Shown here piece after piece: positions 1 through 64,000 of a stretch of 64,000 nucleotides of DNA; positions within the stretch are counted from its first letter, which is position 1, and each line of letters begins with the position of its first letter. The position numbers and the translations under genes were made by a program. The notes beneath the pieces were generated by a model. That model made no database searches. It saw only the letters and a program-made list of their open reading frames with translations, and was not told where the DNA came from. The DNA comes from Acidiferrobacterales bacterium (GTDB lineage Bacteria; Pseudomonadota; Gammaproteobacteria; Acidiferrobacterales; SPGG2), in contig JBHIDJ010000005.1 of the NCBI GenBank assembly GCA_046760105.1, positions 4,557 through 68,556 of the forward strand. Reading direction: 5' to 3'.

Positions 1-599
1 ACGAGTTCCTAAGAGGATTCTCATCCGCAAAGCGCAAAAAGGTGAAACAAGAACGGCGTTATGTGCGAGAGGCCGGTGTGACCATTGACTTCCTGGTTGG
101 CGACGCCGTTACACCGAAGCATTGGGATATCTTCTATCAATTCTACCTCTCGACTATCCAGAATTACGGTGCGATCCGCTATCTTTCGCGCGAGTTCTTT
201 TGCCAGCTCGGCGCGGCCATGGCCAAGGACGTCGTGCTCGTGTTGGCGCGTCAGGACGACAGCTACATCGCCGGTGCCCTCAATTTACGCGGTGTCGATA
301 CTCTATATGGCCGTTACTGGGGAAACCATAAGTATATCAAGGGTTTGCACTTCGAGGTCTGCTATTATTCAGCAATGGAGTATTGCATTGAGCACGGCAT
401 TAAGCGCTTTGAGGCAGGCGCCCAAGGGGAACACAAAATCGCGCGCGGCTTTGTGCCGACCACGACCTACTCCGCGCACTGGCTAAGTCATCCGCAATTC
501 GGTCGCGCGGTGGCTGACTTCCTGGCACACGAACGAGATGGAATAAAATACTATATCGATGAGCTGAACGAACATTCGCCCTTTAAACAACATGGCTAA
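1..599 (+). CDS. COG3146/DUF482 FemAB-like GNAT N-acetyltransferase, 5' end outside window
   Basis: Frame 3 is open from the window edge to the stop at 599. The translation (..LYGRYWG..LHFEVCYYSAMEYCIEHGIKRFEAGAQGEHKIARGF..) matches the conserved C-terminal core of this family as I remember it. Confidence 0.65.
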   Translation, partial: EFLRGFSSAKRKKVKQERRYVREAGVTIDFLVGDAVTPKHWDIFYQFYLSTIQNYGAIRYLSREFFCQLGAAMAKDVVLVLARQDDSYIAGALNLRGVDTLYGRYWGNHKYIKGLHFEVCYYSAMEYCIEHGIKRFEAGAQGEHKIARGFVPTTTYSAHWLSHPQFGRAVADFLAHERDGIKYYIDELNEHSPFKQHG

Positions 600-678
600 G
601 TACGTAACTGCGTTTTGCTTAAGTTTAATCGGGCCGCTTCGCATTCGCGGTCCTATCACAACCGAGTGACGGCCTGGC

Positions 679-1401
679 ATGTTTATACTCCCGTCTGATT
701 CAGATGATTTGCGCTTCCCGCCAGTCGAGTTGGCATCACCTGAAGGGTTGCTGGCCATTGGTGGCGACCTCCGCCGTGAGCGTTTACTCCAGGCCTACCG
801 GCACGGGATCTTCCCTTGGTATAACGAGGGACAACCGATCTTGTGGTGGTCGCCGGACCCGCGGGCGATCCTTCTGCCCTCGGAACTCAAGGTTTCACGC
901 AGCCTCAAAAAAACATTACGCAAGGGCGATTATCGCGTTACCTTCGATACAGAGTTCGCAGCCGTCATCCGGGCGTGCGCGGAGCCGCGTGAGCAAAGCC
1001 CGGAAGGCGGTACCTGGATCACGCCGGAAATGAACGAGGCCTACTGTCACCTGCATGAGCAGGGATATGCGCACTCGGTCGAGACATGGGCCCGCGGGCA
1101 ACTGATCGGGGGGCTTTACGGTGTCGCTTTGGGCGCGGCCTTCTTTGGCGAATCGATGTTCAGCCGCCGAGTTGACGCCTCCAAAGTTGCGTTCGTTTAC
1201 CTCGTGAAGCAACTCGATGCCTGGGGGTACGACTTCATTGACTGCCAGTTGCCGTCCGCACACCTGACGAGCCTCGGGACGAAGGAAATCCGGCGCCGAG
1301 ACTTTCTGCAAATGCTCGATCGTGCGCTGTCCCGACCTGGTCGGCCAGGTCCATGGGACCTTGCGCCTGACATTGAGGTCACTCTAGCCGGAGAAACGTG
1401 A
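679..1401 (+). CDS. aat: leucyl/phenylalanyl-tRNA--protein transferase
   Basis: 240 aa with [18 protein letters not shown] and GESMFS motifs typical of Aat. Adjacent to bpt and close to clpS/clpA (N-degron pathway context). Confidence 0.9.
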
Positions 1402-1405
1402 TCAT

Positions 1406-2131
1406 ATGACGATTCGTTTGAAAGAACCGGCACTGTTTACCTCAATTCCCCACCCCTGCAGCTATCTGCCTGGGCGTGTGGCGACGACCCTATTTATCGA
1501 CCCACAACAGCGCCTTAATGGGCCGGTTTTCGCACATTTCGCCCGCCACGGGTTTCGACGCAGCGGCGATTTCGTGTACCGTCCATGTTGCCAAGACTGT
1601 TCCGCTTGCGTACCGGTGCGTATCCCGGTAGACGCGTTTACAGCCAGTCGCTCACAAAGGCGCACATGCAATAAGAACCGAGATCTGACCGTACGGCGGA
1701 GCACCGCCGCATTCAAGGCGGAGCATTTCGAGTTGTACCTGCGCTACCAACGTTCGCGCCACGCGGGCGGCGGCATGGATGAGCGTGACCCGGACAAGTA
1801 CCTCAAGTTCTTAGTCACCCGGCACGTGCAGACGCAATTCTACGAGTTGCGGCTTGGCGAACGATTGGTCGCGGTGACCGTGGCCGATGTGCTTCCGGAC
1901 GCACTCTCGGCTGTCTATACGTTTTTCGATCCGCAAGAAAGCCGGCGCAGTCTCGGTGTGTTTGCAATTCTCTTGCAGATTCAAGAAGCGCAGTGGTTGG
2001 GGCTGCCGTGGTTGTACTTGGGGTACTGGATCAAGGAAAGTCGCAAAATGAACTACAAGTGCAACTTCCGCCCGCTCGAGGCCTACCGCAACGGGCGCTG
2101 GTCGTTGCTTGAAGAGTCCGCGCTTACTTGA
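1406..2131 (+). CDS. bpt: arginyl/aspartate-glutamate leucyl-tRNA--protein transferase (Bpt/Ate family)
   Basis: 241 aa with a Cys-rich N-terminus (CSYLPGR..CCQDCSACVPVR) and a YLGYWI motif. Starts 4 nt after the aat stop. Confidence 0.88.
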   Translation: MTIRLKEPALFTSIPHPCSYLPGRVATTLFIDPQQRLNGPVFAHFARHGFRRSGDFVYRPCCQDCSACVPVRIPVDAFTASRSQRRTCNKNRDLTVRRSTAAFKAEHFELYLRYQRSRHAGGGMDERDPDKYLKFLVTRHVQTQFYELRLGERLVAVTVADVLPDALSAVYTFFDPQESRRSLGVFAILLQIQEAQWLGLPWLYLGYWIKESRKMNYKCNFRPLEAYRNGRWSLLEESALT

Positions 2132-2243
2132 GAAAGCTGGCCAGCGCTTTACGGCCAGAGACGTATGCGGCATCATACGCCGCCAAGTTTGATGCGAAGA
2201 TACCGCATTAGACGCGACTGGATCTGTTAAGCAGAGACAAATA

Positions 2244-2462
2244 GTGGCCAAAGAAGAACATATCGAAATGGAAGGAACCATTATCGAGACCCTTCCAAAT
2301 ACGTTGTTCCGGGTCAAGCTGGAAAACGGACACGTCATCACTGCGCACATCTCTGGAAAGATGCGAAAACACTATATCCGCATCCTTACGGGTGACCGCG
2401 TGACGGTACAGTTGACCCCCTATGACCTCAGCAAGGGGCGCATCGTCTACCGCGTACGATAA
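2244..2462 (+). CDS. infA: translation initiation factor IF-1
   Basis: 72 aa, [70 protein letters not shown]. This is the canonical IF-1 S1/OB sequence. Confidence 0.97.
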
Positions 2463-2553
2463 CGACAGCGGCTAGCGGCACACCCAAATAGAGACAGGCC
2501 AGTCCCATCGGGAAAGGCTCACCCTGCTGAGTCGTTCGATCCCTGTCGGAGGT

Positions 2554-4806
2554 TTAGCTGGGGTTCTGAATATCGAAGATGAGCTCGCCCTTCTTCGCCG
2601 ACACCTTCACGTGCCCGCCATGAGCGAGCCTGCCAAACAGGAGCTCGTCGGCCAGGGGTTTCTTGATCCTCTCCTGGATGAGGCGTGCCATCGGGCGAGC
2701 GCCCATGACCGGGTCGTGTCCATGCGTAGCGAGCCATTTGCGCGCGGCGGCCTCCAGTTCAATGGTAACGTGTCTGTCGGCTAGCTGCGCTTCCAGTTCC
2801 AGTATGAATTTGTCGACCACGTGCCCGATGGTTTCCTCATCTAACGACTTGAAGTGAATGATCGCATCCAGGCGGTTGCGAAACTCAGGGTTGAACATGC
2901 GGTTGATATCTTGCATCTCGTCACCGCTGTGATCCTGGCGCGTAAAGCCCATACTGGCGCGGCCCAGACGCTCGGCCCCGGCATTGGTCGTCATCACCAG
3001 AATCACATTGCGGAAATCCGATTTGCGACCGTTGTTGTCGGTCAGCGTACCGTGGTCCATCACCTGCAGTAACAGATTAAACACATCCGGGTGCGCTTTC
3101 TCGATCTCGTCCAGGAGCAGCACTGCGTGCGGGTGTTTGTTGACGGCCTCGGTCAAGAGCCCCCCCTGGTCGAAACCGACATAGCCAGGGGGTGCGCCGA
3201 TCAGGCGTGAAACCGTATGTCGTTCCATATACTCCGACATATCAAAGCGGATCAACTCGACACCCATGACTTGTGCGAGTTGCCGCGTGACCTCGGTCTT
3301 ACCGACACCTGTGGGGCCCGAGAACAGATAATTACCAACCGGCTTTTCCGGCTGCCCAAGGCCCGTCCGTGAAAGCTTAATCGAGGTCGCCAATGCCTCA
3401 ATCGCTTCGTCCTGACCGAACACCACCATTTTCAGATCGCGTTCCAGATTACGCAGCGCGTCGCGATCCGACGTGGAAACGCTCTTTGGCGGAATGCGTG
3501 CCATCTTGGCAATGATGCTTTCGACGTCGTGAACACCGATGGTCTTCTTCCGTTTGCTTGCCGGCAACAGATGCAGGCTCGCACCGGCTTCATCAATCAC
3601 ATCGATCGCCTTGTCTGGCAGATACCGATCGTTAATGTAGCGGTGCGATAACTCCACGGCACTGCGCAAAGCCTGATGCGTATACTTCACCTGGTGATGT
3701 TCTTCGAACCGACTCTTGAGGCCACGCAGGATCTGCACCGTCTCGTCTATCGAGGGTTCGGTCACGTCGATCTTTTGAAAACGTCGGGACAGTGCGCGGT
3801 CCTTCTCGAATATATTGCGGTACTCGTTATACGTGGTAGAACCGATGCACTTGAGGTCTCCCGATTGCAGCACCGGCTTAAGCAGATTGGATGCATCCAT
3901 GGCACCACCCGAGGCCGCGCCGGCACCGATCACAGTATGGATCTCATCAATAAACAGGATGGCGTGCTGCTCCTTCTTGAGTTGCTGCAACACGGCCTTT
4001 AGGCGCTTCTCGAAATCCCCGCGGTACTTAGTCCCGGCCAGCAAGGCACCCATATCAAGCGCATAGATGTTACTCGCTTCCAATACTTCAGGAACTTCGC
4101 TATCGACGATCTTCTTCGCGAGGCCTTCGGCGATCGCGGTCTTGCCGACGCCCGATTCACCTACGTATAACGGATTGTTCTTGCGCCGCCGGCACAAGAC
4201 CTGGATCGTGCGCTCGACTTCCTTCTCGCGTCCGATCAACGGATCAATCTTACCCTGGCGCGCCTGTTCATTGAGGTGGACCGCAAAAACGTCCAGCGGG
4301 CTGCGTTCGGGCGCCGGTGTCCCATCGTCGGGCTCCTCCGCAGATGGAAGTTCCCCCTGACCTTCCTCCGGCACCTTGGAGATGCCGTGGGAGATATAGT
4401 TCACGACATCAAAGCGCGTGATATTCTGCTTATAAAGGAAGTAAACAGCATGCGACTCTTTCTCCGCCAGTATCGCGACCAAGACATTGGCTCCGGTCAC
4501 CTCTCTCTTACCAGCCCCCTGCACATGCAACACCGCCCGCTGAATCACTCGTTGAAAACCAAGCGTCGGATGGGTGTCGATCTCGCTGCCCGCCGGTAGC
4601 GTCGGCACGTTTTCTTCAAGAAACTCGTTGAGATTTCGGCGCAGCTCGCCGATGTCACCGCCACAGGCACGCAGCACCCGCGCCGCTGTTGGATTGTCCA
4701 ACAGGGCGTTGAGCAAATGCTCCACTGTTATGTATTCGTGCCGTTTCTCGCGTGCGCCCTGGAAAGCGGCGTTCAGCGAGGTCTCTAACTCCGACGATAA
4801 CATCAA
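2554..4806 (-). CDS. clpA: ATP-dependent Clp protease ATP-binding subunit ClpA
   Basis: 750 aa with a Clp N-domain and two AAA+ modules (Walker A GESGVGKT and GPTGVGKT). Lies directly downstream of clpS. Confidence 0.96.
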
Positions 4807-4825
4807 AAATCTCCGCGGTTGCTAC

Positions 4826-5143
4826 CTATGCAGGCTCCATGGTGCACTGCAACGGGTGCCGATTCTCGCGCGCACAGGTCATAACCTGCTTCACCTTCGT
4901 CTCCGCGATGTCGCGAGTGTACACGCCACACACGCCGATGCCCTTCTGGTGGACGTGCAACATAATTCGCGTCGCCTCCGTACGGGTCTTACGGAAAAAT
5001 CGCTCCAAGATCACCACCACGAACTCCATAGGAGTATAGTCATCATTCAGTAAGATAACTTTATATAGGTCCGGCTTTTTAAGCTTAGGTCTGGCTTCTT
5101 GGACGGGAAGACCGTCAAGGGGCTGCGGGTGTTTAACGCTCAT
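4826..5143 (-). CDS. clpS: ATP-dependent Clp protease adaptor ClpS
   Basis: 105 aa with the core [20 protein letters not shown]. Sits 19 nt upstream of clpA on the same strand. Confidence 0.95.
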
Positions 5144-5413
5144 GGTCGTAAGAATACTCGATTTTGCTTGCCTTCCGAATCGCTCATTTTGCGGCCCACA
5201 GATAAAATTTCAACCCTAAAATTATGGCATGAATTTTGAGACTCTACGCTCGCCCTGATATGCTTTTTTGGGCTAATTTCCATTCAGATGACTTGACTTA
5301 GATAAAAAAAGAAGGATCATGATTGTACCCGCGTGGTAACGAAATCGCGGGATTCATATAACCAACGTGCGGTAGAGCCAGTGTCGCACGCTAGCAGTAC
5401 TAGGGGGATGGGT

Positions 5414-5623
5414 ATGGCAACAGGAACTGTAAAGTGGTTCAACGCCAGCAAAGGGTATGGATTTATTATTCCCAACGATGGCGGCTCCGATGTTTTTGCG
5501 CATTTCTCGGCTATTCAAATGGAAGGCTATAAATCCCTGAAGCAGGGACAACAGGTGGAGTATGATGTTCAGGACGGCCCTAAGGGCCCACAAGCTTCGA
5601 ACATTCGGACCGTTTCCGAGTAG
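5414..5623 (+). CDS. cspD: cold-shock domain protein, CspD-like
   Basis: [46 protein letters not shown] matches the CSD with RNP motifs, and IQM(D/E)GY(R/K)(T/S)LK is CspD-like. Start trimmed from 5333 to the ATG at 5414, which lies 6 nt after AGGGGG. Divergent from clpS, as in E. coli and Pseudomonas. Confidence 0.9.
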
Positions 5624-5653
5624 GCATTACGCCGACCGGTTTTGTTTTTACAA

Positions 5654-5678
5654 GACCCGGCGTTAGCCGGGTTTTTTC
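5654..5678 (+). terminator. rho-independent terminator after cspD
   Basis: 7-bp stem acccggc / gccgggt with loop gtta, followed by a T6 run. About 30 nt after the cspD stop. Confidence 0.75.
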
Positions 5679-5726
5679 TGCACTAATACGGGGCGTATCG
5701 TCACCCGCCCGAGACATGTCCATCCT

Positions 5727-6869
5727 ATGAATGCAGCAGACACAAAGCACGTCTTCGTTGGACTATCCGGCGGCGTCGACTCTGCTGTGGCCGCGCTGCT
5801 GCTGCAGCGGCGGGGATATCGCGTCACCGCCTTGTTCATGAAGAATTGGGAAGAGGATGACGATAGGGATTATTGCGCCGCCGCTGAGGACTACAGGATC
5901 GCCAGCGGCGTCTGTGAGCGATTGGAGATTCCGCTCCTCGGCATCAACTTCTCCGCCGAGTACTGGGACCTTGTCTTTAGCCGCTTTCTCAGCGAGCTCG
6001 CGGCCGGACGCACGCCCAACCCGGATGTCCTATGCAACAGGGAAATCAAGTTCAGGGCCTTTTTGGACTACGCGCGGGCTAAGGGTGCAGACCTTATCGC
6101 CACTGGCCATTACGCGCGCGTCGCCCACGCCGATGGCCGTTACCAGTTGCTCAAGGGGTGCGACACCAACAAGGACCAAAGCTATTTTCTCTACACGCTC
6201 GGCCAACGCGAACTCGCGAGGATTGAATTCCCTCTTGGCGGTTTAGAGAAACTCCAGGTGCGCACGTTAGCACGTCAGGCCGGGCTGCCGAATTACGCAC
6301 GAAAAGACAGCACCGGGATCTGCTTTATCGGCGAGCGCCCGTTTAAGGCGTTCTTGCACCGCTACTTACCGCGTCGTCCGGGCGAGATCCGGGCGCTGAC
6401 GGGTGAAACCAAAGGCGAACACGATGGCGTCATGTATTACACCATCGGCCAACGCCACGGGCTGAGCATCGGTGGCCGCGGGGAACCGTGGTTTGTAGCT
6501 GACAAGGACCCAGCGCGAAACATCCTCTATGTGGTACAGGGACATAACCACCCGGCGCTTTTCAGCACGGCATTGGGGGCGGATAGCGTCCATTGGGTGG
6601 CCGGATCAGCTCCCGCGTTGCCGCTCGCCTGTCGTGCCAAGATCCGTTATCGTCAGACCGAAGCGGCCTGCCTGATCGAAAGAGGACCGGCGGACACTCT
6701 GCAACTCACCTTTTCGCATGCGCAACGCGCGGTCACGGCCGGTCAGTCAGTCGTGTTCTACCGCGGCGATGCGTGTCTAGGCGGCGGGATCATTACCCGT
6801 GCGTTCAGACATAAGGCAGCGCTGGGGGTGAGTAGCGCGCGCACAGCCGAACCGGCCGCTCAGTTTTAA
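5727..6869 (+). CDS. mnmA: tRNA 2-thiouridine(34) synthase
   Basis: 380 aa with the PP-loop GLSGGVDSAVAA, plus NPDVLCN and KDQSYFL motifs. Confidence 0.95.
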   Translation: MNAADTKHVFVGLSGGVDSAVAALLLQRRGYRVTALFMKNWEEDDDRDYCAAAEDYRIASGVCERLEIPLLGINFSAEYWDLVFSRFLSELAAGRTPNPDVLCNREIKFRAFLDYARAKGADLIATGHYARVAHADGRYQLLKGCDTNKDQSYFLYTLGQRELARIEFPLGGLEKLQVRTLARQAGLPNYARKDSTGICFIGERPFKAFLHRYLPRRPGEIRALTGETKGEHDGVMYYTIGQRHGLSIGGRGEPWFVADKDPARNILYVVQGHNHPALFSTALGADSVHWVAGSAPALPLACRAKIRYRQTEAACLIERGPADTLQLTFSHAQRAVTAGQSVVFYRGDACLGGGIITRAFRHKAALGVSSARTAEPAAQF

Positions 6870-6945
6870 AAACCAGGCCGATAATTGCACACGTCGTGGT
6901 AAGGGTACATCTCTCCCATTGGCAGGTGGCTGCAAGAACTGGTAA

Positions 6946-8550
<1,605 letters not shown>

Positions 8551-8571
8551 TCGGGGGGCTGCCCGTCTGCC

Positions 8572-8602
8572 AAAAAAACGCCCGTCATGGTTGGCAGGCG
8601 TT
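8572..8602 (-). terminator. probable rho-independent terminator of the 8618..9148 gene
   Basis: The minus-strand RNA AACGCCUG..CGGGCGUU forms a stem of about 8 bp followed by U7. Located 16 nt after the stop. Confidence 0.5.
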
Positions 8603-8617
8603 CACTGGTTTTAGCTA

Positions 8618-9148
8618 TCATCGCTTACGCCTGAGACTCGCCTTTTTTCTAACCCTCTTTTTGACACCTGTCTTGCGCGCAGGTGCTCGACGCACCACCT
8701 TCGTGCTGCTTTCCGTGTGCGGCCGCCGCGATGGTCGCGGACGCCGCCTTGCGCGAACCGAGGAACCGGTGGCCGAAGAGGCTGGCTTCTGGATCATCGA
8801 GAAGAACAATATCGCCGCGACCGACAAAGTGATAACCAGACTGAAAAAGGTCACCGGATTCTGTGGCATCCCATCGCTGAGAAACATGTGATAAGCCGCC
8901 ACCAGGCCGAGAAACGCCATAGCCGTAACCGAGGCGTAAACCAGTTCCTTTATCGGGTTCACGACTCCGATGATAAACAGGACAACAAACGCTAACATGG
9001 ACGCACCAAGCATTGAGTTCGCGACCGCGTCGTACGGTCCCGTGCTCAGTAGTGGGTGGACCTCGTTTTGCCCCATAAACAAGGCCAGCGCCCATAGCAA
9101 GAACAGAACTGCTGCAATCAACAGGTTCACTTGAATATGCACCTTCAT
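8618..9148 (-). CDS. hypothetical membrane protein with a polybasic C-terminal tail
   Basis: 176 aa with four hydrophobic segments. The last ~45 aa are Arg/Lys/Pro-rich (RARRRPRPSRRP..KKRVRKKASLRRKR). No family recognised. Confidence 0.6.
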   Translation of the reverse strand: MKVHIQVNLLIAAVLFLLWALALFMGQNEVHPLLSTGPYDAVANSMLGASMLAFVVLFIIGVVNPIKELVYASVTAMAFLGLVAAYHMFLSDGMPQNPVTFFSLVITLSVAAILFFSMIQKPASSATGSSVRARRRPRPSRRPHTESSTKVVRRAPARKTGVKKRVRKKASLRRKR

Positions 9149-9253
9149 TTACCGTATCTCCTGGTTGTTAGCGCGAATCCCTAGCTATACTTATTAGTAC
9201 AACAAATATACAGACACAATCCACCTGACAATAGACTTCGCGTGGAGAATGTA

Positions 9254-9766
9254 ATGGCAACCGGCGAACGAGCATCAACCGGAAAGCGCGATCAACACTT
9301 GCGTATCCATGGCCGTGGTGAGGCTCAGGAGATTATCGCCGGCATGCTGGCGCAAGCGCGACACAAGGTCTCCATATTTTCGCCGACGCTCGATGGTTAT
9401 CTCTTTAACACCGCACCTATTGCTAAGGCGTTGGCCAGCTTCGCCGCCGCCCACCGCAAGAACCTGGTGCGTTTTCTGATCGAAGACGTCGACCAGTCGC
9501 TGCACCATAATGCCCGCATAGTCGAGTTATGTCGGCGACTGAGCGACTTCATCAAGATACGTGCAGTAGATGAGGACCATGCTGGCCTACAGGAGATGTT
9601 CCTGATCATCGACGACAATGCGTACCTGCACCAGCCGGATACGCAGAAACAGGACTACATTGCGGGCTTCGAGGGCACGCGTAAGGCCAAGCATTTCGCA
9701 AATCAACATGAGCATATGTGGGAATGCAGTCTAGCGATAACCGCGATCCATAAACTGGGGCTTTGA
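9254..9766 (+). CDS. conserved hypothetical protein (possibly a degenerate PLD-like fold)
   Basis: ATG at 9254 lies 6 nt after GGAG (the ORF-track GTG is at 9242). 170 aa, soluble, no catalytic HKD motif seen. Its stop overlaps the next ORF. Confidence 0.55.
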   Translation: MATGERASTGKRDQHLRIHGRGEAQEIIAGMLAQARHKVSIFSPTLDGYLFNTAPIAKALASFAAAHRKNLVRFLIEDVDQSLHHNARIVELCRRLSDFIKIRAVDEDHAGLQEMFLIIDDNAYLHQPDTQKQDYIAGFEGTRKAKHFANQHEHMWECSLAITAIHKLGL

Positions 9767-9783
9767 GATATTCCGGTTTGGCT

Positions 9784-10263
9784 ATGCGGCTGGGGAAACT
9801 CAACATCGGACGCTGCTTGGCGCTCGCCGTTGCGCTCTTATGGGGATGTACACACCAACCGGTTCAGGGTCCGTCAGCACCGTCTGACGCGGGCTTCTTG
9901 GCAGCACGCTATGCGATTACCATGGTGGGAACTCCTTACCGCTACGGCGGCAACACGCCCGGGGGGTTCGACTGCAGCGGGCTCGTGCACTACAGCTACG
10001 CGCGCGCCGGCTTCACTGTACCGCGCACTACCCGCCAACAGCGCAAATACTCCCGGCGGGTAGTTCGGAACGAACTCAGGCCTGGCGACCTGCTCTTCTT
10101 CAATCAAAACGGCAAACACGCATCACACGTGGGACTCTACATCGGTGATAGCCGGTTCGTGCACGCGCCGTCATCCGGGAAACATGTGTACGTCTCTATG
10201 ATCACCAGCCGTTACTGGCGCCGCCACTTCACGGAAGCCAGACGCTTCCATCTCGAGCGGTAA
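9784..10263 (+). CDS. NlpC/P60 (C40) peptidoglycan endopeptidase lipoprotein
   Basis: GTPYRYGG..GFDCSGLV..GDLLFF..HVGLYIG..FVHAP motifs. The ATG at 9784 gives the lipoprotein signal MRLGKLNIGRCLALAVALLWG-C. Confidence 0.88.
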   Translation: MRLGKLNIGRCLALAVALLWGCTHQPVQGPSAPSDAGFLAARYAITMVGTPYRYGGNTPGGFDCSGLVHYSYARAGFTVPRTTRQQRKYSRRVVRNELRPGDLLFFNQNGKHASHVGLYIGDSRFVHAPSSGKHVYVSMITSRYWRRHFTEARRFHLER

Positions 10264-10274
10264 CGTGCACTGTA

Positions 10275-10633
10275 GCCGCAAACATTCGCATCGGTCAGTC
10301 CATTCCGTACGTACAACCGTTTCTCGTCTTATCGCACAAGCACCTTGGTCTCCAGGCGAACGTCGCTTATCAGAACGTGACGACTGGTTTCGAGGTACTA
10401 CCGCACCTGTGCGGGGAGCAAGTGGAAATTGAGATCACGCCAAAGTTGTCGTTCCATACGGGACATGTGATTCAGCCAGTCAGGTTTCATGAACTGCACC
10501 ACGGTGCTCGTCGACATCGGCAGGTGACCTGAGGAGCGTGCTTGTAACCAAAAACGCGGTTACGCACGCCATCCTGATCAATGGCGCCACCTTGGCAAGT
10601 GAGGCCTACTCCATTATGTTGAAGGTGGAATAG
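10275..10633 (+). pseudogene. frameshifted, 5'-truncated remnant of a secretin-domain protein
   Basis: One frame reads NIRIGQSIPYVQ..VAYQNVTTGFEVLPHL.GEQVEIEITPKLS..FHELH. After shifts it continues TVLVDIG.. and ..EAYSIMLKVE*. This resembles the secretin C-domain pattern (i.vG...Py / v.Y.dvG..L.VtP.i.....v.L.i.P.vS / R.l.TtV.v.dG). There is no start codon, no N-terminal half, and at least two frame breaks. Confidence 0.4.
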
Positions 10634-10947
10634 CCGAACGCAACCACGCACCGACAGTACCCCAAGCCTTACCGAAAGCAAGTCGAGACCGCACGCAACC
10701 GCGCTACGGATACGCCGCGCCGCGTGCGGACACTTCGCTCCAGTGGGTAAGACCTGTCATTGGTGCCGATGCTGCGCAAACCCACGCGACAGGACGATAA
10801 CTATTTACCGTCCACCGACTTGCTTGCCAATAGCTCATGCCGCAAGGTTATTGTTTCGAGAATGACATACGACACTGTTGCGCCGACGGGTCCATCAAAC
10901 AAAGCTTCAAAGTTGCAACCCAAGATTAAAACGCGTAGCCTATCGAC

Positions 10948-13845
10948 ATGATCGGAGTACCACCCCCCACACCTGAAAACGTAGAACACCAATCCTATCT
11001 CTTTAGTGAGAACGCCTACTATATCGAAGAGCTGTATGCACGTTACCTGCAAGACGCCAACGCCGTCAGCGAGCCGTGGCGCACGTGTTTTGATGCGATT
11101 CAAGACGGTCGCCCGGACGCGCGCGCGCGCGAGGCGGCGGCAGCGGCGGCGACACGTCGACCCGAGACGAGTTGGCCCGCACCCGACAAGGCTCCTTCCA
11201 TTTCACTCAGCACCGATGCACTTAAGCAGGCGGCGGTCCTGCGTTTGATCAACGTCTACCGGGTGCGGGGACACCAACAGGCCGCTATCGACCCGCTACG
11301 GCTTCGACCACGCCCCATTGTGCCGGACCTCGATCCGGCATATCACAACCTCGGTGAAGACGACATGGCTACCGTCTTCTATACGGACGCCCGCACCGTA
11401 GGCCTGCGCTACCAGCAGAGCGGCTCACTCGCGCTGGCTGCCTCTGATCGGTTGCCCTTGAGGAAGATCATCGAGCATGCTCGGCAGATCTATTGCGGGT
11501 CCGTTGGCAGCGAATACATGTACATGACGGACAGCGAACAGAAACGTTGGATTCAGGATCGCCTCGAGCGCACCCTCGGCAAGCCCAAGTATGCACCCGA
11601 GGCCCGCCGGCGGACCCTCGAGCGCGTCACTGCCGCCGAGGGGCTGGAGAAATATCTGCATACCAAGTACGTCGGGCAGAAGCGATTTTCGCTAGAGGGC
11701 GCGGAAAGCCTGATCGCGTTGCTGGACGAACTCGTCCAACGAGCCGGCACACAAAAAGTCAAGGAGATCGTGCTTGGCATGGCCCATCGCGGACGGCTTA
11801 ATGTGCTCGTCAATATTCTAGGCAAGTCGCCGAAGGAGCTGTTCCTCGAATTTGAGGGTAAGTACGCGCTTAACGAGCAGAACGCTTCGGGCGATGTCAA
11901 GTACCATCAGGGGTTCTCGTCGGACATCGACACGCCAGGCGGACCCGTACACCTAGCGCTGGCGTTTAATCCCTCGCACCTGGAAATCGTTGACCCGATG
12001 GTCGAGGGCTCGGTGAGAGCGCGCCAGCGACGCCGCGACGACCGCGTCGGTAACGAAGTCCTGGCGGTGCTGGTTCACGGGGATGCGGCGTTCGCGGGGC
12101 AAGGTGTCGTGATGGAAACGTTCAACATGTCCCAGGCACGAGGCTTCGCCACCGGTGGGACGGTGCACATCGTCATCAATAACCAAATCGGCTTCACCAC
12201 GAGCAATCCCCTCGATTCTCGCTCAACCCTGTACTGCACAGAGGTGGCAAAGATGGTGCAGGCACCCATCTTTCACGTAAATGGCGATGATCCGGAGGCG
12301 GTCGTCTTCGTCACGCAGCTGGCACTCGACTTCCGCACCGCGTTCAAGAAGGACGTCGTCATCGACATGGTCTGCTACCGTCGCCATGGGCACAACGAAG
12401 CCGATGAGCCGGCTGCCACCCAACCCATGATGTACAAGAAGATCAAGGCCCACCCAATGGTGCGCAAGATCTACGCGGAGCGGCTCGTGCAAGAAGGCGT
12501 GGTTTCCCAAGAGCAGGCAGCGAAGATGGTGAGTGGTTACCGCGACGCGCTAGACGAGGGGCAGGTCGTCGCGCGTCAGATCTTGACGGGTATTCATAAT
12601 AAGTATCACGTCGACTGGACGCCTTACAAAGACGTGCCTTGGACCCACCCTGTCGATACCGCCGTGCCAATCGACGGGCTGCGCGAGATTGCCGAGCAAT
12701 TGAATCGGGTGTCCGAGGGTTTCGAATTGCACCCGCGCGTCGCCAGGATCTTGCACGATCGTCGTAAGATGGCTGCCGGTGGGCATCCTATCGACTGGGG
12801 TTTCGCCGAGACTCTGGCGTACGGCACCTTGATACGCGACGGCTATTCGGTCCGGCTATGCGGCCAGGACTCAGGGCGCGGTACCTTCTTTCATCGCCAC
12901 TCCGTACTCCACAACCAGAAAGATGGAGACACCGACACTCCATTGCGTCGCCTGGGAAATGGTAAAGCCAACTTTGTGGTGATCGACTCACTACTGTCCG
13001 AGGAGGCGGTCCTCGGTTTTGAATACGGCTACGCCACCGCGGAACCCAGCACGCTGGTGATCTGGGAAGCCCAATTTGGCGATTTCGTCAACGGCGCCCA
13101 GGTCGTTATCGATCAGTTCATCAGCAGCGGCGACGCCAAATGGGGACGCTGCTGCGGGTTGACTCTATTTCTACCCCATGGCTACGAGGGTCAGGGACCT
13201 GAACACTCATCGGCCAGGCTCGAGCGCTTTATGCAATTGTGCGCCGAACACAATATTCAGGTATGCATGCCGACAACACCGGCGCAGATGTTTCACATGC
13301 TGCGACGGCAGATGCTGCGCCCTTTCCGCCGACCGCTGATCGTAATGACCCCGAAGAGCCTGCTGCGCCACAAACTGTCAACATCCACGTTGGAGGATCT
13401 ATCAGGCGGCGAGTTTCAGACCGTGATCGGCGAAATCGATCCGTCGACAGCGAAAGCGGTGCAACGCGTTATCCTCTGTGGTGGCAAGGTGTACTACGAT
13501 CTCGTGGAAGAGCGGCGGTCGCGTGAGCTCGAGAAAGTTGCGATCATTCGCATTGAGCAGCTGCATCCGTTTCCACGCGAACAGCTGTCCGCCGAGCTCA
13601 AGCGCTACCGACAGGCCAAGGAGATCGTCTGGTGCCAGGAGGAATCACAGAATCAAGGAGCCTGGTATCAGATTCAGCACCACGTGCGTGCCTGCATGCT
13701 CTCTGGACAAAACCTACACTATGCAGGTCGGGCCGCTTCGGCCTCCCCGGCCGTGGGTCACTTCCCGTTGCACGTCGAGCAGCAGACGGCGCTCGTCAAT
13801 GACGCGCTGACGATCACTGCAGTTAAACTCAAGCGACAAGCATAA
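10948..13845 (+). CDS. sucA: 2-oxoglutarate dehydrogenase E1 component
   Basis: 965 aa, colinear with SucA (N-terminal YIEELY..., TPP-binding and transketolase-like regions). Followed by sucB. Confidence 0.96.
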   Translation: MIGVPPPTPENVEHQSYLFSENAYYIEELYARYLQDANAVSEPWRTCFDAIQDGRPDARAREAAAAAATRRPETSWPAPDKAPSISLSTDALKQAAVLRLINVYRVRGHQQAAIDPLRLRPRPIVPDLDPAYHNLGEDDMATVFYTDARTVGLRYQQSGSLALAASDRLPLRKIIEHARQIYCGSVGSEYMYMTDSEQKRWIQDRLERTLGKPKYAPEARRRTLERVTAAEGLEKYLHTKYVGQKRFSLEGAESLIALLDELVQRAGTQKVKEIVLGMAHRGRLNVLVNILGKSPKELFLEFEGKYALNEQNASGDVKYHQGFSSDIDTPGGPVHLALAFNPSHLEIVDPMVEGSVRARQRRRDDRVGNEVLAVLVHGDAAFAGQGVVMETFNMSQARGFATGGTVHIVINNQIGFTTSNPLDSRSTLYCTEVAKMVQAPIFHVNGDDPEAVVFVTQLALDFRTAFKKDVVIDMVCYRRHGHNEADEPAATQPMMYKKIKAHPMVRKIYAERLVQEGVVSQEQAAKMVSGYRDALDEGQVVARQILTGIHNKYHVDWTPYKDVPWTHPVDTAVPIDGLREIAEQLNRVSEGFELHPRVARILHDRRKMAAGGHPIDWGFAETLAYGTLIRDGYSVRLCGQDSGRGTFFHRHSVLHNQKDGDTDTPLRRLGNGKANFVVIDSLLSEEAVLGFEYGYATAEPSTLVIWEAQFGDFVNGAQVVIDQFISSGDAKWGRCCGLTLFLPHGYEGQGPEHSSARLERFMQLCAEHNIQVCMPTTPAQMFHMLRRQMLRPFRRPLIVMTPKSLLRHKLSTSTLEDLSGGEFQTVIGEIDPSTAKAVQRVILCGGKVYYDLVEERRSRELEKVAIIRIEQLHPFPREQLSAELKRYRQAKEIVWCQEESQNQGAWYQIQHHVRACMLSGQNLHYAGRAASASPAVGHFPLHVEQQTALVNDALTITAVKLKRQA

Positions 13846-13899
13846 ACAAGCACAACAGACAAATATAATCAGCAAGCCGAAAGGAATAACAAAGGTTAG

Positions 13900-15183
13900 A
13901 TGCGTATTGAAGTAAAATCTCCCACTCTGCCGGAATCCATCGCCGAGGCCACGCTGCTCAGTTGGCATAAGAGCACCGGTGATAGCGTGACGCGCGATGA
14001 GAACCTCGTCGATATCGAGACCGAAAAGGTCGTGCTGGAGGTACCGGCACCGCAAGACGGTATTCTGCAAGAAGTCCTGAAGCGCGACGGCGACGTGGTG
14101 GGCAGCGATGAACCCATCGCGGTCATCGAGACGGGCGCTGGTGCGGCCGCATCGACAGGCGAGCAACGCGAAGCCAAGCAGACAGCTCCCGAACCGGCAA
14201 CGCAAACCGAAGACCAAGACAAACCGGTGACCGAACCTGCAGCCGCAACAGCACAAGCTGCCTTGAGTCCGGCGGTGCGCCGCTTGCTGGCCGAGCATGA
14301 TTTGGAACCCACCGAGGTCCCTGCCACGGGCAAGGGTGGCCGCCTCACCAAGGAAGATGTGCTCACCTACCTGAAGAGCGGCGAGATGCCGAGACCCGCC
14401 CCTGAGCCGGCGAAGCTGCAAGCACCGGCCACAGAACCCGCGGCGGCACCCGAGTCGGCTGTCGCACGTCGGGACACCGATGAACGGTGCGAACGGCGAG
14501 TGCCGATGACGCGGCTACGGGCCACCATCGCCGAACGGCTGCTGCACGCGCAACAGACGGCTGCGCTGCTGACCACCTTCAACGAGGTCAATATGCAGGC
14601 GGTGATGGCGCTACGCCAAAAGTATCGTGAGCGCTTCGAGAAAGAGCACCGAGTCAGACTCGGCTTCATGTCGTTCTTCGTGAAGGCCTGCGTGCAGTCG
14701 CTCAAACAGTTTCCCGTAATTAACGCTTCGGTCGACGGCAAGGACATCATTTATCACGACTATTACGATATCGGTATCGCCGTCGCTGGATCGCGTGGAT
14801 TGGTAGTGCCAGTCTTGCGCGATACCGATCGTATAAGTTTTGCCGATATCGAAACGCGTATTACCGAGTTCGGCAAAAAGGCAGCCGACGGCAACCTGGC
14901 GATGGAAGACCTCACGGGTGGCACGTTTACGATTACCAATGGCGGCGTGTTCGGTTCGCTGGTCTCGACACCGCTCGTTAATCCTCCGCAGAGCGCCATT
15001 CTCGGGATGCACAAAATACAGCAGCGGCCGATCGCCGAGGATAACGAGGTCCGTATCCAACCTATGATGTACCTCGCACTCACCTACGACCACCGCATTA
15101 TTGACGGACGCGAAGCGGTGCAGTTCCTCGTCAGCATTAAGGACGCGTTGGAGGACCCCGCGCGTTTGTTACTCCAAATATAA
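13900..15183 (+). CDS. sucB: dihydrolipoyllysine-residue succinyltransferase (E2)
   Basis: Lipoyl domain ([15 protein letters not shown]), Ala/Pro-rich linkers, an E3-binding segment ([11 protein letters not shown]) and a catalytic domain with DHRIIDG. Confidence 0.95.
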
Positions 15184-15211
15184 CCAGGTTCCACGATTAA
15201 GCCCGTCTTTC

Positions 15212-15306
15212 AACGCAAAGGACGCAGAGATCGCGGAGCGTGTTTCTTAAGATCGCAGGGGATACACTCTTTGCGTACTCCGCGTCTCCGCGTTCTCTGC
15301 GTTTGA
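15212..15306. repeat. long imperfect inverted repeat between sucB and lpdA
   Basis: Arm aacgcaaaggacgcagagatcgcggag (15212-15238) pairs with ctccgcgtctccgcgttctctgcgtttg (15279-15306). About 23 of 27 positions pair, with one indel and a loop of about 40 nt. Confidence 0.6.
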
Positions 15307-15408
15307 CTTCGAGTTTCCAAACGAGTATTGGCTCAGAGCAGCAACGTAATAAGTCAATAAATAAGAGTCACTAAGAACCGCTGTCAAGCTCCACTAACAG
15401 GGGGGACT

Positions 15409-16839
15409 ATGGCCAAAAGCTACGATGTCGTGGTAATCGGTGCTGGACCTGCCGGGTACGTGGCGGCCATCCGTTGTGCGCAGCTTGGGCTTCGTACGGC
15501 ATGCGTCGACGAATGGATCAATAAGAAGGGTAAACCCGCACTCGGCGGTACTTGCCTGAATGTGGGATGCATTCCCTCTAAAGATCTCCTGCAGGCATCG
15601 GAAAACTACCACCGTCTACAACACCAGTTCCAGGCCTACGGGATCCGCGTGCAAAAAGCCAGCATTGACGTGCCCACCATGATTGCGCATAAAGACGGCA
15701 TCGTCCAAGGCCTTACCGATGGTGTAGCCACGTTGTTTCGGGCAAATAAGATTGCACATGTGCACGGCCATGGACGCCTGTTGAACGGCACGCGTGTAGA
15801 AATTACCGACCCTAAATCAGACAAACGCAAGGGAATCGTTGAGACGTCACATGTGATCCTCGCGAGTGGCTCCGAACCCCTCACGATCGGCGAGGCACCG
15901 ATGGATGGGAAGCGCATTGTGGATTCCGCAGGAGCACTAGAGTTCTTAGAGGTGCCCAAGCGGCTCGGCATCATCGGTGCAGGTGTAATCGGGCTTGAGG
16001 TCGGCAGTGTGTGGCGTCGTCTCGGGGCGGAGGTGGTGCTACTCGAGGCGCTCGATACCTTCTTGCCCGCAGTCGACCAACAGCTGGCTAAAGAAGCACT
16101 GAGACAATTCACCCGCCAGGGCCTCGACATTCGCCTTGGTGCACGTGTCGTCTCCAGCCGTGCCATCCAAAAGCAGGTTACGGTGCACTACCAAAACCGA
16201 GAGGGGGAACATGATCTACGGGTAGATCGGCTGGTCGTGGCAGTCGGCCGCCGCCCGAAAACCGAAGACCTGTTCAGCCCCGAATCTGGTCTGGCGTTGG
16301 ATGAGAGAGGATTCATCGACATCAACGAACAATGCCGCACGAACTTGCCCAATGTGTATGCCATCGGTGACGTGGTGCGTGGCCCCATGCTTGCGCACAA
16401 GGGCTCAGAAGAAGGTATCGCAGTGGCGGAGATGATCGCAGGCGGCAACACGCATGTGAACTATGACACGATTCCTTGGGTGATTTACACCTCGCCGGAG
16501 ATCGCGTGGGTGGGACAGACCGAACAGACGCTAAAAGAAGCCGGCGAGCCCTACAGAGCGGGCGTGTTCCCGTTCGCTGCCAATGGGCGTGCGCGGGCAC
16601 TGGAGGAACCCGTCGGTATGGTCAAGCTTATCGCCCATGAACAGACCGACCGCATATTGGGGGTACACGTCATCGGTCCGTTGGCGTCGGAGCTGATTGC
16701 GGAAGCGGTTCTGGCCATGGAATATTCCGCCAGCGCGGAGGACCTTGCGCGCACCGTACATGCCCATCCAACGTTGTCGGAGGCAGTACACGAAGCGGCC
16801 CTGGCAGTTGACAAAAGGGCGCTGCACAGGGCGCACTAA
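15409..16839 (+). CDS. lpdA: dihydrolipoyl dehydrogenase (E3)
   Basis: 476 aa with FAD-binding GAGPAGY, the redox-active GGTCLNVGCIPSK and the C-terminal HAHPTLSE motif. Confidence 0.95.
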   Translation: MAKSYDVVVIGAGPAGYVAAIRCAQLGLRTACVDEWINKKGKPALGGTCLNVGCIPSKDLLQASENYHRLQHQFQAYGIRVQKASIDVPTMIAHKDGIVQGLTDGVATLFRANKIAHVHGHGRLLNGTRVEITDPKSDKRKGIVETSHVILASGSEPLTIGEAPMDGKRIVDSAGALEFLEVPKRLGIIGAGVIGLEVGSVWRRLGAEVVLLEALDTFLPAVDQQLAKEALRQFTRQGLDIRLGARVVSSRAIQKQVTVHYQNREGEHDLRVDRLVVAVGRRPKTEDLFSPESGLALDERGFIDINEQCRTNLPNVYAIGDVVRGPMLAHKGSEEGIAVAEMIAGGNTHVNYDTIPWVIYTSPEIAWVGQTEQTLKEAGEPYRAGVFPFAANGRARALEEPVGMVKLIAHEQTDRILGVHVIGPLASELIAEAVLAMEYSASAEDLARTVHAHPTLSEAVHEAALAVDKRALHRAH

Positions 16840-17069
16840 TTAAGGCTCAGCGCCATCCCCGACAACCTTGTCTATACTCCTTTAATGTGCCCCCCGCCCC
16901 GCGTCTGGCGGGGTGCGCGCGCTTAGCGCCCGTGAGGCCACCGGTTCTTGACAATGAGCGTCTCGGCCCTGCCCTGGAACGGCGTAGGGGATCGTCAAAG
17001 CCCCTCATGTGCAGCCGAAAGCCGAGGCGAATGAAGCTCGAGCGAACCCAGGCGCGGAGGCTGACTCAT

Positions 17070-17085
17070 TGGCACAGTACTTGCT
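17070..17085 (+). promoter_or_regulatory. sigma-54 (-24/-12) promoter
   Basis: TGGCAC-AGTAC-TTGCT matches the TGGCAC-N5-TTGCW consensus with correct GG/GC spacing. It lies about 65 nt upstream of the TTG start at 17151. Confidence 0.65.
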
Positions 17086-17150
17086 GGTTCAAGCAATATG
17101 CACGTCTACCAATAAGTAACTCGTCAAGAAGTCTCAAAGCGAGCAGTAAC

Positions 17151-18983
17151 TTGAGCATTTTTTCGAAAGACTGTCCCCAGTGTGGAGAAACCAACGCCGC
17201 GTACGCGGTGAGCTGTCGCTGCGGCTTCGCGTTCAACAGTGCCGACGAGGACAGTGAAGGCGAGGCCGATGCGAAACTCAGTCTGCAAGAAGAAAAGCTC
17301 TATCAGGAATATCTGGCCGCGCGCGCACAACAGGCCGCGACAGCGGCCTACGACGCGGCCAGACTGGCCGCCGCCCAGCCGGGTAACAACCTAAAGGTCA
17401 AAGAGGCGGAACAGGCGAACGCGACGGCTGAAGGGGCAAAGGCGGAACTCGCGGCCCACCAGGCCAAGTTGGGCGTAATTGGTAGCGGCCTGGGGGCCCC
17501 CATGGCGGCACAGGCCAGCGAGGCCGCACAAGCGGGCGACGACAAGCAAACGCCAACTCAAACCACCAAGGTCGATCACGCGCCCGTCAACAGCAAGCAC
17601 ACCACGGTTCCTACACCTACCGCCCCCGCCACGCCCACCCCACCAACGACGCGCACGGCCGCGGGGCGCGAAAGCGCCACAGCGCAGTCCGACAAACTCG
17701 CTGCCGCTTTGTCGTCCACGCCAATACAAAACAATGGCCCGTCCATAAAGCCCACAACGCCGGCGGCGAGCGTGCAACGCGCTGCGAAACCCGTTGGCGC
17801 GGCCCTAGCGTCCATAGCAAAGGCGGCTGATCCCGATAAGCCGAAGCCTGCGACTGCGTCGGCGCGCGCGCAAGCAACCGACAGTAGCGCAACCCCCACT
17901 GCCCCAAAGTTGAGCGCGCCGCCCTCTAAAGTCGAGGCCGGTGGGTCGCCAACGTCAGGAGCTCAAGCCGCCGATAACGACGCGAGTTCGGAACCCACGG
18001 ATACTGCCGACAGGTCGCTTGGCAGCCAAGAACTGGGCGCGGACGTGAAGGCGGCTGCTGCCCGCGCCAAAAAGCTTGAAGAAATGTTAAGGGCGGCGCA
18101 GGCCAAGCGAACGGCCAAATCACGGGCGGCCGCCGCTAAGGGTGCTGAGCAGCAGGCCGCGGCGACGCAGGTGACAGCGACCGCGCGAACCGCGACCGCT
18201 GCCGAGAGAACAACAAACCCAGTCGCTACGGCAACCAATTCCACATCACCGACACTCCCGGCGATACCGAAGGAACCTCGGCCTGAACAAGCGATTGCCG
18301 AGAATCCCAAGCAAGCGGTAAAAGACGTGGACGCCAACCAAGGCGGGCCCGCAACGGAACTGATGGACTTCTTCCCACCGCCGGAACCCGTAGACACCAT
18401 AGAGGCCACCGCTGAGGCTGAGTCTACCAACGATGACACGGCGCTGCCGCCGGACACCGCGTCCCCGTCGGTCGATGAGGCGATGCCAGTCGAACGCGCC
18501 GACCACTCAGTGACCGCCGACGACGCCACTAACGCGTCCGCGGCGGCGGCATCGACATCACCGGCCGCTAGCACAACAACCGATACGCACGAGGAGCTTA
18601 TGGCGGCATTGCGAGCGCTCGAGTCGTGTGGGCCGGGAGCCTCGATAAACGAGGCCGCGGAGGCGGACGCGAGCACCGATGCGCCTAAAGGCGCTAATGA
18701 GACGCGGCAGGAATCGACGGCCGCGCTCGACACACTGGCCGCAGCCTTGGATCAAGAAAAACCAGCGACCTCTCCGGCGGCGACATCGGATACATCGGAC
18801 AAGCAGAATATGAAGGATTGTCCAAACTGTACCGCATGGATACCGCGGGATGCACAGCAATGCGGCTGCGGATTTGCCTTCCCGGCGGCCGAAGAGAAAA
18901 TGCCCTCGCTATCTTTGAGCGATTCAGACGTTGCCGCCCTTGGCAACAGTACCCAATCGTCGGGTATTACCCGCCTAAACTAA
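17151..18983 (+). CDS. zinc-ribbon / coiled-coil / low-complexity / zinc-ribbon protein (paralog 1)
   Basis: Start trimmed from 16887 to the in-frame TTG at 17151, because the N-terminus then reads MSIFSKDCPQCGETNAAYAVSCRCGFAFN. That aligns with the first residues of the paralogs at 52524..53240 and 54916..55581. It has about 450 aa of Ala/Pro/Thr-rich sequence and a second CPNC..CGCGFAF ribbon near the C-terminus. Confidence 0.7.
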   Translation: MSIFSKDCPQCGETNAAYAVSCRCGFAFNSADEDSEGEADAKLSLQEEKLYQEYLAARAQQAATAAYDAARLAAAQPGNNLKVKEAEQANATAEGAKAELAAHQAKLGVIGSGLGAPMAAQASEAAQAGDDKQTPTQTTKVDHAPVNSKHTTVPTPTAPATPTPPTTRTAAGRESATAQSDKLAAALSSTPIQNNGPSIKPTTPAASVQRAAKPVGAALASIAKAADPDKPKPATASARAQATDSSATPTAPKLSAPPSKVEAGGSPTSGAQAADNDASSEPTDTADRSLGSQELGADVKAAAARAKKLEEMLRAAQAKRTAKSRAAAAKGAEQQAAATQVTATARTATAAERTTNPVATATNSTSPTLPAIPKEPRPEQAIAENPKQAVKDVDANQGGPATELMDFFPPPEPVDTIEATAEAESTNDDTALPPDTASPSVDEAMPVERADHSVTADDATNASAAAASTSPAASTTTDTHEELMAALRALESCGPGASINEAAEADASTDAPKGANETRQESTAALDTLAAALDQEKPATSPAATSDTSDKQNMKDCPNCTAWIPRDAQQCGCGFAFPAAEEKMPSLSLSDSDVAALGNSTQSSGITRLN

Positions 18984-19170
18984 CGAATGCCGCCGTGCCC
19001 GCGGCGACGAGTCACCTTTCGTTGATATAATTGTAGCTACTCCGTAACGGTGCCACCGCACCGCTGGTGCGGGTCATCACCGCGGTAGTCGCAACCTGCT
19101 GCGATCCAAGCTTTACAACGGCCCTGCTCTCCGGCACCTTACATTGTTCGTTTTCACGGAGGCCCCACAG

Positions 19171-20511
19171 ATGTCAATGAATAGTTATGAAGAAAAAAAA
19201 CAACACCTTATCCAACAACTGCGTACCCAAGAGAGTGGACCGATCCGGCTCAATAAGGCCACATCCAATCTGTTTCGCGACCGCAAGACACCCGATCATC
19301 ACAAACTCGACGTCAGCGACTTCAAACAGGTGCTTGCGGTAGACCCCGATGGTCTGTGGCTGGAGACCGAGGGTATGACCACGTATGAAGACCTCGTGAA
19401 CGCCACGTTACCCCACGGCGTGTTACCGACGGTCGTGCCGGAGCTGAAATCGATCACCATTGGTGGTGCCGTGACTGGCGTCGGTATAGAGTCATCGTCC
19501 TTCAAGTACGGGTTGGTGCATGAAACCATAATGGAAATGGAGGTACTACTGGCTGATGGTACTGTCATCGCCTGTACTCCTGACAATGAACACAAAGAAT
19601 TATTCTTCGCGTTCCCCAATTCCTACGGGACGCTCGGTTACGCGCTGAAATTGAAAGTCAGGGTTGTCCCCGCAAAACGATATGTGCAGCTTAATCACAT
19701 TCGTCATACAGACGCGCGCGCGTACTTCGAAGATTTGGAACGCACGTGCGACCAAGAGGTAGACTTTGTCGATGGTACTATCTTCAACCCTGATGAAATG
19801 TACATAACAACGGGCAAATTTGTCGAGCAGGTGCCCTATACCAGCGATTACACATATGAAAACATCTACTACCAATCCATTCGGCGACGTGAGGTCGACT
19901 ACTTAACGACATTGGACTATGCCTGGCGTTGGGACACTGACTGGTTCTGGTGTTCAAAGCATTTCTACGCACAAAACCTGTTGGTACGCGCATTCGTGGG
20001 GAAGTCCTACCTAAATTCGGTGACCTATACGAAGATTATGCGCTGGAACACCAAATGGCGGCTCACCCACCGGATGAACCGACTGGCCGGCATCCACCGC
20101 GAGTCAGTCATACAGGATGTGGATATCCCCATCGACAAGGCACCGGCATTCTTGGATTTTTTCCGTACGGAGATAGCCATCGCACCGATTTGGATATGTC
20201 CCCTACGCGTCCACGACAAATCCGTCCGTTTCGACCTCTACCCCATGAATCCTGACACGACCTATGTCAACTTCGGCTTTTGGGACGCGAAACGCGTGCG
20301 CAGAAAGCTTCCCGCCGGTTACTACAACAGGCGCATCGAGGACAAAGTAGCGGAACTGGGTGGTATCAAGTCGTTATACTCGGATTCATACTTTTCCGCC
20401 GATGAATTCCGCGAACGATACAACGGACCCGCCTATGAACGGCTCAAGGCCAAGTACGACCCAAACGCGCGCCTAAAACATGTCTATGATAAATGTGTTC
20501 TTAAACAATAA
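19171..20511 (+). CDS. FAD-binding oxidoreductase (PCMH-type, DHCR24/DIMINUTO-like)
   Basis: ITIGGAVTGVGIESSSFKYGLVHE..EVLLADG..ELFFAFPNSYGTLGY resembles the FAD-binding domain of delta24-sterol-reductase-like proteins. ATG at 19171 lies 8 nt after GGAGG. Confidence 0.75.
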   Translation: MSMNSYEEKKQHLIQQLRTQESGPIRLNKATSNLFRDRKTPDHHKLDVSDFKQVLAVDPDGLWLETEGMTTYEDLVNATLPHGVLPTVVPELKSITIGGAVTGVGIESSSFKYGLVHETIMEMEVLLADGTVIACTPDNEHKELFFAFPNSYGTLGYALKLKVRVVPAKRYVQLNHIRHTDARAYFEDLERTCDQEVDFVDGTIFNPDEMYITTGKFVEQVPYTSDYTYENIYYQSIRRREVDYLTTLDYAWRWDTDWFWCSKHFYAQNLLVRAFVGKSYLNSVTYTKIMRWNTKWRLTHRMNRLAGIHRESVIQDVDIPIDKAPAFLDFFRTEIAIAPIWICPLRVHDKSVRFDLYPMNPDTTYVNFGFWDAKRVRRKLPAGYYNRRIEDKVAELGGIKSLYSDSYFSADEFRERYNGPAYERLKAKYDPNARLKHVYDKCVLKQ

Positions 20512-20805
20512 GTTATTGCTGGATTTGAACACGCATCTGCGTGTGATCGAGTTGCTTTCGCGCCTTGACACTCGGCGCCATAAACCTCTCCCCGACATCC
20601 TCGTCGGACGCCCCAGCGGCAGCTCCCGGTTGCCCTAGTGCCGTCCCTGGCGCCAGCGCGCGCCCGCATGGGTGGCAACCGTCAGCGTAGACACACGACG
20701 GGTTTGCGCTGGGGGTGGTCAGAATCAGGCAAAAACAGCGGTTTTTTTGGCGAAATGGCCAAGATAAGGCCAACCGGCTAACGTACACGGGCGACAAACG
20801 GTGCT

Positions 20806-20821
20806 TGGCACGGCTTTTGTA
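20806..20821 (+). promoter_or_regulatory. weak sigma-54-like promoter candidate upstream of the dynamin-like gene
   Basis: TGGCAC-GGCTT-TTGTA has a correct -24 element and spacing, but the -12 GC is replaced by GT. About 195 nt upstream of the ATG at 21017. Confidence 0.3.
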
Positions 20822-21016
20822 TCTGATTACAGGTGTATGAAGGGCGCTTGATGGCACAGTTCGACGAATGGGCGGCAGTCAAGCGGTGAATTCGGTTCCG
20901 CGATCCAAAGCCGCGCCCACATCAAGTTTCCCCCGCTATCAGCAGATAACCACGGAAGCACTCGCGCGCGTGCGGCCGAAAAAGCCGGCGACCGGGAGTG
21001 CCGGTGTACGGTACCA

Positions 21017-22993
21017 ATGACCTCTGACGGCAGTATTAGTAAACCCCTGGGTAGACGGCTTGGCGACTACCAACAGTGGCGCGAGCAGTTGATCGCCAGG
21101 ATCGAGAACTACCAGTCGTGGATCGAGCAACAGGGTCTCGCCGATGGCGAGTCGGATCTGCGCGTCTATGAGCTCATCGACAGCCTTAAATCCGACAAGC
21201 TCACGATTGCAATAGTAGGCGAGTTTTCACGCGGCAAAACCGAACTCATCAATGCGATCTTCTTTGCCGACCACAAACAGCGCTTGCTACCTACAGAGGC
21301 CGGCCGCACCACCATGTGTCCGACGGAGCTGCGCTTCGATGAAGACACACCACCGTCCATCAAGCTGCTGCCGATTGGCACGCGGCACGGCTCTGAGACG
21401 ATCGCCGAACTAAGGCGTTCTTCCGCTTATTGGACCACACTACCGCTCGAGCTCGACTCGCCAACGAAGATAGCTAAGGCGTTTCACGAGATCGTACAAT
21501 CGAGGTCCGTCAGTACAGATGAGGCCCAGTCTTTAGGCCTTTATGACCCCGATACGGCCGCTGGCAGCGAGCAAGTAAGAATCCCCGTGTGGCGTCACGC
21601 GATTATCAATTATCCGCACCCACTGCTAAAGCAGGGGCTCGTGCTGCTCGACACTCCCGGATTGAATGCCCTTGGTAGTGAACCCGAACTGACGATGAGC
21701 ATGCTACCAAATGCACACGTGGTGGTTTTTGTGCTCGCTGCCGACACGGGGGTGACGAGGTCGGATCTGCAAGTGTGGCAAAACCATGTATGTGTGGCGA
21801 AGGGAGATAAGAATGAGGGGCGCATCGTGGTGCTCAATAAAATCGACACGTTGTGGGACGAGTTGCGCGGCCCCGCCGCTGTGTCGGCGAGTATATCGCG
21901 TCAGGCGCAGGAGACCGCAGCCGCGCTGGCCATGAGGAAAAGCCAGGTGCTCCCGGTGTCCGCACAGAAAGGATTGGTCGGCAAAGTCAAGGAGGACAAC
22001 GAACTTGTCGAGAAAAGCGGGTTACCGGTGCTCGAGACCAAGTTGTCAGAGGACATCGTCCCCGCTAAACAAGCGCTCATCCGTGAAAAGGTCGTACAAG
22101 AAATTGGCAGTATAGTCGAAACCACCGCGGCGACGGTCGATGCAAGGCTGTCCGCGACGAACGCAGAACTCAAGGAGCTCAAAGGAATGAGTGGAAAGAA
22201 TCGAGACGTTATTCAAAACATGATGGCGAAGAGACAACAGGATAAAGAAGCCTACAACAAAAAGCTGGCAAATCTTGAAAACACCCACCGCCAGCTCGGT
22301 GAGCAAGCTAAAATCCTGTTGACGTACCTGAGCATCGAAGCGTTCGATGCTCTAATCGACAAAACACGCAAGGAAATGAAGGACAGCTGGACCACGCATG
22401 GACTTAAGCGCGGGATGAAGACGTTCTTCGACGGCGCCATGCAAACAATGCGAAAGGTCCGCAAACAAACCGAACATATCAAGGGAATGGTCGAGGGGAT
22501 CTATCAGCAGTTCCAGATCGAGCATGGGCTCGCCAAAATCAAGCTCGAGAGCTTCGCATTGGAGCCTTACTACCGGGAGCTTACACGCTTATACAAAGAG
22601 GCCGAGGTATTCCGCAATAGCCCGACTATGGTCATGACCGAACAGCATTTTGTGGTCAAGCGGTTTTTTATCACGTTGGTGAGCCGTGCACGTCAACTGT
22701 TCGACGAAACCAACAAAGGTAGCGAGGCATGGAGTCGTGCCATAATGGCGCCCGTGTTTGCCCGCATCCGCGAGCACGAGCTGACAATGGATCAACGCGT
22801 CGAAAATCTGAAGAAAATTAACCGGAACCTGGAAACACTCAACGGGCGCATTGCTGAGCTGGAAGCCCTCAAGCAAACGCTGGAAAGTCAACAACAAGTC
22901 AACCAGGATATCCTGAAGGGCATCAACCAGCCGTTACCAGCAAACAAAGAAATTGAGCCCGGGTGTGCGGCCACCGCCCACGGCGCGCTGTAG
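21017..22993 (+). CDS. bacterial dynamin-like GTPase
   Basis: 658 aa. G1 is IAIVGEFSRGKTELINAIF, G3 is LLDTPGLNA and G4 is VLNKID. A long helical/coiled-coil C-terminal region follows. Confidence 0.85.
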   Translation: MTSDGSISKPLGRRLGDYQQWREQLIARIENYQSWIEQQGLADGESDLRVYELIDSLKSDKLTIAIVGEFSRGKTELINAIFFADHKQRLLPTEAGRTTMCPTELRFDEDTPPSIKLLPIGTRHGSETIAELRRSSAYWTTLPLELDSPTKIAKAFHEIVQSRSVSTDEAQSLGLYDPDTAAGSEQVRIPVWRHAIINYPHPLLKQGLVLLDTPGLNALGSEPELTMSMLPNAHVVVFVLAADTGVTRSDLQVWQNHVCVAKGDKNEGRIVVLNKIDTLWDELRGPAAVSASISRQAQETAAALAMRKSQVLPVSAQKGLVGKVKEDNELVEKSGLPVLETKLSEDIVPAKQALIREKVVQEIGSIVETTAATVDARLSATNAELKELKGMSGKNRDVIQNMMAKRQQDKEAYNKKLANLENTHRQLGEQAKILLTYLSIEAFDALIDKTRKEMKDSWTTHGLKRGMKTFFDGAMQTMRKVRKQTEHIKGMVEGIYQQFQIEHGLAKIKLESFALEPYYRELTRLYKEAEVFRNSPTMVMTEQHFVVKRFFITLVSRARQLFDETNKGSEAWSRAIMAPVFARIREHELTMDQRVENLKKINRNLETLNGRIAELEALKQTLESQQQVNQDILKGINQPLPANKEIEPGCAATAHGAL

Positions 22994-23706
22994 TCAAAGA
23001 CGTGGCTGGCCTAGCGACTCTAGACACACGTCGGCGTGGGTCAATCACGCATACTCATCAACCGCCGAATAAGCTGCAGTCGTTTCGGTATGCCGAAAAG
23101 TGTCGAGATAGGTGGCGATTCTCTTATCGCTGAGCGGCTGTGGAATATCTGTCGCGGGCTCCGTCCATAAGAACGCGTCCGATAAGGCCTCAACCGTTAC
23201 TGTCTTACTAGCCAGTATCTCCGCATCGATAATGCGTTTGTGGCGCGCTTCAGCCTGCCTTGCGGCACTATCGGTAACATCCCTGCTCGACTCGACCGCA
23301 CGCCCGTGCGCAGACGGCGTGCGCGCAGCGCGAGTTTACATCGATCGGGTGCTAGCTATCGCTTCCGCCCAGAACGAAATTTGCAAAGAGCACAGACCGG
23401 CCATTCTAGCCGACCGCCCAACACAACCTAACTTCAACCCCAACCCCGCTGAAGTCCACAAGGTTCTTATGTCTACTTCTTAGTCTGGAAAAATGTGCTC
23501 CAGGATTGCCAACAGATGAACGGTGCGATGCGGGGGATGAACGGTTAATCTCTTGTGAAACGGCGCGTATTCTGCCGCGTGTGCTTAGGTACACCCAAAC
23601 TTACACGACGACGCAACGGACATGCAACTGCGAAAAGACAGTCTACAATAGAGTGAGACATTCAAGACGCCCCGGGGTGGGCAATTTCTGAAATACGGAG
23701 GCAGTA

Positions 23707-23790
23707 ATGAAATTGAAGGCGGAAAAAGATCCCAAAAAGTACCTGGTACTGGCGGTCTTGATCGGTGTATTCATTTGGCTCCTGATGTAA
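23707..23790 (+). CDS. 27-aa small hydrophobic (single-TM) peptide
   Basis: MKLKAEKDPKKYLVLAVLIGVFIWLLM. GGAGG lies 5 nt upstream of the ATG, a TACAAT -10 box is at 23644-23649, and a strong palindromic terminator starts 55 nt downstream. It is too short for the ORF track. No homology evidence. Confidence 0.45.
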   Translation: MKLKAEKDPKKYLVLAVLIGVFIWLLM

Positions 23791-23844
23791 CAGCGCGAAC
23801 CAAACGAACCTTCGACAAGCATCACGACTCTCAAATAAGCTAAT

Positions 23845-23876
23845 CGGCGGGGATTGTGATATCACAATCCCCGCCG
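23845..23876. terminator. bidirectional terminator (32-nt perfect palindrome)
   Basis: cggcggggattgtgat|atcacaatccccgccg is a perfect inverted repeat between convergent transcription units, with T-rich flanks on both strands (ttcgtttg and, on the minus strand, attagcttatttg). Confidence 0.7.
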
Positions 23877-23966
23877 TTCGTTTGCGCTTACGCTGGTGCC
23901 CAGCGAAACCATAGAAGAGTAAACATAGTACGCGGTCAAGGAACACGCGACGACGTCAGGGGCGCC

Positions 23967-25112
23967 CTATCCGCGAGGCGCACGCTCGACCACCGCGGCC
24001 ATGGCGTCTTCTTGTGCTTCCATGCTTCGCACGAGCTGAAACTGGTTGCGGCAGCGGTCAAGATTGTGATCTGCGTGTGCGGTCTTGAAATAGATGTCTC
24101 CTTCAAGGTAATCGGTCAAGAAGCGTATTCCCGTCTCGAATGTTATGAGCTTTCCCGCAAACGGCAAGAGATCGAGCTCGCGTTCGTTGAGCACGATCGC
24201 CTGCAGATAACCCTTCACCAGTGCCTCGAATATCGGCAGCCGCATGTAGACCCGACTGAGGTCACGCGCGTCTTCGCTCGCCGGGCTCGTACTCGTGCGC
24301 ACTAGATCACCGAAGTCATAGAGCACGAGCCCTGGCATGACGGTATCCAAATCGATGATGCAGAGCGCCTCGTCGCTCACTGCATCGAACAGCACGTTGT
24401 TGATCTTTGTGTCATTGTGGGTCACACGCTCAGGAAGTTCACCGCGCGCGTGAAACCCGGAAATGGTGTTAACGATTGACTCACGCTCCCGCGCGAAGTC
24501 AATCTCTTGGTGAGCGCGCGCCGCGCGCCCACACACATCTGCTTTTATCGCCTGATCCAGGTTCTGATAGCGTTTTGGCGTGTGGTGAAAGTTTGGAACC
24601 GTATCGTGCAGCCGTGGCCCGGTTAGGTCCGTCAGTAACTGTCCAAACTGCCCGAATGCCGCGGCCGCACGGTACGCCAACGCCGGCGGGCCGACAACGT
24701 TATGGATGCGTGTGCCCTCAATATACAGGTAGGTTCGCCAACAGCGGCCCGCCTGATCGAGATAATACGGCTTGCCGTCGCACCCTGGGATAAGCGTGAG
24801 CACACGACGGTCGATATCTGGCGTGCTTTCGCGCTCAAGTCTGGTATGCATGTGTCGAAGCACGCGCGCGATGTTATCCATCACGTGCTCCGGGTTAGGA
24901 AATACGTGCTGGTTGATACACTGGTGGATATAACGGATGGTGTGACCACCCTCCGTGTACGTGGCAAGGTAAGTGTCATGAATGTGGCCGCTTCTCAGTG
25001 CTACCGCATCCACGAGCCGGTCGCGTATGCTAAAGCGGTCCGCGATGCTCGAGACCGTTTCCCTTGCAGAAGAAGGCTGCTGTGAACGAGGCTTGGGTGG
25101 CCATCTTGACAA
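23967..25112 (-). CDS. phosphotransferase-family (APH / NahK-like) kinase
   Basis: 381 aa with VTHNDTKINNVLFD (catalytic loop HxDxxxxN) and IDLDTVMPGLVLYDFGD (DxD/DFG-like), typical of the aminoglycoside-phosphotransferase / sugar-1-kinase fold. Sits 54 nt downstream of icd on the same strand. Confidence 0.75.
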   Translation of the reverse strand: MSRWPPKPRSQQPSSARETVSSIADRFSIRDRLVDAVALRSGHIHDTYLATYTEGGHTIRYIHQCINQHVFPNPEHVMDNIARVLRHMHTRLERESTPDIDRRVLTLIPGCDGKPYYLDQAGRCWRTYLYIEGTRIHNVVGPPALAYRAAAAFGQFGQLLTDLTGPRLHDTVPNFHHTPKRYQNLDQAIKADVCGRAARAHQEIDFARERESIVNTISGFHARGELPERVTHNDTKINNVLFDAVSDEALCIIDLDTVMPGLVLYDFGDLVRTSTSPASEDARDLSRVYMRLPIFEALVKGYLQAIVLNERELDLLPFAGKLITFETGIRFLTDYLEGDIYFKTAHADHNLDRCRNQFQLVRSMEAQEDAMAAVVERAPRG

Positions 25113-25166
25113 CGTTGCGAAACCTTCCCCGTTGTCGCGCTGCGCGGTAGTGGGCGCCTTAGACGT

Positions 25167-26933
25167 TTAGTCCTCGGCGTCCCAACCAAATTCCTCGACG
25201 ATGCGAAACAGATCAGTCTCGGAGACGATGCCGACCGGGGTGTTCTTGGCTTCGACGATAACGCGGCGGATCCTATTGTCCGCCATTGTCTTAGAAACCA
25301 TTCGCAGCGTAAGGTTGGCCGAAACAGTGACCAACGGTTTGCTGGCGATTTCCCCTACCTTGATGTTGGCTGCCGACCTGTTAGCGCTAACAATCTTCAC
25401 GACGATGTCGCGCTGCGTCATTATGCCCCATCCCCCATCACCATTCGGCTCTACCAGAATCGAGCTGATACCGTTCTCACGCATGCAGTGCATCGCATCT
25501 TCGACTGTCGCGTCGGCGGATATGCTCTTTATGGGAGACATCACGCCAGCAGCCGTCAGCGGCTGGCGACCAGAAGCCTTCATGGCTTCTACTGGGTTAG
25601 CCACGCGTTGCGCCTCGCGCTCCTTGCGCTCCCGATTCAAGGCCTCGCGACGCTCCCGCTCAAAACGTGCAAGATCCTCGTGGCCTCCAGTGATCCTTGC
25701 GATCAAGGCATCCGCGAATGTGCTGGTCGAGATCGTATGGGCACCTTTCATTAGCCGGGCAAAGTCGTAGGTGACAAACTTCTCGCCAATTACCTTTGGG
25801 TAGGCGGCATTAACTAGATCAGCTGCTTCTTTCCAACCCATGTACTCGAGCATCATGACGCCGGACAAGAGCAGTGAGCTCGGGTTTACTTTGTTCTGGT
25901 CGGCATACTTGGGGGCGGTACCGTGTGTCGCCTCGAAGACAGCTACCGCGTCACCGATATTCGCCCCGGGCGCAATACCAATGCCACCTACCTCAGCTGC
26001 AACCGCATCGGACAGATAGTCCCCGTTCAAGTTCATGGTTGCAATGACATCGAACTCACGCGGTCGTAACTGTAGTAGCTGAAAAATGACGTCGGCGATC
26101 CGGTCCTTGATAAGGATTTTCCCGGCAGGCTGCTTACCGCCAAACTGATTGTAGAGCTCCTCTTCCGTCACGGTATAGTCATTGAACTCCTCCTTGGCCA
26201 GTTCGTAGCCCCAGTTGCGAAACGCACCTTCGGTGTATTTCATAATATTGCCTTTGTGCACCAGGGTAACGCTCTCGCGACCATGGTCGACTGCATACTG
26301 GATCGCTTTGCGAACGAGACGCTTGCTCCCGAACGGGCTAATCGGCTTCACGCCAAGGCCGGCATGGTCAAAAAACTTTGCACCCATCTCCTCGCGTAAG
26401 AAACGTGCAAGCTTCTCGTTCTCAGGCGTGCCACTTGGATACTCGATGCCGGCATATACGTCTTCCGTGTTTTCGCGGAAGATCACTACATCCACTTCTT
26501 CGGGATGTCGCAGCGGCGAGGGAACGCCGTGGTAGTAGCGCACTGGCCGCACACAGGCGTACAGATCCAGTGCTTGCCGCAACGATACGTTGAGGGACCG
26601 GAAACCACCACCGATAGGCGTCGTTAAGGGGCCTTTGATCGCAATAACCAGTTCCGTAATCGCGTCCAGTGTTTCCTTCGGAAAGTAGTCACCGTCATAA
26701 AGCGCGGCTGCCTTCTCCCCCATATAGAGCTCGCACCAGTGGACCTTGCGCTTGCCATGGTAGGCTTTGTCCACTGCAGCGTCCCATACACGCAGGCTCG
26801 CCCTCGTGATGTCCGGGCCGATACCGTCGCCCTCTACAAAGCCCACAATGGGATTATCCGGTACACGTAGCTTGCCTTTGCTTGCCGAGATTTTCTCGCC
26901 ATTTGTGGGGAGGGTGACGTGTTTGTATTTCAT
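25167..26933 (-). CDS. icd: NADP-dependent isocitrate dehydrogenase fused to a C-terminal CBS-domain pair
   Basis: Residues 1 to ~415 are colinear with E. coli Icd ([31 protein letters not shown]). A charged linker follows ([19 protein letters not shown]), then ~135 aa with two CBS-like repeats (..[23 protein letters not shown].. and ..[29 protein letters not shown]). Confidence 0.9.
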
Positions 26934-27032
26934 GGAACGCTCCTACGGCATGGGCCAAAATATGACGTGACAGAAATGTAGTATCTCCCGTGTTCAAAAT
27001 GCAAGGCCAGAATATTGGCTGATCGATATCAC

Positions 27033-29198
27033 TCAATCTAAGATCGCTGACAACGGTGGGCGGCTACGGTGCGGTGGCGGAATCAAGGTGGCACCACTGC
27101 GTTGATCCAGCAAAACCTTGAGCGGCGAATCCAGTACCGGCCATTGGCCTTTCAACACATTGCGTGGGGCGTTACCCTCGAACACGAGGTAGCTGTACTT
27201 ACCGTAGTGTGGGAGCTTTCGCGCCAATCCCGCAAAAGCCATCGGATCGTCGCAGGCGAGCCACGCTAACGTGTGGGCGTCGTTTTTCGGATGCCTGGCT
27301 GCAACGACGACGGCTTCCCGAGGGCGTTCGACATCCCATTCGCCGATGCGAGCACCGTTGTACCGAAAGGACAGTTGTTGAGCAGCCAATGCGGCCACGA
27401 ATTGGGAACGGAACCGGTTTGCCCAGCCGAACAACCAGATGGACCTATCCGAAGGTAAACTCTCGAGTGCATTATCCCAGCGCCACTGAATCCCAGCGCC
27501 AGCGCGCGCCCAGCGCTGCGCGAGATCGCGGTACTGGGTTCGAGTAGCACTGGGCTCGTCAGCGGCCACGATGATCAGCATCCGTTCGCTAGCAAAGAGT
27601 TGTCCTAATGATGGAGGCATTTCGTTGCGCTCGAGCCGCCGGAAGACGTCGAACGCAGGATCGACCTCCAGCAACCAGGGACGTGCCGGCACAGCAAAAC
27701 TAAGCTCCGCTCGCCGCTCGCTCATCACGATTGTCGTCTCGAAAGGCTGGTCATGCGCCTTCAAGTGAATCACTACCGGGATGCGAAGCACATACGTGGG
27801 ACCTGTCTGGACCTGTTCCAAAACGCCAACAACGCGGTAGTCGCCACCGTACCGACGCACGCGAAGCTTGTCTATGCGCAAACGCGGGGCTCCTGTGCGC
27901 TGTAGCCATTGTGTAAACTCGCTGCCAAGATCAAGTCCGCTTGCAACCTCAAGTGCGTGCTGGATCTCCGCATAGCTAACCCGGCGAAACCGGTTGGCGT
28001 CGTAGAAACGCCGAAGTCCCTCTATGAACGTGGCATCCCCAAGGTGCAGCCGCAGCATGTGAAAGAACATGAGCGTCTTGCCATAACCCACCGCCTGGCT
28101 TATATCTCCGTGCCGGCCGCGAAATTCAGTAAGCGGAAAATCCCGCGTGCTACTGACATAGTCGCTGTACTTCTGCAGGACGCTGCGACGATATTCAGCC
28201 CCTTTGCCTCGTCGCTCTTGCATAAGGTGGTCGGCCAAATAGGCAGTTAGACCTTCGCTCCAATTGCCGCCAGCGGCCGCGACGTACACGCCATTGCCCC
28301 ACCAGTTGTGAAGAATCTCATGAGGGTAGGAAGAATCAACGATGAACGGTAGACGAATCACGCGTTGACCGAGTAGGGTGAAAGACGGCATACCGTAACC
28401 CGACTCCCAGAAATTCTCGATCAGCACAAACTTTTCGTAGGGATATGGCCCCAACAGCCGACTGTATAGATCGATGTACCGGACCGTAGCGTCGAGATAC
28501 ATTGTCGCCAACGCATCATCTGGACCGTGCAGCAGTACCAAGGCTGCGTTCCGCCCGGCCTCACGCTGGTATACGCGATACCGCCCAGCGACCAGCAGAA
28601 TCTGCTCCTGGGGCCTATGCTCACGCCAGCGGATTCGTGACAAATCACTGCCGGCGTCTGTTCGCCGTTCCACCCCTTGACTCACCGCCGACCAGCCCGC
28701 CGGTAAGTCAACTTCTAGGGAAAAGGTCAATAGTGGTCCACCGAAATCGGGGTACCAATAGCTCGATGCCGCGAGATAGACGCCGTCGGTGGAGATCAGC
28801 CCGGGTGTCGTACGGCCAGCCTTACCGTAACGTGGGTCTGACTCAACTAATGAGTGCGCAATCGTGCCACGGTACCGCAATGTGAAATGCCTCTGCGCCG
28901 ATGTCAGACGTAGCCGGAAGCGCTCCACAGGTACCGTGGCGTTGGCTCCACCGTCACGCATAAGCACGATCCCTGGCTCTTCGATGGAAGGGTGCAGCCC
29001 GGCATGGAGTAAGAATGAGAACTCATGCTCGCGCGCGATCATGCTCTGCGGCAGGGTGATCGTGTCACGCGCTTGCAGCTCCCCACTCGCTGGATGAACC
29101 GAGAGCTTGAGATCGTGATGGATCACCGATCCCGCAAAGGCCGGCATGCTAAGGACAAACAGCGTGATCCGAAACAGCTTGCGAAAAATTGCGCTCAT
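27033..29198 (-). CDS. M1-family (gluzincin) metallopeptidase, secreted
   Basis: HEILHNWWGN followed by WSEGLTAYL (HEXXH-X18-E). Start trimmed to the ATG at 29198, giving the signal-like MSAIFRKLFRITLFVLSMPAFAG. It carries a ~250-aa C-terminal region of unknown function. Confidence 0.8.
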   Translation of the reverse strand: MSAIFRKLFRITLFVLSMPAFAGSVIHHDLKLSVHPASGELQARDTITLPQSMIAREHEFSFLLHAGLHPSIEEPGIVLMRDGGANATVPVERFRLRLTSAQRHFTLRYRGTIAHSLVESDPRYGKAGRTTPGLISTDGVYLAASSYWYPDFGGPLLTFSLEVDLPAGWSAVSQGVERRTDAGSDLSRIRWREHRPQEQILLVAGRYRVYQREAGRNAALVLLHGPDDALATMYLDATVRYIDLYSRLLGPYPYEKFVLIENFWESGYGMPSFTLLGQRVIRLPFIVDSSYPHEILHNWWGNGVYVAAAGGNWSEGLTAYLADHLMQERRGKGAEYRRSVLQKYSDYVSSTRDFPLTEFRGRHGDISQAVGYGKTLMFFHMLRLHLGDATFIEGLRRFYDANRFRRVSYAEIQHALEVASGLDLGSEFTQWLQRTGAPRLRIDKLRVRRYGGDYRVVGVLEQVQTGPTYVLRIPVVIHLKAHDQPFETTIVMSERRAELSFAVPARPWLLEVDPAFDVFRRLERNEMPPSLGQLFASERMLIIVAADEPSATRTQYRDLAQRWARAGAGIQWRWDNALESLPSDRSIWLFGWANRFRSQFVAALAAQQLSFRYNGARIGEWDVERPREAVVVAARHPKNDAHTLAWLACDDPMAFAGLARKLPHYGKYSYLVFEGNAPRNVLKGQWPVLDSPLKVLLDQRSGATLIPPPHRSRPPLSAILD

Positions 29199-29268
29199 CG
29201 CCTTGCTATCCTCGCTGCAACAAGCACGCGGCACCCAAAACAGCATTTCCAGGGTACAATGTCATGAA

Positions 29269-30486
29269 ATGACGGTACCGGTCAGGCGACCATTATTCAT
29301 GCGAATCTTCACACTATGTCTCGCGTTGGTGGGCATGATTACACTGTTGTCGTGTCAAAAAACAGGACACCCCCGCCTTGAATCAGTAGCAACATACAAA
29401 CGCCCATCGGGCCAGTTGGCTGTTCGTCATGACGTCAAGGCCATTGACTTGCGTGCGCTATCGGACTTAGACACGATCATCCCACGGCTAGCGGAACAGC
29501 AGGTCGTGTTCATCGGCGAGATCCACGATCGATTCGACCATCACCTCGCACAGCTGGAAATCATCCGGGCGCTTCACGCTATTCACGATAATCTCGTGAT
29601 TGCGGTGGAATATTTCCAGGCACCGTTTCAGCGGTATCTCGACGCCTATGTTGCTGGTGATGTCGATGAAAAGACCTTGTTGAAGGAAACAGAATACTTT
29701 AGCCGCTGGGGGTTTGACTATCGGCTTTACCGCCCAATCATCGAATATGCACGTAAACACGGGATTCCGCTGATCGCCCTCAATCTGCCCGCAGAGATAA
29801 GCAGAAAGGTAGCCCGCTCGGGCTTGGACGGTTTGAACGACAAGGAAAGGGGGCAAATCCCACGCGAAATCGACCGTTCAGATGATGCATACCGCGAGCG
29901 TCTACGCAGCGTATTCGAAAAACATCGCCAGCAAAACACCAGTCTAACCAATTTCGACTATTTCGTGCAGGCGCAGTTACTCTGGGATGAGGCGATGGCG
30001 GAGCATGCCGCCAACTATCTGCGCAGGCATCCCACGCAGCACATGGTCATTCTCGCGGGTAACGGACACTTGCTCTATGGCGCCGGAATACCCCGCCGGC
30101 TGATGCGCCGCATACGGGTCCGCAGCGCCATCGTGATCAATGCTAGCGATGAATTACCGCATCCAGATATGGCGGACTTTCTACTGTTCCCCGCCATGAT
30201 CAGCCTGCCGCCGGCCGCTAGGCTCGGCATATACATGCAAAGCCGCAACCACAGCGTTGTAATCGAAGACTTGGTTCCCGGAGGCGCGGCCATAACCGCC
30301 GGCCTAAAGAAGGGCGATCAGATTGTGGAGGTGAACGCTGATGTGGTAGCCACTCCGAGCGATGTGAAACTTGCGTTACTCGACAAGCAACCAAACGATC
30401 GTATAACCGTCGTCGTTAAGCGCGCTGATGATCATGCTGGTCACCGCTTGATCAACTTCGAAGTCGTGTTGACGGCATCTCATTGA
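29269..30486 (+). CDS. ChaN/Tiki-superfamily (DUF399) lipoprotein with a C-terminal PDZ domain
   Basis: VVFIGEIHDRFDHHLAQLEII.. is typical of ChaN-like haem-binding/erythromycin-esterase-like proteins. The C-terminus has GGAAITAGLKKGDQIVEVN (PDZ). Start at ATG 29269 (or 29299) gives a signal peptide with lipobox LLS-C. Confidence 0.7.
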   Translation: MTVPVRRPLFMRIFTLCLALVGMITLLSCQKTGHPRLESVATYKRPSGQLAVRHDVKAIDLRALSDLDTIIPRLAEQQVVFIGEIHDRFDHHLAQLEIIRALHAIHDNLVIAVEYFQAPFQRYLDAYVAGDVDEKTLLKETEYFSRWGFDYRLYRPIIEYARKHGIPLIALNLPAEISRKVARSGLDGLNDKERGQIPREIDRSDDAYRERLRSVFEKHRQQNTSLTNFDYFVQAQLLWDEAMAEHAANYLRRHPTQHMVILAGNGHLLYGAGIPRRLMRRIRVRSAIVINASDELPHPDMADFLLFPAMISLPPAARLGIYMQSRNHSVVIEDLVPGGAAITAGLKKGDQIVEVNADVVATPSDVKLALLDKQPNDRITVVVKRADDHAGHRLINFEVVLTASH

Positions 30487-30693
30487 TCAGTAGGTTTGAA
30501 GTTTGTCACCGAAATAATTTTCGTACAACAGTACAAGTCACTCAGAGCAACACAGGAGTTTGATAAACTTGCGACATGACAAATCACCGAAGGAACGCTT
30601 CAAGTATAACTATACGTTTCTAGATGAACCCTGCGCGCCTATAAGCGCCAAGCGACATGCTCGACATCCAGAAACCGTAAGACGCTGACCGAC

Positions 30694-31428
30694 ATGAAAG
30701 CAAGACTGGTTGCCTATCTTGATTCCATATTCGAAAGCGTCCGCAATCTGACACCGATCATCCTGGTCATTGCTTTCTTTCAGATGGTGGTTTTACGGCA
30801 GCCGTTGCCAGATCTCGGTGGCCTGCTTTTTGGCACTCTCCTGGTCATTGTCGGGTTGACACTTTTTCTACGCGGGCTCGACATGGGCCTGTTTCCAATC
30901 GGGGATTCCCTTGCCCACGGTTTTGCACGTAAGGGTAGTCTGTCCTGGCTGCTTGTCTTCGCCTTCGCTCTAGGTCTCGGCACAACCGTGGCGGAACCTT
31001 CTTTGATTGCCGTCGCCAAAAAGGCGGCCGTGGCGGCAGCAGAAGATGGCGTGATTAGCAATACCGAGTCAGCGCGCGAGGTGTACGCGCTCGAGCTCAG
31101 ATTCACGGTCGGCCTTGCTGTTGGCTTTGCCATCGTCATAGGGGTAGTGCGGATTATCCGTGGCTGGCCGATTCAATATCTGCTTATTGCCGGTTATGTC
31201 GGCGTCGTCACGATGACCGCGTTTGCACCAAAGGAAATAATCGGCATTGCTTACGATGCCGGCGGTGTGACGACTTCCGCTGTCACAGTACCACTGGTGA
31301 CAGCAGTCGGCATAGGTCTCGCTTCCAGTATCAAGGGCCGCAATCCGATGGTGGACGGTTTTGGCCTTGTTGCTTTTGCCTCACTCACACCGATTATCTT
31401 CGTGATGGCTTACGGAATGCTAACCTGA
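30694..31428 (+). CDS. DUF1538 family integral membrane protein (subunit 1)
   Basis: 244 aa and polytopic. Motifs [21 protein letters not shown] and [17 protein letters not shown] recur in the next ORF. My recollection is that this matches DUF1538. Confidence 0.7.
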
Positions 31429-32297
31429 TGGAGTGGCTACATACATTTCTCGACGTAACACGCGATACCTTGCGTGACGTGCTCCCTATCGCGCTTATCA
31501 TCTTCGCCTTCCAGGTGTTCGTTCTGCGCCGGCGCATCCCTCACCTGAAAAGGGTGCTGTTAGGCTTCGCCTATGTGATTATCGGCATGACTTTATTTTT
31601 GCTTGGCCTTGAGCAAGCGCTGTTTCCGTTGGGCAAAGTCATGGCCGAACAGCTCACAGATCCTGTGTTTATCCATGGCACCATTGAGGCAGTAACTGAT
31701 GTTTTGCGCTGGCAGGATTACAACTGGGTCTACCTGTTTGCGGCTGCCATCGGATTTTCCACGACGATCGCCGAACCGGCTTTGATCGCTGTTGCCAAGA
31801 AGGCGCACCATGTATCGGGCGGCGCCATCAGTGTACGCGGGCTGCGCGTCGCGGTGGCGGTGGGCGTAGCCATTGGTATTGCGCTGGGGTGTTTTCGCAT
31901 TATCACGGGCACGCCGCTTCACTACTATATCATTGCCGGTTACATCGTGGTGATTGTGCAAACGATCTTCGCGCCTCGTCTCATAATTGCTCTCGCCTAC
32001 GACTCCGGCGGCGTCACCACGGGCATGGTGACAGTGCCGCTGGTCGCCGCCCTGGGTCTGGGGTTGGCGGGCACGGTGCCGGGGCGCAGTCCCATCATAG
32101 ACGGCTTCGGTCTGATCGCATTCGCCAGCCTGTTCCCAATCATGGCCGTCATAGGCTATGCCCAGTTAGCTGAATGGCGTGAGCGCCGGAAACGCGCGCG
32201 ACGGGCACAGGAGCTTTTCGATTGGTACGCCCAGAGCGCATCGGGGCAGACTATCTCTGAGACATCGGGCGGAAGCGAACCCAGAGATACGCAGTGA
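31428..32297 (+). CDS. DUF1538 family integral membrane protein (subunit 2)
   Basis: 289 aa paralog of the previous ORF ([41 protein letters not shown]). Its start overlaps the upstream stop (TGATG). Confidence 0.7.
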   Translation: MEWLHTFLDVTRDTLRDVLPIALIIFAFQVFVLRRRIPHLKRVLLGFAYVIIGMTLFLLGLEQALFPLGKVMAEQLTDPVFIHGTIEAVTDVLRWQDYNWVYLFAAAIGFSTTIAEPALIAVAKKAHHVSGGAISVRGLRVAVAVGVAIGIALGCFRIITGTPLHYYIIAGYIVVIVQTIFAPRLIIALAYDSGGVTTGMVTVPLVAALGLGLAGTVPGRSPIIDGFGLIAFASLFPIMAVIGYAQLAEWRERRKRARRAQELFDWYAQSASGQTISETSGGSEPRDTQ

Positions 32298-32329
32298 AAT
32301 AATCTGGCTAAAATAGAGGAAGGGCCATC

Positions 32330-32680
32330 ATGCACTTTAAACTGATCATTACCCTTGTCGAAGACGACAAGACCGATGCGGTGTTGAATGCCACCCGCAA
32401 GGCCGGCGCGACCGGCGCAACCGTCATCAACCAGGCGCGCGGCCAGGGCCTGGAAACGAGCAAGACGTTCTTCGGTCTTGAACTCGAGACGCAGCGCGAC
32501 GTGCTCATGTTCCTAGTCGAGGAGCACTTGAGTCGCAAGATTCTAGAGACCATCGCTGAGGTCGGCGAATTTGACAAGAACCCCGGCGCCGGCATTGCGT
32601 TTCAGATTGATGTTGATGATGCAGTCGGCGTGACTCAGCAGATCCGCAAACTCACTGACGCGGTGGAGGAGGAGATATGA
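32330..32680 (+). CDS. PII-like signal transduction protein
   Basis: 116 aa. MHFKLIITLVEDDKTDAVLNATRKAGATGATVI..ARGQG.. fits the beta-alpha-beta PII/GlnB-like fold pattern with a T-loop-like segment. Confidence 0.65.
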   Translation: MHFKLIITLVEDDKTDAVLNATRKAGATGATVINQARGQGLETSKTFFGLELETQRDVLMFLVEEHLSRKILETIAEVGEFDKNPGAGIAFQIDVDDAVGVTQQIRKLTDAVEEEI

Positions 32681-33081
32681 GCGAGAAAAAACTCATCCGG
32701 GTGCAGGACGTGATGAGGGCCGAGTTTTATATGGTCGACGGCATGGCTACCGTTGAGGAGGCCTTGCGCATCATGAAGCAGAACGAGACGGAGTGCCTAG
32801 TTGTCGATAAGCGCAATCAAGAGGATGAGTATGGATTGTTGCTTATCTCCGACATTGCACGAAGCGTATTAGCCCAAGACCGCGCCCCCCAACGGGTCAA
32901 TGTCTATGAAGTCATGGCCAAGCCGATAATCGCAGTTGACCCAGCGATGGACATCCGCTACTGCGCACGCCTATTCACGCGTTTCGACCTATCACGTGCT
33001 CCAGTAATCGAAAACGGTAAGGTCGTAGGCTTCGTCAGTTTCACTGACCTCGTGATGCGGGGGCTTTCTGAGCTGTACTGA
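32677..33081 (+). CDS. CBS-domain pair protein
   Basis: 134 aa with two CBS repeats (VQDVMRAEFYMVDGMATVEEAL..CLVV ; VYEVMAKPIIAVDPAMDI..RAPVIENGKVVGFVSFTDL). ATGA start/stop overlap with the PII-like gene. Confidence 0.8.
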   Translation: MSEKKLIRVQDVMRAEFYMVDGMATVEEALRIMKQNETECLVVDKRNQEDEYGLLLISDIARSVLAQDRAPQRVNVYEVMAKPIIAVDPAMDIRYCARLFTRFDLSRAPVIENGKVVGFVSFTDLVMRGLSELY

Positions 33082-33125
33082 CGGATCGACTCGGACGCGA
33101 AATCTTTCGGTCATCCCTGTCGGAG

Positions 33126-34802
33126 TTAGGCATTTGCCGTCTCCTCGTCGCGCAAGGTGCGGCGTAAAATCTTGCCCACATTGGTCTTCGCCAGCTCGTC
33201 GCGAAACTCGACGTGCTTGGGCACCTTGTAACCTGCTAAGTTCTTGCGGCAGTGCTCAATAACCCGCTCAGCGGTTAACTCCGAATCTCGCTTCACCACG
33301 AAGAGCTTGACCGCCTCACCCGATCTCGCGTCGGGTACCCCGATCGCGGCAGCCTCTAACACGCCATCGTGGGCGGTGACGACATTCTCTATCTCGTTCG
33401 GATAGACGTTGAAGCCGGACACCAGAATCATGTCCTTTTTCCGATCCTCTATGTAGACATAGCCTTTTTCGTCCATGCGCCCTATGTCGCCCGTGCGCAA
33501 CCAACCATCCTTCGAAATAACCTTGGCTGTCTCCTCCGGACGGTTCCAGTAGCCGCGCATCACTTGTGGGCCGCGCGCGCAGATCTCACCCGATTCCCCA
33601 AGAGCGAGTTCGTTTCCGTCATCGTCCTGAATGCTGACGTCTGTGGAGGATAGTGGCACACCGATAGACCCCGTGTAATCGCTAATACTGAGTGGATTCA
33701 CACAAATGCCTGGTGATGTCTCGGTCAGACCATATGCCTCAATCAGGGGCACACCGGTAACCGCCTTCCACGATCCCGCCACGGAACGCTGTACCGCCAT
33801 ACCGCCACCCAAGGCAATCTTAAGGCGACTGAAGTCAATTTCATCGAAACCCGGTGTGTTTAGCAATGCATTGAAAAGCGTGTTGACGCCCGTGATGACG
33901 GTAAATTTGAATTTCTTGAGTTCCTTGACGAAGCCCGGGAAATCACGCGGGTTTGTTATCAACACGTTGTGGGCACCAACCTTCATATAAGTTAGGCAGT
34001 TCACCGTCAACGAAAAAATATGATAAAGCGGCAAGGCAGTAATCACAATGTCTTCACCTTCGTTCCCGAGCGGGCTCACCCACGCGGAGGCCTGCAGCAG
34101 ATTGGCCACCATGTTTCTATGCGTCAGCACCGCCCCTTTTGCAACGCCAGTCGTACCCCCTGTGTACTGGAGGAAAGCGATGTCATCATGGGTAAGCTTC
34201 ACATCATCCAGCGTTTGTGACTTGCCAGCGCGTAGAGCATTCTTGAAGCTCGTGGTGCCGTGAATATTCCACTTCGGCACCATCTTCTTGATGTGCTTTA
34301 CGACCAGGTTCACCAAGGCAGATTTGGGGAACGGAAACATGTCGCCGATCTGCGTCGAAATCACTGTCTTGACGGGTGTGTTTGCCACCACGTTTTCCAA
34401 TGTCGTCGCAAAATTCTCCAGAATCACGATTGCCTTCGCGCCAGAGTCGTTCAGCTGATGCTCGAGCTCGCGGGCGGTATAGAGGGGATTCACGTTCACA
34501 ACGACCATGCCAGCACGTAGAATGCCAAAGAGCGCCACTGGGTACTGCAGCAGGTTCGGCATCATAATGGCGACCCGATCCCCCTTCTGCAGACCAATAA
34601 CTTTCTGCAAGTACGCGCCGAAGCTCCGACTTTGGTCATCGACGTCGTTATAAGTCAGGGTGATCCCCATGTTCGTGAAGGCCGGGAGGCGTCTATATCT
34701 GGTGCAACTCTGTTCGAAGATGTCTTTGAGCGAACTAAACTGGTCAACGTTGATTTCGGCAGGGACGCGTGCCGGATATTCTTTCAACCAGATCTTTTCC
34801 AC
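33126..34802 (-). CDS. fadD: long-chain-fatty-acid--CoA ligase
   Basis: 558 aa with the AMP-binding signature [24 protein letters not shown]-like AYGLTETSP and GWLRTGDIG. Colinear with FadD. Confidence 0.88.
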
Positions 34803-35049
34803 GACTTTCTCCTCAGCAGGATGAGTTTAATCCCGAGGTTGCTTGCTCGCTAACGCATACCGGGCGCTCTGTGCCTACACGCTTCTCTTGAAGCGATCCG
34901 ACCGCGGTATGTGGATTCAGATTCTGACAAGCACAATTAAAAAACGCCAAACCTGACGCGAACGATACCTATTGTACACCCAAGGTTCGCCGAACCGTCG
35001 AACAAGAATCGGTTCGTAAACACACGCGCAATTTACTAATGCGCCTCGG

Positions 35050-36045
35050 CTACGTGTCAGAGAGCGATCGGGTGATCTGCTCGGCGTAGTGGCAAGCCAC
35101 CAGCCGGCCGGCTACTGTGCGCAGCTCGGGGCGAACGCGAATGCATTCTTCCGTCGCATGTGGGCACCGCGTGTTAAAGGCGCAGCCCGATGGCGGGTTG
35201 AGTGGCGACGGTAGCTCTCCTTTCAAGGCAATGCGCTCGGCGCGTTGGGTGGGATCGACATGAGGCGTTGAAGCCAAAAGCGCGTTTGTGTAGGGATGAC
35301 GAGGATTGGCAAAAATCATCTTAGCCGAACCTTGCTCGACGGGGCGGCCGAGGTACATCACGATCACATCATCGGCGATATGGCGGACGACGGATAGATC
35401 GTGCGAGATGAATATGTAGGCGAGCTTGAACTCGTCCTGCAGGTCGACTAACAGGTTCAGGACTTGTGCCTGGATGGACACATCGAGCGCGGAGACCGGT
35501 TCGTCAGCAACGACAACCGAGGGGTTGAGCATCAATGCCCGTGCGACGGCGATGCGCTGACGTTGGCCGCCCGAAAACATGTGCGGGTAGCGGCTATAAT
35601 GCTCAGGCCTTAAGCCCACCTTAGACATCATCTCGCGTGCCTTCGTCTCGCGCTCGGCCCCACGTAGGGGAGTATTGATAACCAGTGGCTCCTCGATGAT
35701 CGTGCCCACCTTCTTGCGTGGGTTGAGTGAGGCGAACGGGTCCTGAAATACGATCTGGACCTTGCGACGCAGCTTTCTGATAGCTGCCCCGCCCGCAGCG
35801 GAGGCATCCTGCCCTCCGATGAAAAGATGGCCGGATGTCGGTCGCTCGATAAGCGTGAGCTGTCGCGCCAGTGTGGACTTGCCACAACCCGACTCGCCAA
35901 CGACTGCCAGTGTCTTACCTGCCGCCAGCGAGAATGACACACCATCGAGCGCCTTAAGCGTCGCACCGCGGCGAAAAGGACCGTGCGTCACCGCGTAGTG
36001 ACGGGCCAAACTCTTGGCTTCCATCAGAGCGGCGACCGCACTCAT
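35050..36045 (-). CDS. dppF: dipeptide ABC transporter ATP-binding protein
   Basis: Walker [10 protein letters not shown], signature FSGGQRQR, and an oligopeptide-type C-terminal domain. Last gene of the dpp-order operon. Confidence 0.85.
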
Positions 36046-37019
36046 GTTTTCGCCCCCGCCACGCCCAATGGATAATGACAGCGCACAAGACTGTCTTGCA
36101 CCCGCTGCAACTGCGGCTGCTCGCGTACACAGCGCTCGTCAGCGTATTGGCAGCGCGGATTAAAGAGGCAGCCGGTGGGGCGATCATATAGTCCCGGCAC
36201 CACACCAGGGATGGTTGGCAGCCGCCGTCGATCGATATTGCGTTCGGGAAGTGCGTTCAGGAGTGCATCGGTATACGGATGACGGGGAGTCCGAAATAGC
36301 GATTCCACCTCGCGCTGCTCCGCCACTTGGCCCGCGTACATGACGACCACCCGTTGCGCCGTCTCTGCTATGACGCCCATATCGTGCGTGATCAGCACTA
36401 ACGCCATGCCGCGTTCGCGCTGCAGGGAAAGCAGAAGATCGAGAATCTGTGCTTGAATGGTAACGTCGAGTGCCGTCGTGGGTTCGTCAGCGATCAAGAG
36501 TTTTGGGTTGCAGGCAATCGCCATGGCGATCATGGCACGCTGGTTCATACCGCCCGACAGCTGATGGGGAAACGCACGCAGGCGGCTCGCTGCGGCTGGG
36601 ATGCCGACGTGCTCGAGTAGCTCAATTGCACGGGCACGACGCTGGGTACGGCTACCGCCTTCGTGAATGCGCAACGCCTCCATGATCTGAAAACCGACCG
36701 TGTAACATGGATTCAGACTCGTCATCGGCTCCTGGAACACCATGGCTACATCTTTGCCGGTGATGTGCCGACGTTGGTTCGGAGTCATCCTCAGCAGATC
36801 CGTGCCATCAAACACGAGCTTGTCGGCTGAAACCCGGCCGGGGTAACCGATCAATCCCATTACGGCAAGCATGGTGACACTCTTGCCCGAACCCGACTCG
36901 CCAACTATGCCCAGGACTTCGCCGGACTCGATGATTACGCTGGCCGCGTCAACCGCCTTCAGAGTCTCTGCGCGTCCAACGAATTCGACTGTCAGATTTT
37001 CAATCTCGAGCAGTGCCAT
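36042..37019 (-). CDS. dppD: dipeptide ABC transporter ATP-binding protein
   Basis: Walker [10 protein letters not shown] and signature LSGGMNQR. 4-nt overlap with dppF. Confidence 0.85.
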
Positions 37020-37921
37020 CAGCGTTTCAGCCGCGGATCGAGGGCATCGCGCAGCCCGTCGCCCATCAGATTAATGGCGAGCACCGTGATCAGGATGGCA
37101 AGCCCAGGGAACGTCACCACCCACCAAGCGCGCTGGATGAATGCCAACGCATTCGAGAGCATGGTCCCCCACTCAGGTATGGGCGGCTGCGCGCCCAGAC
37201 CGAGGAACCCGAGTGCGGCGAGATCGAGCACCGTGGTGGAGAAGCCGAGTGTTCCCTGAACGATGAGCGGGGCCATGCAGTTGGGCAGCACCGTAATGAA
37301 CATCAGTCGCAGCAGCCCTGCCCCACTGACCCGCGAGGCGGTCACATAATCCTTGGAAAGCTCGTTGATCACAGACGCGCGGGTGATGCGCACGTAGTGG
37401 GGAAGGACAACGATCACGAGGGCCATGGCGGCGTTGGTCAGGCTAGGACCCAGGATGGCCACGATGACGATGGCAAGCAACAGGCTTGGCAGCGCCAGCA
37501 TGACATCCATCATGCGCATGATGGCGATTTCGACCACACCTCTGAAAAACCCCGCTACCAGGCCGAGAGCGATCCCCAATGCCAGCGATAGCGTCACCAC
37601 CAGCGAAGCGATCGACATCGACACCCGCGAGCCGTGGATGATCCGCGACAGAATATCGCGTCCGATGTCGTCGGTGCCGAGAATGAAGCGCGTCGAACCG
37701 CCTTCGACCCAGGCAGGCGGGACGAGGAACGCATCCCGGTATTGCTCGTGGGGGTGGTGCGGCGCGAGGACGGGGGCCGCGATCGCGACCGCCGCGATCA
37801 TACAGATGATAACCAATCCGATCAGCGCCCCACGGTTGGAGCTGAAATACCGCCAGAACTCGACCAGTGGGTGTGGCGGCGCCCCGGGGGCAACGGTCAC
37901 CGCTTCGACATTAGCTGCCAT
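37019..37921 (-). CDS. dppC: dipeptide ABC transporter permease
   Basis: Start trimmed from 38074 to ATG 37921 (GGGGAGG RBS, just after the dppB stop). Polytopic BPD-transporter permease. Confidence 0.85.
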
Positions 37922-37929
37922 AACCTCCC

Positions 37930-38940
37930 CTATCGGGCGTGTCGAATGCGTGGGTTGATCAACCCGTACATCAGATCGACGATGAGATTGACCGTCATGA
38001 CCACGGTGGCAACCAGCAGCACGCCGCCTTGAACCACGGGATAGTCGCGTCTGCGCACCGACTCGACCAGCCATTTCCCGACGCCAGGCCAGGCGAAAAT
38101 GGTTTCGGTCAAGATGGCGCCCGCGAACAGCACGCCGACCGCCAGACCGATCACCGTGATCACCGGGATCAACGCGTTGCGCAATGCATGCACGCTTACC
38201 ACCCGAAATGGGGAGACACCTTTGGCGCGGGCGGTGCGGATGTAGTCCTCGTTAAGCACTTCAAGCATGGACGAGCGCGTCATCCGTGCCACCACTGCGA
38301 GCGGAATGGTCGCAAGTGCTATCGCCGGTAGGATGAGATGACGGACCGCGGAGACAAAGGCGCCGTCCTCGTCGGAGAACAGACTGTCGATGAGCATGAA
38401 TCCGGTAACCGGCTCCACCCAGAACAGCGCCGACATCCGGCCCGAAACCGGCGTCCAGCCAAGCTTGACGGAGAACAGGAGGATGAGCAGCAGCGCCCAC
38501 CAGAAGATCGGCATGGAGTAGCCCGTCAGCGAGACGGCCATGGACGAGTAGTCGAAGACCGAGCCCCGACGCACCGCCGCAATAATGCCGGCTGGCAGAC
38601 CGATGAGCACCGCCAAAGTCATGGCGCAAATCGCCAGCTCGATGGTGGCCGGGAACAGCGTTAGGAACTCGCTCAACACGGGCTCCTTGGTGACAATGGA
38701 GCGGCCAAGGTCTCCGCGCAGGACACCGCTGATGTAGATCCCGTACTGCACGAGTAGCGGCTTGTCGAGGCCGAGCTCCGCGCGCAACTGCGCGTGGCGT
38801 TCGGGATCGATGCCACGCTCACCGACGAGTAACTCGATAGGATCGCCCGGAACCAGGCGAATAAGCGCGAACGTAAGCAACGTCACCCCGAAAAATGTGG
38901 GGATGACGAGACTTGCCCGCCTCAGAAGGAACTGGAGCAA
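37930..38940 (-). CDS. dppB: dipeptide ABC transporter permease
   Basis: 336 aa starting MLQFLLRR..IPTFFGVTLLTF..RLVPGDP, which is typical of DppB/OppB. Confidence 0.88.
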   Translation of the reverse strand: MLQFLLRRASLVIPTFFGVTLLTFALIRLVPGDPIELLVGERGIDPERHAQLRAELGLDKPLLVQYGIYISGVLRGDLGRSIVTKEPVLSEFLTLFPATIELAICAMTLAVLIGLPAGIIAAVRRGSVFDYSSMAVSLTGYSMPIFWWALLLILLFSVKLGWTPVSGRMSALFWVEPVTGFMLIDSLFSDEDGAFVSAVRHLILPAIALATIPLAVVARMTRSSMLEVLNEDYIRTARAKGVSPFRVVSVHALRNALIPVITVIGLAVGVLFAGAILTETIFAWPGVGKWLVESVRRRDYPVVQGGVLLVATVVMTVNLIVDLMYGLINPRIRHAR

Positions 38941-39016
38941 CTCGGATCCCTATAGACAGAGTGGGGGCGGCGAACCGCCCCCAGCACTTAATCCAAGCCT
39001 TGCCTACCGGATCGAC

Positions 39017-40609
39017 TTATTTAAGATCAACGCCGTAGAAGACGTGGCCGCCAAAGGGATCGATTTTGAAGTCCGCGACCTCTTTGCGTACCGGCTTAAA
39101 CACCACCGAGTGGGCGATGGTGAACCACGGTGCTTCTTCCTTAAAGATAAGCTGTGCCTTCTTGTAGAGCGCGGTTCGCTTGGCGACGTCAGCCGTGCGC
39201 TTGGCTTCGACCAAGAGATCGTCGAACGGCTTGTGGCACCAACGTGCCCGGTTAGCACCTTTCGCCGCCGCACAGCCAAGCAATACGTACATGAAGTTGT
39301 CGGGATCGCCGTTGTCCCCGGTCCACCCGAGCAGGATCATTTGGTGTTCGCCCTGCTTGGACCGCTTGAGATACTCACCCCACTCGAACGTTACGATCTT
39401 GGCCTTGATACCAACCTTGCCGAGATCCGCTTGCATCAACTCGGCCATCCGCCGGGCGTTGGGATTGTACGGCCGCTGTACCGGCATGGCCCACAGATCG
39501 GTCTCAAAACCATCCGGATATCCAGCTTCGCTCAGTAGCTCTTTGGCCTTCTCCGGATTGTAAGGATAGTCCCTTACCGCATCGTTATACGACCAAATCG
39601 TCGGCGGAATAGGATTCTTGGCCGGCGCACCGGCACCGAGGTAGATGGCGTCGATGATAGCCTGTTTATTGATCGCGTAGTTGATCGCCTGGCGAACGAG
39701 CTTGTTGTCGAACGGCTTCTTCTCCGTATTGAAGGCAAGATAGCCGACGTTCAGGCCTTCCTGCCGAAGCAGCTTGATGTCTGGATCCTTTTCCATCGCC
39801 TCGAGGTCAGCCGGGTTCGGATACGGCATCACGTGACACTCGCCGGCCTTTAGTTTTGCATAGCGCACCGCCGGATCAGGTGTAATCGCGAAGATCAGTT
39901 TGTCGATCGCCGCCTTTCCGCCCCAATAGTCCGGGTGGGCCTGATAGCGGATGACCGCGTCCTTCTGATAGGAAACGCGCTGGTACGGACCGGTACCAAC
40001 TGGATTGAGGTCAACCTTCTCCGGCGTACCGACCACCTGCATCTTCTGCGCGTATTCGGCCGACAGGATTGAAGCGAAGTCCATGCCCAAGTTGGCGATC
40101 ATCGGCGCTTCTGGCACATTTAGCGTGAAACGTACAGTATGATCGTCGACCTTCTCGACGCTTTTCAGCAGGTTAGGCATGTCCATGCTGTTGAAGTACT
40201 CGTAGCCACCACCTGAAACCTTGTGGTACGGGTGATCCTTCTTCAGCTGGCGGTTGAAACTGAAGAGCACGTCATCGGCATTGAAATCGCGCGTGGGCTT
40301 GAAGAACTTGGTCGTCTGAAACTTTACGCCCTTACGCAGATGGAACGTGTAGACCAGGCCATCATCGGACACATCCCACGACTCGGCCAGCGCGGGAACG
40401 ATCTTAGTGGTGCCGCGCTCGAACTCGACGAGTCGATTGAAGATCTGGCGCGATGAGACGTCGAACGTAGTGCCCGCGGTGTAGAGTGACGGGTTGAACC
40501 CCTCCGGACTGCCTTCTGAGCAATAGACCAGGGTCTTGGCGGGAACTGAGGCGACCACGCCAACGCTCAGCACTGCGCCCAACACAAGACTAAAGAATTT
40601 GGGTTTCAT
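39017..40609 (-). CDS. dppA: dipeptide ABC transporter substrate-binding protein
   Basis: Start trimmed to ATG 40609 (AGGAG RBS, signal peptide MKPKFFSLVLGAVLSVGVVASVPA). The mature protein begins KTLVYCSEGSPEGFNP..LVEF and stays colinear with E. coli DppA throughout. Confidence 0.92.
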   Translation of the reverse strand: MKPKFFSLVLGAVLSVGVVASVPAKTLVYCSEGSPEGFNPSLYTAGTTFDVSSRQIFNRLVEFERGTTKIVPALAESWDVSDDGLVYTFHLRKGVKFQTTKFFKPTRDFNADDVLFSFNRQLKKDHPYHKVSGGGYEYFNSMDMPNLLKSVEKVDDHTVRFTLNVPEAPMIANLGMDFASILSAEYAQKMQVVGTPEKVDLNPVGTGPYQRVSYQKDAVIRYQAHPDYWGGKAAIDKLIFAITPDPAVRYAKLKAGECHVMPYPNPADLEAMEKDPDIKLLRQEGLNVGYLAFNTEKKPFDNKLVRQAINYAINKQAIIDAIYLGAGAPAKNPIPPTIWSYNDAVRDYPYNPEKAKELLSEAGYPDGFETDLWAMPVQRPYNPNARRMAELMQADLGKVGIKAKIVTFEWGEYLKRSKQGEHQMILLGWTGDNGDPDNFMYVLLGCAAAKGANRARWCHKPFDDLLVEAKRTADVAKRTALYKKAQLIFKEEAPWFTIAHSVVFKPVRKEVADFKIDPFGGHVFYGVDLK

Positions 40610-40837
40610 GGTTAATCTCCTAATGGTTGTCGTTGTTTGATTTGAATGCTCGCCCATCGACACGTGTCGAGGCACTTTGATTCAGCCTTGGCCAAAGCCG
40701 CCACGGTGATAATACGCTGTATCCTACGTCGGGCGCCAACGGATGTCAGCAGGATGTGCCCTAATGTCGACCCCGCCCGTGTCCGTTCGTCTAAAGAACT
40801 GACGCGGGAGATAATCTCCGGACAGGAGTAGCCCGCC

Positions 40838-41122
40838 ATGAAGTTTTGTCATTTTCCCGGCCGGCGCTCAACCAATACACGTGCAGTTCTTACGGTTATT
40901 AATGGTCGATGGCCCGAGGCAGGGCTGCGGCCGGTGGATGCCTTGGCCGTGAGAGGCAAGCTGTCAGGCTACCATCTGTTATCGGGAGCACGTGCCGACC
41001 GCTGGCGGCGGCTGGGTTGTTGGGCTGAAGTGGCGCAGGCCTATCACAGTGCGAGCCGTCCTGAGCAAAGATTCCTACGGCAACGCCTAACCGACGTGCA
41101 ATCCAAAGCCTGGCAACCATAG
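40838..41122 (+). pseudogene. remnant of the C-terminus of a COG4941-type ECF sigma-70-like protein
   Basis: The ORF contains ..LSGYHLLSGARADRWRRLG.WAEVAQAY......EQRFLRQRL... This matches the characteristic C-terminal end (L.GYHLL...RADLLRRLGR..EA..AY..A......E.RFL.RRL) of ~400-aa sigma-like proteins. Only about 70 aa are present, and no sigma regions 2/4 lie upstream. Confidence 0.5.
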
Positions 41123-41146
41123 TGTTGGGTATCCTATAGAACCGCA

Positions 41147-41785
41147 TTACTGTAGTGTTTTTATGTAAGCGACGACATCTTTTATCGCTTGTTCGTTAGG
41201 CAGCAGTGCATGTGCCATTGACGCCATCGTTTGGCCATAGGTGTCCTTCTCATGGGCACCACGAATACCTGCTCTAAAGTTCTGTAGTTGACGCATTAGA
41301 TACCAATCATGCTGACCCGCTAAGCGCGGACCACCGAGCGTCTCGTTTCCTTGCCCACTCTCACCGTGGCACGACTGACACGAGGCAAAGATTATCTTGC
41401 CTTTATCAGGAACGCCCGTTTGCTCCGTTCTCGCAGGAGCTTCGGCCTCGAGCGTGGCTATATAGGCGACGACGTCCTTCAGTGCTTGTGCGTCTACGAG
41501 CAACATAAGGGCCATTGAACGCATTTGTTGGCCAAGGGTGTCATTCTCATGAGTGCCCCGAATACCGTTCTCGAAATTTTGAAGCTGACGAGCCAGATAC
41601 CAATGGCGTTGACCCGCTAAACGGGGGGCGTTTGCTTCTTTGTTCCCCTGCCCATGCTCGCCATGGCACGTCTGACAGCTCGCATAGTACTGTTTACCTT
41701 TCCCGGCGTTACCCTTAGCCGCATAGGAGAAGGTTGGTCCTGTAACAACTAGAGAACAAACCATCAAGAACAGGAATTGTTTCAT
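41147..41785 (-). CDS. dihaem cytochrome c4-type protein
   Basis: Two CxxCH sites (CQTCHG, CQSCHG) in duplicated ~90-aa halves, each followed by a Met-containing MRSMA/MASMA segment. Signal peptide from ATG 41785. Confidence 0.85.
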   Translation of the reverse strand: MKQFLFLMVCSLVVTGPTFSYAAKGNAGKGKQYYASCQTCHGEHGQGNKEANAPRLAGQRHWYLARQLQNFENGIRGTHENDTLGQQMRSMALMLLVDAQALKDVVAYIATLEAEAPARTEQTGVPDKGKIIFASCQSCHGESGQGNETLGGPRLAGQHDWYLMRQLQNFRAGIRGAHEKDTYGQTMASMAHALLPNEQAIKDVVAYIKTLQ

Positions 41786-41888
41786 CTCGCATCCCTCAGT
41801 CAAACAGGGTTCACAAGTTTTTACGAATCAAACTTGGCATATAATATCGCATGCTCTTCAACTTCAGCGCATATTCTCGGGACGACTG

Positions 41889-42428
41889 ATGCGATATATC
41901 GCTATGTGTTCTATTCGCTCGCGCGGGCATTGGATTATCCCAGCCCTGGCTACGCTGGTGCTCGACCTCGCAACCAGCGCACCTAGTCTCGCGTTTGATG
42001 AGAATGATCTGAAATCTTTGCTCGACACCAAGGTCTGCAACGGTTGCGACCTTGAAGGCGCGGACTTGCGCGGCAGAGCACTTGAAGGCGCCAAACTCAG
42101 GTGGAGCAATCTTAAGGATGCCGACCTTCGAGGTGCCAATCTGAACGGCGCGGACATGACTGGGGCGTCGCTTGAGCATGCAAAACTCAGCAACGCTAAT
42201 TTCCAGGGCGCAAAACTCGAAGGCGCCCGACTGCTCGGGGTCGATCTATCTGAGGTGCGATTGATTGGGGCAGATCTCCGCTGGGCGGACCTTCGGCATC
42301 TCGACGTCGACCTCGCCTTCGAGTTTGTCGAACTCATCGGCGTTCAGCTAGAAGGGGCTCGCTTTAAGCACGGTGTTCGTTGCGCAGGCTTCCCCGCCAA
42401 GGGTGGTTGGGGCTGCGTCACGAAATGA
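41889..42428 (+). CDS. exported pentapeptide-repeat protein
   Basis: Signal peptide followed by tandem A(D/N)LxG pentapeptides (CDLEGADLRGRALEGAKLRWSNLKDADLRGANLNGADMTGASLEHAKLSNANFQGAKLEGARL..). Confidence 0.85.
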   Translation: MRYIAMCSIRSRGHWIIPALATLVLDLATSAPSLAFDENDLKSLLDTKVCNGCDLEGADLRGRALEGAKLRWSNLKDADLRGANLNGADMTGASLEHAKLSNANFQGAKLEGARLLGVDLSEVRLIGADLRWADLRHLDVDLAFEFVELIGVQLEGARFKHGVRCAGFPAKGGWGCVTK

Positions 42429-42540
42429 GCGACGCGCCTGCTGCTGGCTAACGCCGCTAGCGACCTGATCATCACAACACAGCCCGGGCGTGTTAGCGCC
42501 CGGGCTGTGCTAAAGCAGATGTCGTTATGCGAGCGCCGAC

Positions 42541-43077
42541 TTAGCGGTCGAAGTTGAATATATAGTCGCCGCCCGGTGCCGCCTTATGGCACGCGATGCA
42601 GCCTTTGGCCTTCCCCTTCGCGACGCGGCCTGCCAATTGCATCCCCTTGGGATTGGTGTGTAAACCACCATCCGGCTTGAACTTCACCCAGAACCAGTCC
42701 TTGTTGTCAGCATCGTAACCGCTGCGCTTAAACATGACGGTGACAGCCTTGAGGTATTTACCCGGATTATTGGCGACGGCCTGTTTGCTCACGCCCTCGC
42801 CGCCGTAGTTACGTTTGACGATGACTCGCCCGGTGTCCCCCTTTACCTTTACGGTGCCATCGATAGTGTCCAGGATCGCCCCGTGGGGATGCTGCCCGGT
42901 GTAGGGTGTGGACATAATGGCGTTTGAGCCAACGAAATTGGCCTTGGTCAACGCCTTCCATAGTGCTTGCGAGTACTTCACGTCCTCGGGCCCACCGAAC
43001 GGCGCCTGCGCCCACGCCGCAGTGGCAGCTATTACTAACCCGGAAAGAGTCGCGACGATGACATGTTTCTTCTTCAT
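42541..43077 (-). CDS. cytochrome P460-family protein (candidate)
   Basis: 178 aa with a signal peptide and a single C-terminal haem site CIACH preceded by NKDWFWVKFKPDG. This layout is characteristic of the P460 / cytochrome c'-beta family as I recall it. Confidence 0.6.
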   Translation of the reverse strand: MKKKHVIVATLSGLVIAATAAWAQAPFGGPEDVKYSQALWKALTKANFVGSNAIMSTPYTGQHPHGAILDTIDGTVKVKGDTGRVIVKRNYGGEGVSKQAVANNPGKYLKAVTVMFKRSGYDADNKDWFWVKFKPDGGLHTNPKGMQLAGRVAKGKAKGCIACHKAAPGGDYIFNFDR

Positions 43078-43415
43078 TTACACTTACCTCCTTTATGGAT
43101 TATGGGTCGTAAGTTACATAAGACCGGTTTTGCCCCTAGATTATTACCACCGTGTTACAAAAAAACGGTGTCTCTCCTCAACTAACAAGGCGCCGACCGG
43201 ATCATGCGTAAGAGTTTGTTTTTAAAGATGTTTGTCGATGTGCGTTGCGAAATGGTGATCCCACCTTGGCAGCTAACCACTCACAAAGGCTATTCGTTTC
43301 TGCAGGTACGAGACAAACCTATCGAGCAACCGTTCTCATAAAGAAACCCGGCCGCTGCCCCGCAAAAGGAGAAGTTGGTCCTTAGAAACGACCTCCCACC
43401 GGCCGTCGCATTGGG

Positions 43416-44612
43416 TCAGCCTGCACCCTTGTAGATCTTCGTGTTCGGTTTGAATGCCGCCCAAGCAAACCAGAAGTGATTGGCGTGAACGATAGGCGTC
43501 AACTTCTTGCCGGTCAGTGGCCCTGTGGTGGCCTCGCCCAAGATATTCCAGGCACTTCCCGTCTCGCGATCGACGAATTTCTCGCCATCAACACGGAAGC
43601 TAAGCCTTCGTCCGTCCAGCGTGGGATCGAACACACCGGTCGCACCAACATCCGCCGCGTCCGGGATAGAACGCGCACCTAGCGCCGAGCGGGTCCCAGG
43701 TTTGAAAAACACTACCATCTCCCGGCCGTTGAGCATGTAGTTTACAATCCTCTCCTTCTTCAACACGGAAAACGGAAACGCGGCATCGGCGTTACCGATG
43801 GTCACCGCCACTACTCGCTCCTTGGGAAGCAAGCGTCCGTCTAACTCACCATCAAATAAGAAAGGCGGGGTGTCGACGCGATCGTAGCCGACATAAGGGT
43901 TGTCCCCGTAATTACGAACATGCCCGGTCTCGCGCGAGAGAACCTTGCCCTTAGGATTCGCCGCCTTAAAATCCGACCAAGAGACCACGGAGGACGGCAA
44001 CAGTCGAAGTCTCTTGCCCGCCAACTGCCCTATGATGGCATTGCCGGTGAGCTGTTGCCACCATGACTCGGTCTGTCGGTCCCACATGATGAGATCGCTG
44101 TTGCGCAGATTACCCGAAACACCAAAGTCGTAGACGACGCTACCAAGCCTTCTATCGAACACCACGGCTGAATTGCACAGCGGACAGAAGCTGACGGCCA
44201 CCGGCAAACCACCGACCACATCGTTGACAATCTCGTGCCATGTCATGATCTGCAAGGGATACGCCCTGGCATCCCCGTTGAACTCAAACACGATGACGGG
44301 CTCCTCGCGCCCGAGCCAGCTATCGGCGTCTGCCGTTGTTGTGAACTTGGGGTTATCTATGGGGGGAATGCCGTCGCGGGGAACACCGCCGGAAAGTATT
44401 TCGCTGAACGAGACGCAATATTTACTGAAATCAGTCTTCCACCCATAGGGGGCGATTTGCGAGTTGGCTAGCTTCTCGCGGTAGTTCGGATCGGATTTCA
44501 CGTCTTGCCCTGAGGCGAGCGCGTTTCCGTCAACTGGAACAAACGTAGTTGCAAAAATAACCGCTGCTCCGAGTACTAGCGCGCAAACCGGTAGTTTATT
44601 TCTAGCAATCAT
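43416..44612 (-). CDS. DUF3179 domain protein, exported
   Basis: Hallmark DGIPPIDNPKF motif. Start trimmed to ATG 44612 (AGGAG RBS, signal peptide MIARNKLPVCALVLGAAVIFA). Confidence 0.8.
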   Translation of the reverse strand: MIARNKLPVCALVLGAAVIFATTFVPVDGNALASGQDVKSDPNYREKLANSQIAPYGWKTDFSKYCVSFSEILSGGVPRDGIPPIDNPKFTTTADADSWLGREEPVIVFEFNGDARAYPLQIMTWHEIVNDVVGGLPVAVSFCPLCNSAVVFDRRLGSVVYDFGVSGNLRNSDLIMWDRQTESWWQQLTGNAIIGQLAGKRLRLLPSSVVSWSDFKAANPKGKVLSRETGHVRNYGDNPYVGYDRVDTPPFLFDGELDGRLLPKERVVAVTIGNADAAFPFSVLKKERIVNYMLNGREMVVFFKPGTRSALGARSIPDAADVGATGVFDPTLDGRRLSFRVDGEKFVDRETGSAWNILGEATTGPLTGKKLTPIVHANHFWFAWAAFKPNTKIYKGAG

Positions 44613-44689
44613 AGGGTTTTCTCCTATAAAGTTTTGTCCTAGCGCAATCTGCGAATTACCGGGGATTACACACCGGCACGACAGTACGA

Positions 44690-45301
44690 CTATTGGTTCA
44701 GCATATTCGTCGTTATCGTTTTCAACTTTTCCATATTCAGAACCCCGTTCCATTTACGAAAGATCTGGCCCTCGGCATTGATGAAAATCGTGGTAGGCAT
44801 TGCCAGCACCCTATAGTGGCGCAGCAAACGGCTATCATCGGGGTAGCCGGTTGGATAGGTAATACCCAATTCATCGAGAAGTTTGCGTGCATCGTCCTGG
44901 CTACCGAGATCGGTAAATTCTCCCACATCGATGCCCAGCAGCCGAACCTTGTCCTTAAATCCTTCATAGAAACGCTGAAACTCAGGCATTTCGGCACGGC
45001 ACGGGGGACACTGTGCGCCCCAGAGGTTTAAAACGATGGGCCTGCCCCGAAGATCAGAAAGGTTAAGTCTTTCCGCATCCAACTCGTTCTCGCCGTGGTA
45101 AAGCGTGAACGTGAAGTCAGGGGCCGGTTCATTTGCGGGCCCTAGGGTGCCGAACCCTGTGAGCGTGACGATCAGGAAAGGCCCCAACACCAGGCGCAGA
45201 AACGCTCGGTGGTAGCGTAGGCCACGCCGCGAGATAGCCTTATGATAAAGTTTCACACCCGACCTACTCATGGCCTTCTTATCGGAACCGTTTTTCGCCA
45301 C
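44690..45301 (-). CDS. TlpA/ResA-family thiol:disulfide oxidoreductase, membrane-anchored
   Basis: Thioredoxin fold with WGAQCPPCRAEMP and an N-terminal hydrophobic anchor. Confidence 0.85.
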   Translation of the reverse strand: MAKNGSDKKAMSRSGVKLYHKAISRRGLRYHRAFLRLVLGPFLIVTLTGFGTLGPANEPAPDFTFTLYHGENELDAERLNLSDLRGRPIVLNLWGAQCPPCRAEMPEFQRFYEGFKDKVRLLGIDVGEFTDLGSQDDARKLLDELGITYPTGYPDDSRLLRHYRVLAMPTTIFINAEGQIFRKWNGVLNMEKLKTITTNMLNQ

Positions 45302-45499
45302 ACCTGCATTGGAGAGACGTTTCTATCTCTTTCAGCTCTTATGTTCCGACCGTAGCGGCACCATTAAGTTTCCATCGCCATTGCGCGATATAGGTATGTC
45401 CATCGTTTAGCGACGACCGCCCAAGCTGAAAGCAAGACGAGAATTGCCAGAAAAAAATCTCGTTTCGCTATTGGACCAACTTCCCTGGATTTCAACGCC

Positions 45500-46027
45500 A
45501 TGACACGTCTCACATATCTAGCGCTTATTCTCATTACCTCGTTTGTTCTATTGCCTCCTGTCGCTCTGGCCCTGCATGAGATCGATCACCGATATGATGT
45601 TATGGGTTATGTATTAGATAAAGAGGAAAAACCCATCGGTGAGGCACAGGTGCGTATCTACATGGACAATCGGGTCGTCGGTTACGAGAAGACAAACTCG
45701 CAAGGCTTTTATAAGATACGGCTGCACTTGCACGATCCTGATCTCGGCAAAACACTGCGTGTACAAACAGCGAACGTTAGCAGAAACATAAAAGTAACTT
45801 TTACGCCCGGTGACAAAAAGACTAAGCGCGTGCACTATGCAAACTTTATTGACGGCAAACTCATCCAACGCAAGCTTTCTAGAAACACATTTCCCGTATG
45901 GGTATATGGAGCCATTGCCGCAATCGTTATTGCAACTGCGATTATGATTGCACTCCGCAGGACGCGTCGGATGCAACGTCGCCATCGACAGCTACAGCAG
46001 CGCGCGCGCAAAAAACGAAAACGATAG
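45500..46027 (+). CDS. hypothetical exported protein with a carboxypeptidase-regulatory-like beta domain, TM anchor and basic tail
   Basis: Signal peptide, then GYVLDKEEKPIGEAQVRIY..TNSQGFYKIRL (prealbumin-like pattern), a C-terminal TM segment and RRTRRMQRRHRQLQQRARKKRKR. Confidence 0.55.
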   Translation: MTRLTYLALILITSFVLLPPVALALHEIDHRYDVMGYVLDKEEKPIGEAQVRIYMDNRVVGYEKTNSQGFYKIRLHLHDPDLGKTLRVQTANVSRNIKVTFTPGDKKTKRVHYANFIDGKLIQRKLSRNTFPVWVYGAIAAIVIATAIMIALRRTRRMQRRHRQLQQRARKKRKR

Positions 46028-46060
46028 TCTCTCTAGCTGCCCGTGCTCGCGAACCGTCTG

Positions 46061-46840
46061 CTACAACGTCCCTGGGTAAGCGCCACCATCAATCAACAAG
46101 TTCTGACCGGTGATATAGCCGGCATGTTGTGCGCAAAGGAAAGCACATGCCTGACCAAACTCCTCAGGTGAGCCAAAACGACCGGCAGGGTTTGCTTCGC
46201 GGCGTTCGTTCCACACGTCCTCAAAGGGCCGCCCGCTGTTTGCTGCCACGGTCTCCACGGTGCTTCGCAAGCGATCGGTATCAAAAGGTCCGGGCAGCAG
46301 ATTATTAACCGTCACGTTGGACCGCACCGTCCTGCGGGCAAGACCCGCTACAAAGCCGGTTAAGCCGGCGCGAGCGCCGTTTGACAGGCCCAATATGTCA
46401 ATCGGCGCCTTGACCGCACTCGACGTAATGTTGACGATACGCCCAAATCGCTGAGTTATCATATGATCGACAGTCGCCTTGATGAGCTCGATGGCTGTTA
46501 ACATATTGGCATCGATCGCCTCGATCCAGTCATCCCGCGTCCAGTCACGAAAGTCTCCCGGCGGCGGTCCGCCCGCGTTGTTGACCAGGATGTCTGGTGT
46601 GGGGCAAACCGCTAAGGCATGGCCGCGTCCCTCGGGTGATGTGATGTCTGCTGCGACAGGCGTCACATTAACGCCGGTCTCGCTACGAATCTCTTCCGCC
46701 GTGCGGTCCAACGGAGCTGCCCTACGGGCGACGATGGTGACATCGACACCCTCGCGCGCCAACGCCATCGCGCACCCGCGTCCCAGGCCTTTACTGGCGG
46801 CGCAAACGAGTGCTTGCTTTCCCGCGATGCCTAGATCCAT
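46061..46840 (-). CDS. SDR-family oxidoreductase
   Basis: 259 aa with an N-terminal Rossmann segment (GKQALVCAASKGLGRG), NNAG and a C-terminal ITGQNLLIDGG motif. Confidence 0.85.
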   Translation of the reverse strand: MDLGIAGKQALVCAASKGLGRGCAMALAREGVDVTIVARRAAPLDRTAEEIRSETGVNVTPVAADITSPEGRGHALAVCPTPDILVNNAGGPPPGDFRDWTRDDWIEAIDANMLTAIELIKATVDHMITQRFGRIVNITSSAVKAPIDILGLSNGARAGLTGFVAGLARRTVRSNVTVNNLLPGPFDTDRLRSTVETVAANSGRPFEDVWNERREANPAGRFGSPEEFGQACAFLCAQHAGYITGQNLLIDGGAYPGTL

Positions 46841-46969
46841 TTGCTTCTCCCTATCCCGTTAAATCCATTTTTCCCCGATATTATAAGCACTTGCCGCAAC
46901 GAAGGGCACAACTGTCGCCCCACTCGTAGGGGTTGACATGGGAAAGAACTGGGATTAATTTCCCAACCC

Positions 46970-47833
46970 ATGGCCGGCCCAGCTGGGCGACCGGGTCTCC
47001 ATCCCGCACACGCCCACCGACAGATCCTCTCCTTCGCGGTGCGGAGAATGCTGCGACCCCTGGTGCGCATGCTGTTGCGCAGCGGCATCCCCTACGGGCT
47101 GTTTGCCGATCTTGCCAAACAGGCCTACGTCGAAATCGCAAACGAAGAGTTCGAAATTCCAGGTCGCAAGCAAACCGTCTCCCGTGTCGCCGTTATCACA
47201 GGCCTGACCCGCAAGGAGGTCACGCGTATCAAGGAACTAACAACCGTCGATGCGGCCGAGGTCGCCGATCGCTATAACCGTGCCGCCCGCGTCATCACTG
47301 GCTGGATCCGCGATGCCCGGTTTATTAACAAGCGTGGTGATCCGATGCCGCTACCGCTTGAAGGCAAAGAGCCAACGTTCAGCGAGCTGGTGAAGGAGTT
47401 CAGCGGCGATGTCCCGGCACGCGCCATCCTCGACGAACTTACTAACGTCGGCGCGGTAGAGCGCATGCCGGATGGACGGATCCGTCTGCTGACGCGGGCC
47501 TATGTCCCCCGCGACAGTAAGGCCGACAAGCTCGGCATCCTCGGCACCGATGTTAAACACCTCATCGCCACGATTGACCACAACGTACACCAAGAAGGGG
47601 CCGAACCCCGCTTTCAGCGCAAAGTGGAATACGACAACCTACCGGTCGAGGCACTCAAAGAGCTACGCGCCCTGAGCGCCAAGCAGGCACAGGCGTTGTT
47701 AGAGCGGATTGATCGCTGGATGGCGGCGCACGATCGCGACACGAATCCCAAGATCGAAGGTTCCGGTCGTAAGCGCGCTGGGATGGGTATCTATTACTTC
47801 GAGGAAGACTATGAAGAGGATGACCTGCCGTGA
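46970..47833 (+). CDS. conserved hypothetical protein (DUF6502-like)
   Basis: The soluble protein reads ..MLRPLVRMLLRSGIPYGLFADLAKQAYVEIA.., which I tentatively associate with DUF6502. The start is uncertain (46970 or ATG 47048). The stop overlaps the next gene (GTGA). Confidence 0.55.
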   Translation: MAGPAGRPGLHPAHAHRQILSFAVRRMLRPLVRMLLRSGIPYGLFADLAKQAYVEIANEEFEIPGRKQTVSRVAVITGLTRKEVTRIKELTTVDAAEVADRYNRAARVITGWIRDARFINKRGDPMPLPLEGKEPTFSELVKEFSGDVPARAILDELTNVGAVERMPDGRIRLLTRAYVPRDSKADKLGILGTDVKHLIATIDHNVHQEGAEPRFQRKVEYDNLPVEALKELRALSAKQAQALLERIDRWMAAHDRDTNPKIEGSGRKRAGMGIYYFEEDYEEDDLP

Positions 47834-49275
47834 TTGCCAAGCTTGCGCGTAGAGTAGCGCTCGTCTTCTCCGTACTTATCTGCACGTCCTGCGGCAGTGG
47901 GGAGTTACTCGCCCTACTGCTTGCCAGCGGTGGTATCGGCGGTACCGGTATTAGCTTTGGACCGATTGCTGGCTTTGGCAGCATCTTTGTCAACGGTGTC
48001 GAGTTTCAAACCAGCGGCGCCACCGTAATCATAGATGGCAGTCCGGCTTCTGAAGGCGATCTAAAGAAGGGTATGGTGGTCACCGTCCAAGGCACGATAG
48101 ACGGCGACACCGGTATTGCCACGACAATTCTCGCCGAGAGCGCTGTTAAAGGCCCTGTTGACGAAGATGTGACCGACCCCAATGCCAGTACCGTCCAAGT
48201 GCTCGGCCAAACCATCCAGGTGGATGACACGGTTGTGCTGGATGGCTCCGACGGTGAAGAAGGTAACTTCACCCGCCTGGATTCATTGCGGGAAGGGATG
48301 GTCGTTGCGGTCAGCGGGCTAGTGAAATCCAACGGCTCCATTGCTGCCACCCGCATCGAGCTACTCGAAGTGCAGCCGACTGAATTTCGGGTCGAAGGAT
48401 TCATCGAGAACGTCAACACTACTCTGCAGACCTTCAACATCGGCGACCTGGCGGTGAACTATAGCGCGGCTGACCTCAGTGATTTACCTGGGGGGATCCC
48501 CGCCGATGGCTTGCTGGTTGCGGCCGAGGGGCCAAATTCTCTTAGCGCCGGCGGTGAGTTGCTCGCCACGAAGGTCGAACTGCAGGAACTCGGCGTTTTC
48601 AATGCCGAGCGAGCGGAGATCAGCGGTTTCGTTAAGAACGATGAAAACGCACCGAGCGAGTTCACCATGGGTAACCTGACGGTGCAGACCAACTCATCTA
48701 CCCTCTTCGCGGGCGGTACCGCCGCTGAGATTGCGGCGGAGACAAAACTGGAGGTGGAGGGCGTGCTAGTAAATGGCGTGATGGTAGCGGACAAAGTCTC
48801 GTTCTTGGACAACATCACACTTGAGTCTGATGCCGACGTTGTGAATGTTTTTGAAAATACGGTGACATTGGTCGGGCTGCCGGGCATCACCGTCAACGTC
48901 GATGAGCTGACAACGTTCACAAACGCCACCGGCCTCGATGACATCAACCCCGGTGATCACCTGCAGATCCGTGGACGGCTCGATACGAACAGTAAGCTTG
49001 TTGCTACGCAGCTACGGAGGGAGTTACCGACCAGCGATGTTACTCTGCAAGGCCCGGTGGATACCGCCGCCGATCCCAACGTGGTCATCCTCGGCGTGAC
49101 GGTCGACACCATCGGTTTCCTCGATGATCAATTCAAAGGTCTCGATGATCTGCCCATTGGCCGCGCCGCATTCTTCGATCCGGCGATCGGGGTAACCCCT
49201 GGGACGCTGGTTAGGGTGTACGGGGAGTTGTTAGGCGGCGTGGTCGGTTGGGACGAGGTTGGGTTCGAGGACTGA
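47830..49275 (+). CDS. DUF5666-repeat lipoprotein
   Basis: Lipobox LICTS-C, then about six tandem beta-rich modules of the type F.V.G..V........F..G....L..G..V.V.G......G...A..VEL. Confidence 0.65.
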   Translation: MIAKLARRVALVFSVLICTSCGSGELLALLLASGGIGGTGISFGPIAGFGSIFVNGVEFQTSGATVIIDGSPASEGDLKKGMVVTVQGTIDGDTGIATTILAESAVKGPVDEDVTDPNASTVQVLGQTIQVDDTVVLDGSDGEEGNFTRLDSLREGMVVAVSGLVKSNGSIAATRIELLEVQPTEFRVEGFIENVNTTLQTFNIGDLAVNYSAADLSDLPGGIPADGLLVAAEGPNSLSAGGELLATKVELQELGVFNAERAEISGFVKNDENAPSEFTMGNLTVQTNSSTLFAGGTAAEIAAETKLEVEGVLVNGVMVADKVSFLDNITLESDADVVNVFENTVTLVGLPGITVNVDELTTFTNATGLDDINPGDHLQIRGRLDTNSKLVATQLRRELPTSDVTLQGPVDTAADPNVVILGVTVDTIGFLDDQFKGLDDLPIGRAAFFDPAIGVTPGTLVRVYGELLGGVVGWDEVGFED

Positions 49276-49470
49276 GGCCAAAGCTGAAGAATCCTTTGTT
49301 GACGATCCGCACAGGTCATTGCTGTTTGTTGGCTGATCGCCAAGAGATTGGAGCGTACATGAAACGCCTAAAACGCCAGCAGTCCAAGCTCCAAGCGCCG
49401 GCCTGACAGCCGCACTGAAGCCATCACTACAACCCGCAGTGAGTCGAACCCCCGAAGCTGTCGCAGCCTT

Positions 49471-50298
49471 CTAGAACTCCTGCGTGTCGCCCGGTTTCAT
49501 CACGATGACCGTGGCTGGGAAGCCGCCGAGCGCCTTCTTTAACTGCTCGGGTGTGCCCTTCAGCGGTGGAAATGTGCCGTAGTGCATAGGGATCACTTTT
49601 TCCGTTTTCAGGAGGTTGCGCACGGCATAGGCAGCGTGGTCTGGGTCCATAGTAAAATGCCCACCGATGGGAAGCAGCGCGACATCAGGCTGATAGTACT
49701 CGCCAATAAATTTCATATCACCAAAAACGCCCGTATCGCCGGCATGGTAGATCTTGAGGCCGTTCTCTAATTCGATGATGTAACCGGCGGGCTCGCCCCC
49801 GGGGTGAACGGTCTTTTGCTTAGTCACGGGATCGGTATGCACCACCTCGGAACTGTGTTCGGCGCGCACCATCGTAATCGTAATACCAGGACCCAGCGGG
49901 GTTATGGGGCCGCTTTTGTTAAAGCGGATCAGTTGCTTGTACGGTACCCATCCGAGCGTGGCAAAGGTGTGCCCCATGTCAGCATTCAAACCGACTTTAG
50001 CCCCGCTCGTCTTTGCGATTTGCGCCGTATCCCCTATATGGTCACCGTGACCGTGCGTAACAAGAATAAGGTCCACGTGACCAAGCTTTGTCAAATCTTT
50101 AAGTTTCTCGGGCGTCTTTGGGTTCTTGGTAATGAAAGGATCCACCAGGATAACCTTGCCGCCCGGCGTGGTGATCTTGAAGGCGGCCTGCCCAAGCCAT
50201 TGCAGCTTGACCACCTCAGCGTATACCACCCCGGAGGCATACATTAGAGAAAAAGCAACCAACGCGCTTGCCAAGACTCGGGAAATGTTTCTTCGCAT
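49471..50298 (-). CDS. metallo-beta-lactamase-fold hydrolase (UPF0173-like), exported
   Basis: LILVTHGHGDHIGD motif. Start trimmed to ATG 50298 (GGAGGGAGGAG RBS, signal peptide). Confidence 0.8.
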   Translation of the reverse strand: MRRNISRVLASALVAFSLMYASGVVYAEVVKLQWLGQAAFKITTPGGKVILVDPFITKNPKTPEKLKDLTKLGHVDLILVTHGHGDHIGDTAQIAKTSGAKVGLNADMGHTFATLGWVPYKQLIRFNKSGPITPLGPGITITMVRAEHSSEVVHTDPVTKQKTVHPGGEPAGYIIELENGLKIYHAGDTGVFGDMKFIGEYYQPDVALLPIGGHFTMDPDHAAYAVRNLLKTEKVIPMHYGTFPPLKGTPEQLKKALGGFPATVIVMKPGDTQEF

Positions 50299-50444
50299 AG
50301 CTATCTCCTCCCTCCGATAGAAATAAAAAATGACGTTCCGCCTGGCTATCATGCCATGCCCGCGGTCCATATTACACGCTAAAGCATTGGACGAGCTTGC
50401 CCATTGCGCAGCGTGCTTTCTGCAGTATGTGTTACACTGAACTG

Positions 50445-52337
50445 CTACCCGTGCAATCCCGCTTTGCGCAGGCCGTTGAGGAGCTTTTCGAGATGGGCTG
50501 GGTCCTTATAGGGAATAACCTGCTGCATCCGTCGCAACGAGAAGTCAGGAGCCAGGGTAACGAGTTGCTCCACCTCCCACTCGGCATCGTCAATACGTCC
50601 CGCGTGCGCATAACTAGCAGCTAACCACATGCGTGGGCGCTGGGCAACGGGGTTGCGCTCGAGCGCTCTCTCGAAGGCATCGATCGCCTTGTCGTATCGC
50701 CCGAGAGTGAAGTAAATCTCACCAAGGACGTACAAGTAGTCGAGAGGATAGCGCGGATTGAGGCGCATCGCTTTTTCCATCAGCGCCACACTGTCCTTCG
50801 GCGTGCCCGCGTAATGCAAGGTCAATGCGAGCAGGCCGTAGGCGTCCGCATGGTTCGCATCGAGAGCAATCGCCTTTTCCACCTCCTCAATAGCCTCTGC
50901 ATGATGCTTACTGAAGAGGTGCACTTCGCCCAGGACCCAGTGAACCTGAGGGAGTGAGTCGTCGAGAGCGACGGCCCTCTGCGCCAGCTCATGGGCTTGC
51001 TGGAGCGATCGCTCAGGCGTGTCGCTCCAGCCGTCGACAAATTCCCGTGCATAAGTGCGAGCGAGGTTAGCGTAGGCGCGCGCAAACTCCGAGTCGCGCT
51101 CAACGGCTTTTTCGTAGAAACCGCGCGCGCTCAGATTGCTTTCTCTTGTAAGGCGTGAGAATTGCTCAAGACCACGGAGGAGGTAATCGTAGGCTTCCAA
51201 GCTGTCGGTGTATTGTCGCACCAGGCTTTGGCGTTCAGTCTCCGTCAGTCTGATCTCCAGAGCCGAGACGATCTTTGCGGCCACTTCGTCCTGCAATGCA
51301 AACACGTCTGTCAGATTACCGTCGAAGCGATCGGCCCAGACGTGAAATCCGTTAGTCGAGTCGATAAGCTGCGCAGTGATACGCACCTTATCGCCCGCCT
51401 TGCGCACGCTGCCCTCGAGCACATAACGCACGCCGAGTTCGCGACCCACATCCCGGATTTTCACGGGTATGCCTTTGTACGTGAATACCGAGTTTCGGGA
51501 GATAACAAAAAGGCCCGAAAGCTTTGACAGATCAGTAATCAGGTCTTCGGTCATCCCATCGCTGAAGTACTCCTGCTCCGGGTCTCCGCTCATGTTCTGG
51601 AAAGGCAGCACGGCGATGGAAGGCTTCGCGGGAAGCTCAAGCGATGCCCCTTCGGACACACGCTCAATCACGTCAGGGGTAGCGCGTAAATGGAATTGCC
51701 ACAACGCCGCGACGCCAACCACTATCAACAAGGTGGCCATCACGATCAAGACCATTGGCCGCCACTGTTGCAGGCGGGATCTTAGTTTTTTGCGTGCGTC
51801 GGCCGCGTGCGCGTCTATTTGCACATGGAAGGCACGTACCGGCCGAGTAATGTTCTTTACCGACTGCTCACCGATAAACTCGTAAGCGAATGGCAGCTTG
51901 GTTCCGATGGCGTCGTAGACGGTACCGGAAACGCAGATCCCACCGGGTTGTGCGAGACTTTCAAGCCGCGCCGCTACGTTTACTCCATCGCCATAGATCT
52001 CGTTTCGGTCGACGATGACATCGCCTAGATTCACGCCAATGCGAAACTGAAGCTTGCGCTCCTCGGGTAGGTCTTCGTTTCGTGCCTTGAGGTGGCGCTG
52101 GATCTGCGCCGCGCACGTTAGCGCGTCAACGATGCTGCTAAAGTCGGCAAGTACAGCATCGCCGGCAAAGTGCAGAACCTTCCCCCTGTGGTGCTTAATG
52201 GCGGTGGTGATCGTATCGAGATAGGCACTGAGGCGGCGGTGCGTGCCCTCCTCGTCTTCACCGGTCAGCCGACTGTAGCCGGCCACATCAGCATAAAAGA
52301 TCGCCGCAAGCTTGCGTTGCAGATGCTCGTTACTCAT
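50445..52337 (-). CDS. class III adenylate/guanylate cyclase, TM, TolB-N-like and TPR sensor protein
   Basis: N-terminal cyclase domain (AAIFYADVAGYSRL, FAGDAVLADF, RIGVNLGDV), one TM segment, a periplasmic-type module and C-terminal TPR repeats. Start trimmed to ATG 52337. Confidence 0.8.
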   Translation of the reverse strand: MSNEHLQRKLAAIFYADVAGYSRLTGEDEEGTHRRLSAYLDTITTAIKHHRGKVLHFAGDAVLADFSSIVDALTCAAQIQRHLKARNEDLPEERKLQFRIGVNLGDVIVDRNEIYGDGVNVAARLESLAQPGGICVSGTVYDAIGTKLPFAYEFIGEQSVKNITRPVRAFHVQIDAHAADARKKLRSRLQQWRPMVLIVMATLLIVVGVAALWQFHLRATPDVIERVSEGASLELPAKPSIAVLPFQNMSGDPEQEYFSDGMTEDLITDLSKLSGLFVISRNSVFTYKGIPVKIRDVGRELGVRYVLEGSVRKAGDKVRITAQLIDSTNGFHVWADRFDGNLTDVFALQDEVAAKIVSALEIRLTETERQSLVRQYTDSLEAYDYLLRGLEQFSRLTRESNLSARGFYEKAVERDSEFARAYANLARTYAREFVDGWSDTPERSLQQAHELAQRAVALDDSLPQVHWVLGEVHLFSKHHAEAIEEVEKAIALDANHADAYGLLALTLHYAGTPKDSVALMEKAMRLNPRYPLDYLYVLGEIYFTLGRYDKAIDAFERALERNPVAQRPRMWLAASYAHAGRIDDAEWEVEQLVTLAPDFSLRRMQQVIPYKDPAHLEKLLNGLRKAGLHG

Positions 52338-52523
52338 GGGAAATCGTCGCTGTTGGTTCGAGCGAAACGATGATGCTGATCCTACCGCGAGAGGTCTGGG
52401 TGATAAAGCGTGCAAACGAGCTACTTACACGTCAATCGGAAGACATCCCCGGTAAAAACTGGAGTAGCAATCAGAGTAGAAGTGAACCAGGTCGCAGCCA
52501 TGACTCCAGCTACGCCGGTGATG

Positions 52524-53240
52524 CTAGCGAGGCTTGGTGGGTTTCTTGCTCCCCAACTGTTCTGTCAGTTTGGCACGCTCGCCCGTCCTTCGTGTCTGAG
52601 ACGCCGCGCCGCGCTCGGGCAGAGATCGCGGTACCGACCACCCGCAACCACAGGCCGTTGCCGCCACAGAGATCGTCGCACCACATGCGGGACACGTCAT
52701 TGTTTCAAGGTCCTTCGCCGCTTCAACCGCCCTATCCGCCTTGGCCGCTTGTGCAGCTCTGAACGCCGGGCCAGGTCTAGACGTCTGACCTTTAGCTTTT
52801 AGGACCTCTGCAACGATTACCGCTTGCCAGGATTGGTTAACGTTAGCGCTAGCGGTATCAGCAGGTTGGCTGACTTGCGCTGGTGCGCCGATACCTGCCC
52901 CGAGTTTGTTTTCGGCCTCCGCCACCCGGGTGCGCTGTTCAGACAGATCGGCCTGTGCCACCTCCGCATCGAGTTGTGCCACGGCTGCTTCCACCGCTTT
53001 GCGCGCATCATCCTGATCCACATCAGCACGATGGGCGGCCGCTCTGGCCGCTTCTACCGCCTGCTCAAGCCGGGCCGTCAAATACTCTTCAATCAGTTTT
53101 TCCTCTCGAACCGAGAGCTCCAGGGCCAAGCGCGGGTCTTCCAGATAAAGCGGGTTAAACAGGTACCCGCACCCACATTGGACGGCCCCGGCAGCGTTAG
53201 CGGCCCCACATTCGGGGCAGGTTTTTTCAAACTTGCTCAC
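52524..53240 (-). CDS. zinc-ribbon / coiled-coil protein (paralog 2)
   Basis: GTG start 9 nt after GGGAGG. MSKFEKTCPECGAANAAGAVQCGCGYLFNPLYLEDP..REEKLIEEYL.. It has a second ribbon, CPACG..CGCGW, near the C-terminus. Confidence 0.75.
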   Translation of the reverse strand: MSKFEKTCPECGAANAAGAVQCGCGYLFNPLYLEDPRLALELSVREEKLIEEYLTARLEQAVEAARAAAHRADVDQDDARKAVEAAVAQLDAEVAQADLSEQRTRVAEAENKLGAGIGAPAQVSQPADTASANVNQSWQAVIVAEVLKAKGQTSRPGPAFRAAQAAKADRAVEAAKDLETMTCPACGATISVAATACGCGWSVPRSLPERGAASQTRRTGERAKLTEQLGSKKPTKPR

Positions 53241-53630
53241 GCTAAAATGCCTCCCACCGGTTCAGGGGTAGCTAGATGGAGAAGTCTAACGGTAGCGACA
53301 AATGCGCCTTCAGACGGAAAACTGACTTGGAGTGAAGCCGCACACCGGCTCCGTATGGGCGATCCCTGAGGTTTAATGTCCTTCACAATACACCCCTCTA
53401 CAGGCCTATTATAGACCATGAACGACGCTGACCAATGCTAGGGCGCATTAAACTGGCGTTGACGAGGAGCGAATGAGTCGGAAGCGGTGGTTACGGCGTA
53501 CCCCGGTTTGGGCGCCCAGGAGCTTCTTGTGCGCTGCACCACAGGCATCGGCACGCCAGTCGAGGGTCATACAAGCCCAGGTCCTGCGGCAACCAGGAAA
53601 AAACGGGGTTGGTAAAAGACTCGGAAGAAA

Positions 53631-54791
53631 CTACGGGCTCACCAGCCGGTACACATTGCCATTGAACGATAGGATATAGAGCTCGCCGCTCGCATCCTCT
53701 CCGAACGAAGCGACGCTTCCCAGATTGCCTACAGTCCACTCACGCCTGTCGGTGGCGATGCCATTTGCATACACAAAGCTTCGTAGGAAACTGGTACAGA
53801 AGTCGGAGTAAAAATAGTGCCCCTGAAGCCCAGGGATTCGGTTTCCGCGATAGACATAACCCCCGGTGATTGAACAACCTTCACCGTGCCCGTATTCGAG
53901 CGCTGGTACAACAAGACCGCTCGTGTTGCAGGAACTACTACCAAAACAGTGTGCGCCCTCCATGATATTCCAGCCGTAATTCAGACCACCTGCGGTATTC
54001 GATGCGACGCTGACCTCTTCCCAACTACTCTGTCCCACATCCGCGATAAATATTAAATCAGCCTGACGATCGAAAGACAGGCGCCAAGGGTTTCTAAGCC
54101 CATAGGCCCAGATTTCGGCACGCGCATTCGGATTCCCCACAAACGGATTATCAGACGGGATCGCATAGGGATTGCCCGCATCCACATCGATTCGCAGCAG
54201 GGCGCCGTGCAATGTATTCAGATCTTGACCGTTACCGAGAGGATCACCGCCGCCGCCGCCATCGCCCATGGCTATGTACAACATGCCATCCGTGCCGAAC
54301 AGAATGAGTCCGCCATTATGGTTGGAGAACGGCTGTGTTACCGAAAGAATCAGTCGGTCCGGATTTGGATTAGCAATATTAGGATTTGCACTTACGCTGT
54401 AACGCTCAACACGTGTATCCCCGTTTGTGTCGGTATAGTTGACATAGAAATAACCGTTGGATACGTATTCAGGATGGAACGCTAGGCTGAATAACCCCCG
54501 CTCACCGCCACTCGACACCCTATTCGAGATGTCCAGAAACGGCGTCGCCAACAGCTGGCCGTTTTCGACAATACGGATGCGACCTTGTTGTTCAACGATT
54601 AACAATCGGGGATCCGAGGATGGTGCAGTGAGGTATAGCGGATCAGCGAGCCCACTTGCTACTACCTCGACCGCGAGTTCTCCCGTGAACACCGGGGGAC
54701 CGTTGCCGCCAGATGAACCGCCGCCGCACGCACTCAACCCCAGAAGACACAGGATGACTAATGCCGAACGTTTAATAATGGAACTCTCCAC
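53631..54791 (-). CDS. PQQ-dependent sugar (glucose/sorbosone) dehydrogenase-family lipoprotein
   Basis: Lipobox LLGLSA-C. Beta-propeller motifs ..GERGLFSLAFHPEY.., QPFSNHNGG.., GDGGGGGDP..NGQ...L.G..LRIDV. Confidence 0.82.
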   Translation of the reverse strand: MESSIIKRSALVILCLLGLSACGGGSSGGNGPPVFTGELAVEVVASGLADPLYLTAPSSDPRLLIVEQQGRIRIVENGQLLATPFLDISNRVSSGGERGLFSLAFHPEYVSNGYFYVNYTDTNGDTRVERYSVSANPNIANPNPDRLILSVTQPFSNHNGGLILFGTDGMLYIAMGDGGGGGDPLGNGQDLNTLHGALLRIDVDAGNPYAIPSDNPFVGNPNARAEIWAYGLRNPWRLSFDRQADLIFIADVGQSSWEEVSVASNTAGGLNYGWNIMEGAHCFGSSSCNTSGLVVPALEYGHGEGCSITGGYVYRGNRIPGLQGHYFYSDFCTSFLRSFVYANGIATDRREWTVGNLGSVASFGEDASGELYILSFNGNVYRLVSP

Positions 54792-54915
54792 TCCTCCTCC
54801 TAAGGACCGGTGAACCCCATCTTATTTCGCATAAGGTTGCCGGTCCAGCAAAATAAGTCTGTTCCCTGATTGGCGCCTTGTTCGATCTGACAGCAGCACG
54901 CCGACCCAAGAACGG

Positions 54916-55581
54916 CTATTCGCGTTTGATGGGGCCGCTCATCTCTACTTCCTCGATGAAGACAGGGTCCTCATCGACCTTTGTTTGCAGCGGCAACAGA
55001 TTCAGCTTGCGCACGGTAGCACTTACGACCTTTTCGGCCTTGGCGGCTTGCGCCGCCTTAAACGCTGGGCCAGGTTGCTCGCGAGAAGTTACCGATGCCT
55101 CGCCTTCCAGTTGACTTCCGGTCTCGCGCAAGCTTGCTGCCTTCAGCGCCTCAGTGACAACAATCGTTCGCCAGGAGCTTCGGTTCGGAGCGCTAGATCG
55201 GACGCCATTAGAATCGCTCAGTTGATCGACGTCAGCGATATGTGCACGCAGTCGAGCTTCCGCAGCGCGAGCGCGTTGTTCAACAACTCCGGCCTTGGCG
55301 GCCCTGGCGGCGCGCTGAGCACGGGTGGCCATTAACAGTTTGCGTTCACTTTGCGGGTCTTGCAAGACAGCTTGTACCGCTTCCTTGGCAACCTCGACCG
55401 CCTGTTCGGCACGCGCAGCCAGATACTCTTCAATGAGCTGTTCTTCCCGCGCGGCCTGCTCCAGGGCCAACTGCGGATCTTCCAGATACAGCGGGTTAAA
55501 GACATAGCCGCAAGCACAATGAACAGCGGCGGCAGAGTTCGTGGCCTCACACTCAGGGCAAGCCTTATCGAAGGTACTCAA
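54916..55581 (-). CDS. zinc-ribbon / coiled-coil protein (paralog 3)
   Basis: Start trimmed from 55692 to TTG 55581 (AGGA 7 nt upstream), so the N-terminus MSTFDKACPECEATNSAAAVHCACGYVFNPLYLEDP..REEQLIEEYL aligns residue-for-residue with paralog 2. Confidence 0.7.
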   Translation of the reverse strand: MSTFDKACPECEATNSAAAVHCACGYVFNPLYLEDPQLALEQAAREEQLIEEYLAARAEQAVEVAKEAVQAVLQDPQSERKLLMATRAQRAARAAKAGVVEQRARAAEARLRAHIADVDQLSDSNGVRSSAPNRSSWRTIVVTEALKAASLRETGSQLEGEASVTSREQPGPAFKAAQAAKAEKVVSATVRKLNLLPLQTKVDEDPVFIEEVEMSGPIKRE

Positions 55582-55853
55582 ATCGATGTCCTCACGCCAG
55601 GTTAAAAGCCCTTGACCTGTGTTTGAACCAATGCGGGTTAACAAGCGAGGATGCTGGGTGGTCGGGGCGCCGATGTACGCGGCACAACTCATTCCCTGAG
55701 GCAGTTGTCCTGCATGAAGAACCCGTCCATAGGTCTTTCCTCACTTAACTATGGCACACGCGCGTTAAGGCGACAGCGGCTCCGGATAATCGCCGAAGAT
55801 TATCGGACAAATGGTCTTAAATACGTGTACTTACGTGATTCCAGAGATCGCAA

Positions 55854-56081
55854 TCACGATGCAGGCTTGTCGCCGCTCCCAGGCACAGCCGCCTCAGCTG
55901 CTTGGAATCCGACCCTTGAATGGGTCCCATCACAGAACGGTTTGGTGGTTGAACCGCCGCAGCGACACAAGGCGAATGGGCGCCGCATGACCTGATACTC
56001 ATTGCCGTTCCAGTCGACCAGCTGTACGTCATCACCTTCCACGAGATACGGTCCGTTTTGCTTAACAGTAATCTTGATCAT
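55854..56081 (-). CDS. CDGSH iron-sulfur domain protein
   Basis: 75 aa with CRCGGSTTKPFCDGTHS (the C-x-C-x2-S/T-x3-P-x-CDG-S/T-H signature). Confidence 0.88.
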   Translation of the reverse strand: MIKITVKQNGPYLVEGDDVQLVDWNGNEYQVMRRPFALCRCGGSTTKPFCDGTHSRVGFQAAEAAVPGSGDKPAS

Positions 56082-56171
56082 CTTATCCCCCTTTCACCCC
56101 TCCCTGACCCTCCCCATTCTGGGGAGGGAACAGCAAAGAATGTGCTAACCTTCTTCACCACGAGGAAGGAG

Positions 56172-57851
56172 CTATTCATCGGTTACACAACCTTCGCTCG
56201 CATTCTTGACATTCTTTATATACTTGAACAACGTGCCGCGTGTTGCCTTGTAAGCTGGCATTGTCCATGCTGCACGACGTTTTGCCATTTCTTCATCACT
56301 GATATCAACCGCAAGGGTATTGTTACCGGCGTCGATGGTTATGACGTCGCCATCTCTAACCAACGCAATGGGACCGCCTTCCTGTGCCTCGGGCACAATG
56401 TGACCAATGATGAGGCCGTGCGAACCTCCCGAAAAACGTCCGTCCGTAATAAGCGCGACGTCTTGACCCAACCCTGCTCCCATGATCGCGGATGTGGGTG
56501 TGAGCATCTCGGGCATGCCAGGACCACCTTTCGGTCCCTCATAGCGAATGACAATTACGTCGCCCTTGCCGATCTCGTTGCGCTCGAGCGCTCCGAGCAT
56601 GTCCTCTTCCGAATCGTAAACCTTGGCTGGCCCGGAAAAGCGTTCGCCCTCCTTGCCAGTAATCTTCGCTACCGCACCGCCGGGTGCGAGATTACCCCGC
56701 AAGATCTGGATATGACCGGTTTTCTTCGTTGGATGGTCAAGCGAATGAATGACATCCTGATCTTCCTTGAGTCCGGGTACACCCGCCAAGTTCTCGGCGA
56801 CCGTGCGCCCAGTCACAGTAAGACAGTCGCCGTTGAGTAGACCCTGTTCCAGCAAGTACTTCATGACTGCAGGAACCCCGCCCACATTATGCAGGTCTTC
56901 CATCACGTACTTGCCACTGGGCTTGAGGTCTCCCAGGTAGGGCACGCGGTCGCTTACGGCCTGGAAGTCGTCAATCGCGAGCGCCACGTCCACCGCACGG
57001 GCCATCGCGATCAAATGCAACACCGCATTGGTGGAGCCGCCTAGCACCATGACTATCACCATCGCGTTCTCGAACGCCTCGCGCGTCATGATATCTCGCG
57101 GCTTAATGTCCTTCTCGAGAAGGGTGCAGATAGCCTCCCCCGCCTGATAACACTCTTCCAGCTTTTTTGGATCAACCGCCGGCGTGGACGAACTGTGAGG
57201 TAGTGACATACCCAAGGCCTCGATTGCGGAGGCCATGGTGTTTGCCGTGTACATGCCACCACACGCACCGGGTCCGGGGCAGGCGTTTCGCACAATCGCC
57301 TGGCGGCTGTCCTCGTCTATCTTACCCGCGATGAACTCACCATAGCTTTGAAACGCCGATACCACGTCCAGCGTTCGATTATCCCAATACCCAGGCTTTA
57401 TCGTTCCACCATATATCATAAGCGCAGGACGGTTGAGCCGGCCCATGGCCATCACACAACCTGGCATGTTCTTATCGCATCCGGGTATCGAGATATTGGC
57501 GTCGTACCACTGACCACTCATCACGGTCTCGATCGAATCGGCAATAAGATCACGCGACTGCAACGAGAAACTCATGCCATCTGTACCCATGGTAATGCCG
57601 TCGCTCACGCCCACAGTGTTGAAGCGCATACCCACCAAACCAGCGGCGACCACTCCTTCCTTGACCTTCGCCGCTAGATCGTTCAGGTGCATGTTGCAGG
57701 TATTGCCCTCCCACCAGACAGTAGCGATACCGACCTCCGGCTTGTTCATGTCCTCATCGGTCATGCCGGTGCCGTAGAGCATGGCCTGGGAGGCCCCCTG
57801 AGATTTGACTTGAGTGATACGGGAGCTGAATTTATTCAGTTGTCGGGCCAT
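56172..57851 (-). CDS. ilvD: dihydroxy-acid dehydratase
   Basis: 559 aa with [17 protein letters not shown] and a C-terminal ..ASEGCVTDE. Colinear with short-form IlvD. Confidence 0.95.
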
Positions 57852-58315
57852 CGTTTTCTCCGCAGGTTTCTACCAAAAAAGGACGTGGTCCAATGTATCT
57901 CCCCCCAACGGTGCCGCCGGAGACAGCGACTGCGAGCACTTAGGACCAGACAGTCCAGACGCGGGGGACCGGTAAGCTACTATCATACCACCGTTTTTTA
58001 GCGCTGATATTGCGATCGCCTATGTTCGCGGTGACGTCTCGTCTACATACCAGTCGATCGCTTGCAGGATGACGTTACCACCGGATCGGTAAAAAATACG
58101 GTCGATTTGCAGGGCACAGCTCTCATCTAAAAATAACTCCGAGCTCATTATCCTTCCAAAAAGAGAATGGAAGATTTATGGCGTCTAACCGTCGATGGCC
58201 ATATATTACAAGTATCTGATAGCGGCTCCGCACTCATACGACGAGCGCTAAGGCTACGACAACTCATCGTTACCGTGTTATTGTTTCGGCCGCACAAAGC
58301 AGTCATTGTCGCGCC

Positions 58316-59053
58316 GTGACGGAAGAACGAATCCGCCTGTCAAAACTTATGACCGATCAGGGGTTGTGCTCCCGGCGCGAGGCCGATGCGTTCATCGAAC
58401 GCGGCTGGGTATATGTCGATGGGAAGAGAATCAGGACACTCGGCACTAAAATCTTTCCAAGTCAGGTCATCACACTGAATAAGCAGGCCCGTGCCTGGCA
58501 AACGCAGACGGTTACGATCTTACTCAACAAGCCCGTCGGCTATGTGTCAGGTCAAGCCGAAAAAGGGTATCGATCGGCAGCTTCGTTAATCAATAAAGAA
58601 AACAGGTTTCGGGGTGATTCTAGCAGCCAACAGTTTCGTGCGGCGCACCTAAAAAGCCTCGCTCCCGCGGGGAGACTCGACATCGACTCGGCCGGCCTTT
58701 TGGTTCTAACCCAGGATGGTCGCATTGCGAGGCAACTAGTCGGCAGGAACAAATCAACTGAAAAGGAATATCTAGTGCGTGTACAGGGCGACTTGAGCAA
58801 GAAAGGCTTAGCGTTGTTACGCCACGGCTTGTCGCTTGATGGCAAGCCGTTAGCGCCGGCTGGCGTCTCTTGGGTCAACCAAGATCAACTTAAGTTCATC
58901 CTGACGGAAGGGAGAAAACGGCAGATCCGGCGTATGTGTGAGCAAGTTGGCCTCAAAGTAACGGCTTTAAAGCGCGTGCGCATCGGCAATGTGCGACTAG
59001 CCAATCTACCAGTGGGTCAGTGGCGCTATCTCGGCGCAGGCGAAGATTTCTGA
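58316..59053 (+). CDS. rluF: RsuA/RluF-family rRNA pseudouridine synthase
   Basis: S4 domain ([21 protein letters not shown]), catalytic [22 protein letters not shown] and [11 protein letters not shown]. Closest in pattern to RluF. Confidence 0.7.
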
Positions 59054-59128
59054 TGTTGGCGCGTGTGGATTTAACATGCCTTCACTTTCGCCGGTGGACT
59101 GTGGCATTCATTATGAGGCAATAACGAA

Positions 59129-60238
59129 TTGTATAAGCTCTTGCGCCCGCTATTATTTCTGCTCGATGCAGAACGTAGTCACCAATTTGCATTTCTGCTG
59201 TTGCGCATTGCCTACCTGATACCCGGCATCGGGGCGCTTGTGCGCTTACTACTCGCGCGGCGCACACCGCAACTGCCGGTCGAAGTAATGGGCCTGCACT
59301 TCCCAAACCCAGTGGGTCTGGCTGCTGGCCTCGACAAGAATGCACGATACGTTCGTGAATTAACGGATTTCGGTTTCGGTTGGTTGGAACTTGGCACGGT
59401 CACACCCCGGCCGCAACCAGGTAACCCTAAGAAGCGTCTGTTCCGCATCATCAGTCACGCCGCACTTATCAACCGTATGGGTTTCAACAATGTCGGCGTA
59501 GATACATTCGTCCGTAATCTACGGCGAAAGGCCAAGTCCGGGATTATCGGGATAAACATCGGCAAAAACGGAGAGACCTCCACCGAACGGGCGGTTGATG
59601 ACTATCTGGAGGCTCTTCGGGTCGTGTACCCCTATGCCGACTACGTTGTCATTAATGTCTCCTCTCCCAACACCCCCGGCCTACGTGATCTGCAGGCGCA
59701 GGAGAAACTCAATGAGCTTTTGCGCCGCTTGAAACAGGAGCAAGCGGCACTGCAAAAAACGCGCGGCATATATGTTCCCATGACGATCAAAATTGCACCC
59801 GATTTGGACGAGAACCAGATCGCGGCTATCGCGAAGATGGCACGCGACCATAAACTCGATGCCGTTATCGCCACCAATACCACCCTGTCTCGTCCAGGTA
59901 TGGAAGGCGTGCTGCAGGCGAGTGAGGAGGGAGGTCTGAGCGGCCGGCCGTTGAAGGCACTGTCCACGGAGGTAATCCGACGGCTCTACGGCCATCTACG
60001 CGGTACGGTGCCCATCATTGGTGTCGGCGGTGTCGAAAGCGCCGCTGATGCTTGGGACAAACTCGTGGCCGGCGCTGATTTGCTGCAGATTTACACCGTG
60101 CTCACCTATGACGGTCCAGGGATCGTACGAAAGATCGTCTCGGGGCTCGCCGAACGCGTGAGGAGCTCAGGCTGCGCCAAGTTGGTGGACGCCGTAGCCA
60201 AGGCCCGCATGGAAAAACAAGTAGGAAGTGTCAAGTAA
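59129..60238 (+). CDS. pyrD: dihydroorotate dehydrogenase (quinone)
   Basis: Colinear with E. coli PyrD (GLAAGLDKN, GTVTPRPQPGN, NRMGFNN, NISSPNTPGLR, GGLSGRPL, IGVGG). TTG start. Confidence 0.93.
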   Translation: MYKLLRPLLFLLDAERSHQFAFLLLRIAYLIPGIGALVRLLLARRTPQLPVEVMGLHFPNPVGLAAGLDKNARYVRELTDFGFGWLELGTVTPRPQPGNPKKRLFRIISHAALINRMGFNNVGVDTFVRNLRRKAKSGIIGINIGKNGETSTERAVDDYLEALRVVYPYADYVVINVSSPNTPGLRDLQAQEKLNELLRRLKQEQAALQKTRGIYVPMTIKIAPDLDENQIAAIAKMARDHKLDAVIATNTTLSRPGMEGVLQASEEGGLSGRPLKALSTEVIRRLYGHLRGTVPIIGVGGVESAADAWDKLVAGADLLQIYTVLTYDGPGIVRKIVSGLAERVRSSGCAKLVDAVAKARMEKQVGSVK

Positions 60239-60370
60239 GAGGTGGCAAATACAGTGTAAACAAACAGAGTCGTCTTGGTTTCGACTCAAAACTCGCCACT
60301 ACACCGCTTCAAAATTCTAACAAGTAAATCGTAGGTCACTTGTTTCGTAAACAGCTAAGGACGCTTCACA

Positions 60371-60428
60371 AATCACGGTTCACGACTAACGCTTAACGGT
60401 TCACGGATAACGACTCACGATTAACGCA
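60371..60428. repeat. short direct repeats with about 21-nt spacing
   Basis: ACGGTTCACG(A/G)(C/A)TAACG occurs at ~60375 and ~60396, and TCACGA(C/T)TAACGC at ~60382 and ~60415. They lie between convergent pyrD and the oxidoreductase gene and touch the latter's stop. Confidence 0.55.
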
Positions 60429-61407
60429 TACTCGTCGCAATCTTGTCTTTTACCAGCTGTGCTACGCGCACCGCTTCGAGGCCGACACGGCCGTCGACCA
60501 CGGGGTGACGACGTGCGCGAACCGTTCTAATGAAATCTTCCAACTCCGCATCCAATGGGGGGCGCGGGGTTATGTTTAAACGTTCAGTAGCGATCTCTGG
60601 CCGGTTACCATCCACATCACTGGGTTGCGTATACAAAATCTCTAGCTGTTGATCGATGTAGTTTAGCCCGTAGTAGCTGTTCTGCCCGAAGACCCGGATG
60701 CGACGGAGTTTTTTGTTCGACACCCGGCTAGCGGTGACGTTAGCGACTGCTCCGTTCTCGAACTCCAGGCGGGCGTTGGCTATATCCACGTGCTCCGTTA
60801 GAACAGGTATACCGACGGCGGCAATGTCCCTAATGTTCGCTTTCACCAACGACATTGCTATATCGATATCGTGGATCATTAAATCGGTGACAACATCCAC
60901 ATCGGTAGCCCGTTCAACGAAGGTGCCAAGGCGATGTACCTCGATAAACCGCGCGTCTTTGACGCGGTCGGCCATGGCCAATACACCGGCGTTGAAGCGC
61001 TCCAGGTGACCGACTTGCAGTATGACCCTGTCGCGTTCGGCGAGCTTGACGATCTCGAGTGCTTCATCGTAATTTGGTGCAATGGGTTTTTCCAAGAGCA
61101 TATGGACCCCACGCTCCAGAAATGGTCGCGCAACCTGCAAATGCGAGGCGGTTGGCACGACAATACTGACAGCATCGACTTTTCCGATTAGCTCGGTAGA
61201 ATCCGTATAGGCCTTACAAGCATGTGACTCAGCCACCGTGCGGGCCGCCCGCGGGTCGATGTCAGCCACACCTACAAGGTCGACGTCAGGCATTTCCTTG
61301 TAGATACGCGCATGGAAGCGTCCCAGATAGCCCACACCGACGACACCTACGCGCACCCTTCGCGTATGTGGCGTCGAAGATGTCGCTAGGTGTTGGCCCG
61401 AACTCAT
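60421..61407 (-). CDS. Gfo/Idh/MocA-family NAD(P)-dependent oxidoreductase
   Basis: N-terminal Rossmann VGVVGVGYLGRFH, an EKP motif (LLEKPIA) and a C-terminal alpha/beta domain. Confidence 0.85.
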   Translation of the reverse strand: MSSGQHLATSSTPHTRRVRVGVVGVGYLGRFHARIYKEMPDVDLVGVADIDPRAARTVAESHACKAYTDSTELIGKVDAVSIVVPTASHLQVARPFLERGVHMLLEKPIAPNYDEALEIVKLAERDRVILQVGHLERFNAGVLAMADRVKDARFIEVHRLGTFVERATDVDVVTDLMIHDIDIAMSLVKANIRDIAAVGIPVLTEHVDIANARLEFENGAVANVTASRVSNKKLRRIRVFGQNSYYGLNYIDQQLEILYTQPSDVDGNRPEIATERLNITPRPPLDAELEDFIRTVRARRHPVVDGRVGLEAVRVAQLVKDKIATSMR

Positions 61408-61509
61408 ATTCGTTTAGGTATGTGGGGGTTGATGACGGGGCGCTGTGCAGCGCCATGGGGCACGCCTACATTATACACGGCCCAACTGTACTCGAGGACC
61501 AAGCGAACC

Positions 61510-63429
61510 TCAGGGAGCTAGCACGTAGGAGCGCGACTCCACAAACACCTGCAGCAGATTCGAATCGACTCTGCCCGACTTCGCCTCGGAATGGAGAATG
61601 TCTAATGCCTTCTCCGCTGGCAGGCTTGCCTTATAGGGTCGATCTCGTGCTGTCAATGCATCATAGATATCAGCAATGGTCATGATCTTGGACTGCACGG
61701 GTATTTCGGAACTGGTGAGCCCACGTGGATAACCACTTCCATCGAGCTTCTCGTGATGGGCGTAAGCGATTTCCGGTAGTCGCGAGAGATTTCTCGTCCA
61801 TGGGATAAGACTGAGGAACGCAAAAGTGTGGCTTACATGCGATTCAATCTGTGCCCGTTCTTGAGGATCCAGGCTACCCTTGGATAGGCTAAGATGCGCG
61901 AATTCAAAAGATTGCAACAGCGATAGTTCCTCACCCTGCTCTCCCGGAAAGGTGTACCGTGCCACCGCATCCAAATCGCCAGGTACCATTTTTTGCGACA
62001 CCGTTGGCTCGTTCAGGCGTAGCACGATTTGCAGAAAATCTTCAAGCCGCTTACCTTCGGAAGCTAACATGTCCTCGACCTCGCGACGGCGCGCGGCGAA
62101 TTCCTCCGGACTCAGCTGCTGCTGGTACTGTAAATCGACCAACCGTTGGTAAGCTTCCCGCGCTATACTCGCGCCTGCATATTTGAAACGCTGTTTGACG
62201 ATTTCTAGCTGGTGCGAGTAAAGCTTCTTTGCCTTAACCAGTACATCTTCGCGAACGCCTACCTTTCCAAAGTCATGTAACAGTGCCGCATAGCGCAACT
62301 CAGTCAGCTCGTCACGCGTAAACAGAACATCGCGCAACCCATACAGCTCGGCCCGATCTACCGCCTGTGCAAGGTCTCGGGTAAAGTCTGCAACGCGAAA
62401 CGAATGCCCAGCGGTGGTCGGATCTCGCGCCTCGATCGCTTGCACCGAAGCTCCGATAAAACCCTCGAAGAGCCGCTCGATATCGTTGTAGAGTATGCTG
62501 TTCTCAACTGCTACCCCAGCCTGCCCCGATAGTGCTAGTGCCACGGACCGGCTCAACTCATCGAAAGGCAATACGTGTTGAACAACGTCTTTCGGTGACT
62601 TTAACAAAACGTCGGCGCGGTCCTTGCGGTTGATAAGCTGCAGCACGCCGACGACTTCATCTGCCTTATTCTTTAGCGGCACCGTCAACATCGAACGCGT
62701 ACGGTAACCGATACTGCTATCCACCGCCGGCGAGAAGCGATACGGAGCCGATTCCGGAATCGTGTAGGCATCGTCAACGCCGACCACTTCTCCGGTACGC
62801 GCTACGTAGCCAGCAATGCTGTATTCGCCGACTAGGGTTTTCTGCGCGTTCGACCTCGCCTCGGTCGAAAAATTCTGCCACAGGCGAAAATACAGCTTGC
62901 CACTATTGTCTTTCGTATAGATGGAAGCGCCGTCTGCATTGGTAAGCTCCCGCGCATGCGTAAGGATCAAATCGAGAAGCGTGTCGAGATCCTTCTCGGA
63001 AGCCAGCGCGCGCCCAATCTCGAGCACACGCTCCAACATCTGGGCGGCCTTGGAATCATCATTGCGCTCCAACAGCGCGAGACCGGATCGCAGGGTTGCG
63101 TACATGGTGTCAGTCGAACAAGCCTGATCGAGTACACCGACAACCAAAGGATGATCTAACAACGCACGGTTTAGCGGTGACTGTGAGTCGTCTCGCCAGA
63201 GGACAACTGCGAGCAAACCGGGAGTGACCCGCAATCGCAGCTCTTCGCGGTTAAGAAAGGTGTCGGCCTGTTCGGGTGTCAACACTAGCAACAGGCGCGA
63301 GCCATCAAGCTCGACCGCATCAGCGGCGGTGAGCCGACCGTACTCACTGTTGGCGGAGAGTCGCTGCAAGACCTCGGGCGTTAGCGCCGCCTGATCGGTT
63401 ACCAGCAAGCGCGTTTGGATTTCCGACAT
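61510..63429 (-). CDS. GAF-domain HD-GYP phosphodiesterase (c-di-GMP signalling)
   Basis: 639 aa with a central GAF-like region. The HD-GYP domain has HDFGK and HHEKLDGSGYPRGL. Confidence 0.85.
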   Translation of the reverse strand: MSEIQTRLLVTDQAALTPEVLQRLSANSEYGRLTAADAVELDGSRLLLVLTPEQADTFLNREELRLRVTPGLLAVVLWRDDSQSPLNRALLDHPLVVGVLDQACSTDTMYATLRSGLALLERNDDSKAAQMLERVLEIGRALASEKDLDTLLDLILTHARELTNADGASIYTKDNSGKLYFRLWQNFSTEARSNAQKTLVGEYSIAGYVARTGEVVGVDDAYTIPESAPYRFSPAVDSSIGYRTRSMLTVPLKNKADEVVGVLQLINRKDRADVLLKSPKDVVQHVLPFDELSRSVALALSGQAGVAVENSILYNDIERLFEGFIGASVQAIEARDPTTAGHSFRVADFTRDLAQAVDRAELYGLRDVLFTRDELTELRYAALLHDFGKVGVREDVLVKAKKLYSHQLEIVKQRFKYAGASIAREAYQRLVDLQYQQQLSPEEFAARRREVEDMLASEGKRLEDFLQIVLRLNEPTVSQKMVPGDLDAVARYTFPGEQGEELSLLQSFEFAHLSLSKGSLDPQERAQIESHVSHTFAFLSLIPWTRNLSRLPEIAYAHHEKLDGSGYPRGLTSSEIPVQSKIMTIADIYDALTARDRPYKASLPAEKALDILHSEAKSGRVDSNLLQVFVESRSYVLAP

Positions 63430-63670
63430 CGAACTCGATCATCCCCCGTTGGGGGCGCCAATCCTCCCTTTGGGCGCCAGAGTACCCCTAATTCCACAGT
63501 ACAGGACGGTTTACTCCTTAGCAATAGCTTTAGAATAGACTAAGCGGGAGCTGACAATTTCGCCGGGAGCGAGGAGCGGCACAAGGAGGTGCCGCTTGCG
63601 GAGCGAAGGGCGCAATTGGGACCGCGAAGCGACTCTGAAGGAGCGAGCCACATGAGCGAAGCGGCATAAG

Positions 63671-64000
63671 ATGAAGGTCCAGTGGGTGAGGCGGTAGAAG
63701 GCGAAGGTCCGGTGAACCTTCGCCCCGCCGAACGCCTAAGCCACGGGTGAGCCGGGGCATTGCAAAGGGTCCGGTGGAGCCTTTGCCCGGCGAACGGGCG
63801 GGCCACGGAAGGCCAGCCCCGGACTTGCAAGCGTAGCGGGAATGCGAAGCGCAGCAAGGCTTGGGCCGGTGCCAAAGCGAAGCAGGGGCGAGACGGAGAA
63901 GTGGCGATGATCCAGTGAATCATCGCCCCGTCGAGCGGGTGTGCCATGGGTGAGCCGGACAAAGGCGAGTGTCCAGTGGACGCTCGCCCCGGCAAACGGG
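63671..64000. repeat. tandem array of ~61-62-nt hairpin-containing units, truncated by the window edge
   Basis: Hairpins GGCGA-N4-(t)CCRGTGR-N4'-TCGCC are at 63700-63724, 63903-63927 and 63964-63988, with a variant GCAAAGG..CCTTTGC at 63762-86 and a degenerate copy at 63859-78. Most are followed by CCCG-N5-CGGG, and the complete units at 63700 and 63903 by GCCAYGGGTGAGCCGG (63740-55, 63943-58). The N4 stem tops differ between copies but stay complementary. Confidence 0.75.

Follow-up and report, generated by a model that had tools for sequence, protein, structure and literature searches.

A real isocitrate dehydrogenase (IDH) with a C-terminal CBS pair is encoded at 25167..26933 on the minus strand of the window, that is, of the whole 64,000-nucleotide stretch analyzed. 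The icd-CBS gene is a complete, single ORF of 588 codons plus a stop, starting with ATG, which confirmed the original prediction of one frame running from an Icd core into CBS repeats. MFQ6021513.1, encoded in a MAG that carries the label Acidiferrobacterales bacterium, has the identical 588-aa sequence, and P0001 was matched at 100%. In the best explanation, which we hold to be slightly better than an even bet, the protein is a housekeeping NADP-IDH with a cis-acting sensor of an adenosyl ligand that probably reports the energy charge. It belongs to a large, single-origin family representing an uncharacterized combination. No paper on an IDH-CBS enzyme, and no solved structure of one, was found in the literature, the solved-structure sequence search or the fold search, in agreement with the initial impression that such a fusion had not been characterized.

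The catalytic core comprises residues 1–413 (25695..26933, minus strand), as delimited by Pfam Iso_dh, TIGR00183 and the alignment to solved IDHs. The NCBIfam model TIGR00183 (prok_nadp_idh) scored 645.9 bits against a cutoff of 567.3, pairing residues 3–413 with model positions 2–415 of 417, and Iso_dh covered residues 30–409 (E = 5e-86). Solved IDHs of 412–418 aa aligned end to end and stopped at query residue 412–413, so that the proposed end of the core near residue 415 held. Over the full length, the core was 55–60% identical to the structures of the E. coli, P. aeruginosa and B. subtilis enzymes (TIGR00183; PDB 1AI2, 5M2E, 1HQS). In 57 fusion sequences, S113, N115, R119, R129, R153, Y160, K232, D281, D305 and D309 were invariant, and they aligned with the solved IDHs; we take the substrate, metal and catalytic residues of E. 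coli Icd to be S113, N115, R119, R129, R153, Y160, K230, D283, D307 and D311. The NADP determinants K342, Y343, Y389 and R393 were likewise invariant in this set, and V349 was at least 90% conserved (presumably K344, Y345, Y391, R395 and V351 in E. coli numbering). Judged by its residues, the core carries every sequence hallmark of an active NADP-IDH, and the gene probably encodes the housekeeping, homodimer-type NADP-dependent IDH of the organism. The mitochondrial model TIGR00175 (mito_nad_idh) reached 188.8 bits, below its cutoff of 432.4. Because of this score and the presence of the NADP determinants, the sequence indicates that the protein is not an IDH3-type NAD-IDH and has at most an analogous regulatory logic in common with it. 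Fifteen scattered core positions were specific to the fusions, a few of them in the clasp region (167–191), and no clear docking patch emerged among them.

E. coli-type Icd has the catalytic and NADP-specificity residues and Ser113 in common with the fusion core, but it ends at about residue 416 without a CBS pair, whereas the fusion runs on. The charged linker at residues 414–460 (25554..25694, minus strand) was defined from the AlphaFold2 model, residue conservation and dN/dS. It contains the highly charged stretch that had been noticed at the outset, 19 residues long, at positions 425–443. AlphaFold2 predicted a long helix at 418–445 and a short one at 447–453, followed by a conserved SGRQP leading into CBS1 (pLDDT 70–83). 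Linker residues R428, E440, R443, P447, M451 and G455 were kept in 167–170 of 170 sequences.

Such an ORF could arise as an artefact if a sequencing or assembly error had deleted a stop codon and merged adjacent icd and CBS-pair genes. RefSeq annotates a 124-aa CBS-only protein (WP_332247722.1) within the N. mobilis gene, and the database representative P0122 is frameshifted, both of which would fit such a merger. The junction DNA, when inspected, showed neither a stop codon nor a homopolymer run. We compared loci from 80 species genomes. Every one of the 73 contig-complete loci showed this frame without interruption; the assemblies behind them were independent of one another, with isolate genomes and closed chromosomes among them. 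The other seven loci were cut by contig ends. The length was tightly kept at 585–592 aa, and the linker, with its invariant residues, was under purifying selection. The merged-gene artefact is effectively refuted, and its residual probability is negligible. We also considered a separate CBS protein made from an internal start. The candidate start at the invariant Met451 was rejected, having no Shine-Dalgarno sequence upstream (...ccagtagaagccATG), as was that at Met465, a residue that fits the usual start consensus of CBS domains.

The tail contains CBS repeat 1 at residues 461–520 (25374..25553, minus strand) and CBS repeat 2 at residues 521–582 (25188..25373, minus strand; best Pfam CBS stretch 526–580). 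Pfam CBS matched it twice (73.5 bits, cutoff 24; E = 1.7e-20), so that the anticipated domain pair was recovered together with Iso_dh in one product, and the NCBIfam IMPDH model matched it as well (2e-09). Residues 461–580 were modelled by AlphaFold2 with pLDDT 83–93 (repeat 1 included), and a model of the tail alone reached pLDDT 80.5. Foldseek against the PDB returned 431 matches at E ≤ 0.001, and the best 50 of these 431 were all CBS-domain proteins. After the repeats, the protein closes with the short acidic stretch G583-W-D-A-E-D588 (25167..25187, minus strand, including the stop codon), which finishes a conserved EEFGW motif starting at residue 580. Here F582 was kept in 164, G583 in 167 and W584 in 152 of 170 sequences, and the model confidence was low (pLDDT 55).

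The G-h-h-S/T-x-x-D/N motif found in each CBS repeat binds ribose-phosphate and is a hallmark of nucleotide-binding sites. In the form G-h-h-T/S-x-x-D it occurs in both repeats of the window protein, as GIMTQRD (503–509) and GIVSETD (568–574), in keeping with the adenosyl-ligand motifs first proposed. The first belongs to the invariant ribose-phosphate-type motif W502-G-I-M-T-Q-R-D509 (nt 25407-25430, minus strand; consensus WGIxTxRD). All 170 sequences have W502, G503, I504, T506 and D509, and 168 of them have R508. The second, G568-I-V-S-E-T-D574 (nt 25212-25232, minus strand), lies in a repeat that also holds the R556-R557 pair: R557 and G568 were found in 170/170 sequences, R556 in 168/170 and S/T571 in 165/170, but D574 in only 149/170. 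The ribose-binding Asp574 of CBS2 is missing in 21/170 sequences; therefore, at most one site can be universal. Motifs and models together indicate that the tail folds as a CBS pair whose ligand motifs are intact.

We regard it as quite unlikely that this pair is mainly a structural or oligomerization module, serving a dimer of dimers, a higher assembly or stability without small-molecule regulation. CBS pairs often dimerize and build assemblies, as in the CBS-CP12 hexamer, and some act solely in oligomerization; the loss of the CBS2 Asp in some lineages and the faster evolution of the tail would also suit this role. On the other hand, the five CBS1 residues kept throughout form the pattern expected of a ligand pocket and not of an interface, and the unfused homologues are stable dimers without a CBS pair.

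The closest solved relative of the tail was CBS-CP12 of Microcystis aeruginosa (PDB 5NMU, 5NPL, 5NVD), found by sequence at E = 1.9e-14. Its fold match was the best among the matches listed (E about 1e-12, 32–34% identity, rmsd 2.1–2.8 Å). CBS-CP12 binds AMP specifically, while ADP, ATP and cAMP are not bound (PMC6142219). It passes the AMP signal to an enzyme of carbon metabolism, but it differs from the IDH tail in being a stand-alone regulator, fused to CP12 and hexameric, that acts in trans on phosphoribulokinase. Motif conservation and the 32–34% identity to this AMP-specific protein make direct control of IDH by nucleotides or energy charge through the CBS pair plausible. The ligand specificity itself is not transferable, because an identity of 32–34% is too low.

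A signal other than adenylate energy charge, such as SAM, NAD(P)H, Ap4A or (p)ppGpp, Mg2+ or ionic strength, is an unlikely input. Elsewhere, the ligands of CBS pairs also include SAM, Ap4A, (p)ppGpp, c-di-AMP or Mg2+, and some pairs sense ionic strength. Fold neighbors of the tail include proteins with many different ligands, for example AMP, ADP, ATP or Ap4A bound by AcuB, ATP and ppGpp by IMPDH, and Mg2+ by MgtE or CorC. Several hosts are marine or halophilic, with the halophiles Aquisalimonas, Arhodomonas and Nitrococcus among the cultured ones, and the short acidic C-terminal tail is conserved. Against such an input, the AMP-specific CBS-CP12 was the top match in both sequence and structure, a phosphorylated nucleoside is the best fit to the ribose-phosphate motif, with its T/S and D, and to the invariant Arg residues, and the fusion is also present in non-halophilic Competibacteraceae of activated sludge.

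For the adenylate sensor, the following course may be envisaged. In one ancestral event, an IDH would have gained a Bateman module (the CBS pair) at its C-terminus, joined through a helical linker some 45 residues long. It is most likely that this pair takes up a ligand containing adenosine, at the site that surrounds the invariant motif of CBS1, our best guess being AMP or the balance of AMP/ADP versus ATP. Binding would change the IDH activity allosterically and in cis, for example through docking on the mobile large domain or CBS–CBS pairing across the dimer. The flux from isocitrate to 2-oxoglutarate and the resulting NADPH would thus be tied to the energy state without a separate kinase. 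Ligand binding, the identity of the ligand, the choice between activation and inhibition, and the coupling geometry are what we infer here.

Known enzymes offer partial parallels to this scheme. Cystathionine beta-synthase is the closest architectural analogy for regulation in cis, having the same topology of catalytic core, linker and C-terminal CBS pair in one chain. Its C-terminal Bateman module is autoinhibitory, and SAM relieves the inhibition. Both the autoinhibition and the SAM ligand are features of that enzyme, whose catalytic fold (a PLP enzyme) is unrelated to that of IDH. IMP dehydrogenase (IMPDH) and the CBS-containing family II pyrophosphatase (CBS-PPase) are likewise metabolic enzymes with a CBS pair, and IMPDH structures were among the fold matches of the tail. 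In these, the pair senses adenine/guanine nucleotides and Ap4A, and activity is altered via oligomer rearrangement. Their regulation is experimentally established, but their module is inserted in the catalytic domain, whereas that of the fusion is C-terminal, and their catalytic folds differ. Mitochondrial NAD-IDH (IDH3, yeast IDH1/IDH2) is allosterically activated by ADP or AMP and citrate. The proposed physiological logic, adenylate control of the IDH step, would be alike, and the beta-decarboxylating dehydrogenase fold is common to both (32% identity). The eukaryotic enzymes, however, are NAD-specific hetero-oligomers that use paralogous regulatory subunits and have no CBS module. Extra domains can be accommodated at the IDH C-terminus, as illustrated by Thermus thermophilus IDH (PDB 2D1C, 496 aa) and an IDH–malate dehydrogenase fusion (P0124, 776 aa), but the additions in these two are not CBS pairs and are unrelated to the IDH-CBS family.

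The survey for the same architecture, proposed along with the original prediction, revealed a widespread family. All 120 listed protein clusters had the Iso_dh+CBS architecture, with lengths of 518–592 aa, most of them 585–592 aa, and some 350 species genomes in GTDB, the closed chromosomes OZ244194 and OZ244895 among them, encoded relatives of the tail. When 1.84 billion representatives were searched exhaustively, one full-length fusion cluster, P0121, came back. For 98 gene pairs, dN/dS was 0.16 in the core, 0.37 in the linker and 0.36 in the CBS pair, where the closest gene pairs gave 0–0.17. The tail evolved about twice as fast as the core, and these ratios indicate purifying selection on core, linker and CBS pair alike. 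The fused cores were monophyletic in 40/40 bootstraps when P0122, the frameshifted sequence of the fusion clade, was left out; with P0122 included, monophyly failed. Fused cores were at least 70% identical to one another, and their identity to unfused IDHs never exceeded 63%. As they form one clade, the phylogeny points to a single origin, in which the fusion arose once.

The fusion is carried by environmental Gammaproteobacteria (Acidiferrobacterales, Arenicellales, Competibacteraceae and Ectothiorhodospiraceae/Nitrococcus), cultured strains among them. The isolates Nitrococcus mobilis Nb-231 (WP_005002574.1), Plasticicumulans acidivorans DSM 23606 (WP_110018279.1), Aquisalimonas lutea CECT 8326 and Arhodomonas sp. 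AD133 carry the gene, and the question is therefore directly testable. The fusion has stood in public databases since the N. mobilis Nb-231 genome. It is hidden by current annotation, because databases uniformly call the protein just "isocitrate dehydrogenase (NADP(+))".

To our knowledge, the bacterial homodimeric NADP-IDH is non-allosteric in the textbook view, and its sole well-studied control is AceK phosphorylation in enterics. An IDH with its own CBS sensor would, if real, be a third and mechanistically distinct control of this step beside AceK and the regulatory subunits of eukaryotic IDH3, functionally convergent with enteric AceK control and with the ADP/AMP activation of mitochondrial IDH3. 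We tentatively propose, at a little under even chances, that IDH-CBS is a previously unrecognized allosteric class of bacterial NADP-IDH, in which the attached Bateman module reads AMP or energy charge and gates TCA flux and NADPH supply, and which was invented once and is now the housekeeping icd, fixed in hundreds of environmentally important gammaproteobacterial species. Its hosts would then include sulfur and nitrite oxidizers, deep-sea Arenicellales, and the glycogen- or PHA-accumulating Competibacteraceae and Plasticicumulans. These organisms are relevant to sulfur, nitrogen and carbon cycling and to wastewater treatment, and for those that accumulate storage polymers, how acetyl-CoA and NADPH are partitioned is a central matter.

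E. coli Icd is controlled by AceK phosphorylation of Ser113 and not by an attached sensor; in the original prediction, the CBS pair would take the place of this switch. AceK, whose gene usually accompanies aceBA, was not among the 12 ORFs of at least 500 aa in the 64-kb window. The phosphorylatable active-site Ser113, invariant in the fusions, is uninformative on AceK control, because substrate binding conserves it in essentially all IDHs. The downstream APH-family kinase gene (23967-25112) was considered as an AceK-like partner and rejected, as it adjoins the fusion in only 4/80 loci, all from close relatives. A stand-alone CBS-pair gene close by (32677-33081) was dismissed as a recent donor of the fused module, because its identity to the tail is only 27%.

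The rarity of the kinase also bears on a further reading, in which the CBS pair docks a partner protein and control runs in trans between IDH and another enzyme, in either direction. CBS-CP12 acts in this way on a separate enzyme, as does plant CBSX on thioredoxin, and a PEP carboxylase gene lies immediately downstream of the fusion in 9–12 loci of the Nitrococcus/Ectothiorhodospiraceae group. When neighbors were clustered in 70 loci in search of a conserved operon partner, no family occurred in more than 17 of them. Recurrent neighbors (Ppc, an OxyR-like LysR regulator, GGT, an MFS transporter, GATase) were lineage-specific. Action in cis is favored because no neighbor is more widely conserved, and the covalent attachment to IDH itself speaks for it too; docking of a partner is accordingly very unlikely. 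A sigma-70 promoter scan around icd-CBS found nothing, and no minus-strand terminator was found between the peptidase, icd and APH genes. The sucA-sucB-lpd genes are present in the same window, and this IDH would therefore feed an energy-yielding step of the TCA cycle. The window also holds clpA, mnmA and purB, which presumably flank icd in other Gammaproteobacteria.

The icd-CBS gene (25167–26933, minus strand) is a single ORF of 588 codons. Pfam assigned residues 30–409 to Iso_dh (E = 5e-86) and recognised two stretches as CBS (E = 1.7e-20, 73.5 bits; the CBS gathering score is 24 bits), so both parts of the predicted fusion, PF00180 and two copies of PF00571, were matched. TIGR00183, the NCBIfam equivalog model of prokaryotic NADP-IDH, scored 645.9 bits (cutoff 567.3 bits), with residues 3–413 aligned to model positions 2–415 of 417. 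The core aligned end to end with IDHs of 412–418 aa in the PDB, including P. aeruginosa ICD 5M2E (E = 3.7e-164), E. coli 1AI2 (E = 2e-161) and A. fulgidus 2IV0. All these alignments stopped at query residue 412–413, so the core has the same end point as E. coli Icd, in agreement with the original prediction. The highly charged linker expected beyond this point was present, and the same frame led from the core into the CBS pair; the junction DNA contained neither a stop codon nor a homopolymer run.

The architecture, for which a database survey had been proposed, proved to be widespread. The best 120 protein clusters at the 90% identity level (NCBI, JGI, ENA and Logan assemblies) all contained PF00180 and PF00571, with lengths mostly of 585–592 aa and 69–100% identity to the query. 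When each GTDB species was represented by one genome, a scan with an alignment of the tail alone revealed tail relatives encoded in 350 genomes. The best 80 of their loci were fetched; core, linker and CBS pair shared one uninterrupted frame in 73 of them, and the remaining seven were cut by contig ends. Codon-level dN/dS, taken over 98 gene pairs whose dS was under 0.7, was 0.16 for the core, 0.37 for the linker and 0.36 for the CBS pair, the last falling to 0–0.17 among the closest pairs. Mean identity to the query was 81%, 66% and 58%, respectively, and the tail evolved about two-fold faster than the core. The icd-CBS gene is not an artefact, and its tail is coding sequence under selection.

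The fetched loci were labelled as Acidiferrobacterales/-aceae, Arenicellales, Candidatus Competibacteraceae, Ectothiorhodospiraceae, Aquisalimonadaceae and unclassified Gammaproteobacteria. The fusion was present in the isolates Nitrococcus mobilis Nb-231, Aquisalimonas lutea CECT 8326, Plasticicumulans acidivorans DSM 23606 and Arhodomonas sp. AD133, and in two closed MAG chromosomes. It also occurred in a few MAGs that carry the labels Nitrospira, Nitrospiraceae, Thermodesulfobacteriota and Phycisphaerales (loci L002, L004, L037, L062 and L063). At least the Nitrospira-labelled L002 has the local gene order of the window (APH kinase, dynamin-like GTPase, FAD-binding protein, DUF1538); therefore, mis-binned contigs, rather than horizontal transfer, are the simplest explanation of the non-gammaproteobacterial labels. 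MFQ6021513.1, from a MAG named Acidiferrobacterales bacterium, has the same sequence as the window protein. This entry and the isolate proteins (WP_005002574.1/A4BU15, WP_110018279.1 and WP_290200735.1) are named only ‘isocitrate dehydrogenase (NADP(+))’ or ‘NADP-dependent isocitrate dehydrogenase’. In the N. mobilis Nb-231 locus L066 (about 10001–10543), RefSeq lists WP_332247722.1, a 124-aa ‘CBS domain-containing protein’ grouped at the 90% level with the 586-aa fusion. Judged from its length, it would start near the Met465 equivalent, and it looks like a second gene call made within the 3' part of icd-CBS.

When 1.84 billion representatives at the 50% identity level were searched exhaustively with phmmer, the search yielded, among the best 150 matches, one full-length fusion (P0121, 589 aa, 904 bits, aligned over residues 1–584) and one C-terminal fragment (P0182). 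No CBS tail was found in the rest of these 150, where the alignment was confined to residues 1 to ~415; they were plain IDHs of ~400–475 aa, fragments, or IDHs extended by something unrelated. The fused cores formed one clade in 40 of 40 bootstraps of a distance tree, from which P0122 had been left out, a sequence of the fusion clade with a frameshift that makes its last 89 residues out-of-frame junk. Core identity was at least 70% within the fusion family and at most 63% to any unfused IDH. We consider icd-CBS to be one family with a single origin. A different fusion, which joins two TCA-cycle enzymes, was seen outside the window in P0124 (776 aa), where a full IDH core (60% identity to the query) is fused to a complete malate/lactate dehydrogenase (Ldh_1_N and Ldh_1_C).

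Residues S113, N115, R119, R129, R153, Y160, K230, D283, D307 and D311 are the isocitrate, Mg2+ and catalytic residues of E. coli IDH, and K344, Y345, V351, Y391 and R395 are its NADP determinants. Across 57 diverse fusion sequences, the query equivalents of the former (S113, N115, R119, R129, R153, Y160, K232, D281, D305 and D309) were invariant, as were K342, Y343, Y389 and R393 of the latter, with V349 at least 90% conserved. An AlphaFold2 model built on the 57-sequence alignment (mean pLDDT 82.3, pTM 0.73) predicted a 28-residue helix (418–445) and a short helix (447–453) in the linker, and a confidently folded CBS pair at 461–582 (pLDDT 83–93). The linker is more than a featureless spacer: R428, E440, R443, P447, M451 and G455 were kept in 167–170 of 170 sequences.

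The ribose-phosphate motif G-h-h-T/S-x-x-D occurs in each of the two repeats. In CBS1, W502, G503, I504, T506 and D509 were each found in 170/170 sequences and R508 in 168/170. In CBS2, G568 (170/170) and S/T571 (165/170) were kept, as were R557 (invariant) and R556 (168/170), but D574 only in 149/170, with G, A, H or N replacing it, partly in Competibacter-type sequences. One of the two canonical sites is thus universally conserved, as a working ligand pocket would be expected to be. A module with a purely structural or oligomerisation role is, in our judgement, quite improbable. At the sequence level, we could show that icd-CBS is a real, selected single-chain NADP-IDH with a CBS pair and an intact, invariant, putative nucleotide-type pocket.

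The best solved match to the tail was CBS-CP12 of Microcystis aeruginosa, both by sequence (E = 1.9e-14) and by fold (E ~1e-12, 32–34% identity, rmsd 2.1–2.8 Å over 120–133 columns). [quoted passage not shown] Other fold neighbours were uncharacterised stand-alone CBS proteins, Rv2626c, IMPDH, MgtE and AcuB, the last carrying AMP, ADP, ATP or Ap4A. A different ligand or signal would be an unlikely, though credible, alternative to adenylates. From the kinship with CBS-CP12, the autoinhibitory C-terminal Bateman module of cystathionine beta-synthase and the nucleotide-driven changes of CBS pairing in IMPDH and CBS-pyrophosphatase, we infer that the CBS pair would bind an adenosyl ligand, with AMP or the adenylate pool as the most likely one, and that this would make the IDH more or less active. 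To our knowledge, two systems control IDH through adenylates, and in both IDH is switched on when energy charge is low: through AMP via AceK in E. coli and through ADP or AMP on mitochondrial IDH3. Our guess, by analogy with them, is that icd-CBS may be activated by AMP or ADP. No AceK was found among the 12 ORFs of at least 500 aa within the 64-kb window.

Sequence and fold searches of the PDB gave no structure with both an IDH core and a CBS pair; the full-length model matched IDH cores only (at most 427 aligned columns, TM-score 0.61–0.67 normalised to the query). Full-text literature searches gave no description of an IDH-CBS enzyme either, in line with the original remark that no characterised fusion was known to its author. 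The two building blocks are familiar, as is regulation by CBS domains in principle, and databases have long listed the sequences under a generic name. IDH-CBS is real, widespread and uncharacterised; it is moderately surprising for IDH specialists and directly testable in cultured strains.

The gene is flanked by an M1-family peptidase (27033–29246, minus strand) and an APH-family kinase (23967–25112, minus strand), which lay beside the fusion in 1 and 4 of the 80 loci, respectively, and neither was kept beyond the closest relatives. The minus strand showed no terminator-like site between these three genes, so they may be co-transcribed. Just downstream of the kinase gene, a perfect palindrome with a 14-bp stem (23845–23876, CGGCGGGGATTGTGATATCACAATCCCCGCCG) looks like a terminator. 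The fusion had no universal neighbour, with no family in more than 17 of 70 loci, which favours regulation in cis; docking of a partner in trans by the CBS pair is very improbable. A PEP carboxylase (~900 aa) lay directly downstream on the same strand in 9–12 loci (L049, L072, L075 and others), all in the Nitrococcus/Ectothiorhodospiraceae/Arhodomonas group; in this lineage, the IDH step is thus paired with the main anaplerotic enzyme.

All genes of the 2-oxoglutarate dehydrogenase complex (sucA, sucB and lpd; 10948–16839, plus strand) lie 8–14 kb from icd-CBS. The window also contains clpA (2554–4806), mnmA (5727–6869) and purB (6967–8550), which flank icd in Pseudomonas and E. coli. This setting suggests that icd-CBS descends from the housekeeping icd of the ancestor and feeds an energy-yielding TCA step. 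Two DUF1538 membrane proteins, a P-II-like protein (32330–32680) and a stand-alone CBS-pair protein (32677–33081, 134 aa) are encoded at 30694–33081 (plus strand). The last shares only 27% identity with the tail of the fusion and was therefore ruled out as a recent donor. An adenylate/guanylate cyclase domain fused to TPR repeats (50445–52415, minus strand) and a GAF and HD-domain protein (61510–63429, minus strand) represent nucleotide second-messenger signalling, with no evident link to icd-CBS. A 658-aa bacterial dynamin-family GTPase (21017–22993, plus strand) was kept near icd-CBS in the three closest relatives (L001–L003).

Follow-up and report, generated by a model that had tools for sequence, protein, structure and literature searches.

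UmpAB-type DUF1538 genes encoded together with a PII-like protein and a CBS-pair protein: a predicted cation/proton antiporter with two candidate cytoplasmic regulators

Few signal transducers are as widespread as PII proteins, the established transporter targets of which are ammonium and bicarbonate uptake systems. For one such pairing, SbtB with SbtA, the working model is of a T-loop 'valve plug' that is under adenine nucleotide control. SbtB controls glycogen metabolism as well, and the possession of several targets is typical of PII proteins. Monovalent cation/proton antiporters, too, can be gated in line with metabolic state by small cytoplasmic proteins or domains, as is the case with PtsN-YcgO, RCK/KTN, and KefF/G. 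CBS-CP12, for its part, binds AMP specifically and exerts an AMP-dependent control over its target, which is a soluble enzyme.

In Halomonas zhaodongensis, the DUF1538 pair UmpAB is specified by overlapping genes and has been shown to act, as a heterodimer, as a Na+(Li+,K+)/H+ antiporter (PMC5484666). Antiport was seen in vesicles of E. coli KNabc given UmpAB alone, and the pair behaved as a heterodimer (PMC5484666), and accessory proteins thus are not required for transport itself. The publication concerns two membrane genes only, making no mention of PII or CBS partners, and it is upon this one study, a heterologous one, that the functional characterisation of DUF1538 rests (PMC5484666). In cable bacteria, UmpAB is cited in addition as a marker of adaptation to salinity. 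What is already known, that is, is the DUF1538 pair as the UmpAB antiporter. What is new here are accessory genes, PII-like and CBS, with a literature search yielding no paper that describes a link between a PII-like protein and either DUF1538 or antiporters.

The locus considered here is found within 64,000 nucleotides of DNA from an Acidiferrobacterales bacterium (contig JBHIDJ010000005.1), a stretch referred to in its entirety as 'the window'. Four ORFs, all on the forward strand, can be placed exactly: an umpA-like gene encoding DUF1538 membrane subunit A (30694-31428; 244 aa), an umpB-like gene encoding DUF1538 membrane subunit B, which bears a hydrophilic, basic C-terminal tail (31428-32297; 289 aa), a divergent PII-like gene that is named here antiporter-associated PII (32330-32680; 116 aa), and a stand-alone CBS-pair (Bateman module) gene (32677-33081; 134 aa). 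An earlier note on this DNA had described these ORFs along with their junctions, and both are read as described in the sequence. The umpA-like and umpB-like genes overlap by 1 nt at a TGATG stop/start (31426-31430), the PII-like and CBS genes overlap by 4 nt at an ATGA start/stop (32677-32680), and between these two pairs is a 32-nt spacer. That spacer contains a Shine-Dalgarno-like run, GAGGAAGGG (32316-32324), with the start codon of the PII-like gene following 5 nt downstream.

Upstream of the umpA-like gene, and extending back to a ChaN/PDZ gene, is a 5' leader (30487-30693, forward strand) which is without a recognisable regulatory RNA. It has no Rfam match at E<=1, its fold z-score is -0.96, and searches of it for inverted repeats and for a sigma-70-like site found neither; Rfam likewise gave no match in the regions that precede the cassette at 14 loci. 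The earlier note had raised the possibility of a riboswitch preceding the operon, and this idea, or that of a structured leader more generally, is rejected given the lack of Rfam matches (window and 14 loci), the z-score, and the lack of inverted repeats. Further PII-like or CPA genes were sought across the 64-kb window, with none found. Nor does the PII-like gene have amtB or nitrogen-assimilation neighbours, either in the window or in 79 related loci.

The two membrane proteins are 49% identical to one another and both match Pfam PF07556 at full length (profile positions 1-211 of 211 for A, E = 3.9e-66, and 1-209 for B, E = 1.9e-66). The three motifs which the earlier note had read in them, i.e., GL..(G/A)LFP(I/L)G, T(V/I)AEP(S/A)LIAVAKKA, and AYD(A/S)GGVTT..VTVPLV, are all present in both, and its expectations as to domains are borne out as well for the two smaller proteins, with PF00543 at 8.9e-12 and two PF00571 stretches at 2.2e-20, matches that are far beyond chance. 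The note's view of the substrate and mechanism of DUF1538 proteins as unknown, on the other hand, is not supported, as UmpAB has been characterised (PMC5484666). It had treated a placement of the membrane proteins within a characterised transporter family as an outcome that would count against its view, and that placement is seen in part. That is, the best NCBIfam match of A is UmpA (361.7 bits) and that of B is UmpB (331.2 bits), both at full length, but these scores are below the equivalog cut-offs of those models (490 bits for UmpA and 500 bits for UmpB; NF041627/NF041628).

Scores of this magnitude are not peculiar to the window. Ten subunits from nine other window-type loci score 370-401 bits and are likewise under the cut-offs, and even the closest UmpAB relative that was sampled, that of Nitrincola, reaches 487 of 500 bits for UmpB and 420 of 490 bits for UmpA, with PII and CBS genes found downstream of that pair. 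The cut-offs appear to be tuned to near relatives of Halomonas. The original UmpA/UmpB clade, with identities of at least 52-54%, includes Methylococcales, Desulfobacula, Mariprofundus, and Thiohalospira (PMC5484666). Four Methylococcales loci (L039, L073, L080, L084) and one of Desulfobacteraceae (L081) carry the cassette, and their UmpA-like proteins are 63-66% identical to that of the window, the reference here being the window rather than Halomonas. Halomonas itself is not among the best 80 loci of the genome scan for related loci, and an Oceanospirillales-biased profile search returned Motiliproteus, Neptunomonas, and similar, though no Halomonas. Cluster look-ups for UmpAB relatives returned Crenothrix and Saccharospirillum.

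In its architecture the window pair resembles UmpAB in a number of ways. Both consist of two adjacent, paralogous DUF1538 genes with a stop/start overlap of 1 nt and about seven transmembrane segments per product, along with Glu, Asp, and Arg residues that are conserved in common and best full-length matches that are subunit specific. Subunit A of UmpAB has a long loop III-IV and subunit B a long loop II-III plus a hydrophilic C-terminal tail, and in alignments window A has an A-specific insert in loop III-IV while window B has a B-specific insert in loop II-III as well as the C-terminal tail. A difference is that of scores falling under the cut-offs. By family, then, the window pair would be an UmpAB-type monovalent cation/proton antiporter, with activity being predicted from sequence. 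An AF2 model of the umpA-like protein (pLDDT 83) places helix breaks at the TVAE/P and AYD-GGVTT motifs, and a membrane-embedded Glu and Asp are invariant in both subunits. Comparison of the single-subunit model with solved structures yielded no structural relative, antiporters included.

The four genes are found together far more broadly than in the window. Of 75 species-level loci that could be assessed, 70 contain the whole of UmpA-UmpB-PII-CBS, spread over four phyla and found in Gammaproteobacteria, Betaproteobacteria, Nitrospirota, and Desulfobacterota, with flanks that differ between loci. The four-gene order is present in 76 of 87 related loci, the window counted. Junctions are retained as well: the A-to-B overlap, of 1 or 4 nt, is seen at 63 of 82 junctions in related loci, and that of PII with CBS is of 4 nt at 67 of 78 and of 1 nt at six more. 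The earlier note's claim of co-expression is supported, with the four genes, i.e., two DUF1538 paralogues plus PII-like plus CBS-pair, being one co-expressed unit. Among more distant DUF1538 loci, those of Alphaproteobacteria and Clostridia, a PII gene immediately follows DUF1538 in all seven of seven, and in Clostridia a fused, double DUF1538 is paired with tandem PII. The PII link, that is, extends across the DUF1538 family, whereas the CBS gene has been added in particular clades. The earlier note had nothing on this distinction, nor on the lost nucleotide-phosphate contacts and CPA-adjacent relatives that are described below.

The PII-like protein is recognised by the Pfam P-II profile at 45.7 bits versus a gathering score of 25, whereas the earlier note had allowed that it might match no such profile. 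P-II is the only Pfam family found at E up to 10, bar one chance-level match (DJC28_CD, E = 0.18), and no NCBIfam model matches the protein. Its AF2 model (pLDDT 80) has two beta-alpha-beta repeats plus a C-terminal helix, with the T-loop of low confidence, and the top Foldseek matches to this model are GlnK/PII and SbtB at E of about 1e-6 (GlnK1, 2j9e/2j9d, TM 0.66). The T-loop, residues 37-55 (RGQGLETSKTFFGLELETQ), is encoded at 32438-32494 of the forward strand. This segment is conserved better than any other in the subfamily, at a mean majority frequency of 0.82 versus 0.74 elsewhere, and has the motif RGxG...KTFFGLxLExQRD. Also conserved are the motifs of the glycine-rich cleft (GAxGxT, RGxG, and GxG), which line the PII ligand site.

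What is missing are the classical hallmarks of PII. Neither PROSITE PII signature, Y-[KR]-G-[AS]-[AE]-Y for the T-loop and [ST]-x3-G-[DY]-G-[KR]-[IV]-[FW]-[LIVM] for the B-loop, is found in any of 75 subfamily members, while E. coli GlnB, as a control, matches both. In E. coli GlnB numbering, K90, R101, and R103 are the ATP triphosphate contacts of established structures and Q39 the Mg-2-oxoglutarate contact; in the subfamily these four positions align with I/A, G, T/x, and E, respectively, while K58 is kept as Arg. As K90, R101, R103, and both signatures are absent, nucleotide binding by the PII-like protein is not assured. The window protein is devoid as well of Cys, and therefore can possess no redox R-loop. 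As judged from its sequence and predicted model, the protein has a PII fold lacking classical signatures and triphosphate-binding residues. A profile of the subfamily is closer to canonical PII (E = 3e-6) than to SbtB (E = 0.2), and matches PstA/Lmo2692 weakly (E = 0.05-0.15). One subfamily member carries a 'YaaQ' label in its JGI record. The PstA/DarA identity at which this label hints is rejected, given that weak profile match along with Pfam finding P-II only. For the clade overall, the present searches found thousands of sequences from at least five phyla.

With a PII gene in essentially every DUF1538 locus examined, with PII copy number varying with whether the membrane gene is fused, and with nucleotide-phosphate residues lost while a CBS sensor has been added in some clades only, it may be asked whether the PII-like protein is a regulator at all. 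It could instead be a constitutive cap, structural or for assembly, of DUF1538 transporters, with CBS, where present, alone sensing metabolites. UmpAB nevertheless is active in E. coli without a PII-like protein, the cleft motifs are still conserved, and relatives that are solitary or CPA-adjacent are better fitted by a portable regulator, such that we view a mere cap as quite unlikely. A ligand-responsive regulator of the antiporter remains the reading that we prefer.

The CBS protein is a single, stand-alone module of two tandem PF00571 stretches. Among solved structures, its nearest relative is the CBS domain of CBS-CP12 (PDB 5nmu, 3.4e-24), to the CBS pair of which its residues 6-128 align, and by analogy it probably binds AMP. 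Two apparent PII-CBS fusions, P0258 and P0207, were rejected as evidence of interaction. They contain garbled, frameshift-like stretches, and these stretches, together with genes that overlap by ATGA, indicate that the fusions are assembly artefacts.

Given that CBS-CP12 regulates a soluble enzyme, that SbtB acts on glycogen metabolism too and so supplies a multi-target PII precedent, and that one member of a sister PII-like branch has no transporter gene nearby, the two small proteins could be soluble transducers. Their main targets, enzymes or transcription factors, would then be located elsewhere, with the membrane pair serving as a sensor or anchor that reports ion status. Against this, no conserved non-transporter neighbour of functional weight was found among 79 loci. 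The genes nadC, ampD, and ampE do recur beside the cassette in those loci, and these were rejected as functional neighbours since they represent ordinary gammaproteobacterial synteny. What is conserved instead is translational coupling with transporter genes, and we thus consider soluble targets to be highly improbable, favouring still the transporter itself as target.

Relatives of the PII-like gene are found alone or beside CPA antiporters. The sister branch, which is enriched in haloalkaliphiles, adjoins CPA antiporter genes of NhaP2 and KefC type, unrelated to DUF1538, in seven of ten contexts, and some of those NhaP2-type genes exceed the NCBI K+/H+ antiporter equivalog cut-offs. In addition, a KefC-like gene immediately follows the cassette in seven of 80 window-type loci (the best 80). 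The presence of PII-like relatives beside two unrelated antiporter families is pointing to a previously undescribed branch of PII signalling, one that would control ion/pH balance rather than nitrogen or carbon.

Nitrogen or carbon nonetheless must be weighed. The well-studied PII-transporter pairs all concern uptake of one or the other, chemolithoautotrophs are numerous among the hosts of the closest loci, the antiport assignment for the whole family comes from a single heterologous study in E. coli KNabc, and the subunit model lacks a solved structural relative. The membrane pair therefore might carry another substrate in vivo, an ion or small carbon or nitrogen compound, with Na+/H+ exchange by UmpAB being a side activity of overexpression and with the PII-like and CBS proteins still acting as regulators. 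We regard this as unlikely, if somewhat less so than the structural cap or the soluble targets. The same PII-like clade, that is, adjoins bona fide CPA K+/H+ and KefC-type genes, including KefC-like genes right after the cassette, haloalkaliphiles are over-represented in the divergent branch, Glu and Asp are invariant within the membrane in both subunits, and hosts that include marine heterotrophs and gut Clostridia speak against an autotroph-specific role. It is because of those hosts, along with the CPA antiporter link, that a general carbon-concentrating (bicarbonate) role was dropped.

The explanation that we favour, with moderate confidence, is that the operon encodes an UmpAB-type Na+/K+/Li+/proton antiporter together with two dedicated cytoplasmic regulators, PII-like and CBS. 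The two DUF1538 paralogues would form a heterodimeric membrane unit, with the Glu of TVAEP and the Asp of AYDSGG, both at predicted helix breaks, as candidate ion/proton sites. The PII-like protein, presumably a trimer as are other PII proteins, may dock on the antiporter's cytoplasmic face, its conserved T-loop opening or plugging the transport path as set by a ligand, probably an adenine nucleotide, in the glycine-rich cleft. Such a nucleotide would be bound unlike ATP in GlnB. The ATGA overlap may provide CBS and PII-like proteins in fixed ratio, with the CBS protein as a second input, most likely of AMP or energy charge, acting upon either the PII-like protein or the basic tail of UmpB. 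The gene unit, its domains, its conservation, and the link of this PII clade with antiporter genes are shown by the present analysis, while antiport by UmpAB is taken from the literature. For physical docking, ligand identities, and direction of regulation, all of which we infer, the analogy with GlnK-AmtB and SbtB-SbtA that the earlier note had drawn is supported as the best available model and has been kept. Counted against this explanation are that PII proteins are trimers versus the UmpAB that is reported as a heterodimer, that the canonical phosphate contacts K90, R101, and R103 are missing, and that antiport is known from one heterologous study while window scores are below equivalog cut-offs.

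A bolder version may be entertained as well, though tentatively, as we would grant it something short of an even chance. A distinct, ancient PII-like clade would serve as dedicated cytoplasmic gate of monovalent cation/proton antiporters, one that no DUF1538/UmpAB-type transporter from Clostridia to Proteobacteria could do without. It would have been duplicated and then recruited to unrelated CPA1/CPA2 antiporters in haloalkaliphiles, and with a CBS co-sensor it would couple Na+/K+/pH homeostasis to energy state.

If a large PII-like clade does act on two unrelated antiporter families, then ion/pH homeostasis would be added to what PII proteins control. UmpAB, the sole characterised DUF1538 transporter, in that case would have been studied without the regulators which its relatives carry. 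The cassette would represent as well a small, defined, four-protein system for structural study of a fold that is without a solved relative.

Among described PII-transporter systems, GlnK-AmtB is similar in that a small PII-fold protein with an exposed T-loop is encoded beside a transporter, and GlnK structures top the Foldseek matches. The window, however, is without amtB, its T-loop is without the Tyr51 uridylylation motif and its B-loop without GDGK, its PII-like protein is without K90/R101/R103 and has an extra C-terminal helix, and its partner belongs to an A/B heterodimer family whereas AmtB is a homotrimer. SbtB-SbtA resembles the locus in consisting of a divergent PII-like protein that is co-expressed with a cation-coupled secondary transporter. 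It differs in that the window lacks sbtA, its transporter is not similar to SbtA, a CBS partner is present, and the PII-like protein, with its poor SbtB profile match, lacks a cysteine-containing R-loop. PstA/DarA, the c-di-AMP receptor of Firmicutes, is a PII-like protein tied to ion/osmotic homeostasis signalling, but the window subfamily matches its profile only weakly, and most host lineages here, i.e., Gammaproteobacteria, are not known as c-di-AMP producers.

The CBS protein is like CBS-CP12 and CBSX-type proteins in being a stand-alone Bateman module, but it has no CP12 domain and its gene is coupled to a PII gene within an antiporter operon. With PtsN-YcgO, RCK/KTN, and KefF/G, lastly, the fold of the regulator is different, since that of the window is PII rather than EIIA-Ntr, RCK, or flavodoxin-like, and the pairing of PII with antiporters is, in comparison with those systems, known from gene order alone. 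The likeness is in the company kept, that is, in a sister PII-like branch which adjoins NhaP2/YcgO-type and KefC-type genes.

The cassette consists of four + strand genes which encode, in order, an UmpA-like DUF1538 membrane protein (A; 30694-31428, 244 aa), an UmpB-like DUF1538 membrane protein (B; 31428-32297, 289 aa), a PII-like protein (32330-32680, 116 aa), and a CBS-pair protein (32677-33081, 134 aa). All four ORFs lie exactly where the earlier note had placed them, and the junctions it described are indeed present, i.e., TGATG at A/B (1-nt overlap), a 32-nt B/PII spacer, which contains the ribosome-binding-like run GAGGAAGGG, and ATGA at PII/CBS (4-nt overlap). Pfam likewise bears out each of the proposed domains: DUF1538 (PF07556) spans its full model length in both membrane proteins, the PII-like protein matches P-II (PF00543) at 45.7 bits versus a gathering score of 25, and the fourth protein carries two CBS motifs. 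The membrane proteins are 49% identical to one another, and the motifs quoted for them are all common to both. No riboswitch or other structured leader was found upstream of the cassette in the window or at 14 diverse loci. Two 14-nt stretches of the window leader (30646-30659 and 30683-30696) form an imperfect direct repeat, CGCCAAGCGACATG / CGCTGACCGACATG, the second copy of which spans the umpA-like start codon; this repeat probably is due to chance.

Just upstream is a ChaN/Tiki haem-binding plus PDZ gene (29146-30486, +), the longest ORF of which overlaps a divergent M1-peptidase-like gene (27033-29246, -) by ~100 nt. Its true start probably is further downstream, and this neighbor is not conserved at other cassette loci. 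Elsewhere in the window are a 658-aa bacterial dynamin-family GTPase (PF00350; 21017-22993, + strand) and a 588-aa protein (25167-26933, - strand) in which an isocitrate/isopropylmalate dehydrogenase domain (PF00180, 5e-86) is fused to a C-terminal CBS pair, an unusual architecture which is unrelated to the cassette.

The earlier note took the substrate and mechanism of DUF1538 proteins to be unknown, a premise which is out of date as the NCBIfam models NF041627 and NF041628, ‘Na,Li,K/H(+) antiporter subunit UmpA’ and ‘UmpB’, derive from Halomonas zhaodongensis UmpAB, a characterised antiporter (PMC5484666). UmpAB is encoded by a pair of overlapping DUF1538 genes, co-expression of which rescued E. 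coli KNabc with regard to NaCl, LiCl, and alkaline pH; everted vesicles with UmpAB displayed pH-dependent Na+, Li+, and K+/H+ antiport, and UmpA and UmpB co-immunoprecipitated as a heterodimer (PMC5484666). The best NCBIfam match of the first window membrane protein is to UmpA (361.7 bits) and that of the second is to UmpB (331.2 bits), both end to end, with the cross-matches, i.e., A to the UmpB model and B to the UmpA model, about half as strong. The window pair also has the same subunit-specific features as UmpAB, that is, loop III-IV is long in A, loop II-III is long in B, and B has a hydrophilic C-terminal tail (PMC5484666). Both scores are below the NCBI equivalog cut-offs (490 bits for UmpA, 500 for UmpB), and the window pair formally is a family member rather than a proven equivalog. 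Ten subunits from nine other window-type loci are below these cut-offs as well (370-401 bits), and the cut-offs appear to be tuned to close Halomonas relatives. Closest to the characterised UmpAB among the loci sampled is a split pair from Nitrincola (UmpB 487/500, UmpA 420/490 bits), with P-II and CBS genes after it.

Close relatives of the PII-like protein occur in an identical four-gene order in three unrelated neighborhoods. A DUF1538-alignment scan, using one genome per species, supplied the best 80 loci for ORF and phmmer analysis. In all of these the A subunit is 63-73% identical to that of the window, with hosts among the Gamma- and Betaproteobacteria, Nitrospirota, and Desulfobacterota, including cable bacteria. 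UmpA, UmpB, PII, and CBS genes are found in order at 69 of the 80 and, with A and B fused, at one more (L062), so that the cassette is complete at 70 of 75 assessable loci, the other five being interrupted by a contig end or N gap. The exceptions are a broken CBS gene (L025), a missing CBS gene (L069), and three loci with an A gene only (L030, L035, L042). These last three, two of them from giant sulfur bacteria, lack downstream UmpB, PII, and CBS genes although the sequence is long enough to hold them, and may be decayed cassettes. One contig (L067) bears the label of a Halobacteria archaeon MAG, yet the UmpA-like protein that it encodes shares 67% identity with the gammaproteobacterial query; probably it is a mis-binned bacterial contig.

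Translational coupling within the cassette is conserved. Across related loci, PII and CBS genes overlap by 4 nt in 67/78 and by 1 nt in 6 more, and A and B by 1 or 4 nt in 63/82; the B/PII spacer is variable. The commonest neighbors, nadC, ampD, and ampE, represent ordinary gammaproteobacterial synteny. A c-di-GMP-I riboswitch (L031, 7618-7694) and a cspA thermoregulator (L039, 7262-7644), each just downstream of a cassette, belong to the next genes instead.

More distant DUF1538 loci (seven, at ~32% identity, located on plasmids and secondary replicons) separate the two accessory genes. A PII gene is paired with DUF1538 at 7/7 and a CBS gene is absent from 7/7; the PII link spans the family, with the CBS gene an add-on to it. 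In Methylocystis (Alphaproteobacteria), one single P-II gene comes directly after two DUF1538 genes, and Chelativorans (also Alphaproteobacteria) has a similar layout, but with its first DUF1538 gene reduced to a 90-aa remnant. In the Clostridia (Vescimonas, Paraclostridium, Peptoclostridium, Subdoligranulum, Acetoanaerobium; loci L088-L090, L092, L093), a fused double-DUF1538 gene (~500 aa) in every case overlaps a tandem double-P-II gene (~220 aa) just after it, the N-terminal half of the latter being degenerate. At these distant loci the number of PII domains seems to follow whether or not the membrane gene is fused, with a possible bearing on stoichiometry. An exhaustive representative search found many tandem PII forms plus one triple; P0202 is a single-chain triple-PII protein of 357 aa, and P0126 and P0133 are other multi-PII proteins.

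The same PII clade is found beside CPA antiporters, which are unrelated to UmpAB. With a divergent Saccharospirillum member as query, 48% identical to the window PII-like protein, no more than 76 proteins were obtained, many of which belong to haloalkaliphiles (Natronospirillum, Nitrincola, Alkalimonas, Natronocella, Methylophaga lonarensis, Aliidiomarina, Marinobacter). Among ten distinct gene contexts examined for these Saccharospirillum-type genes, a CPA antiporter gene is adjacent in seven and DUF1538 is nearby in five. In Marinobacter nauticus (L094), fused DUF1538, P-II, CBS, and KefC-like CPA2 genes lie one after another on a single strand, with the queried PII-like gene convergent. Alkalimonas (L095) and a metagenomic locus (L102) combine a fused DUF1538-P-II-CBS cassette with an additional PII-like gene overlapping a KefC-like gene at the end of the latter. 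Two loci (L097, L104) have a Na_H_Exchanger gene and then the PII-like gene, without DUF1538. Antiporter genes scoring above the NCBI equivalog cut-offs for ‘potassium/proton antiporter’ lie directly downstream of the PII-like gene in Aliidiomarina (L100) and M. lonarensis (L101). In Natronospirillum (L096) the PII-like gene and a DUF1538 pair are divergently oriented, in Venatoribacter (L098) the surroundings contain no transporter gene, and in Nitrincola schmidtii (L099, 5001-9962) an additional PII-like gene begins a head-to-tail run on one strand which continues with a split UmpA/UmpB-PII-CBS cassette and then a fused DUF1538-PII-CBS cassette. Among the best 80 window-type loci, seven have a KefC-like gene immediately downstream of the cassette. 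The metagenomic locus, which carries an additional NhaP2-type gene, forms an ‘antiporter island’ (L102, 1555-8238), with fused cassette, extra PII-like, KefC-like CPA2, and NhaP2-type genes within 7 kb. In a rough neighbor-joining tree, without bootstrap and with E. coli GlnB as its one canonical PII, all of these antiporter-linked PII-like proteins group apart from GlnB, and the CPA-adjacent branch nests among cassette branches.

An AlphaFold2 model of the window PII-like protein (pLDDT 80) has the beta-alpha-beta-beta-alpha-beta PII fold, with a low-confidence T-loop (residues 37-55) and an extra C-terminal helix (102-115); its best structural matches are GlnK/GlnB, then SbtB (E ~1e-6, TM ~0.66). 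Searched as a single sequence, the protein hits a GlnK2 (E = 0.006); with the subfamily profile, E is 3e-6 for canonical PII, 0.05-0.15 for PstA/Lmo2692, and 0.2 for SbtB. No NCBIfam model matches the protein, which in sequence is far from any solved structure. In public annotation the PII-like and membrane proteins appear simply under the names ‘P-II family nitrogen regulator’ and ‘DUF1538 domain-containing protein’, respectively. Alignment of 75 cassette proteins with distant members and E. coli GlnB yields the signature GAxGxT, RGxG, T-loop KTFFGLxLExQRD, and B-loop PGxG(I/L)AF, with the T-loop the best conserved segment among the 75. The two classical PROSITE PII patterns match 0/75. In GlnB, ATP phosphates and 2-oxoglutarate are contacted by K90, R101, R103, and Q39; the subfamily has I/A, G, a non-basic residue, and E, respectively, at these positions. 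As the cleft keeps its glycine-rich backbone and has lost the phosphate-binding side chains, we infer that the protein still binds a ligand, though not MgATP/2-oxoglutarate as GlnB does.

The closest solved relative of the CBS protein is the CBS pair of cyanobacterial CBS-CP12 (3.4e-24, residues 6-128). [quoted passage not shown] AMP may serve as a lead for the ligand of the window protein.

The gene unit is present, it is conserved, and its PII clade is associated with antiporter genes. The most likely reading would be that the DUF1538 pair constitutes a monovalent cation/proton antiporter, antiport itself being known from the literature for a family member; that the PII-like protein would dock on its cytoplasmic face, with the T-loop gating according to bound ligand; and that the CBS pair, in fixed ratio with the PII protein, would add an adenylate or energy-state input. 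Docking, ligands, and the sign of regulation here all are putative, and PII proteins are trimers whereas the reported UmpAB unit is a heterodimer, a mismatch which the docking proposal still carries. UmpAB works alone in E. coli (PMC5484666), and the PII-like and CBS proteins therefore would be modulators rather than parts of the transport machinery.

The core function of the operon probably is ordinary ion homeostasis, with a regulatory layer which is undescribed, widespread, and directly testable; no description of the link between this PII-like clade and antiporters was found in the open-access full-text literature. PII-type proteins that plug co-encoded transporters are well known, i.e., GlnK-AmtB and SbtB-SbtA, as are small cytoplasmic regulators of CPA K+/H+ antiporters, e.g., PtsN-YcgO, RCK domains, and KefF/G. 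The window-type system differs from these in that its PII clade is distinct, in that this clade is directed at cation/proton antiporters of two unrelated families, and in that it comes with a CBS partner.

Follow-up and report, generated by a model that had tools for sequence, protein, structure and literature searches.

Two tandem zinc-ribbon and helical-hairpin paralogs flanking a sugar dehydrogenase gene in an Acidiferrobacterales bacterium, and the family to which they belong

The proteins of COG1579, among them CT398, HP0958 and MSMEG_4306, bind RpoN, secretion ATPase partners or mRNA, and are recognized by a C-terminal C4 ribbon (PF02591) that follows one long N-terminal coiled-coil hairpin. 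MSMEG_4306 and its kind are cytoplasmic proteins of about 240 amino acids with no enzymatic domain, built from a long antiparallel coiled coil and that terminal ribbon (PMC5947703). The DksA/TraR proteins carry a C4 zinc finger after a coiled coil with a DxxDxA motif at its tip. In Ruc (Rv0991c) of M. tuberculosis, a small cytoplasmic protein, an N-terminal 4-Cys ribbon is followed by a variable hydrophilic region and no other domain; its C-terminus of 7-61 residues is disordered, and oxidation confers chaperone activity (PMC7448276). The ribbon alone is also the subject of PF10571 (UPF0547), a 26-position C4 ribbon model with a gathering score of 29 bits, for an uncharacterized domain that the literature mentions only incidentally. 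Here we compare with these systems a group of paralogs from an Acidiferrobacterales bacterium, found in a stretch of 64,000 nucleotides that we call the window.

Two similar open reading frames, A (52524..53240, 238 aa) and B (54916..55581, 221 aa), lie on the minus strand on either side of the gene for an exported PQQ-type sugar dehydrogenase (GSDH; 53631..54791, minus strand; PF07995, E=2e-42), just as the first-pass annotation had described, and the translation of GSDH opens with a lipoprotein-type signal ending in LSAC. Pfam searches likewise bore out the placing of a cyclase-TPR gene downstream of A (50445-52415) and of a CDGSH iron-sulfur protein gene upstream (55854..56081, minus strand; PF09360, E=5e-19); the latter is itself preceded by ilvD (56172-57851). 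A third and longer frame, C (17151..18983, plus strand), encodes 610 aa. An Rfam search of the whole window returned no match.

The likeness of A and B, first put at about 65% by eye, amounts to 48 identical residues in the N-terminal 70 (69%), and BLASTP extends it to 50% identity over 153 aa (E=4e-35), far past chance. C is a true relative, as had been proposed, matching at 42% over 121 aa (E=8e-16). The shared GPAF(R/K)AAQAAKA box is present as PGPAF(R/K)AAQAAKA at residues 156-168 of A and 170-182 of B, and both proteins have the expected Ala/Glu/Arg-rich composition (21% and 19% Ala, 9% and 11% Glu, 7% and 8% Arg in A and B, respectively). By these alignments, A and B arose from one gene by tandem duplication and belong to a small family, in which C is a third, older paralog. 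In a neighbor-joining tree computed without support values, A and B form sister clades with orthologs in each: P0002-P0006 for A, and P0007-P0010, P0035 and P0270 for B. The C orthologs (P0014-P0029) always follow sucA-sucB-lpdA. Neither the initial 195 nt of the two genes, where their DNA is only 73% identical, nor the 47-nt box, with 79%, bears a sign of recent gene conversion. Both genes are under purifying selection, with dN/dS of 0.14 for A (against locus L003) and 0.13 for B. Translation of A starts at GTG, 8 nt downstream of GGGAGG; that of B starts at TTG behind a GAGGA ribosome-binding site, an arrangement kept in L003 and L001, and the TTG start of C is the one used in its public 610-aa record. 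No signal peptide or transmembrane segment is predicted in A or B, and the two are accordingly predicted to be cytoplasmic.

The first-pass annotation had not recognized the family. As a whole it is indeed uncharacterized; its ribbon, on the other hand, is the known Pfam domain PF10571. All five ribbons of the three proteins match this model, and the whole-protein scores lie above the gathering score (A 33.7 bits and C 38.3 bits, each over two stretches; B 29.7 bits); most homologs carry the same tag in precomputed annotation. Whereas PF10571 spans the ribbon alone, the family unit runs from an N-terminal C4 ribbon through a hairpin of about 80 residues, a low-complexity linker of about 30-430 residues and a short PxxxFRAxQAxKA helix to another C4 ribbon. 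In A, the N-terminal ribbon CPECGAANAAGAVQCGC (residues 8-24, found by regular expression, with PF10571 over residues 6-30; 53169..53219, minus strand) leads into an antiparallel hairpin (residues 36-118, helices 36-74 and 79-118 in the AF2 models; 52887..53135, minus strand), an SWQxxIVxExLKA helix (135-150) and the box PGPAFRAAQAAKA (52737..52775, minus strand), which begins a helix (158-178) running to the C-terminal ribbon CPACGATISVAATACGC (183-199; 52644..52694, minus strand). Beside the second PF10571 stretch there is a TerY_C-like match, and the protein closes with a basic tail of net charge +7 ending in KKPTKPR, of which the K-P-x-K-x-R end is conserved. B has the N-terminal ribbon, the hairpin, an SWR helix and the box PGPAFKAAQAAKA (55036-55074, minus strand). 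C has an N-terminal ribbon (17172-17222, plus strand), the hairpin, an Ala/Pro/Thr-rich low-complexity linker of about 430 aa, and a C-terminal ribbon (18819-18869, plus strand) followed by the tail motif EKMPSLSLSDSD. The second ribbon had been credited to the long paralog and to just one of the tandem copies, and so it is, the tandem copy being A, at 52524-53240, the first by coordinate and the second in transcription order; B and all its orthologs lack it.

Conservation follows this layout. C8, C11, C22 and C24 of the A ribbon vary little or not at all among 123 sequences, and the same holds for P156, F160, Q164 and A168 of the box in the family alignment; the hairpin carries the signature EExLxEEYLxARxEQA (EExLIEEYLxARxEQA in A), its positions L49, Y53, A56, R57 and Q102 are invariant, and its tip has a weakly conserved consensus, [DE]P.[ND]..[KR]A. 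The length of the linker varies and the terminal modules are conserved. AF2 models of A have an overall pLDDT of 80, exceeding 95 in the hairpin and reaching 88-92 in both ribbons (90-92 in the C-terminal one), and the box segment climbs to about 89 with a deep alignment. Some members are double-unit fusions or have tandem C-terminal ribbons (P0034/P0288, P0040, P0046), and many long members end in a [DE]-hydrophobic-P-x-L-x-[LM]-S motif and a basic C-terminus. A beta-clamp-like reading of this [LM]PxLxLS tail was rejected, as neither A nor B has the motif. The C-terminal peptide of FtsZ reads IPAFLRKQA, and the likeness of PAFRAAQA to it was also rejected, the family motif being PxxxF[RK]AxQAxKA, with other spacing.

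The hairpin, the SWQ helix, the PxxxFRAxQAxKA box and the tail motif occur in no Pfam or NCBIfam model, and Pfam, NCBIfam, PADLOC, PHROGs, PDB sequences and Foldseek yielded no characterized relative of A, B or C. The best PDB sequence matches in a profile search are ribbons of the archaeal and eukaryotic ribosomal protein eL40 (L40e), at a non-significant E=0.26-0.46, and share with the family the pattern F-K-x-C-x-x-C-G-A-T-N-x-x-x-A-x-x-C-x-x-C-G-Y. Some metagenome pipelines do name members 'ribosomal protein L40E' or 'S27AE'; these names are mis-annotations, since the resemblance is limited to some 23 residues of generic ribbon, and NF003161 gives 15.1 and 10.8 bits against a cut-off of 54. 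A phage origin or a part in anti-phage defence was rejected as well: PADLOC found 0 families, the best PHROGs match (E=4e-4) covers ribbon residues only, and Foldseek against BFVD gave no match at E<=0.001.

At E<=1e-3 the family comprises 359 clusters at 50% identity, most of which match the hairpin core. Its named members belong to Acidiferrobacterales, Sulfuricaulis, 'Muproteobacteria' and unclassified Gammaproteobacteria or Pseudomonadota, save two probably mis-binned contigs, so that, as far as named members show, the family appears confined to Acidiferrobacterales-type Gammaproteobacteria. One of them, the short SCL_1990 of Sulfuricaulis limicola, which has two ribbons, is publicly labelled 'UPF0547 domain-containing protein'. 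The metagenome-assembled genome studied here holds at least four copies, the fourth being a double-unit fusion (P0288) on a different contig, and relatives have several paralogs per genome; the lineage-specific expansion that had been suggested from three copies therefore holds. The family is real, but an ordinary one of the 'conserved hypothetical' kind.

We compared 33 related loci; the scan of genomes, made with the 123-sequence alignment, is biased towards the short, Sulfuricaulis-type clade. A FAD_binding_4 (VAO-type) flavoprotein gene or a paralog of it adjoins a family member at 23 of the 33 loci, in several orientations, and is the most widely conserved neighbor; in the window it lies at 19144..20511 (plus strand; PF01565), and its product is 60% identical to the neighbor in S. 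limicola. Its best PDB relatives, cytokinin dehydrogenase and DprE1, match over the FAD domain only and offer no functional clue. Around A and B, the CDGSH gene is the conserved upstream neighbor, with ilvD-CDGSH preceding A and/or B in L001-L005: the order is ilvD-CDGSH-B-A in L003 and L004, where B and A are directly adjacent, CDGSH-A-MBL in L005 and ilvD-CDGSH-B-MBL in L001. Within a family restricted to a single order, conserved neighbors such as FAD_binding_4, ilvD, PilZ and CDGSH may reflect plain synteny and offer no lead to function.

The dehydrogenase and the cyclase, to which the first-pass annotation had implied that A and B are linked, are not among these conserved neighbors, and the linkage is lost in related genomes. 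Of the 33 loci only L032, where A has its closest relative, shares with the window a GSDH gene upstream of A; the gene is not found at L033, L003, L004, L005, L001 or any Sulfuricaulis-type locus, and the cyclase-TPR gene occurs in none of the related loci that are long enough to tell. Nor do the predicted locations agree, A and B being predicted cytoplasmic and GSDH an exported lipoprotein. The absence of both genes from relatives thus points to the bracketing as a historical accident rather than operon design, with GSDH a likely passenger gene inserted between tandem paralogs and lying outside the family unit; insertion here, as opposed to loss elsewhere, was decided by parsimony over few loci and not on a species tree. 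GC content, tried as a mark of foreign origin, carried no signal (0.52-0.55 in GSDH against 0.55-0.61 in its flanks).

A also has a probable promoter of its own. A candidate TATAAT box (53408..53413, minus strand), some 165 nt ahead of the A start, is unchanged between the window and L032, L033 and L003, reads TATAGT in L005, and is therefore present also where GSDH is absent; TTGGTC lies 16 nt upstream of it. A consensus scan for promoters and terminators found no promoter, and terminators at chance level only; it missed this box because the -35 element matches at just 3 of 6 positions. The idea that the conserved leader of about 165 nt is a riboswitch or another leader RNA was dropped, the RNAalifold consensus being weak (-3.9 kcal/mol).

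Our preferred explanation, to which we give a probability of about 0.45, is that A and B are tandem duplicates within a lineage family, that GSDH is incidental to them, and that the proteins serve as scaffolds or adaptors. The duplication took place in one sub-lineage, beside ilvD-CDGSH, and the second ribbon was lost from B afterwards; by parsimony, the GSDH gene was inserted later between B and the A promoter region, in an ancestor that the window shares with its nearest relative. The cyclase-TPR gene downstream of A is likewise not found in relatives. The role itself is more tentative: A and B may be soluble cytoplasmic zinc-binding adaptors or scaffolds without an enzymatic domain. The ribbon-hairpin module would be the constant core for docking or oligomerization. 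Box helix and second ribbon would make up another binding site, and linkers of different length would set how far it lies from the core; on this view A would be bivalent and B a monovalent variant that might pair or compete with A. We count in favor of a scaffold the varying linker between conserved terminal modules, the several paralogs per genome, and the lack of transmembrane segments and signal peptides; the double-unit fusions and tandem C-terminal ribbons suggest, by Rosetta-stone logic, that units act together. Structure searches returned generic helical hairpins only, at E>=0.03, so the scaffold idea is drawn from architecture.

The alternative that fares best, although we consider it unlikely, is a nucleic-acid-binding regulator of the COG1579 or DksA kind, in which RNA, DNA or RNA polymerase would be bound through the ribbons and the basic tail. 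The AF2 model of A does combine a helical hairpin with zinc ribbons, the tail charge and its conserved end would suit such contacts, and JGI auto-named one member a 'predicted nucleic acid-binding Zn ribbon protein'. CT398 (4ilo_A) is among the Foldseek matches with 188 aligned columns, yet at E=0.9, a probability of 0.23 and an rmsd of 31 A, and neither PF02591 nor PF01258 matches even at E<=1, which leaves A, B and C outside both COG1579 and DksA/TraR; the best 50 Foldseek PDB matches contain no DksA or Gre chain. The domain order differs too, for here a ribbon precedes the hairpin, and compared with COG1579 this N-terminal ribbon comes in addition, the hairpin is shorter and the linker is disordered. 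All three proteins are, moreover, acidic overall (pI 6.0, 5.35 and 4.7 for A, B and C).

Decidedly improbable is a redox-switched holdase chaperone like Ruc or Hsp33, in which oxidation of the zinc thiolates would free the zinc and expose flexible regions to unfolding clients. Family members resemble Ruc in their N-terminal 4-Cys ribbon and the low-complexity or disordered stretches after it, the host organisms are sulfur oxidizers, a CDGSH gene lies immediately upstream of A/B, and htpG is a neighbor in L009, L012 and L013. These neighbors may, however, be plain synteny, and cysteine conservation is equally expected of a purely structural zinc site. Where Ruc is disordered, the region after the ribbon is here a confidently modelled hairpin, the best-conserved part of the protein, usually with a second ribbon to follow; the Ruc/FmdB profiles, which describe an N-terminal CxxC...CxxC ribbon, were missed, PF09723 reaching 16.4 bits over 11 residues only (cut-off 34.4) and TIGR02605 12.0 and 10.1 bits (cut-off 31.3).

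Membrane remodelling of the PspA/Vipp1/ESCRT-III kind, with hairpin and helices polymerizing on membranes, perhaps together with a dynamin-like GTPase, is very improbable. A dynamin-family gene does lie near C (21017-22993), as in L006 and L007, and Vipp1, PspA and CHMP chains recur in Foldseek over 150-180 columns with probabilities of up to 0.96, but their E-values are 0.14-1.1 and their rmsd 16-47 A; no Pfam match to PF04012 or Snf7 was found, a zinc ribbon takes the place of the N-terminal amphipathic helix, and no dynamin gene adjoins the family member in Sulfuricaulis-type loci. A part for A and B in the regulation or assembly of the dehydrogenase between them, or as its accessory factors, perhaps with a connection to the cyclase-TPR sensor, is barely tenable. 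In its favor are the shared strand, the immediate adjacency in the window and the GSDH-A junction of L032; against it stand the absence of both partners elsewhere, the direct B-A tandem of L003 and L004, the separate TATAAT box of A and the mismatch in cellular location.

The duplicated-scaffold explanation could be carried further, at long odds, to modular zinc-dependent tethers of a new class specific to this order, in which hairpin hetero-oligomers of the paralogs (bivalent A, monovalent B, C with its long linker and the double-unit fusion) would organize or redox-sense a cytoplasmic process peculiar to Acidiferrobacterales sulfur oxidizers; a zinc-thiolate switch coupled to the neighboring CDGSH or FAD flavoprotein genes is one possibility within it. 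Whatever the role, the benefit in practice is modest. A cleanly delimited family that had not been described before is defined by its signature, its architecture and some 360 clusters in Acidiferrobacterales and kin, the automatic names 'ribosomal protein L40E' and 'S27AE' are corrected, and a tempting bracketing arrangement is better read as an insertion into a tandem duplication than as a functional module. Because the family has a member (SCL_1990) in the cultured Sulfuricaulis limicola, the genome of which is complete, its function is directly testable, and whatever is learned would give an annotation to several genes in each genome of an order of environmental sulfur oxidizers.

In transcription order, the reverse-strand region begins with ilvD (57851-56172) and continues through a CDGSH protein gene (56081-55854), paralog B (55581-54916), a PQQ-type sugar dehydrogenase gene (GSDH, 54791-53631), paralog A (53240-52524) and a class III cyclase-TPR gene (52415-50445), ending with an exported MBL-fold gene (50370-49471). 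The start codon of A is a GTG with GGGAGG ahead of it, that of B a TTG with GAGGA ahead; the binding site and start of B are kept in relatives, whereas a longer, ATG-initiated B reading frame (to 55692) is not. The paralogy claimed by the first-pass annotation holds: the two N-termini have 48 of 70 residues in common, BLASTP aligns the proteins at 50% identity over 153 aa (E=4e-35), and both carry the PGPAF(R/K)AAQAAKA box. Its claim about a second, C-terminal zinc ribbon needs clarifying as to the copy that keeps it, which is A (52524-53240, residues 183-199); B (54916-55581) has the N-terminal ribbon alone. At the DNA level A and B are just 73-79% identical in their best-conserved stretches, with no sign of recent gene conversion, and both are under purifying selection (dN/dS about 0.13-0.14 against the related locus L003, with dS saturated).

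The linkage to the dehydrogenase or cyclase, highlighted when the genes were first noticed, is not conserved. Outside the window, only L032, whose A is 79% identical and which is the closest relative, has the 3′ end of GSDH upstream of A; L033 (A 70% identical) does not, and the cyclase-TPR gene was found in none of the related loci long enough to show it. The order is ilvD-CDGSH-B-A in L003 and L004, with about 390 nt from B to A and no dehydrogenase, CDGSH-A-MBL in L005, and ilvD-CDGSH-B-...-MBL in L001 and L002, where the CDGSH gene is present yet uncalled (6877-7095). A frameshift or assembly error leaves ilvD in two calls in L003 (4553-6273) and L004 (2-1631). A TATAAT box (53413-53408, reverse strand) stands some 165 nt before the start of A. 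It is unchanged across the window, L032, L033 and L003 and reads TATAGT in L005; since these loci include A with and without GSDH upstream, A appears to have retained its own promoter in either setting. The sequence just 3′ of the box (CC..TAGAGGGGTG) is also conserved. The promoter-like stretch and the leader of about 165 nt together occupy 53241-53435 (reverse strand), for which RNAalifold gave a weak consensus structure and Rfam no match. In the simplest history, A and B would have arisen by tandem duplication beside ilvD-CDGSH, B would then have lost its C-terminal ribbon (none of the B orthologs has one), some lineages would have lost one of the pair, and the insertion of GSDH and the cyclase would be a recent event in the lineage leading to the window. 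A neighbor-joining tree makes the A and B clades sisters, with C and the short Sulfuricaulis clade apart. We consider these evolutionary and identity statements on the family highly probable.

The long third member, C (17151-18983, forward strand, 610 aa), is genuine, aligning at 42% identity over 121 aa (E=8e-16), and a tblastn search of the whole window with the N-terminal domains found exactly three copies, A, B and C. The mechanical reading frame of C runs 88 codons further upstream to a GTG (16887-17150, forward strand), but this Arg/Pro-rich extension is missing from the 610-aa protein in public records. The likely start of C is the TTG at 17151, in line with the MSIF... start in relatives, although the ribosome-binding site there is weak. 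Orthologs of C always follow sucA-sucB-lpdA. Two genes downstream of C is a bacterial dynamin-like GTPase gene (21017-22993, forward strand; Dynamin_N, E=1e-17), placed likewise relative to the family member in L006 and L007. The metagenome-assembled genome to which the window belongs (Acidiferrobacterales, locus tags ACE5NW) carries a fourth copy on another contig, ACE5NW_11335 (P0288), a 670-aa double-unit fusion with two complete ribbon-hairpin units and three C-type ribbons. Its annotated start falls within the first ribbon, and the public gene model probably lacks 17 aa at the N-terminus (compare P0034).

Word-indexed searches returned 12 relatives with A as query and 20 with C, and a profile search run exhaustively over 1.84 billion cluster representatives matched 359 clusters at E<=1e-3 and 276 at E<=1e-10. 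Members range from 81 to 690 aa around a common core of ribbon plus hairpin, some with two tandem C-terminal ribbons or two complete units per polypeptide. Invariant or near-invariant positions are K6, C8, P9, C11, C22, C24 and F28 in the ribbon; L49, Y53, L54, A56, R57 and Q60 in hairpin helix 1 (signature EExLxEEYLxARxEQA); Q102 in helix 2; P156, F160, Q164 and A168 in the box; and the four cysteines of the second ribbon. After the C-terminal ribbon many long members carry the motif [DE]-hydrophobic-P-x-L-x-[LM]-S-x-x-E-R, which is EKMPSLSLSDSD in C and absent from A and B. Nearly all source-named members belong to Acidiferrobacterales, Sulfuricaulis, 'Candidatus Muproteobacteria' or unclassified Gammaproteobacteria/Pseudomonadota, including SCL_1990 of the cultured Sulfuricaulis limicola, which NCBI places in Acidiferrobacterales. 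This taxonomy and the fourth copy support the lineage-specific expansion suggested initially. Loci L020 and L026, labelled Bacteroidota and Candidatus Methylomirabilis, share the gene order of Sulfuricaulis-type loci (a family member, hyp109 and an ilvD about 80% identical), and their contigs are probably mis-binned gammaproteobacterial sequence.

Sulfuricaulis-type genomes have one short two-ribbon member flanked on one side by a divergent FAD_binding_4 gene and on the other by a convergent single-domain PilZ gene (L010, 8001-8932, and 15 other loci), whose 3′ end overlaps that of the family member by 4 nt in S. limicola. Next comes a gene for a conserved 109-aa protein that matches nothing in Pfam, ilvD and pyrD are a few kb off, and a second, long member lies beyond gspA/gspB. 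The most persistent neighbour is the FAD_binding_4 gene or a paralog of it, which is next to a family member in 23 of the 33 related loci (window 19144-20511; L006 9042-10391; L010 6437-7810); the two genes may be divergent, convergent or co-directional. In L006-L008 the position is occupied by a paralog that shares only 38% identity and lies on the opposite strand. The FAD_binding_4 product, a VAO-type flavoprotein, is uncharacterised, and the family lies within one order; the adjacency is taken as a lead and is not counted as evidence on function.

The sole database domain is PF10571 (UPF0547), a 26-residue C4 ribbon scoring above the gathering threshold in A, B and C; NCBIfam, PADLOC and PHROGs gave no match above threshold, and a profile search of PDB sequences gave just non-significant eL40 ribbons (E 0.26-0.46). 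An AlphaFold2 model of A, built on a 123-sequence alignment (mean pLDDT 80), opens with an N-terminal ribbon (residues 1-30), followed by an antiparallel helical hairpin modelled with very high confidence (36-74 and 79-118, pLDDT above 95). Disorder at about 119-133 separates the hairpin from a pair of helices (134-152 and 158-178); after these come a second ribbon, also confidently modelled (180-200), and a basic tail that is disordered. Foldseek found nothing at E<=0.001 in PDB or BFVD, its matches being generic helical hairpins (KpsE, HlyD, MacA, Vipp1/PspA/ESCRT-III, PACSIN and, at E=0.9, CT398). A, B and C (pI 6.0, 5.35 and 4.7) are soluble, with no transmembrane segment, signal peptide or enzymatic domain found.

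The unit thus described places two small C4 ribbons at opposite ends, with a strongly conserved, confidently folded hairpin, conserved end modules and a variable linker of about 30 to 430 residues, and it recurs as tandem genes or fusions in one chain, with several paralogs per genome. We tentatively propose, at a probability of about 0.3, that these proteins are zinc-dependent bivalent adaptors or scaffolds, in which the ribbon-hairpin would be a constant docking or oligomerisation module, the box helix and second ribbon would form a second site, and B would be a monovalent variant pairing or competing with A. A regulator like CT398/HP0958/DksA that binds nucleic acid or RNA polymerase is a doubtful alternative: the layout is similar and the tail basic, but profile and fold support is absent. 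It is somewhat less plausible that the family acts as a redox-switched holdase like Ruc/Hsp33: the layout offers an analogy and the neighbours include CDGSH and htpG, but FmdB family models are unmatched and the conserved portion is folded. A PspA/ESCRT-III-like membrane remodeller, a reading prompted by some of the generic hairpin matches, is very improbable, and the original idea of A and B as dehydrogenase or cyclase partners scarcely merits consideration given their unconserved linkage.

The proteins belong to PF10571 and to none of COG1579/PF02591, Ruc/FmdB, DksA/TraR, PspA/ESCRT-III or eL40, and a literature search found no study of bacterial UPF0547 or of this architecture; family records are all called hypothetical or bear automatically assigned names that are spurious ('ribosomal protein L40E', for example). 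The family is therefore an undescribed variant, real and definable, within the broad class of zinc-ribbon/coiled-coil proteins. The bracketing of the dehydrogenase by A and B, though the source of its special look, is incidental, and the family is one among many order-restricted 'conserved hypothetical' families.

Follow-up and report, generated by a model that had tools for sequence, protein, structure and literature searches.

A BIME-like mosaic of probably mobile hairpin repeats upstream of an HD-GYP gene in an Acidiferrobacterales genome

Composition of the array

The window analysed here, that is the whole 64-kb stretch of DNA, derives from an Acidiferrobacterales MAG, a gammaproteobacterium of 56% G+C. 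A gene encoding a GAF/HD-GYP protein occupies positions 61510-63429 on the minus strand, and the DNA upstream of this gene (63430-64000) contains no open reading frame with a Pfam match, in agreement with an earlier note on this sequence that found no credible reading frame there. A long minus-strand open frame within 63430-64000 is built of the repeats themselves; because the array has a period of 61-62 nt, and because this frame lacks a Pfam match and is non-coding-like in composition, a coding repeat is ruled out.

The ordered hairpins described in the earlier note are real, but the repeat unit had been drawn wrongly, the true unit being larger. Four plus-strand hairpins, each with a 9-bp stem and the 7-nt loop CCRGTGR, are located at 63700, 63762, 63903 and 63964, with the spacings of 62 and 61 nt that had been claimed, and the differences between the stems of these local copies are indeed changes that preserve pairing. 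The motif CCRGTG occurs six times on the plus strand in 63679-63973, a count that stands although the positions first assigned to it were off by 1-2 nt, and it does not occur on the minus strand of the array region. Over the 64 kb the motif is found 51 times, and any other 330-nt stretch holds at most three; the observation is therefore genuine and well beyond what chance would give. The array escaped Tandem Repeats Finder because its copies are too divergent.

The segment 63670-64000 comprises four complete head-to-tail copies of a unit that we designate unit A, together with a truncated copy, and the array region also contains two hairpins with CANGGANG loops (unit B). All of these features are described here on the plus strand. 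The first is a unit B hairpin at 63574-63597, GAGCGGCAC-AAGGAG-GTGCCGCTT, whose loop and closing pair, CAAGGAGG, fit CANGGANG; it corresponds to a further hairpin already seen in the earlier note and is the sole CANGGANG hairpin with a stem of at least 5 bp in the entire 64-kb window. It is followed at 63598-63669 by a spacer rich in GCGAAG(C) boxes (63603, 63626 and 63655), which belongs to repeat families D5 and D7 and is part of the mosaic; similar boxes also lie 3' of unit A at other loci (L080, L083, L030, L025 and L143). The truncated unit, A0 (63670-63685; repeat family D4), retains only the 5' stem arm and loop, GATGAAGGT-CCAGTGG, and is fused to the head of A1.

Unit A1 (63685-63733, 49 nt) consists of G-GTGAGGCGG, the bulge TAGAA, the upper-stem arms GGCGAAGGT/ACCTTCGCC (63700) around the loop CCGGTGA, and CCGCCGAAC, and scores 71.1 bits with the full model R1. 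The linker that follows, GCCTAAGCCACG (63734-63745), looks like a left B half-hairpin (GCCACGG) interrupted by the head of A2, an arrangement likewise present in L051 and L143. Unit A2 (63746-63795, 50 nt) reads G-GTGAGCCGG, GGCATT, GCAAAGGGT/AGCCTTTGC (63762) around CCGGTGG, and CCGGCGAAC, and scores 51.1 bits with R1 when filters are off. Directly adjoining it is the second unit B hairpin (63796-63820), GGGCGGGCC-ACGGAA-GGCCAGCCC, in which CACGGAAG fits CANGGANG. A short hairpin at 63859-63878, GCTTGGG-CCGGTG-CCAAAGC, carries the A-type loop motif without an outer stem; a homologue of this C module, GCTTGGGCCGGTGCCCAAGC, is present in L080, L083, L030 and L032. Unit A3 (63887-63936, 50 nt; R1 59.0 bits) reads G-GCGAGACGG, AGAAGT, GGCGATGAT/ATCATCGCC (63903) around CCAGTGA, and CCGTCGAGC, and its outer pair is C-G rather than the T-A of the other units. 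A second half-B-like linker, GGGTGTGCCATG with GCCATGG (63937-63948), precedes unit A4 (63949-63997, 49 nt), which reads G-GTGAGCCGG, ACAAA, GGCGAGTGT/ACGCTCGCC (63964) around CCAGTGG, and CCGGCAAAC, has one T·G wobble on the plus strand, and scores 45.2 bits with R1. The training set of R1 took in A1-A3 and left A4 out, and the minus strand of the A1-A4 region reaches only 8-15 bits.

Several details of the earlier description are revised by this map. The proposed search pattern, GGCGA-N4-YCCRGTGR-N4-TCGCC, has one base too many, and a search with it finds nothing. The supposed 3' box, GCCAYGGGTGAGCCGG, combines a linker with the 5' arm (GGTGAG-GCCGG) belonging to the following unit, and a mini-hairpin CCCG-N5-CGGG is not a feature of the family, CCGNC instead pairing back to GNCGG upstream of the stem. 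Nor does the window edge cut the last unit seen, A4, which is complete and ends at 63997.

Within the 64-kb window, both the pattern and R1 place copies of unit A at this one locus only. An additional R1 match at 33260-33307 falls in the coding sequence of an AMP-binding enzyme (GEAVK) and was rejected as a chance match.

Structure and covariation of unit A

Unit A, as defined by 99 aligned copies, is one bulged hairpin of 48-50 nt with the layout 5'-G|GTGAG-GNCGG, a 5' bulge of 4-6 nt, a variable stem of 9 bp, the loop CCRGUGR, the return arm, and CCGNC-CGAAC-3'. GNCGG pairs with CCGNC, and the N pair covaries (GC 47, CG 19, AU 9); in the variant GGAGG/CCGAC a second G·A/A·G pair is formed. 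A conserved tandem G·A/A·G mismatch is enclosed by the G-C and U-A pairs that end the helix, and this outer U-A covaries with C-G (UA 76, CG 14), A3 of the window being among the C-G cases. The head G(T/C)GAG is paired with CGA(A/G)C, so it is not an unpaired tag of the GTAG/CGTC type. Conservation is thus found in the ends GT...AC, the tandem G·A/A·G mismatch, the GNCGG/CCGNC stem and the loop CCRGUGR, while the 9-bp upper stem is free to vary provided that it pairs.

Over 15 pairs in the 99 units, pairing is present in 94.6% of cells, compared to 76% in shuffles, a percentage that for the 9-bp stem derives partly from selection, since units were kept only if at least 8 of the 9 stem pairs formed. 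The search pattern, however, left the whole 3' arm unspecified, and most of the matches listed paired nonetheless. Double changes are found in 244 cells, compared to 66 in shuffles, and sliding the partners as a control reduces pairing to 35-51%. The 3' box CRANCG was imposed by the search pattern, and its conservation across the collected set is therefore not independent evidence. The earlier note had read the pairing-preserving changes as a sign of selection on a folded nucleic acid; the covariation is real but reflects a constraint on the repeat family rather than one conserved transcript. Covariation is a family property, a paired stem being required under the conserved loop, bulge and foot.

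The non-Watson-Crick positions in the 9-bp stem are G·T in 31 instances and A·C in 9, indicating that it is the fold of the GTGAG strand, the plus strand in the window, that counts, be it in single-stranded DNA or in RNA. Likewise, the full model R1 scores on the plus strand only. The plus strand of the array folds with z = -3.8 and the minus strand with z = -6.3; both strands fold well because the DNA is palindromic. Two known structures were considered by inspection and rejected: the G·A pairs do not adjoin the bulge, as those of a kink-turn would, and the match of GTGAGGC...GCCGAAC to integron attC core sites (6 of 7 bases) has the wrong polarity.

Dispersal, insertion and companions of the family

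The array is missing from the orthologous locus of relatives. Seven syntenic contigs (L002-L008) share the gene order pyrD, oxidoreductase, HD-GYP, with HD-GYP proteins 73-76% identical to that of the window, and in these contigs the gap between the HD-GYP gene and a divergent SDR (short-chain dehydrogenase) gene is only 120-215 nt and contains neither a pattern match nor an R1 match to unit A. A Logan assembly contig of identical sequence ends within the array, at position 63687 of the window, and an exact 40-mer had no match in JGI metagenomes.

Copies elsewhere are numerous. A scan of 185,579 genomes, one per species, with a 35-nt degenerate pattern identified at least 119 stretches, of which about 100 of those listed are true hairpins. 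At least 8 of the 9 stem pairs form in about 102 of the approximately 125 matches listed; about 16 of the matches listed have five pairs or fewer and lie in coding sequence, consistent with an estimated 10-30 chance matches. The matches listed are mostly from Alpha- and Gammaproteobacteria, and several genomes have matches on 3-6 contigs in spite of the strictness of the pattern. The family is widespread in Rhodobacterales (Paracoccus, Rhodobacter, Cereibacter, Jannaschia, Defluviimonas and Albidovulum), Hyphomicrobiales, Acidiferrobacterales (Sulfuricaulis, Sulfurifustaceae and the MAG Maj_1_bin.19) and Nevskiales (Solimonas, Stenotrophobium and Panacagrimonas), and Rhizomicrobium is a further carrier; some carrier MAGs are labelled Nitrospira or Lachnospiraceae, labels to be trusted only after a check of the binning. 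Searches of the fetched loci with R1, whose E-values are rough, gave 110 and 25 matches, with 1-3 copies per 8-kb locus, and four of five matches in viral contigs are true unit A hairpins. Stems are often identical within one genome, as is GGAAAAGGT in Paracoccus, and this same stem is also present in gammaproteobacterial MAGs, such that near-identical units exist in both classes. All-against-all clustering of the open reading frames of 119 loci revealed no recurrent neighbouring gene, only IS transposases and unrelated genes. A BLAST search of plasmids with the consensus returned only seven records, the variable stem defeating BLAST.

Some copies of unit A lie inside IS transposase genes, in both orientations, and these permit filled and empty sites to be compared. 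Six such comparisons were made in IS3 (in OrfA), IS256 and IS701 transposase genes; one Cereibacter IS256 pseudogene has three filled sites, two of them reversed, and a fourth, variant insertion. In all comparisons the empty copy shows 6 nt at the point that a conserved 48-nt block, GGTGAG...CGAAC, occupies in the filled copy; put differently, a shared G is followed by a 47-nt hairpin in place of 5 nt. Identity between filled and empty copies is only 68-85%, so that the exact junctions and the loss of 5-6 target bases are inferred. Five of the insertions give a net gain of 42 nt, the value of the short alpha form, whereas one decayed copy gives +43 nt and the variant +39 nt. None of the six comparisons shows a target-site duplication, and the replaced hexamers (GAGGCC twice, GCCAAC, GACACC and GCGGCG) yield no clear target consensus. 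MITEs, which are defined by terminal inverted repeats together with a target-site duplication, differ in this from unit A, whose block stands in place of 6 nt without duplication.

The net gain of 42 nt is a multiple of three, and the element is consequently translatable inside genes. All five insertions in the plus orientation are in the phase GGT GAG, and where the loop is CCAGTGG translation continues through the unit, adding 14 residues. Units with the loop CCAGTGA introduce an in-frame stop; the shared phase is therefore not explained by selection for open frames. Three genomes (L102, L009 and L049) carry a unit at one and the same IS3 site. Unit A forms inverted pairs at only a small number of other loci, and most of these pairs lie within IS elements.

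At least seven times a real gene in the sense orientation takes its stop codon from the TGA within GG-TGA-G; the genes that end in this way are carB, rpsA (in two genomes), asd and those encoding a TctC receptor, an EamA transporter and an MMPL protein. Of these copies, the pair at rpsA appear to be orthologous and differ by two compensated stem pairs, GCCGAAGCT/AGCTTCGGC versus GCAAAAGCT/AGCTTTTGC. The compensated rpsA copies and the donation of stop codons are consistent with some copies having a host function as RNA. Around unit A generally, 20 gene ends were counted upstream and 10 downstream, by a crude calling of open reading frames that is unreliable in GC-rich loci.

Unit A also keeps company with other hairpins. 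At loci of the gamma type a unit B hairpin lies directly 3' of unit A, with a variable stem and with CANGGANG as its loop and closing pair; this form is present in 23 of 66 hairpins downstream of A, and the density of B is 4.7 per kb downstream of A versus a background of 0.35 per kb. A passage in PMC6849547, citing Schubert 2007, gives CANGGANG as the Rsm/CsrA binding consensus. The linkers GCCACGG|GTGAG and GCCATGG|GTGAG look like left B halves interrupted by the A that comes after them, and the order A, half-B, A, B, with GCGAAG-rich spacers behind it, is found in the window as well as in L051, L080 and L143. The last of these is a GC-rich mosaic of about 540 nt between divergent pepA and lptF genes in an AT-richer genome. 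A Paracoccus composite consists of AAATATCCCGGGG, then A, then CCCGGCC...GGCCGGG, and the L051 and L142 contigs end in arrays of a similar kind. Unit A is insertion-polymorphic, enters DNA in either orientation and clusters with other hairpin modules.

Origin of the array and its significance

We consider it probable, at roughly 0.7, that 63574-64000, in the divergent intergenic region upstream of the HD-GYP gene, contains a local BIME-like mosaic formed by a family of mobile hairpins and missing from relatives. The earlier note had offered a REP/BIME-like element as one of two readings, and this one is upheld by copies at about 100 unrelated loci, absence from the orthologous locus of relatives, insertion into IS genes both ways and the mosaic company of the units. 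Unit A probably moves as a folded single strand, the GTGAG strand. An enzyme acting in trans would then recognise the conserved loop, bulge and foot and demand no more of the stem than that it pair, a requirement that would in turn produce the covariation. The array could have grown by insertion beside or into earlier copies together with local duplication, and if the HD-GYP gene or the gene beyond 64000 is affected at all, this would be a secondary consequence.

The likeness to the REP/BIME elements of Enterobacteria and Pseudomonas (GTAG and CGTC superfamilies; Di Nocera et al. 2013, PMC3733652) is extensive. Both are short, GC-rich, bulged imperfect palindromes with sub-families that differ by complementary stem changes; both exist as singletons, dimers and clusters mixed with other motifs; and both lie mostly just 3' of genes, sometimes giving the stop codon, and occasionally inside open reading frames, where they are translated. 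The stem-loop palindrome and the clustering with other motifs (A, half-B, B and C) are both found in unit A. Unlike REP/BIME elements, however, unit A has a head, GTGAG, that is paired to CGAAC around a tandem G·A mismatch instead of forming a free tag, a conserved 7-nt loop above a variable stem, a greater length (48-50 nt), and copies that in the window are arranged head-to-tail. Neither its loop motif nor the genera Rhodobacter and Paracoccus appear in the text or supplements of PMC3733652. Searches by sequence string and keyword found no published description of unit A, within a literature coverage that is incomplete and leaves an earlier description possible. Thus, the kind of element is known (REP/BIME-like) and the family itself appears to be undescribed.

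A second comparison is with Rickettsia palindromic elements and other palindromic insertions (as cited in PMC3733652), which like unit A can lie in open reading frames, a likeness of habit. The alpha form of unit A adds exactly 14 codons to IS3, IS256, IS66 and IS701 transposases, the loop variant CCAGTGG being read through. Unit A is much shorter than the Rickettsia elements and mostly intergenic, and its loop variant CCAGTGA brings an in-frame stop.

One alternative to the mosaic of a new family is that the units are classical REP or REPIN sequences moved by a RAYT (TnpA-REP, an IS200/IS605-type tyrosine transposase) whose gene would be present as a single copy elsewhere in each genome. The architecture resembles that of E. 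coli REPs, with a GT-rich head, a bulged GC-rich imperfect palindrome and clusters with other motifs; the units often overlap the stop codon at gene 3' ends, habits like those of GTAG REPs (PMC3733652); and the strand asymmetry suits a single-strand transposase. REPIN-RAYT systems resemble unit A, too, in comprising non-autonomous hairpin repeats that show strand asymmetry and are presumably moved in trans as single strands. The earlier note had held that many scattered copies together with a RAYT gene would make the array an ordinary REP/BIME, and many copies were indeed found but no RAYT linked to them. A phmmer search with E. coli RayT as query, over the six-frame open reading frames of 127 loci and the window, found one RAYT, in L113, and this sole example is flanked by its own GTAGGGTGGGTGG REPIN and not by unit A. 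Because a RAYT acts in trans, its absence nearby is weak evidence.

The form of the units argues further against a RAYT: GTGAG pairs with CGAAC and is not a free tag, the conserved loop and variable stem are the reverse of most REPs, and the window units are all head-to-tail on the plus strand with no inverted doublets at the locus. REPIN-RAYT pairs are usually lineage-specific, whereas the identical unit, even to the stem GGAAAAGGT, is found in both Alpha- and Gammaproteobacteria. We therefore regard mobilization by a conventional RAYT as unlikely.

A functional RNA is another alternative to a mobile mosaic, and may take the form of a multi-hairpin sponge of the Csr/Rsm type or of domesticated UTR elements with the protein-binding loops CCRGUGR and CANGGANG. 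Tolerance of G·U on one strand, the maintenance by compensation of the rpsA hairpins across two genomes, and the real genes ending on the TGA of the unit in the sense orientation are all compatible with such an RNA, as is the folding of the plus strand of the array (z = -3.8); the minus strand, however, folds even better (z = -6.3), as expected of palindromic DNA. Unit B displays the Rsm/CsrA consensus CANGGANG in a hairpin and is enriched downstream of A, and sponge RNAs such as CsrB and RsmY/Z/W likewise present CANGGANG loops on variable stems, but the window has only two such canonical GGA hairpins in 430 nt, and these are modules of dispersed repeats. No Rfam family reached its gathering threshold over the whole window, and matches in the region at E up to 10 were sub-threshold and due to chance; a weak similarity to RsmW scored 16.2 bits against a gathering score of 52 and is explained by the B hairpin at 63796-63820.

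Neither a promoter-like nor a terminator-like site was found in the array, the orthologous locus of relatives (L002-L008) lacks it, and units lie in both orientations inside IS genes. The structured RNA with repeated protein-binding loops that the earlier note had suggested is accordingly not supported as a gene specific to this locus, and we judge an RNA function for the array or its units quite improbable. A purely local tandem duplication holding a palindrome, with no wider family, would agree with the confinement of unit A to this place within the 64-kb window, but is refuted by the genome scan, in which about 100 independent copies among the matches listed share the same loop, bulge and foot in other genomes, and by the four different stems of the four local copies.

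What goes beyond a routine repeat mosaic is the G·A-containing paired foot, the conserved loop over a free stem, and the constant, duplication-free insertion of +42 nt. Tentatively, and with more doubt than confidence, we suggest that unit A may represent an undescribed, cross-class, non-autonomous mobile hairpin family with an uncharacterised transposition chemistry, in which a folded strand of 47-48 nt would replace about 5-6 bases, giving +42 nt with no duplication and in either orientation. Recognition would occur through the CCRGUGR loop, the 5' bulge and the G·A/A·G foot, pairing would be kept by the mechanism itself, and the element would be translatable within genes, donate stop codons and spread GGA hairpins. 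If this is so, gamma units travelling with a GGA hairpin of the CsrA/Rsm type could spread post-transcriptional control sites genome-wide. Identification of the mobilising enzyme might establish a novel mode of hairpin DNA movement.

For the annotation of this genome, the array should not be recorded as an RNA gene or as a riboswitch-like leader of the HD-GYP gene. Hairpin arrays of this kind also break assemblies, as seen in the Logan contig, L051 and L142. Finally, the companion hairpin with CANGGANG suggests a connection of repeat mosaics to Csr/Rsm regulation that can be put to the test.

Composite elements beside tRNA genes

Composites of unit A, the bulged mobile hairpin of the window array, and its companion hairpin unit B lie on the upstream side of tRNA-Arg(TCG), tRNA-Arg(CCG) and tRNA-Trp genes at four loci fetched from other contigs (L127, 7233-7596; L072, 1-364; L022, 7600-7832; L061, 185-410). 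Each composite is preceded by a partial tRNA copy, made up of 3-7 nt of leader and the initial 19 nt of the gene, and the intact tRNA follows 70-140 nt downstream. The resulting direct repeats are 22-26 nt long and end exactly at the D-loop GG. At L127 and L072, the 144-nt tRNA-linked unit is tandemly duplicated. This arrangement is at odds with the signature of the insertions in IS genes, in which 5-6 nt are replaced, and does not fit it.

Related mosaics and neighboring repeats

Mosaics 81-90% identical to the window array are carried by four contigs (L018, L030, L051 and L083) of 'Nitrospira sp. MohnsGC08_bin011', a label that may reflect mis-binned gammaproteobacterial contigs. An Acidiferrobacterales intergenic mosaic, L080, also has two copies (600-720 and 1075-1160) of another repeat, GGGCTTTGATGCCCGCC...CTCCCGGCGAAATTGTCGAGCGA, which is about 90 nt long. 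Within the window, pyrD and the GFO/IDH/MocA oxidoreductase gene converge on a 14-nt tandem repeat, TCACGGTTAACGAC (60373-60426), that runs for 3.9 copies with a 70% match and overlaps the oxidoreductase stop codon.

At L113 (7070-7700), a RAYT gene that matches E. coli RayT with E = 9e-49 has a GTAG REPIN of the classical type, GTAGGGTGGGTGGAACCCACC...GGTGGGTTGGCACCCACCCTAC, after it. An unrelated unit A lies 150 nt away.

Hairpin insertions within coding sequences

Two unrelated 36-nt palindromes, both distinct from unit A, are inserted in-frame in IS3 OrfA, at L009 (about 250-470, minus strand) and on the Rhodovulum plasmid AP014802 (L129, about 300-500); one is GGGCGAGCCTTTGTCCGCCATTGGTCCGAGGACAAT and the other contains GGCATTGCTTCGAGCAATGCC. 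The IS genes at these loci may more generally tend to acquire small hairpins with lengths divisible by three. An IS256 pseudogene on the Cereibacter azotoformans plasmid NZ_CP090024 (L141, 26489-27863) bears four unit-A insertions, including a variant with the inner hairpin GTGGCGCC-AGT-GGCGCCGCG, in which the loop seems to have become part of the stem.

A look-alike of the unit-A head, GGTGAGGCGGTCAAG, occurs on the minus strand of the window (33260-33340), where its translation indicates that it encodes GEAVK of an AMP-binding enzyme. Because this look-alike is coding sequence, the unit-A head mimics a common coding string, and such mimicry may bear on why the insertions share the phase GGT GAG.
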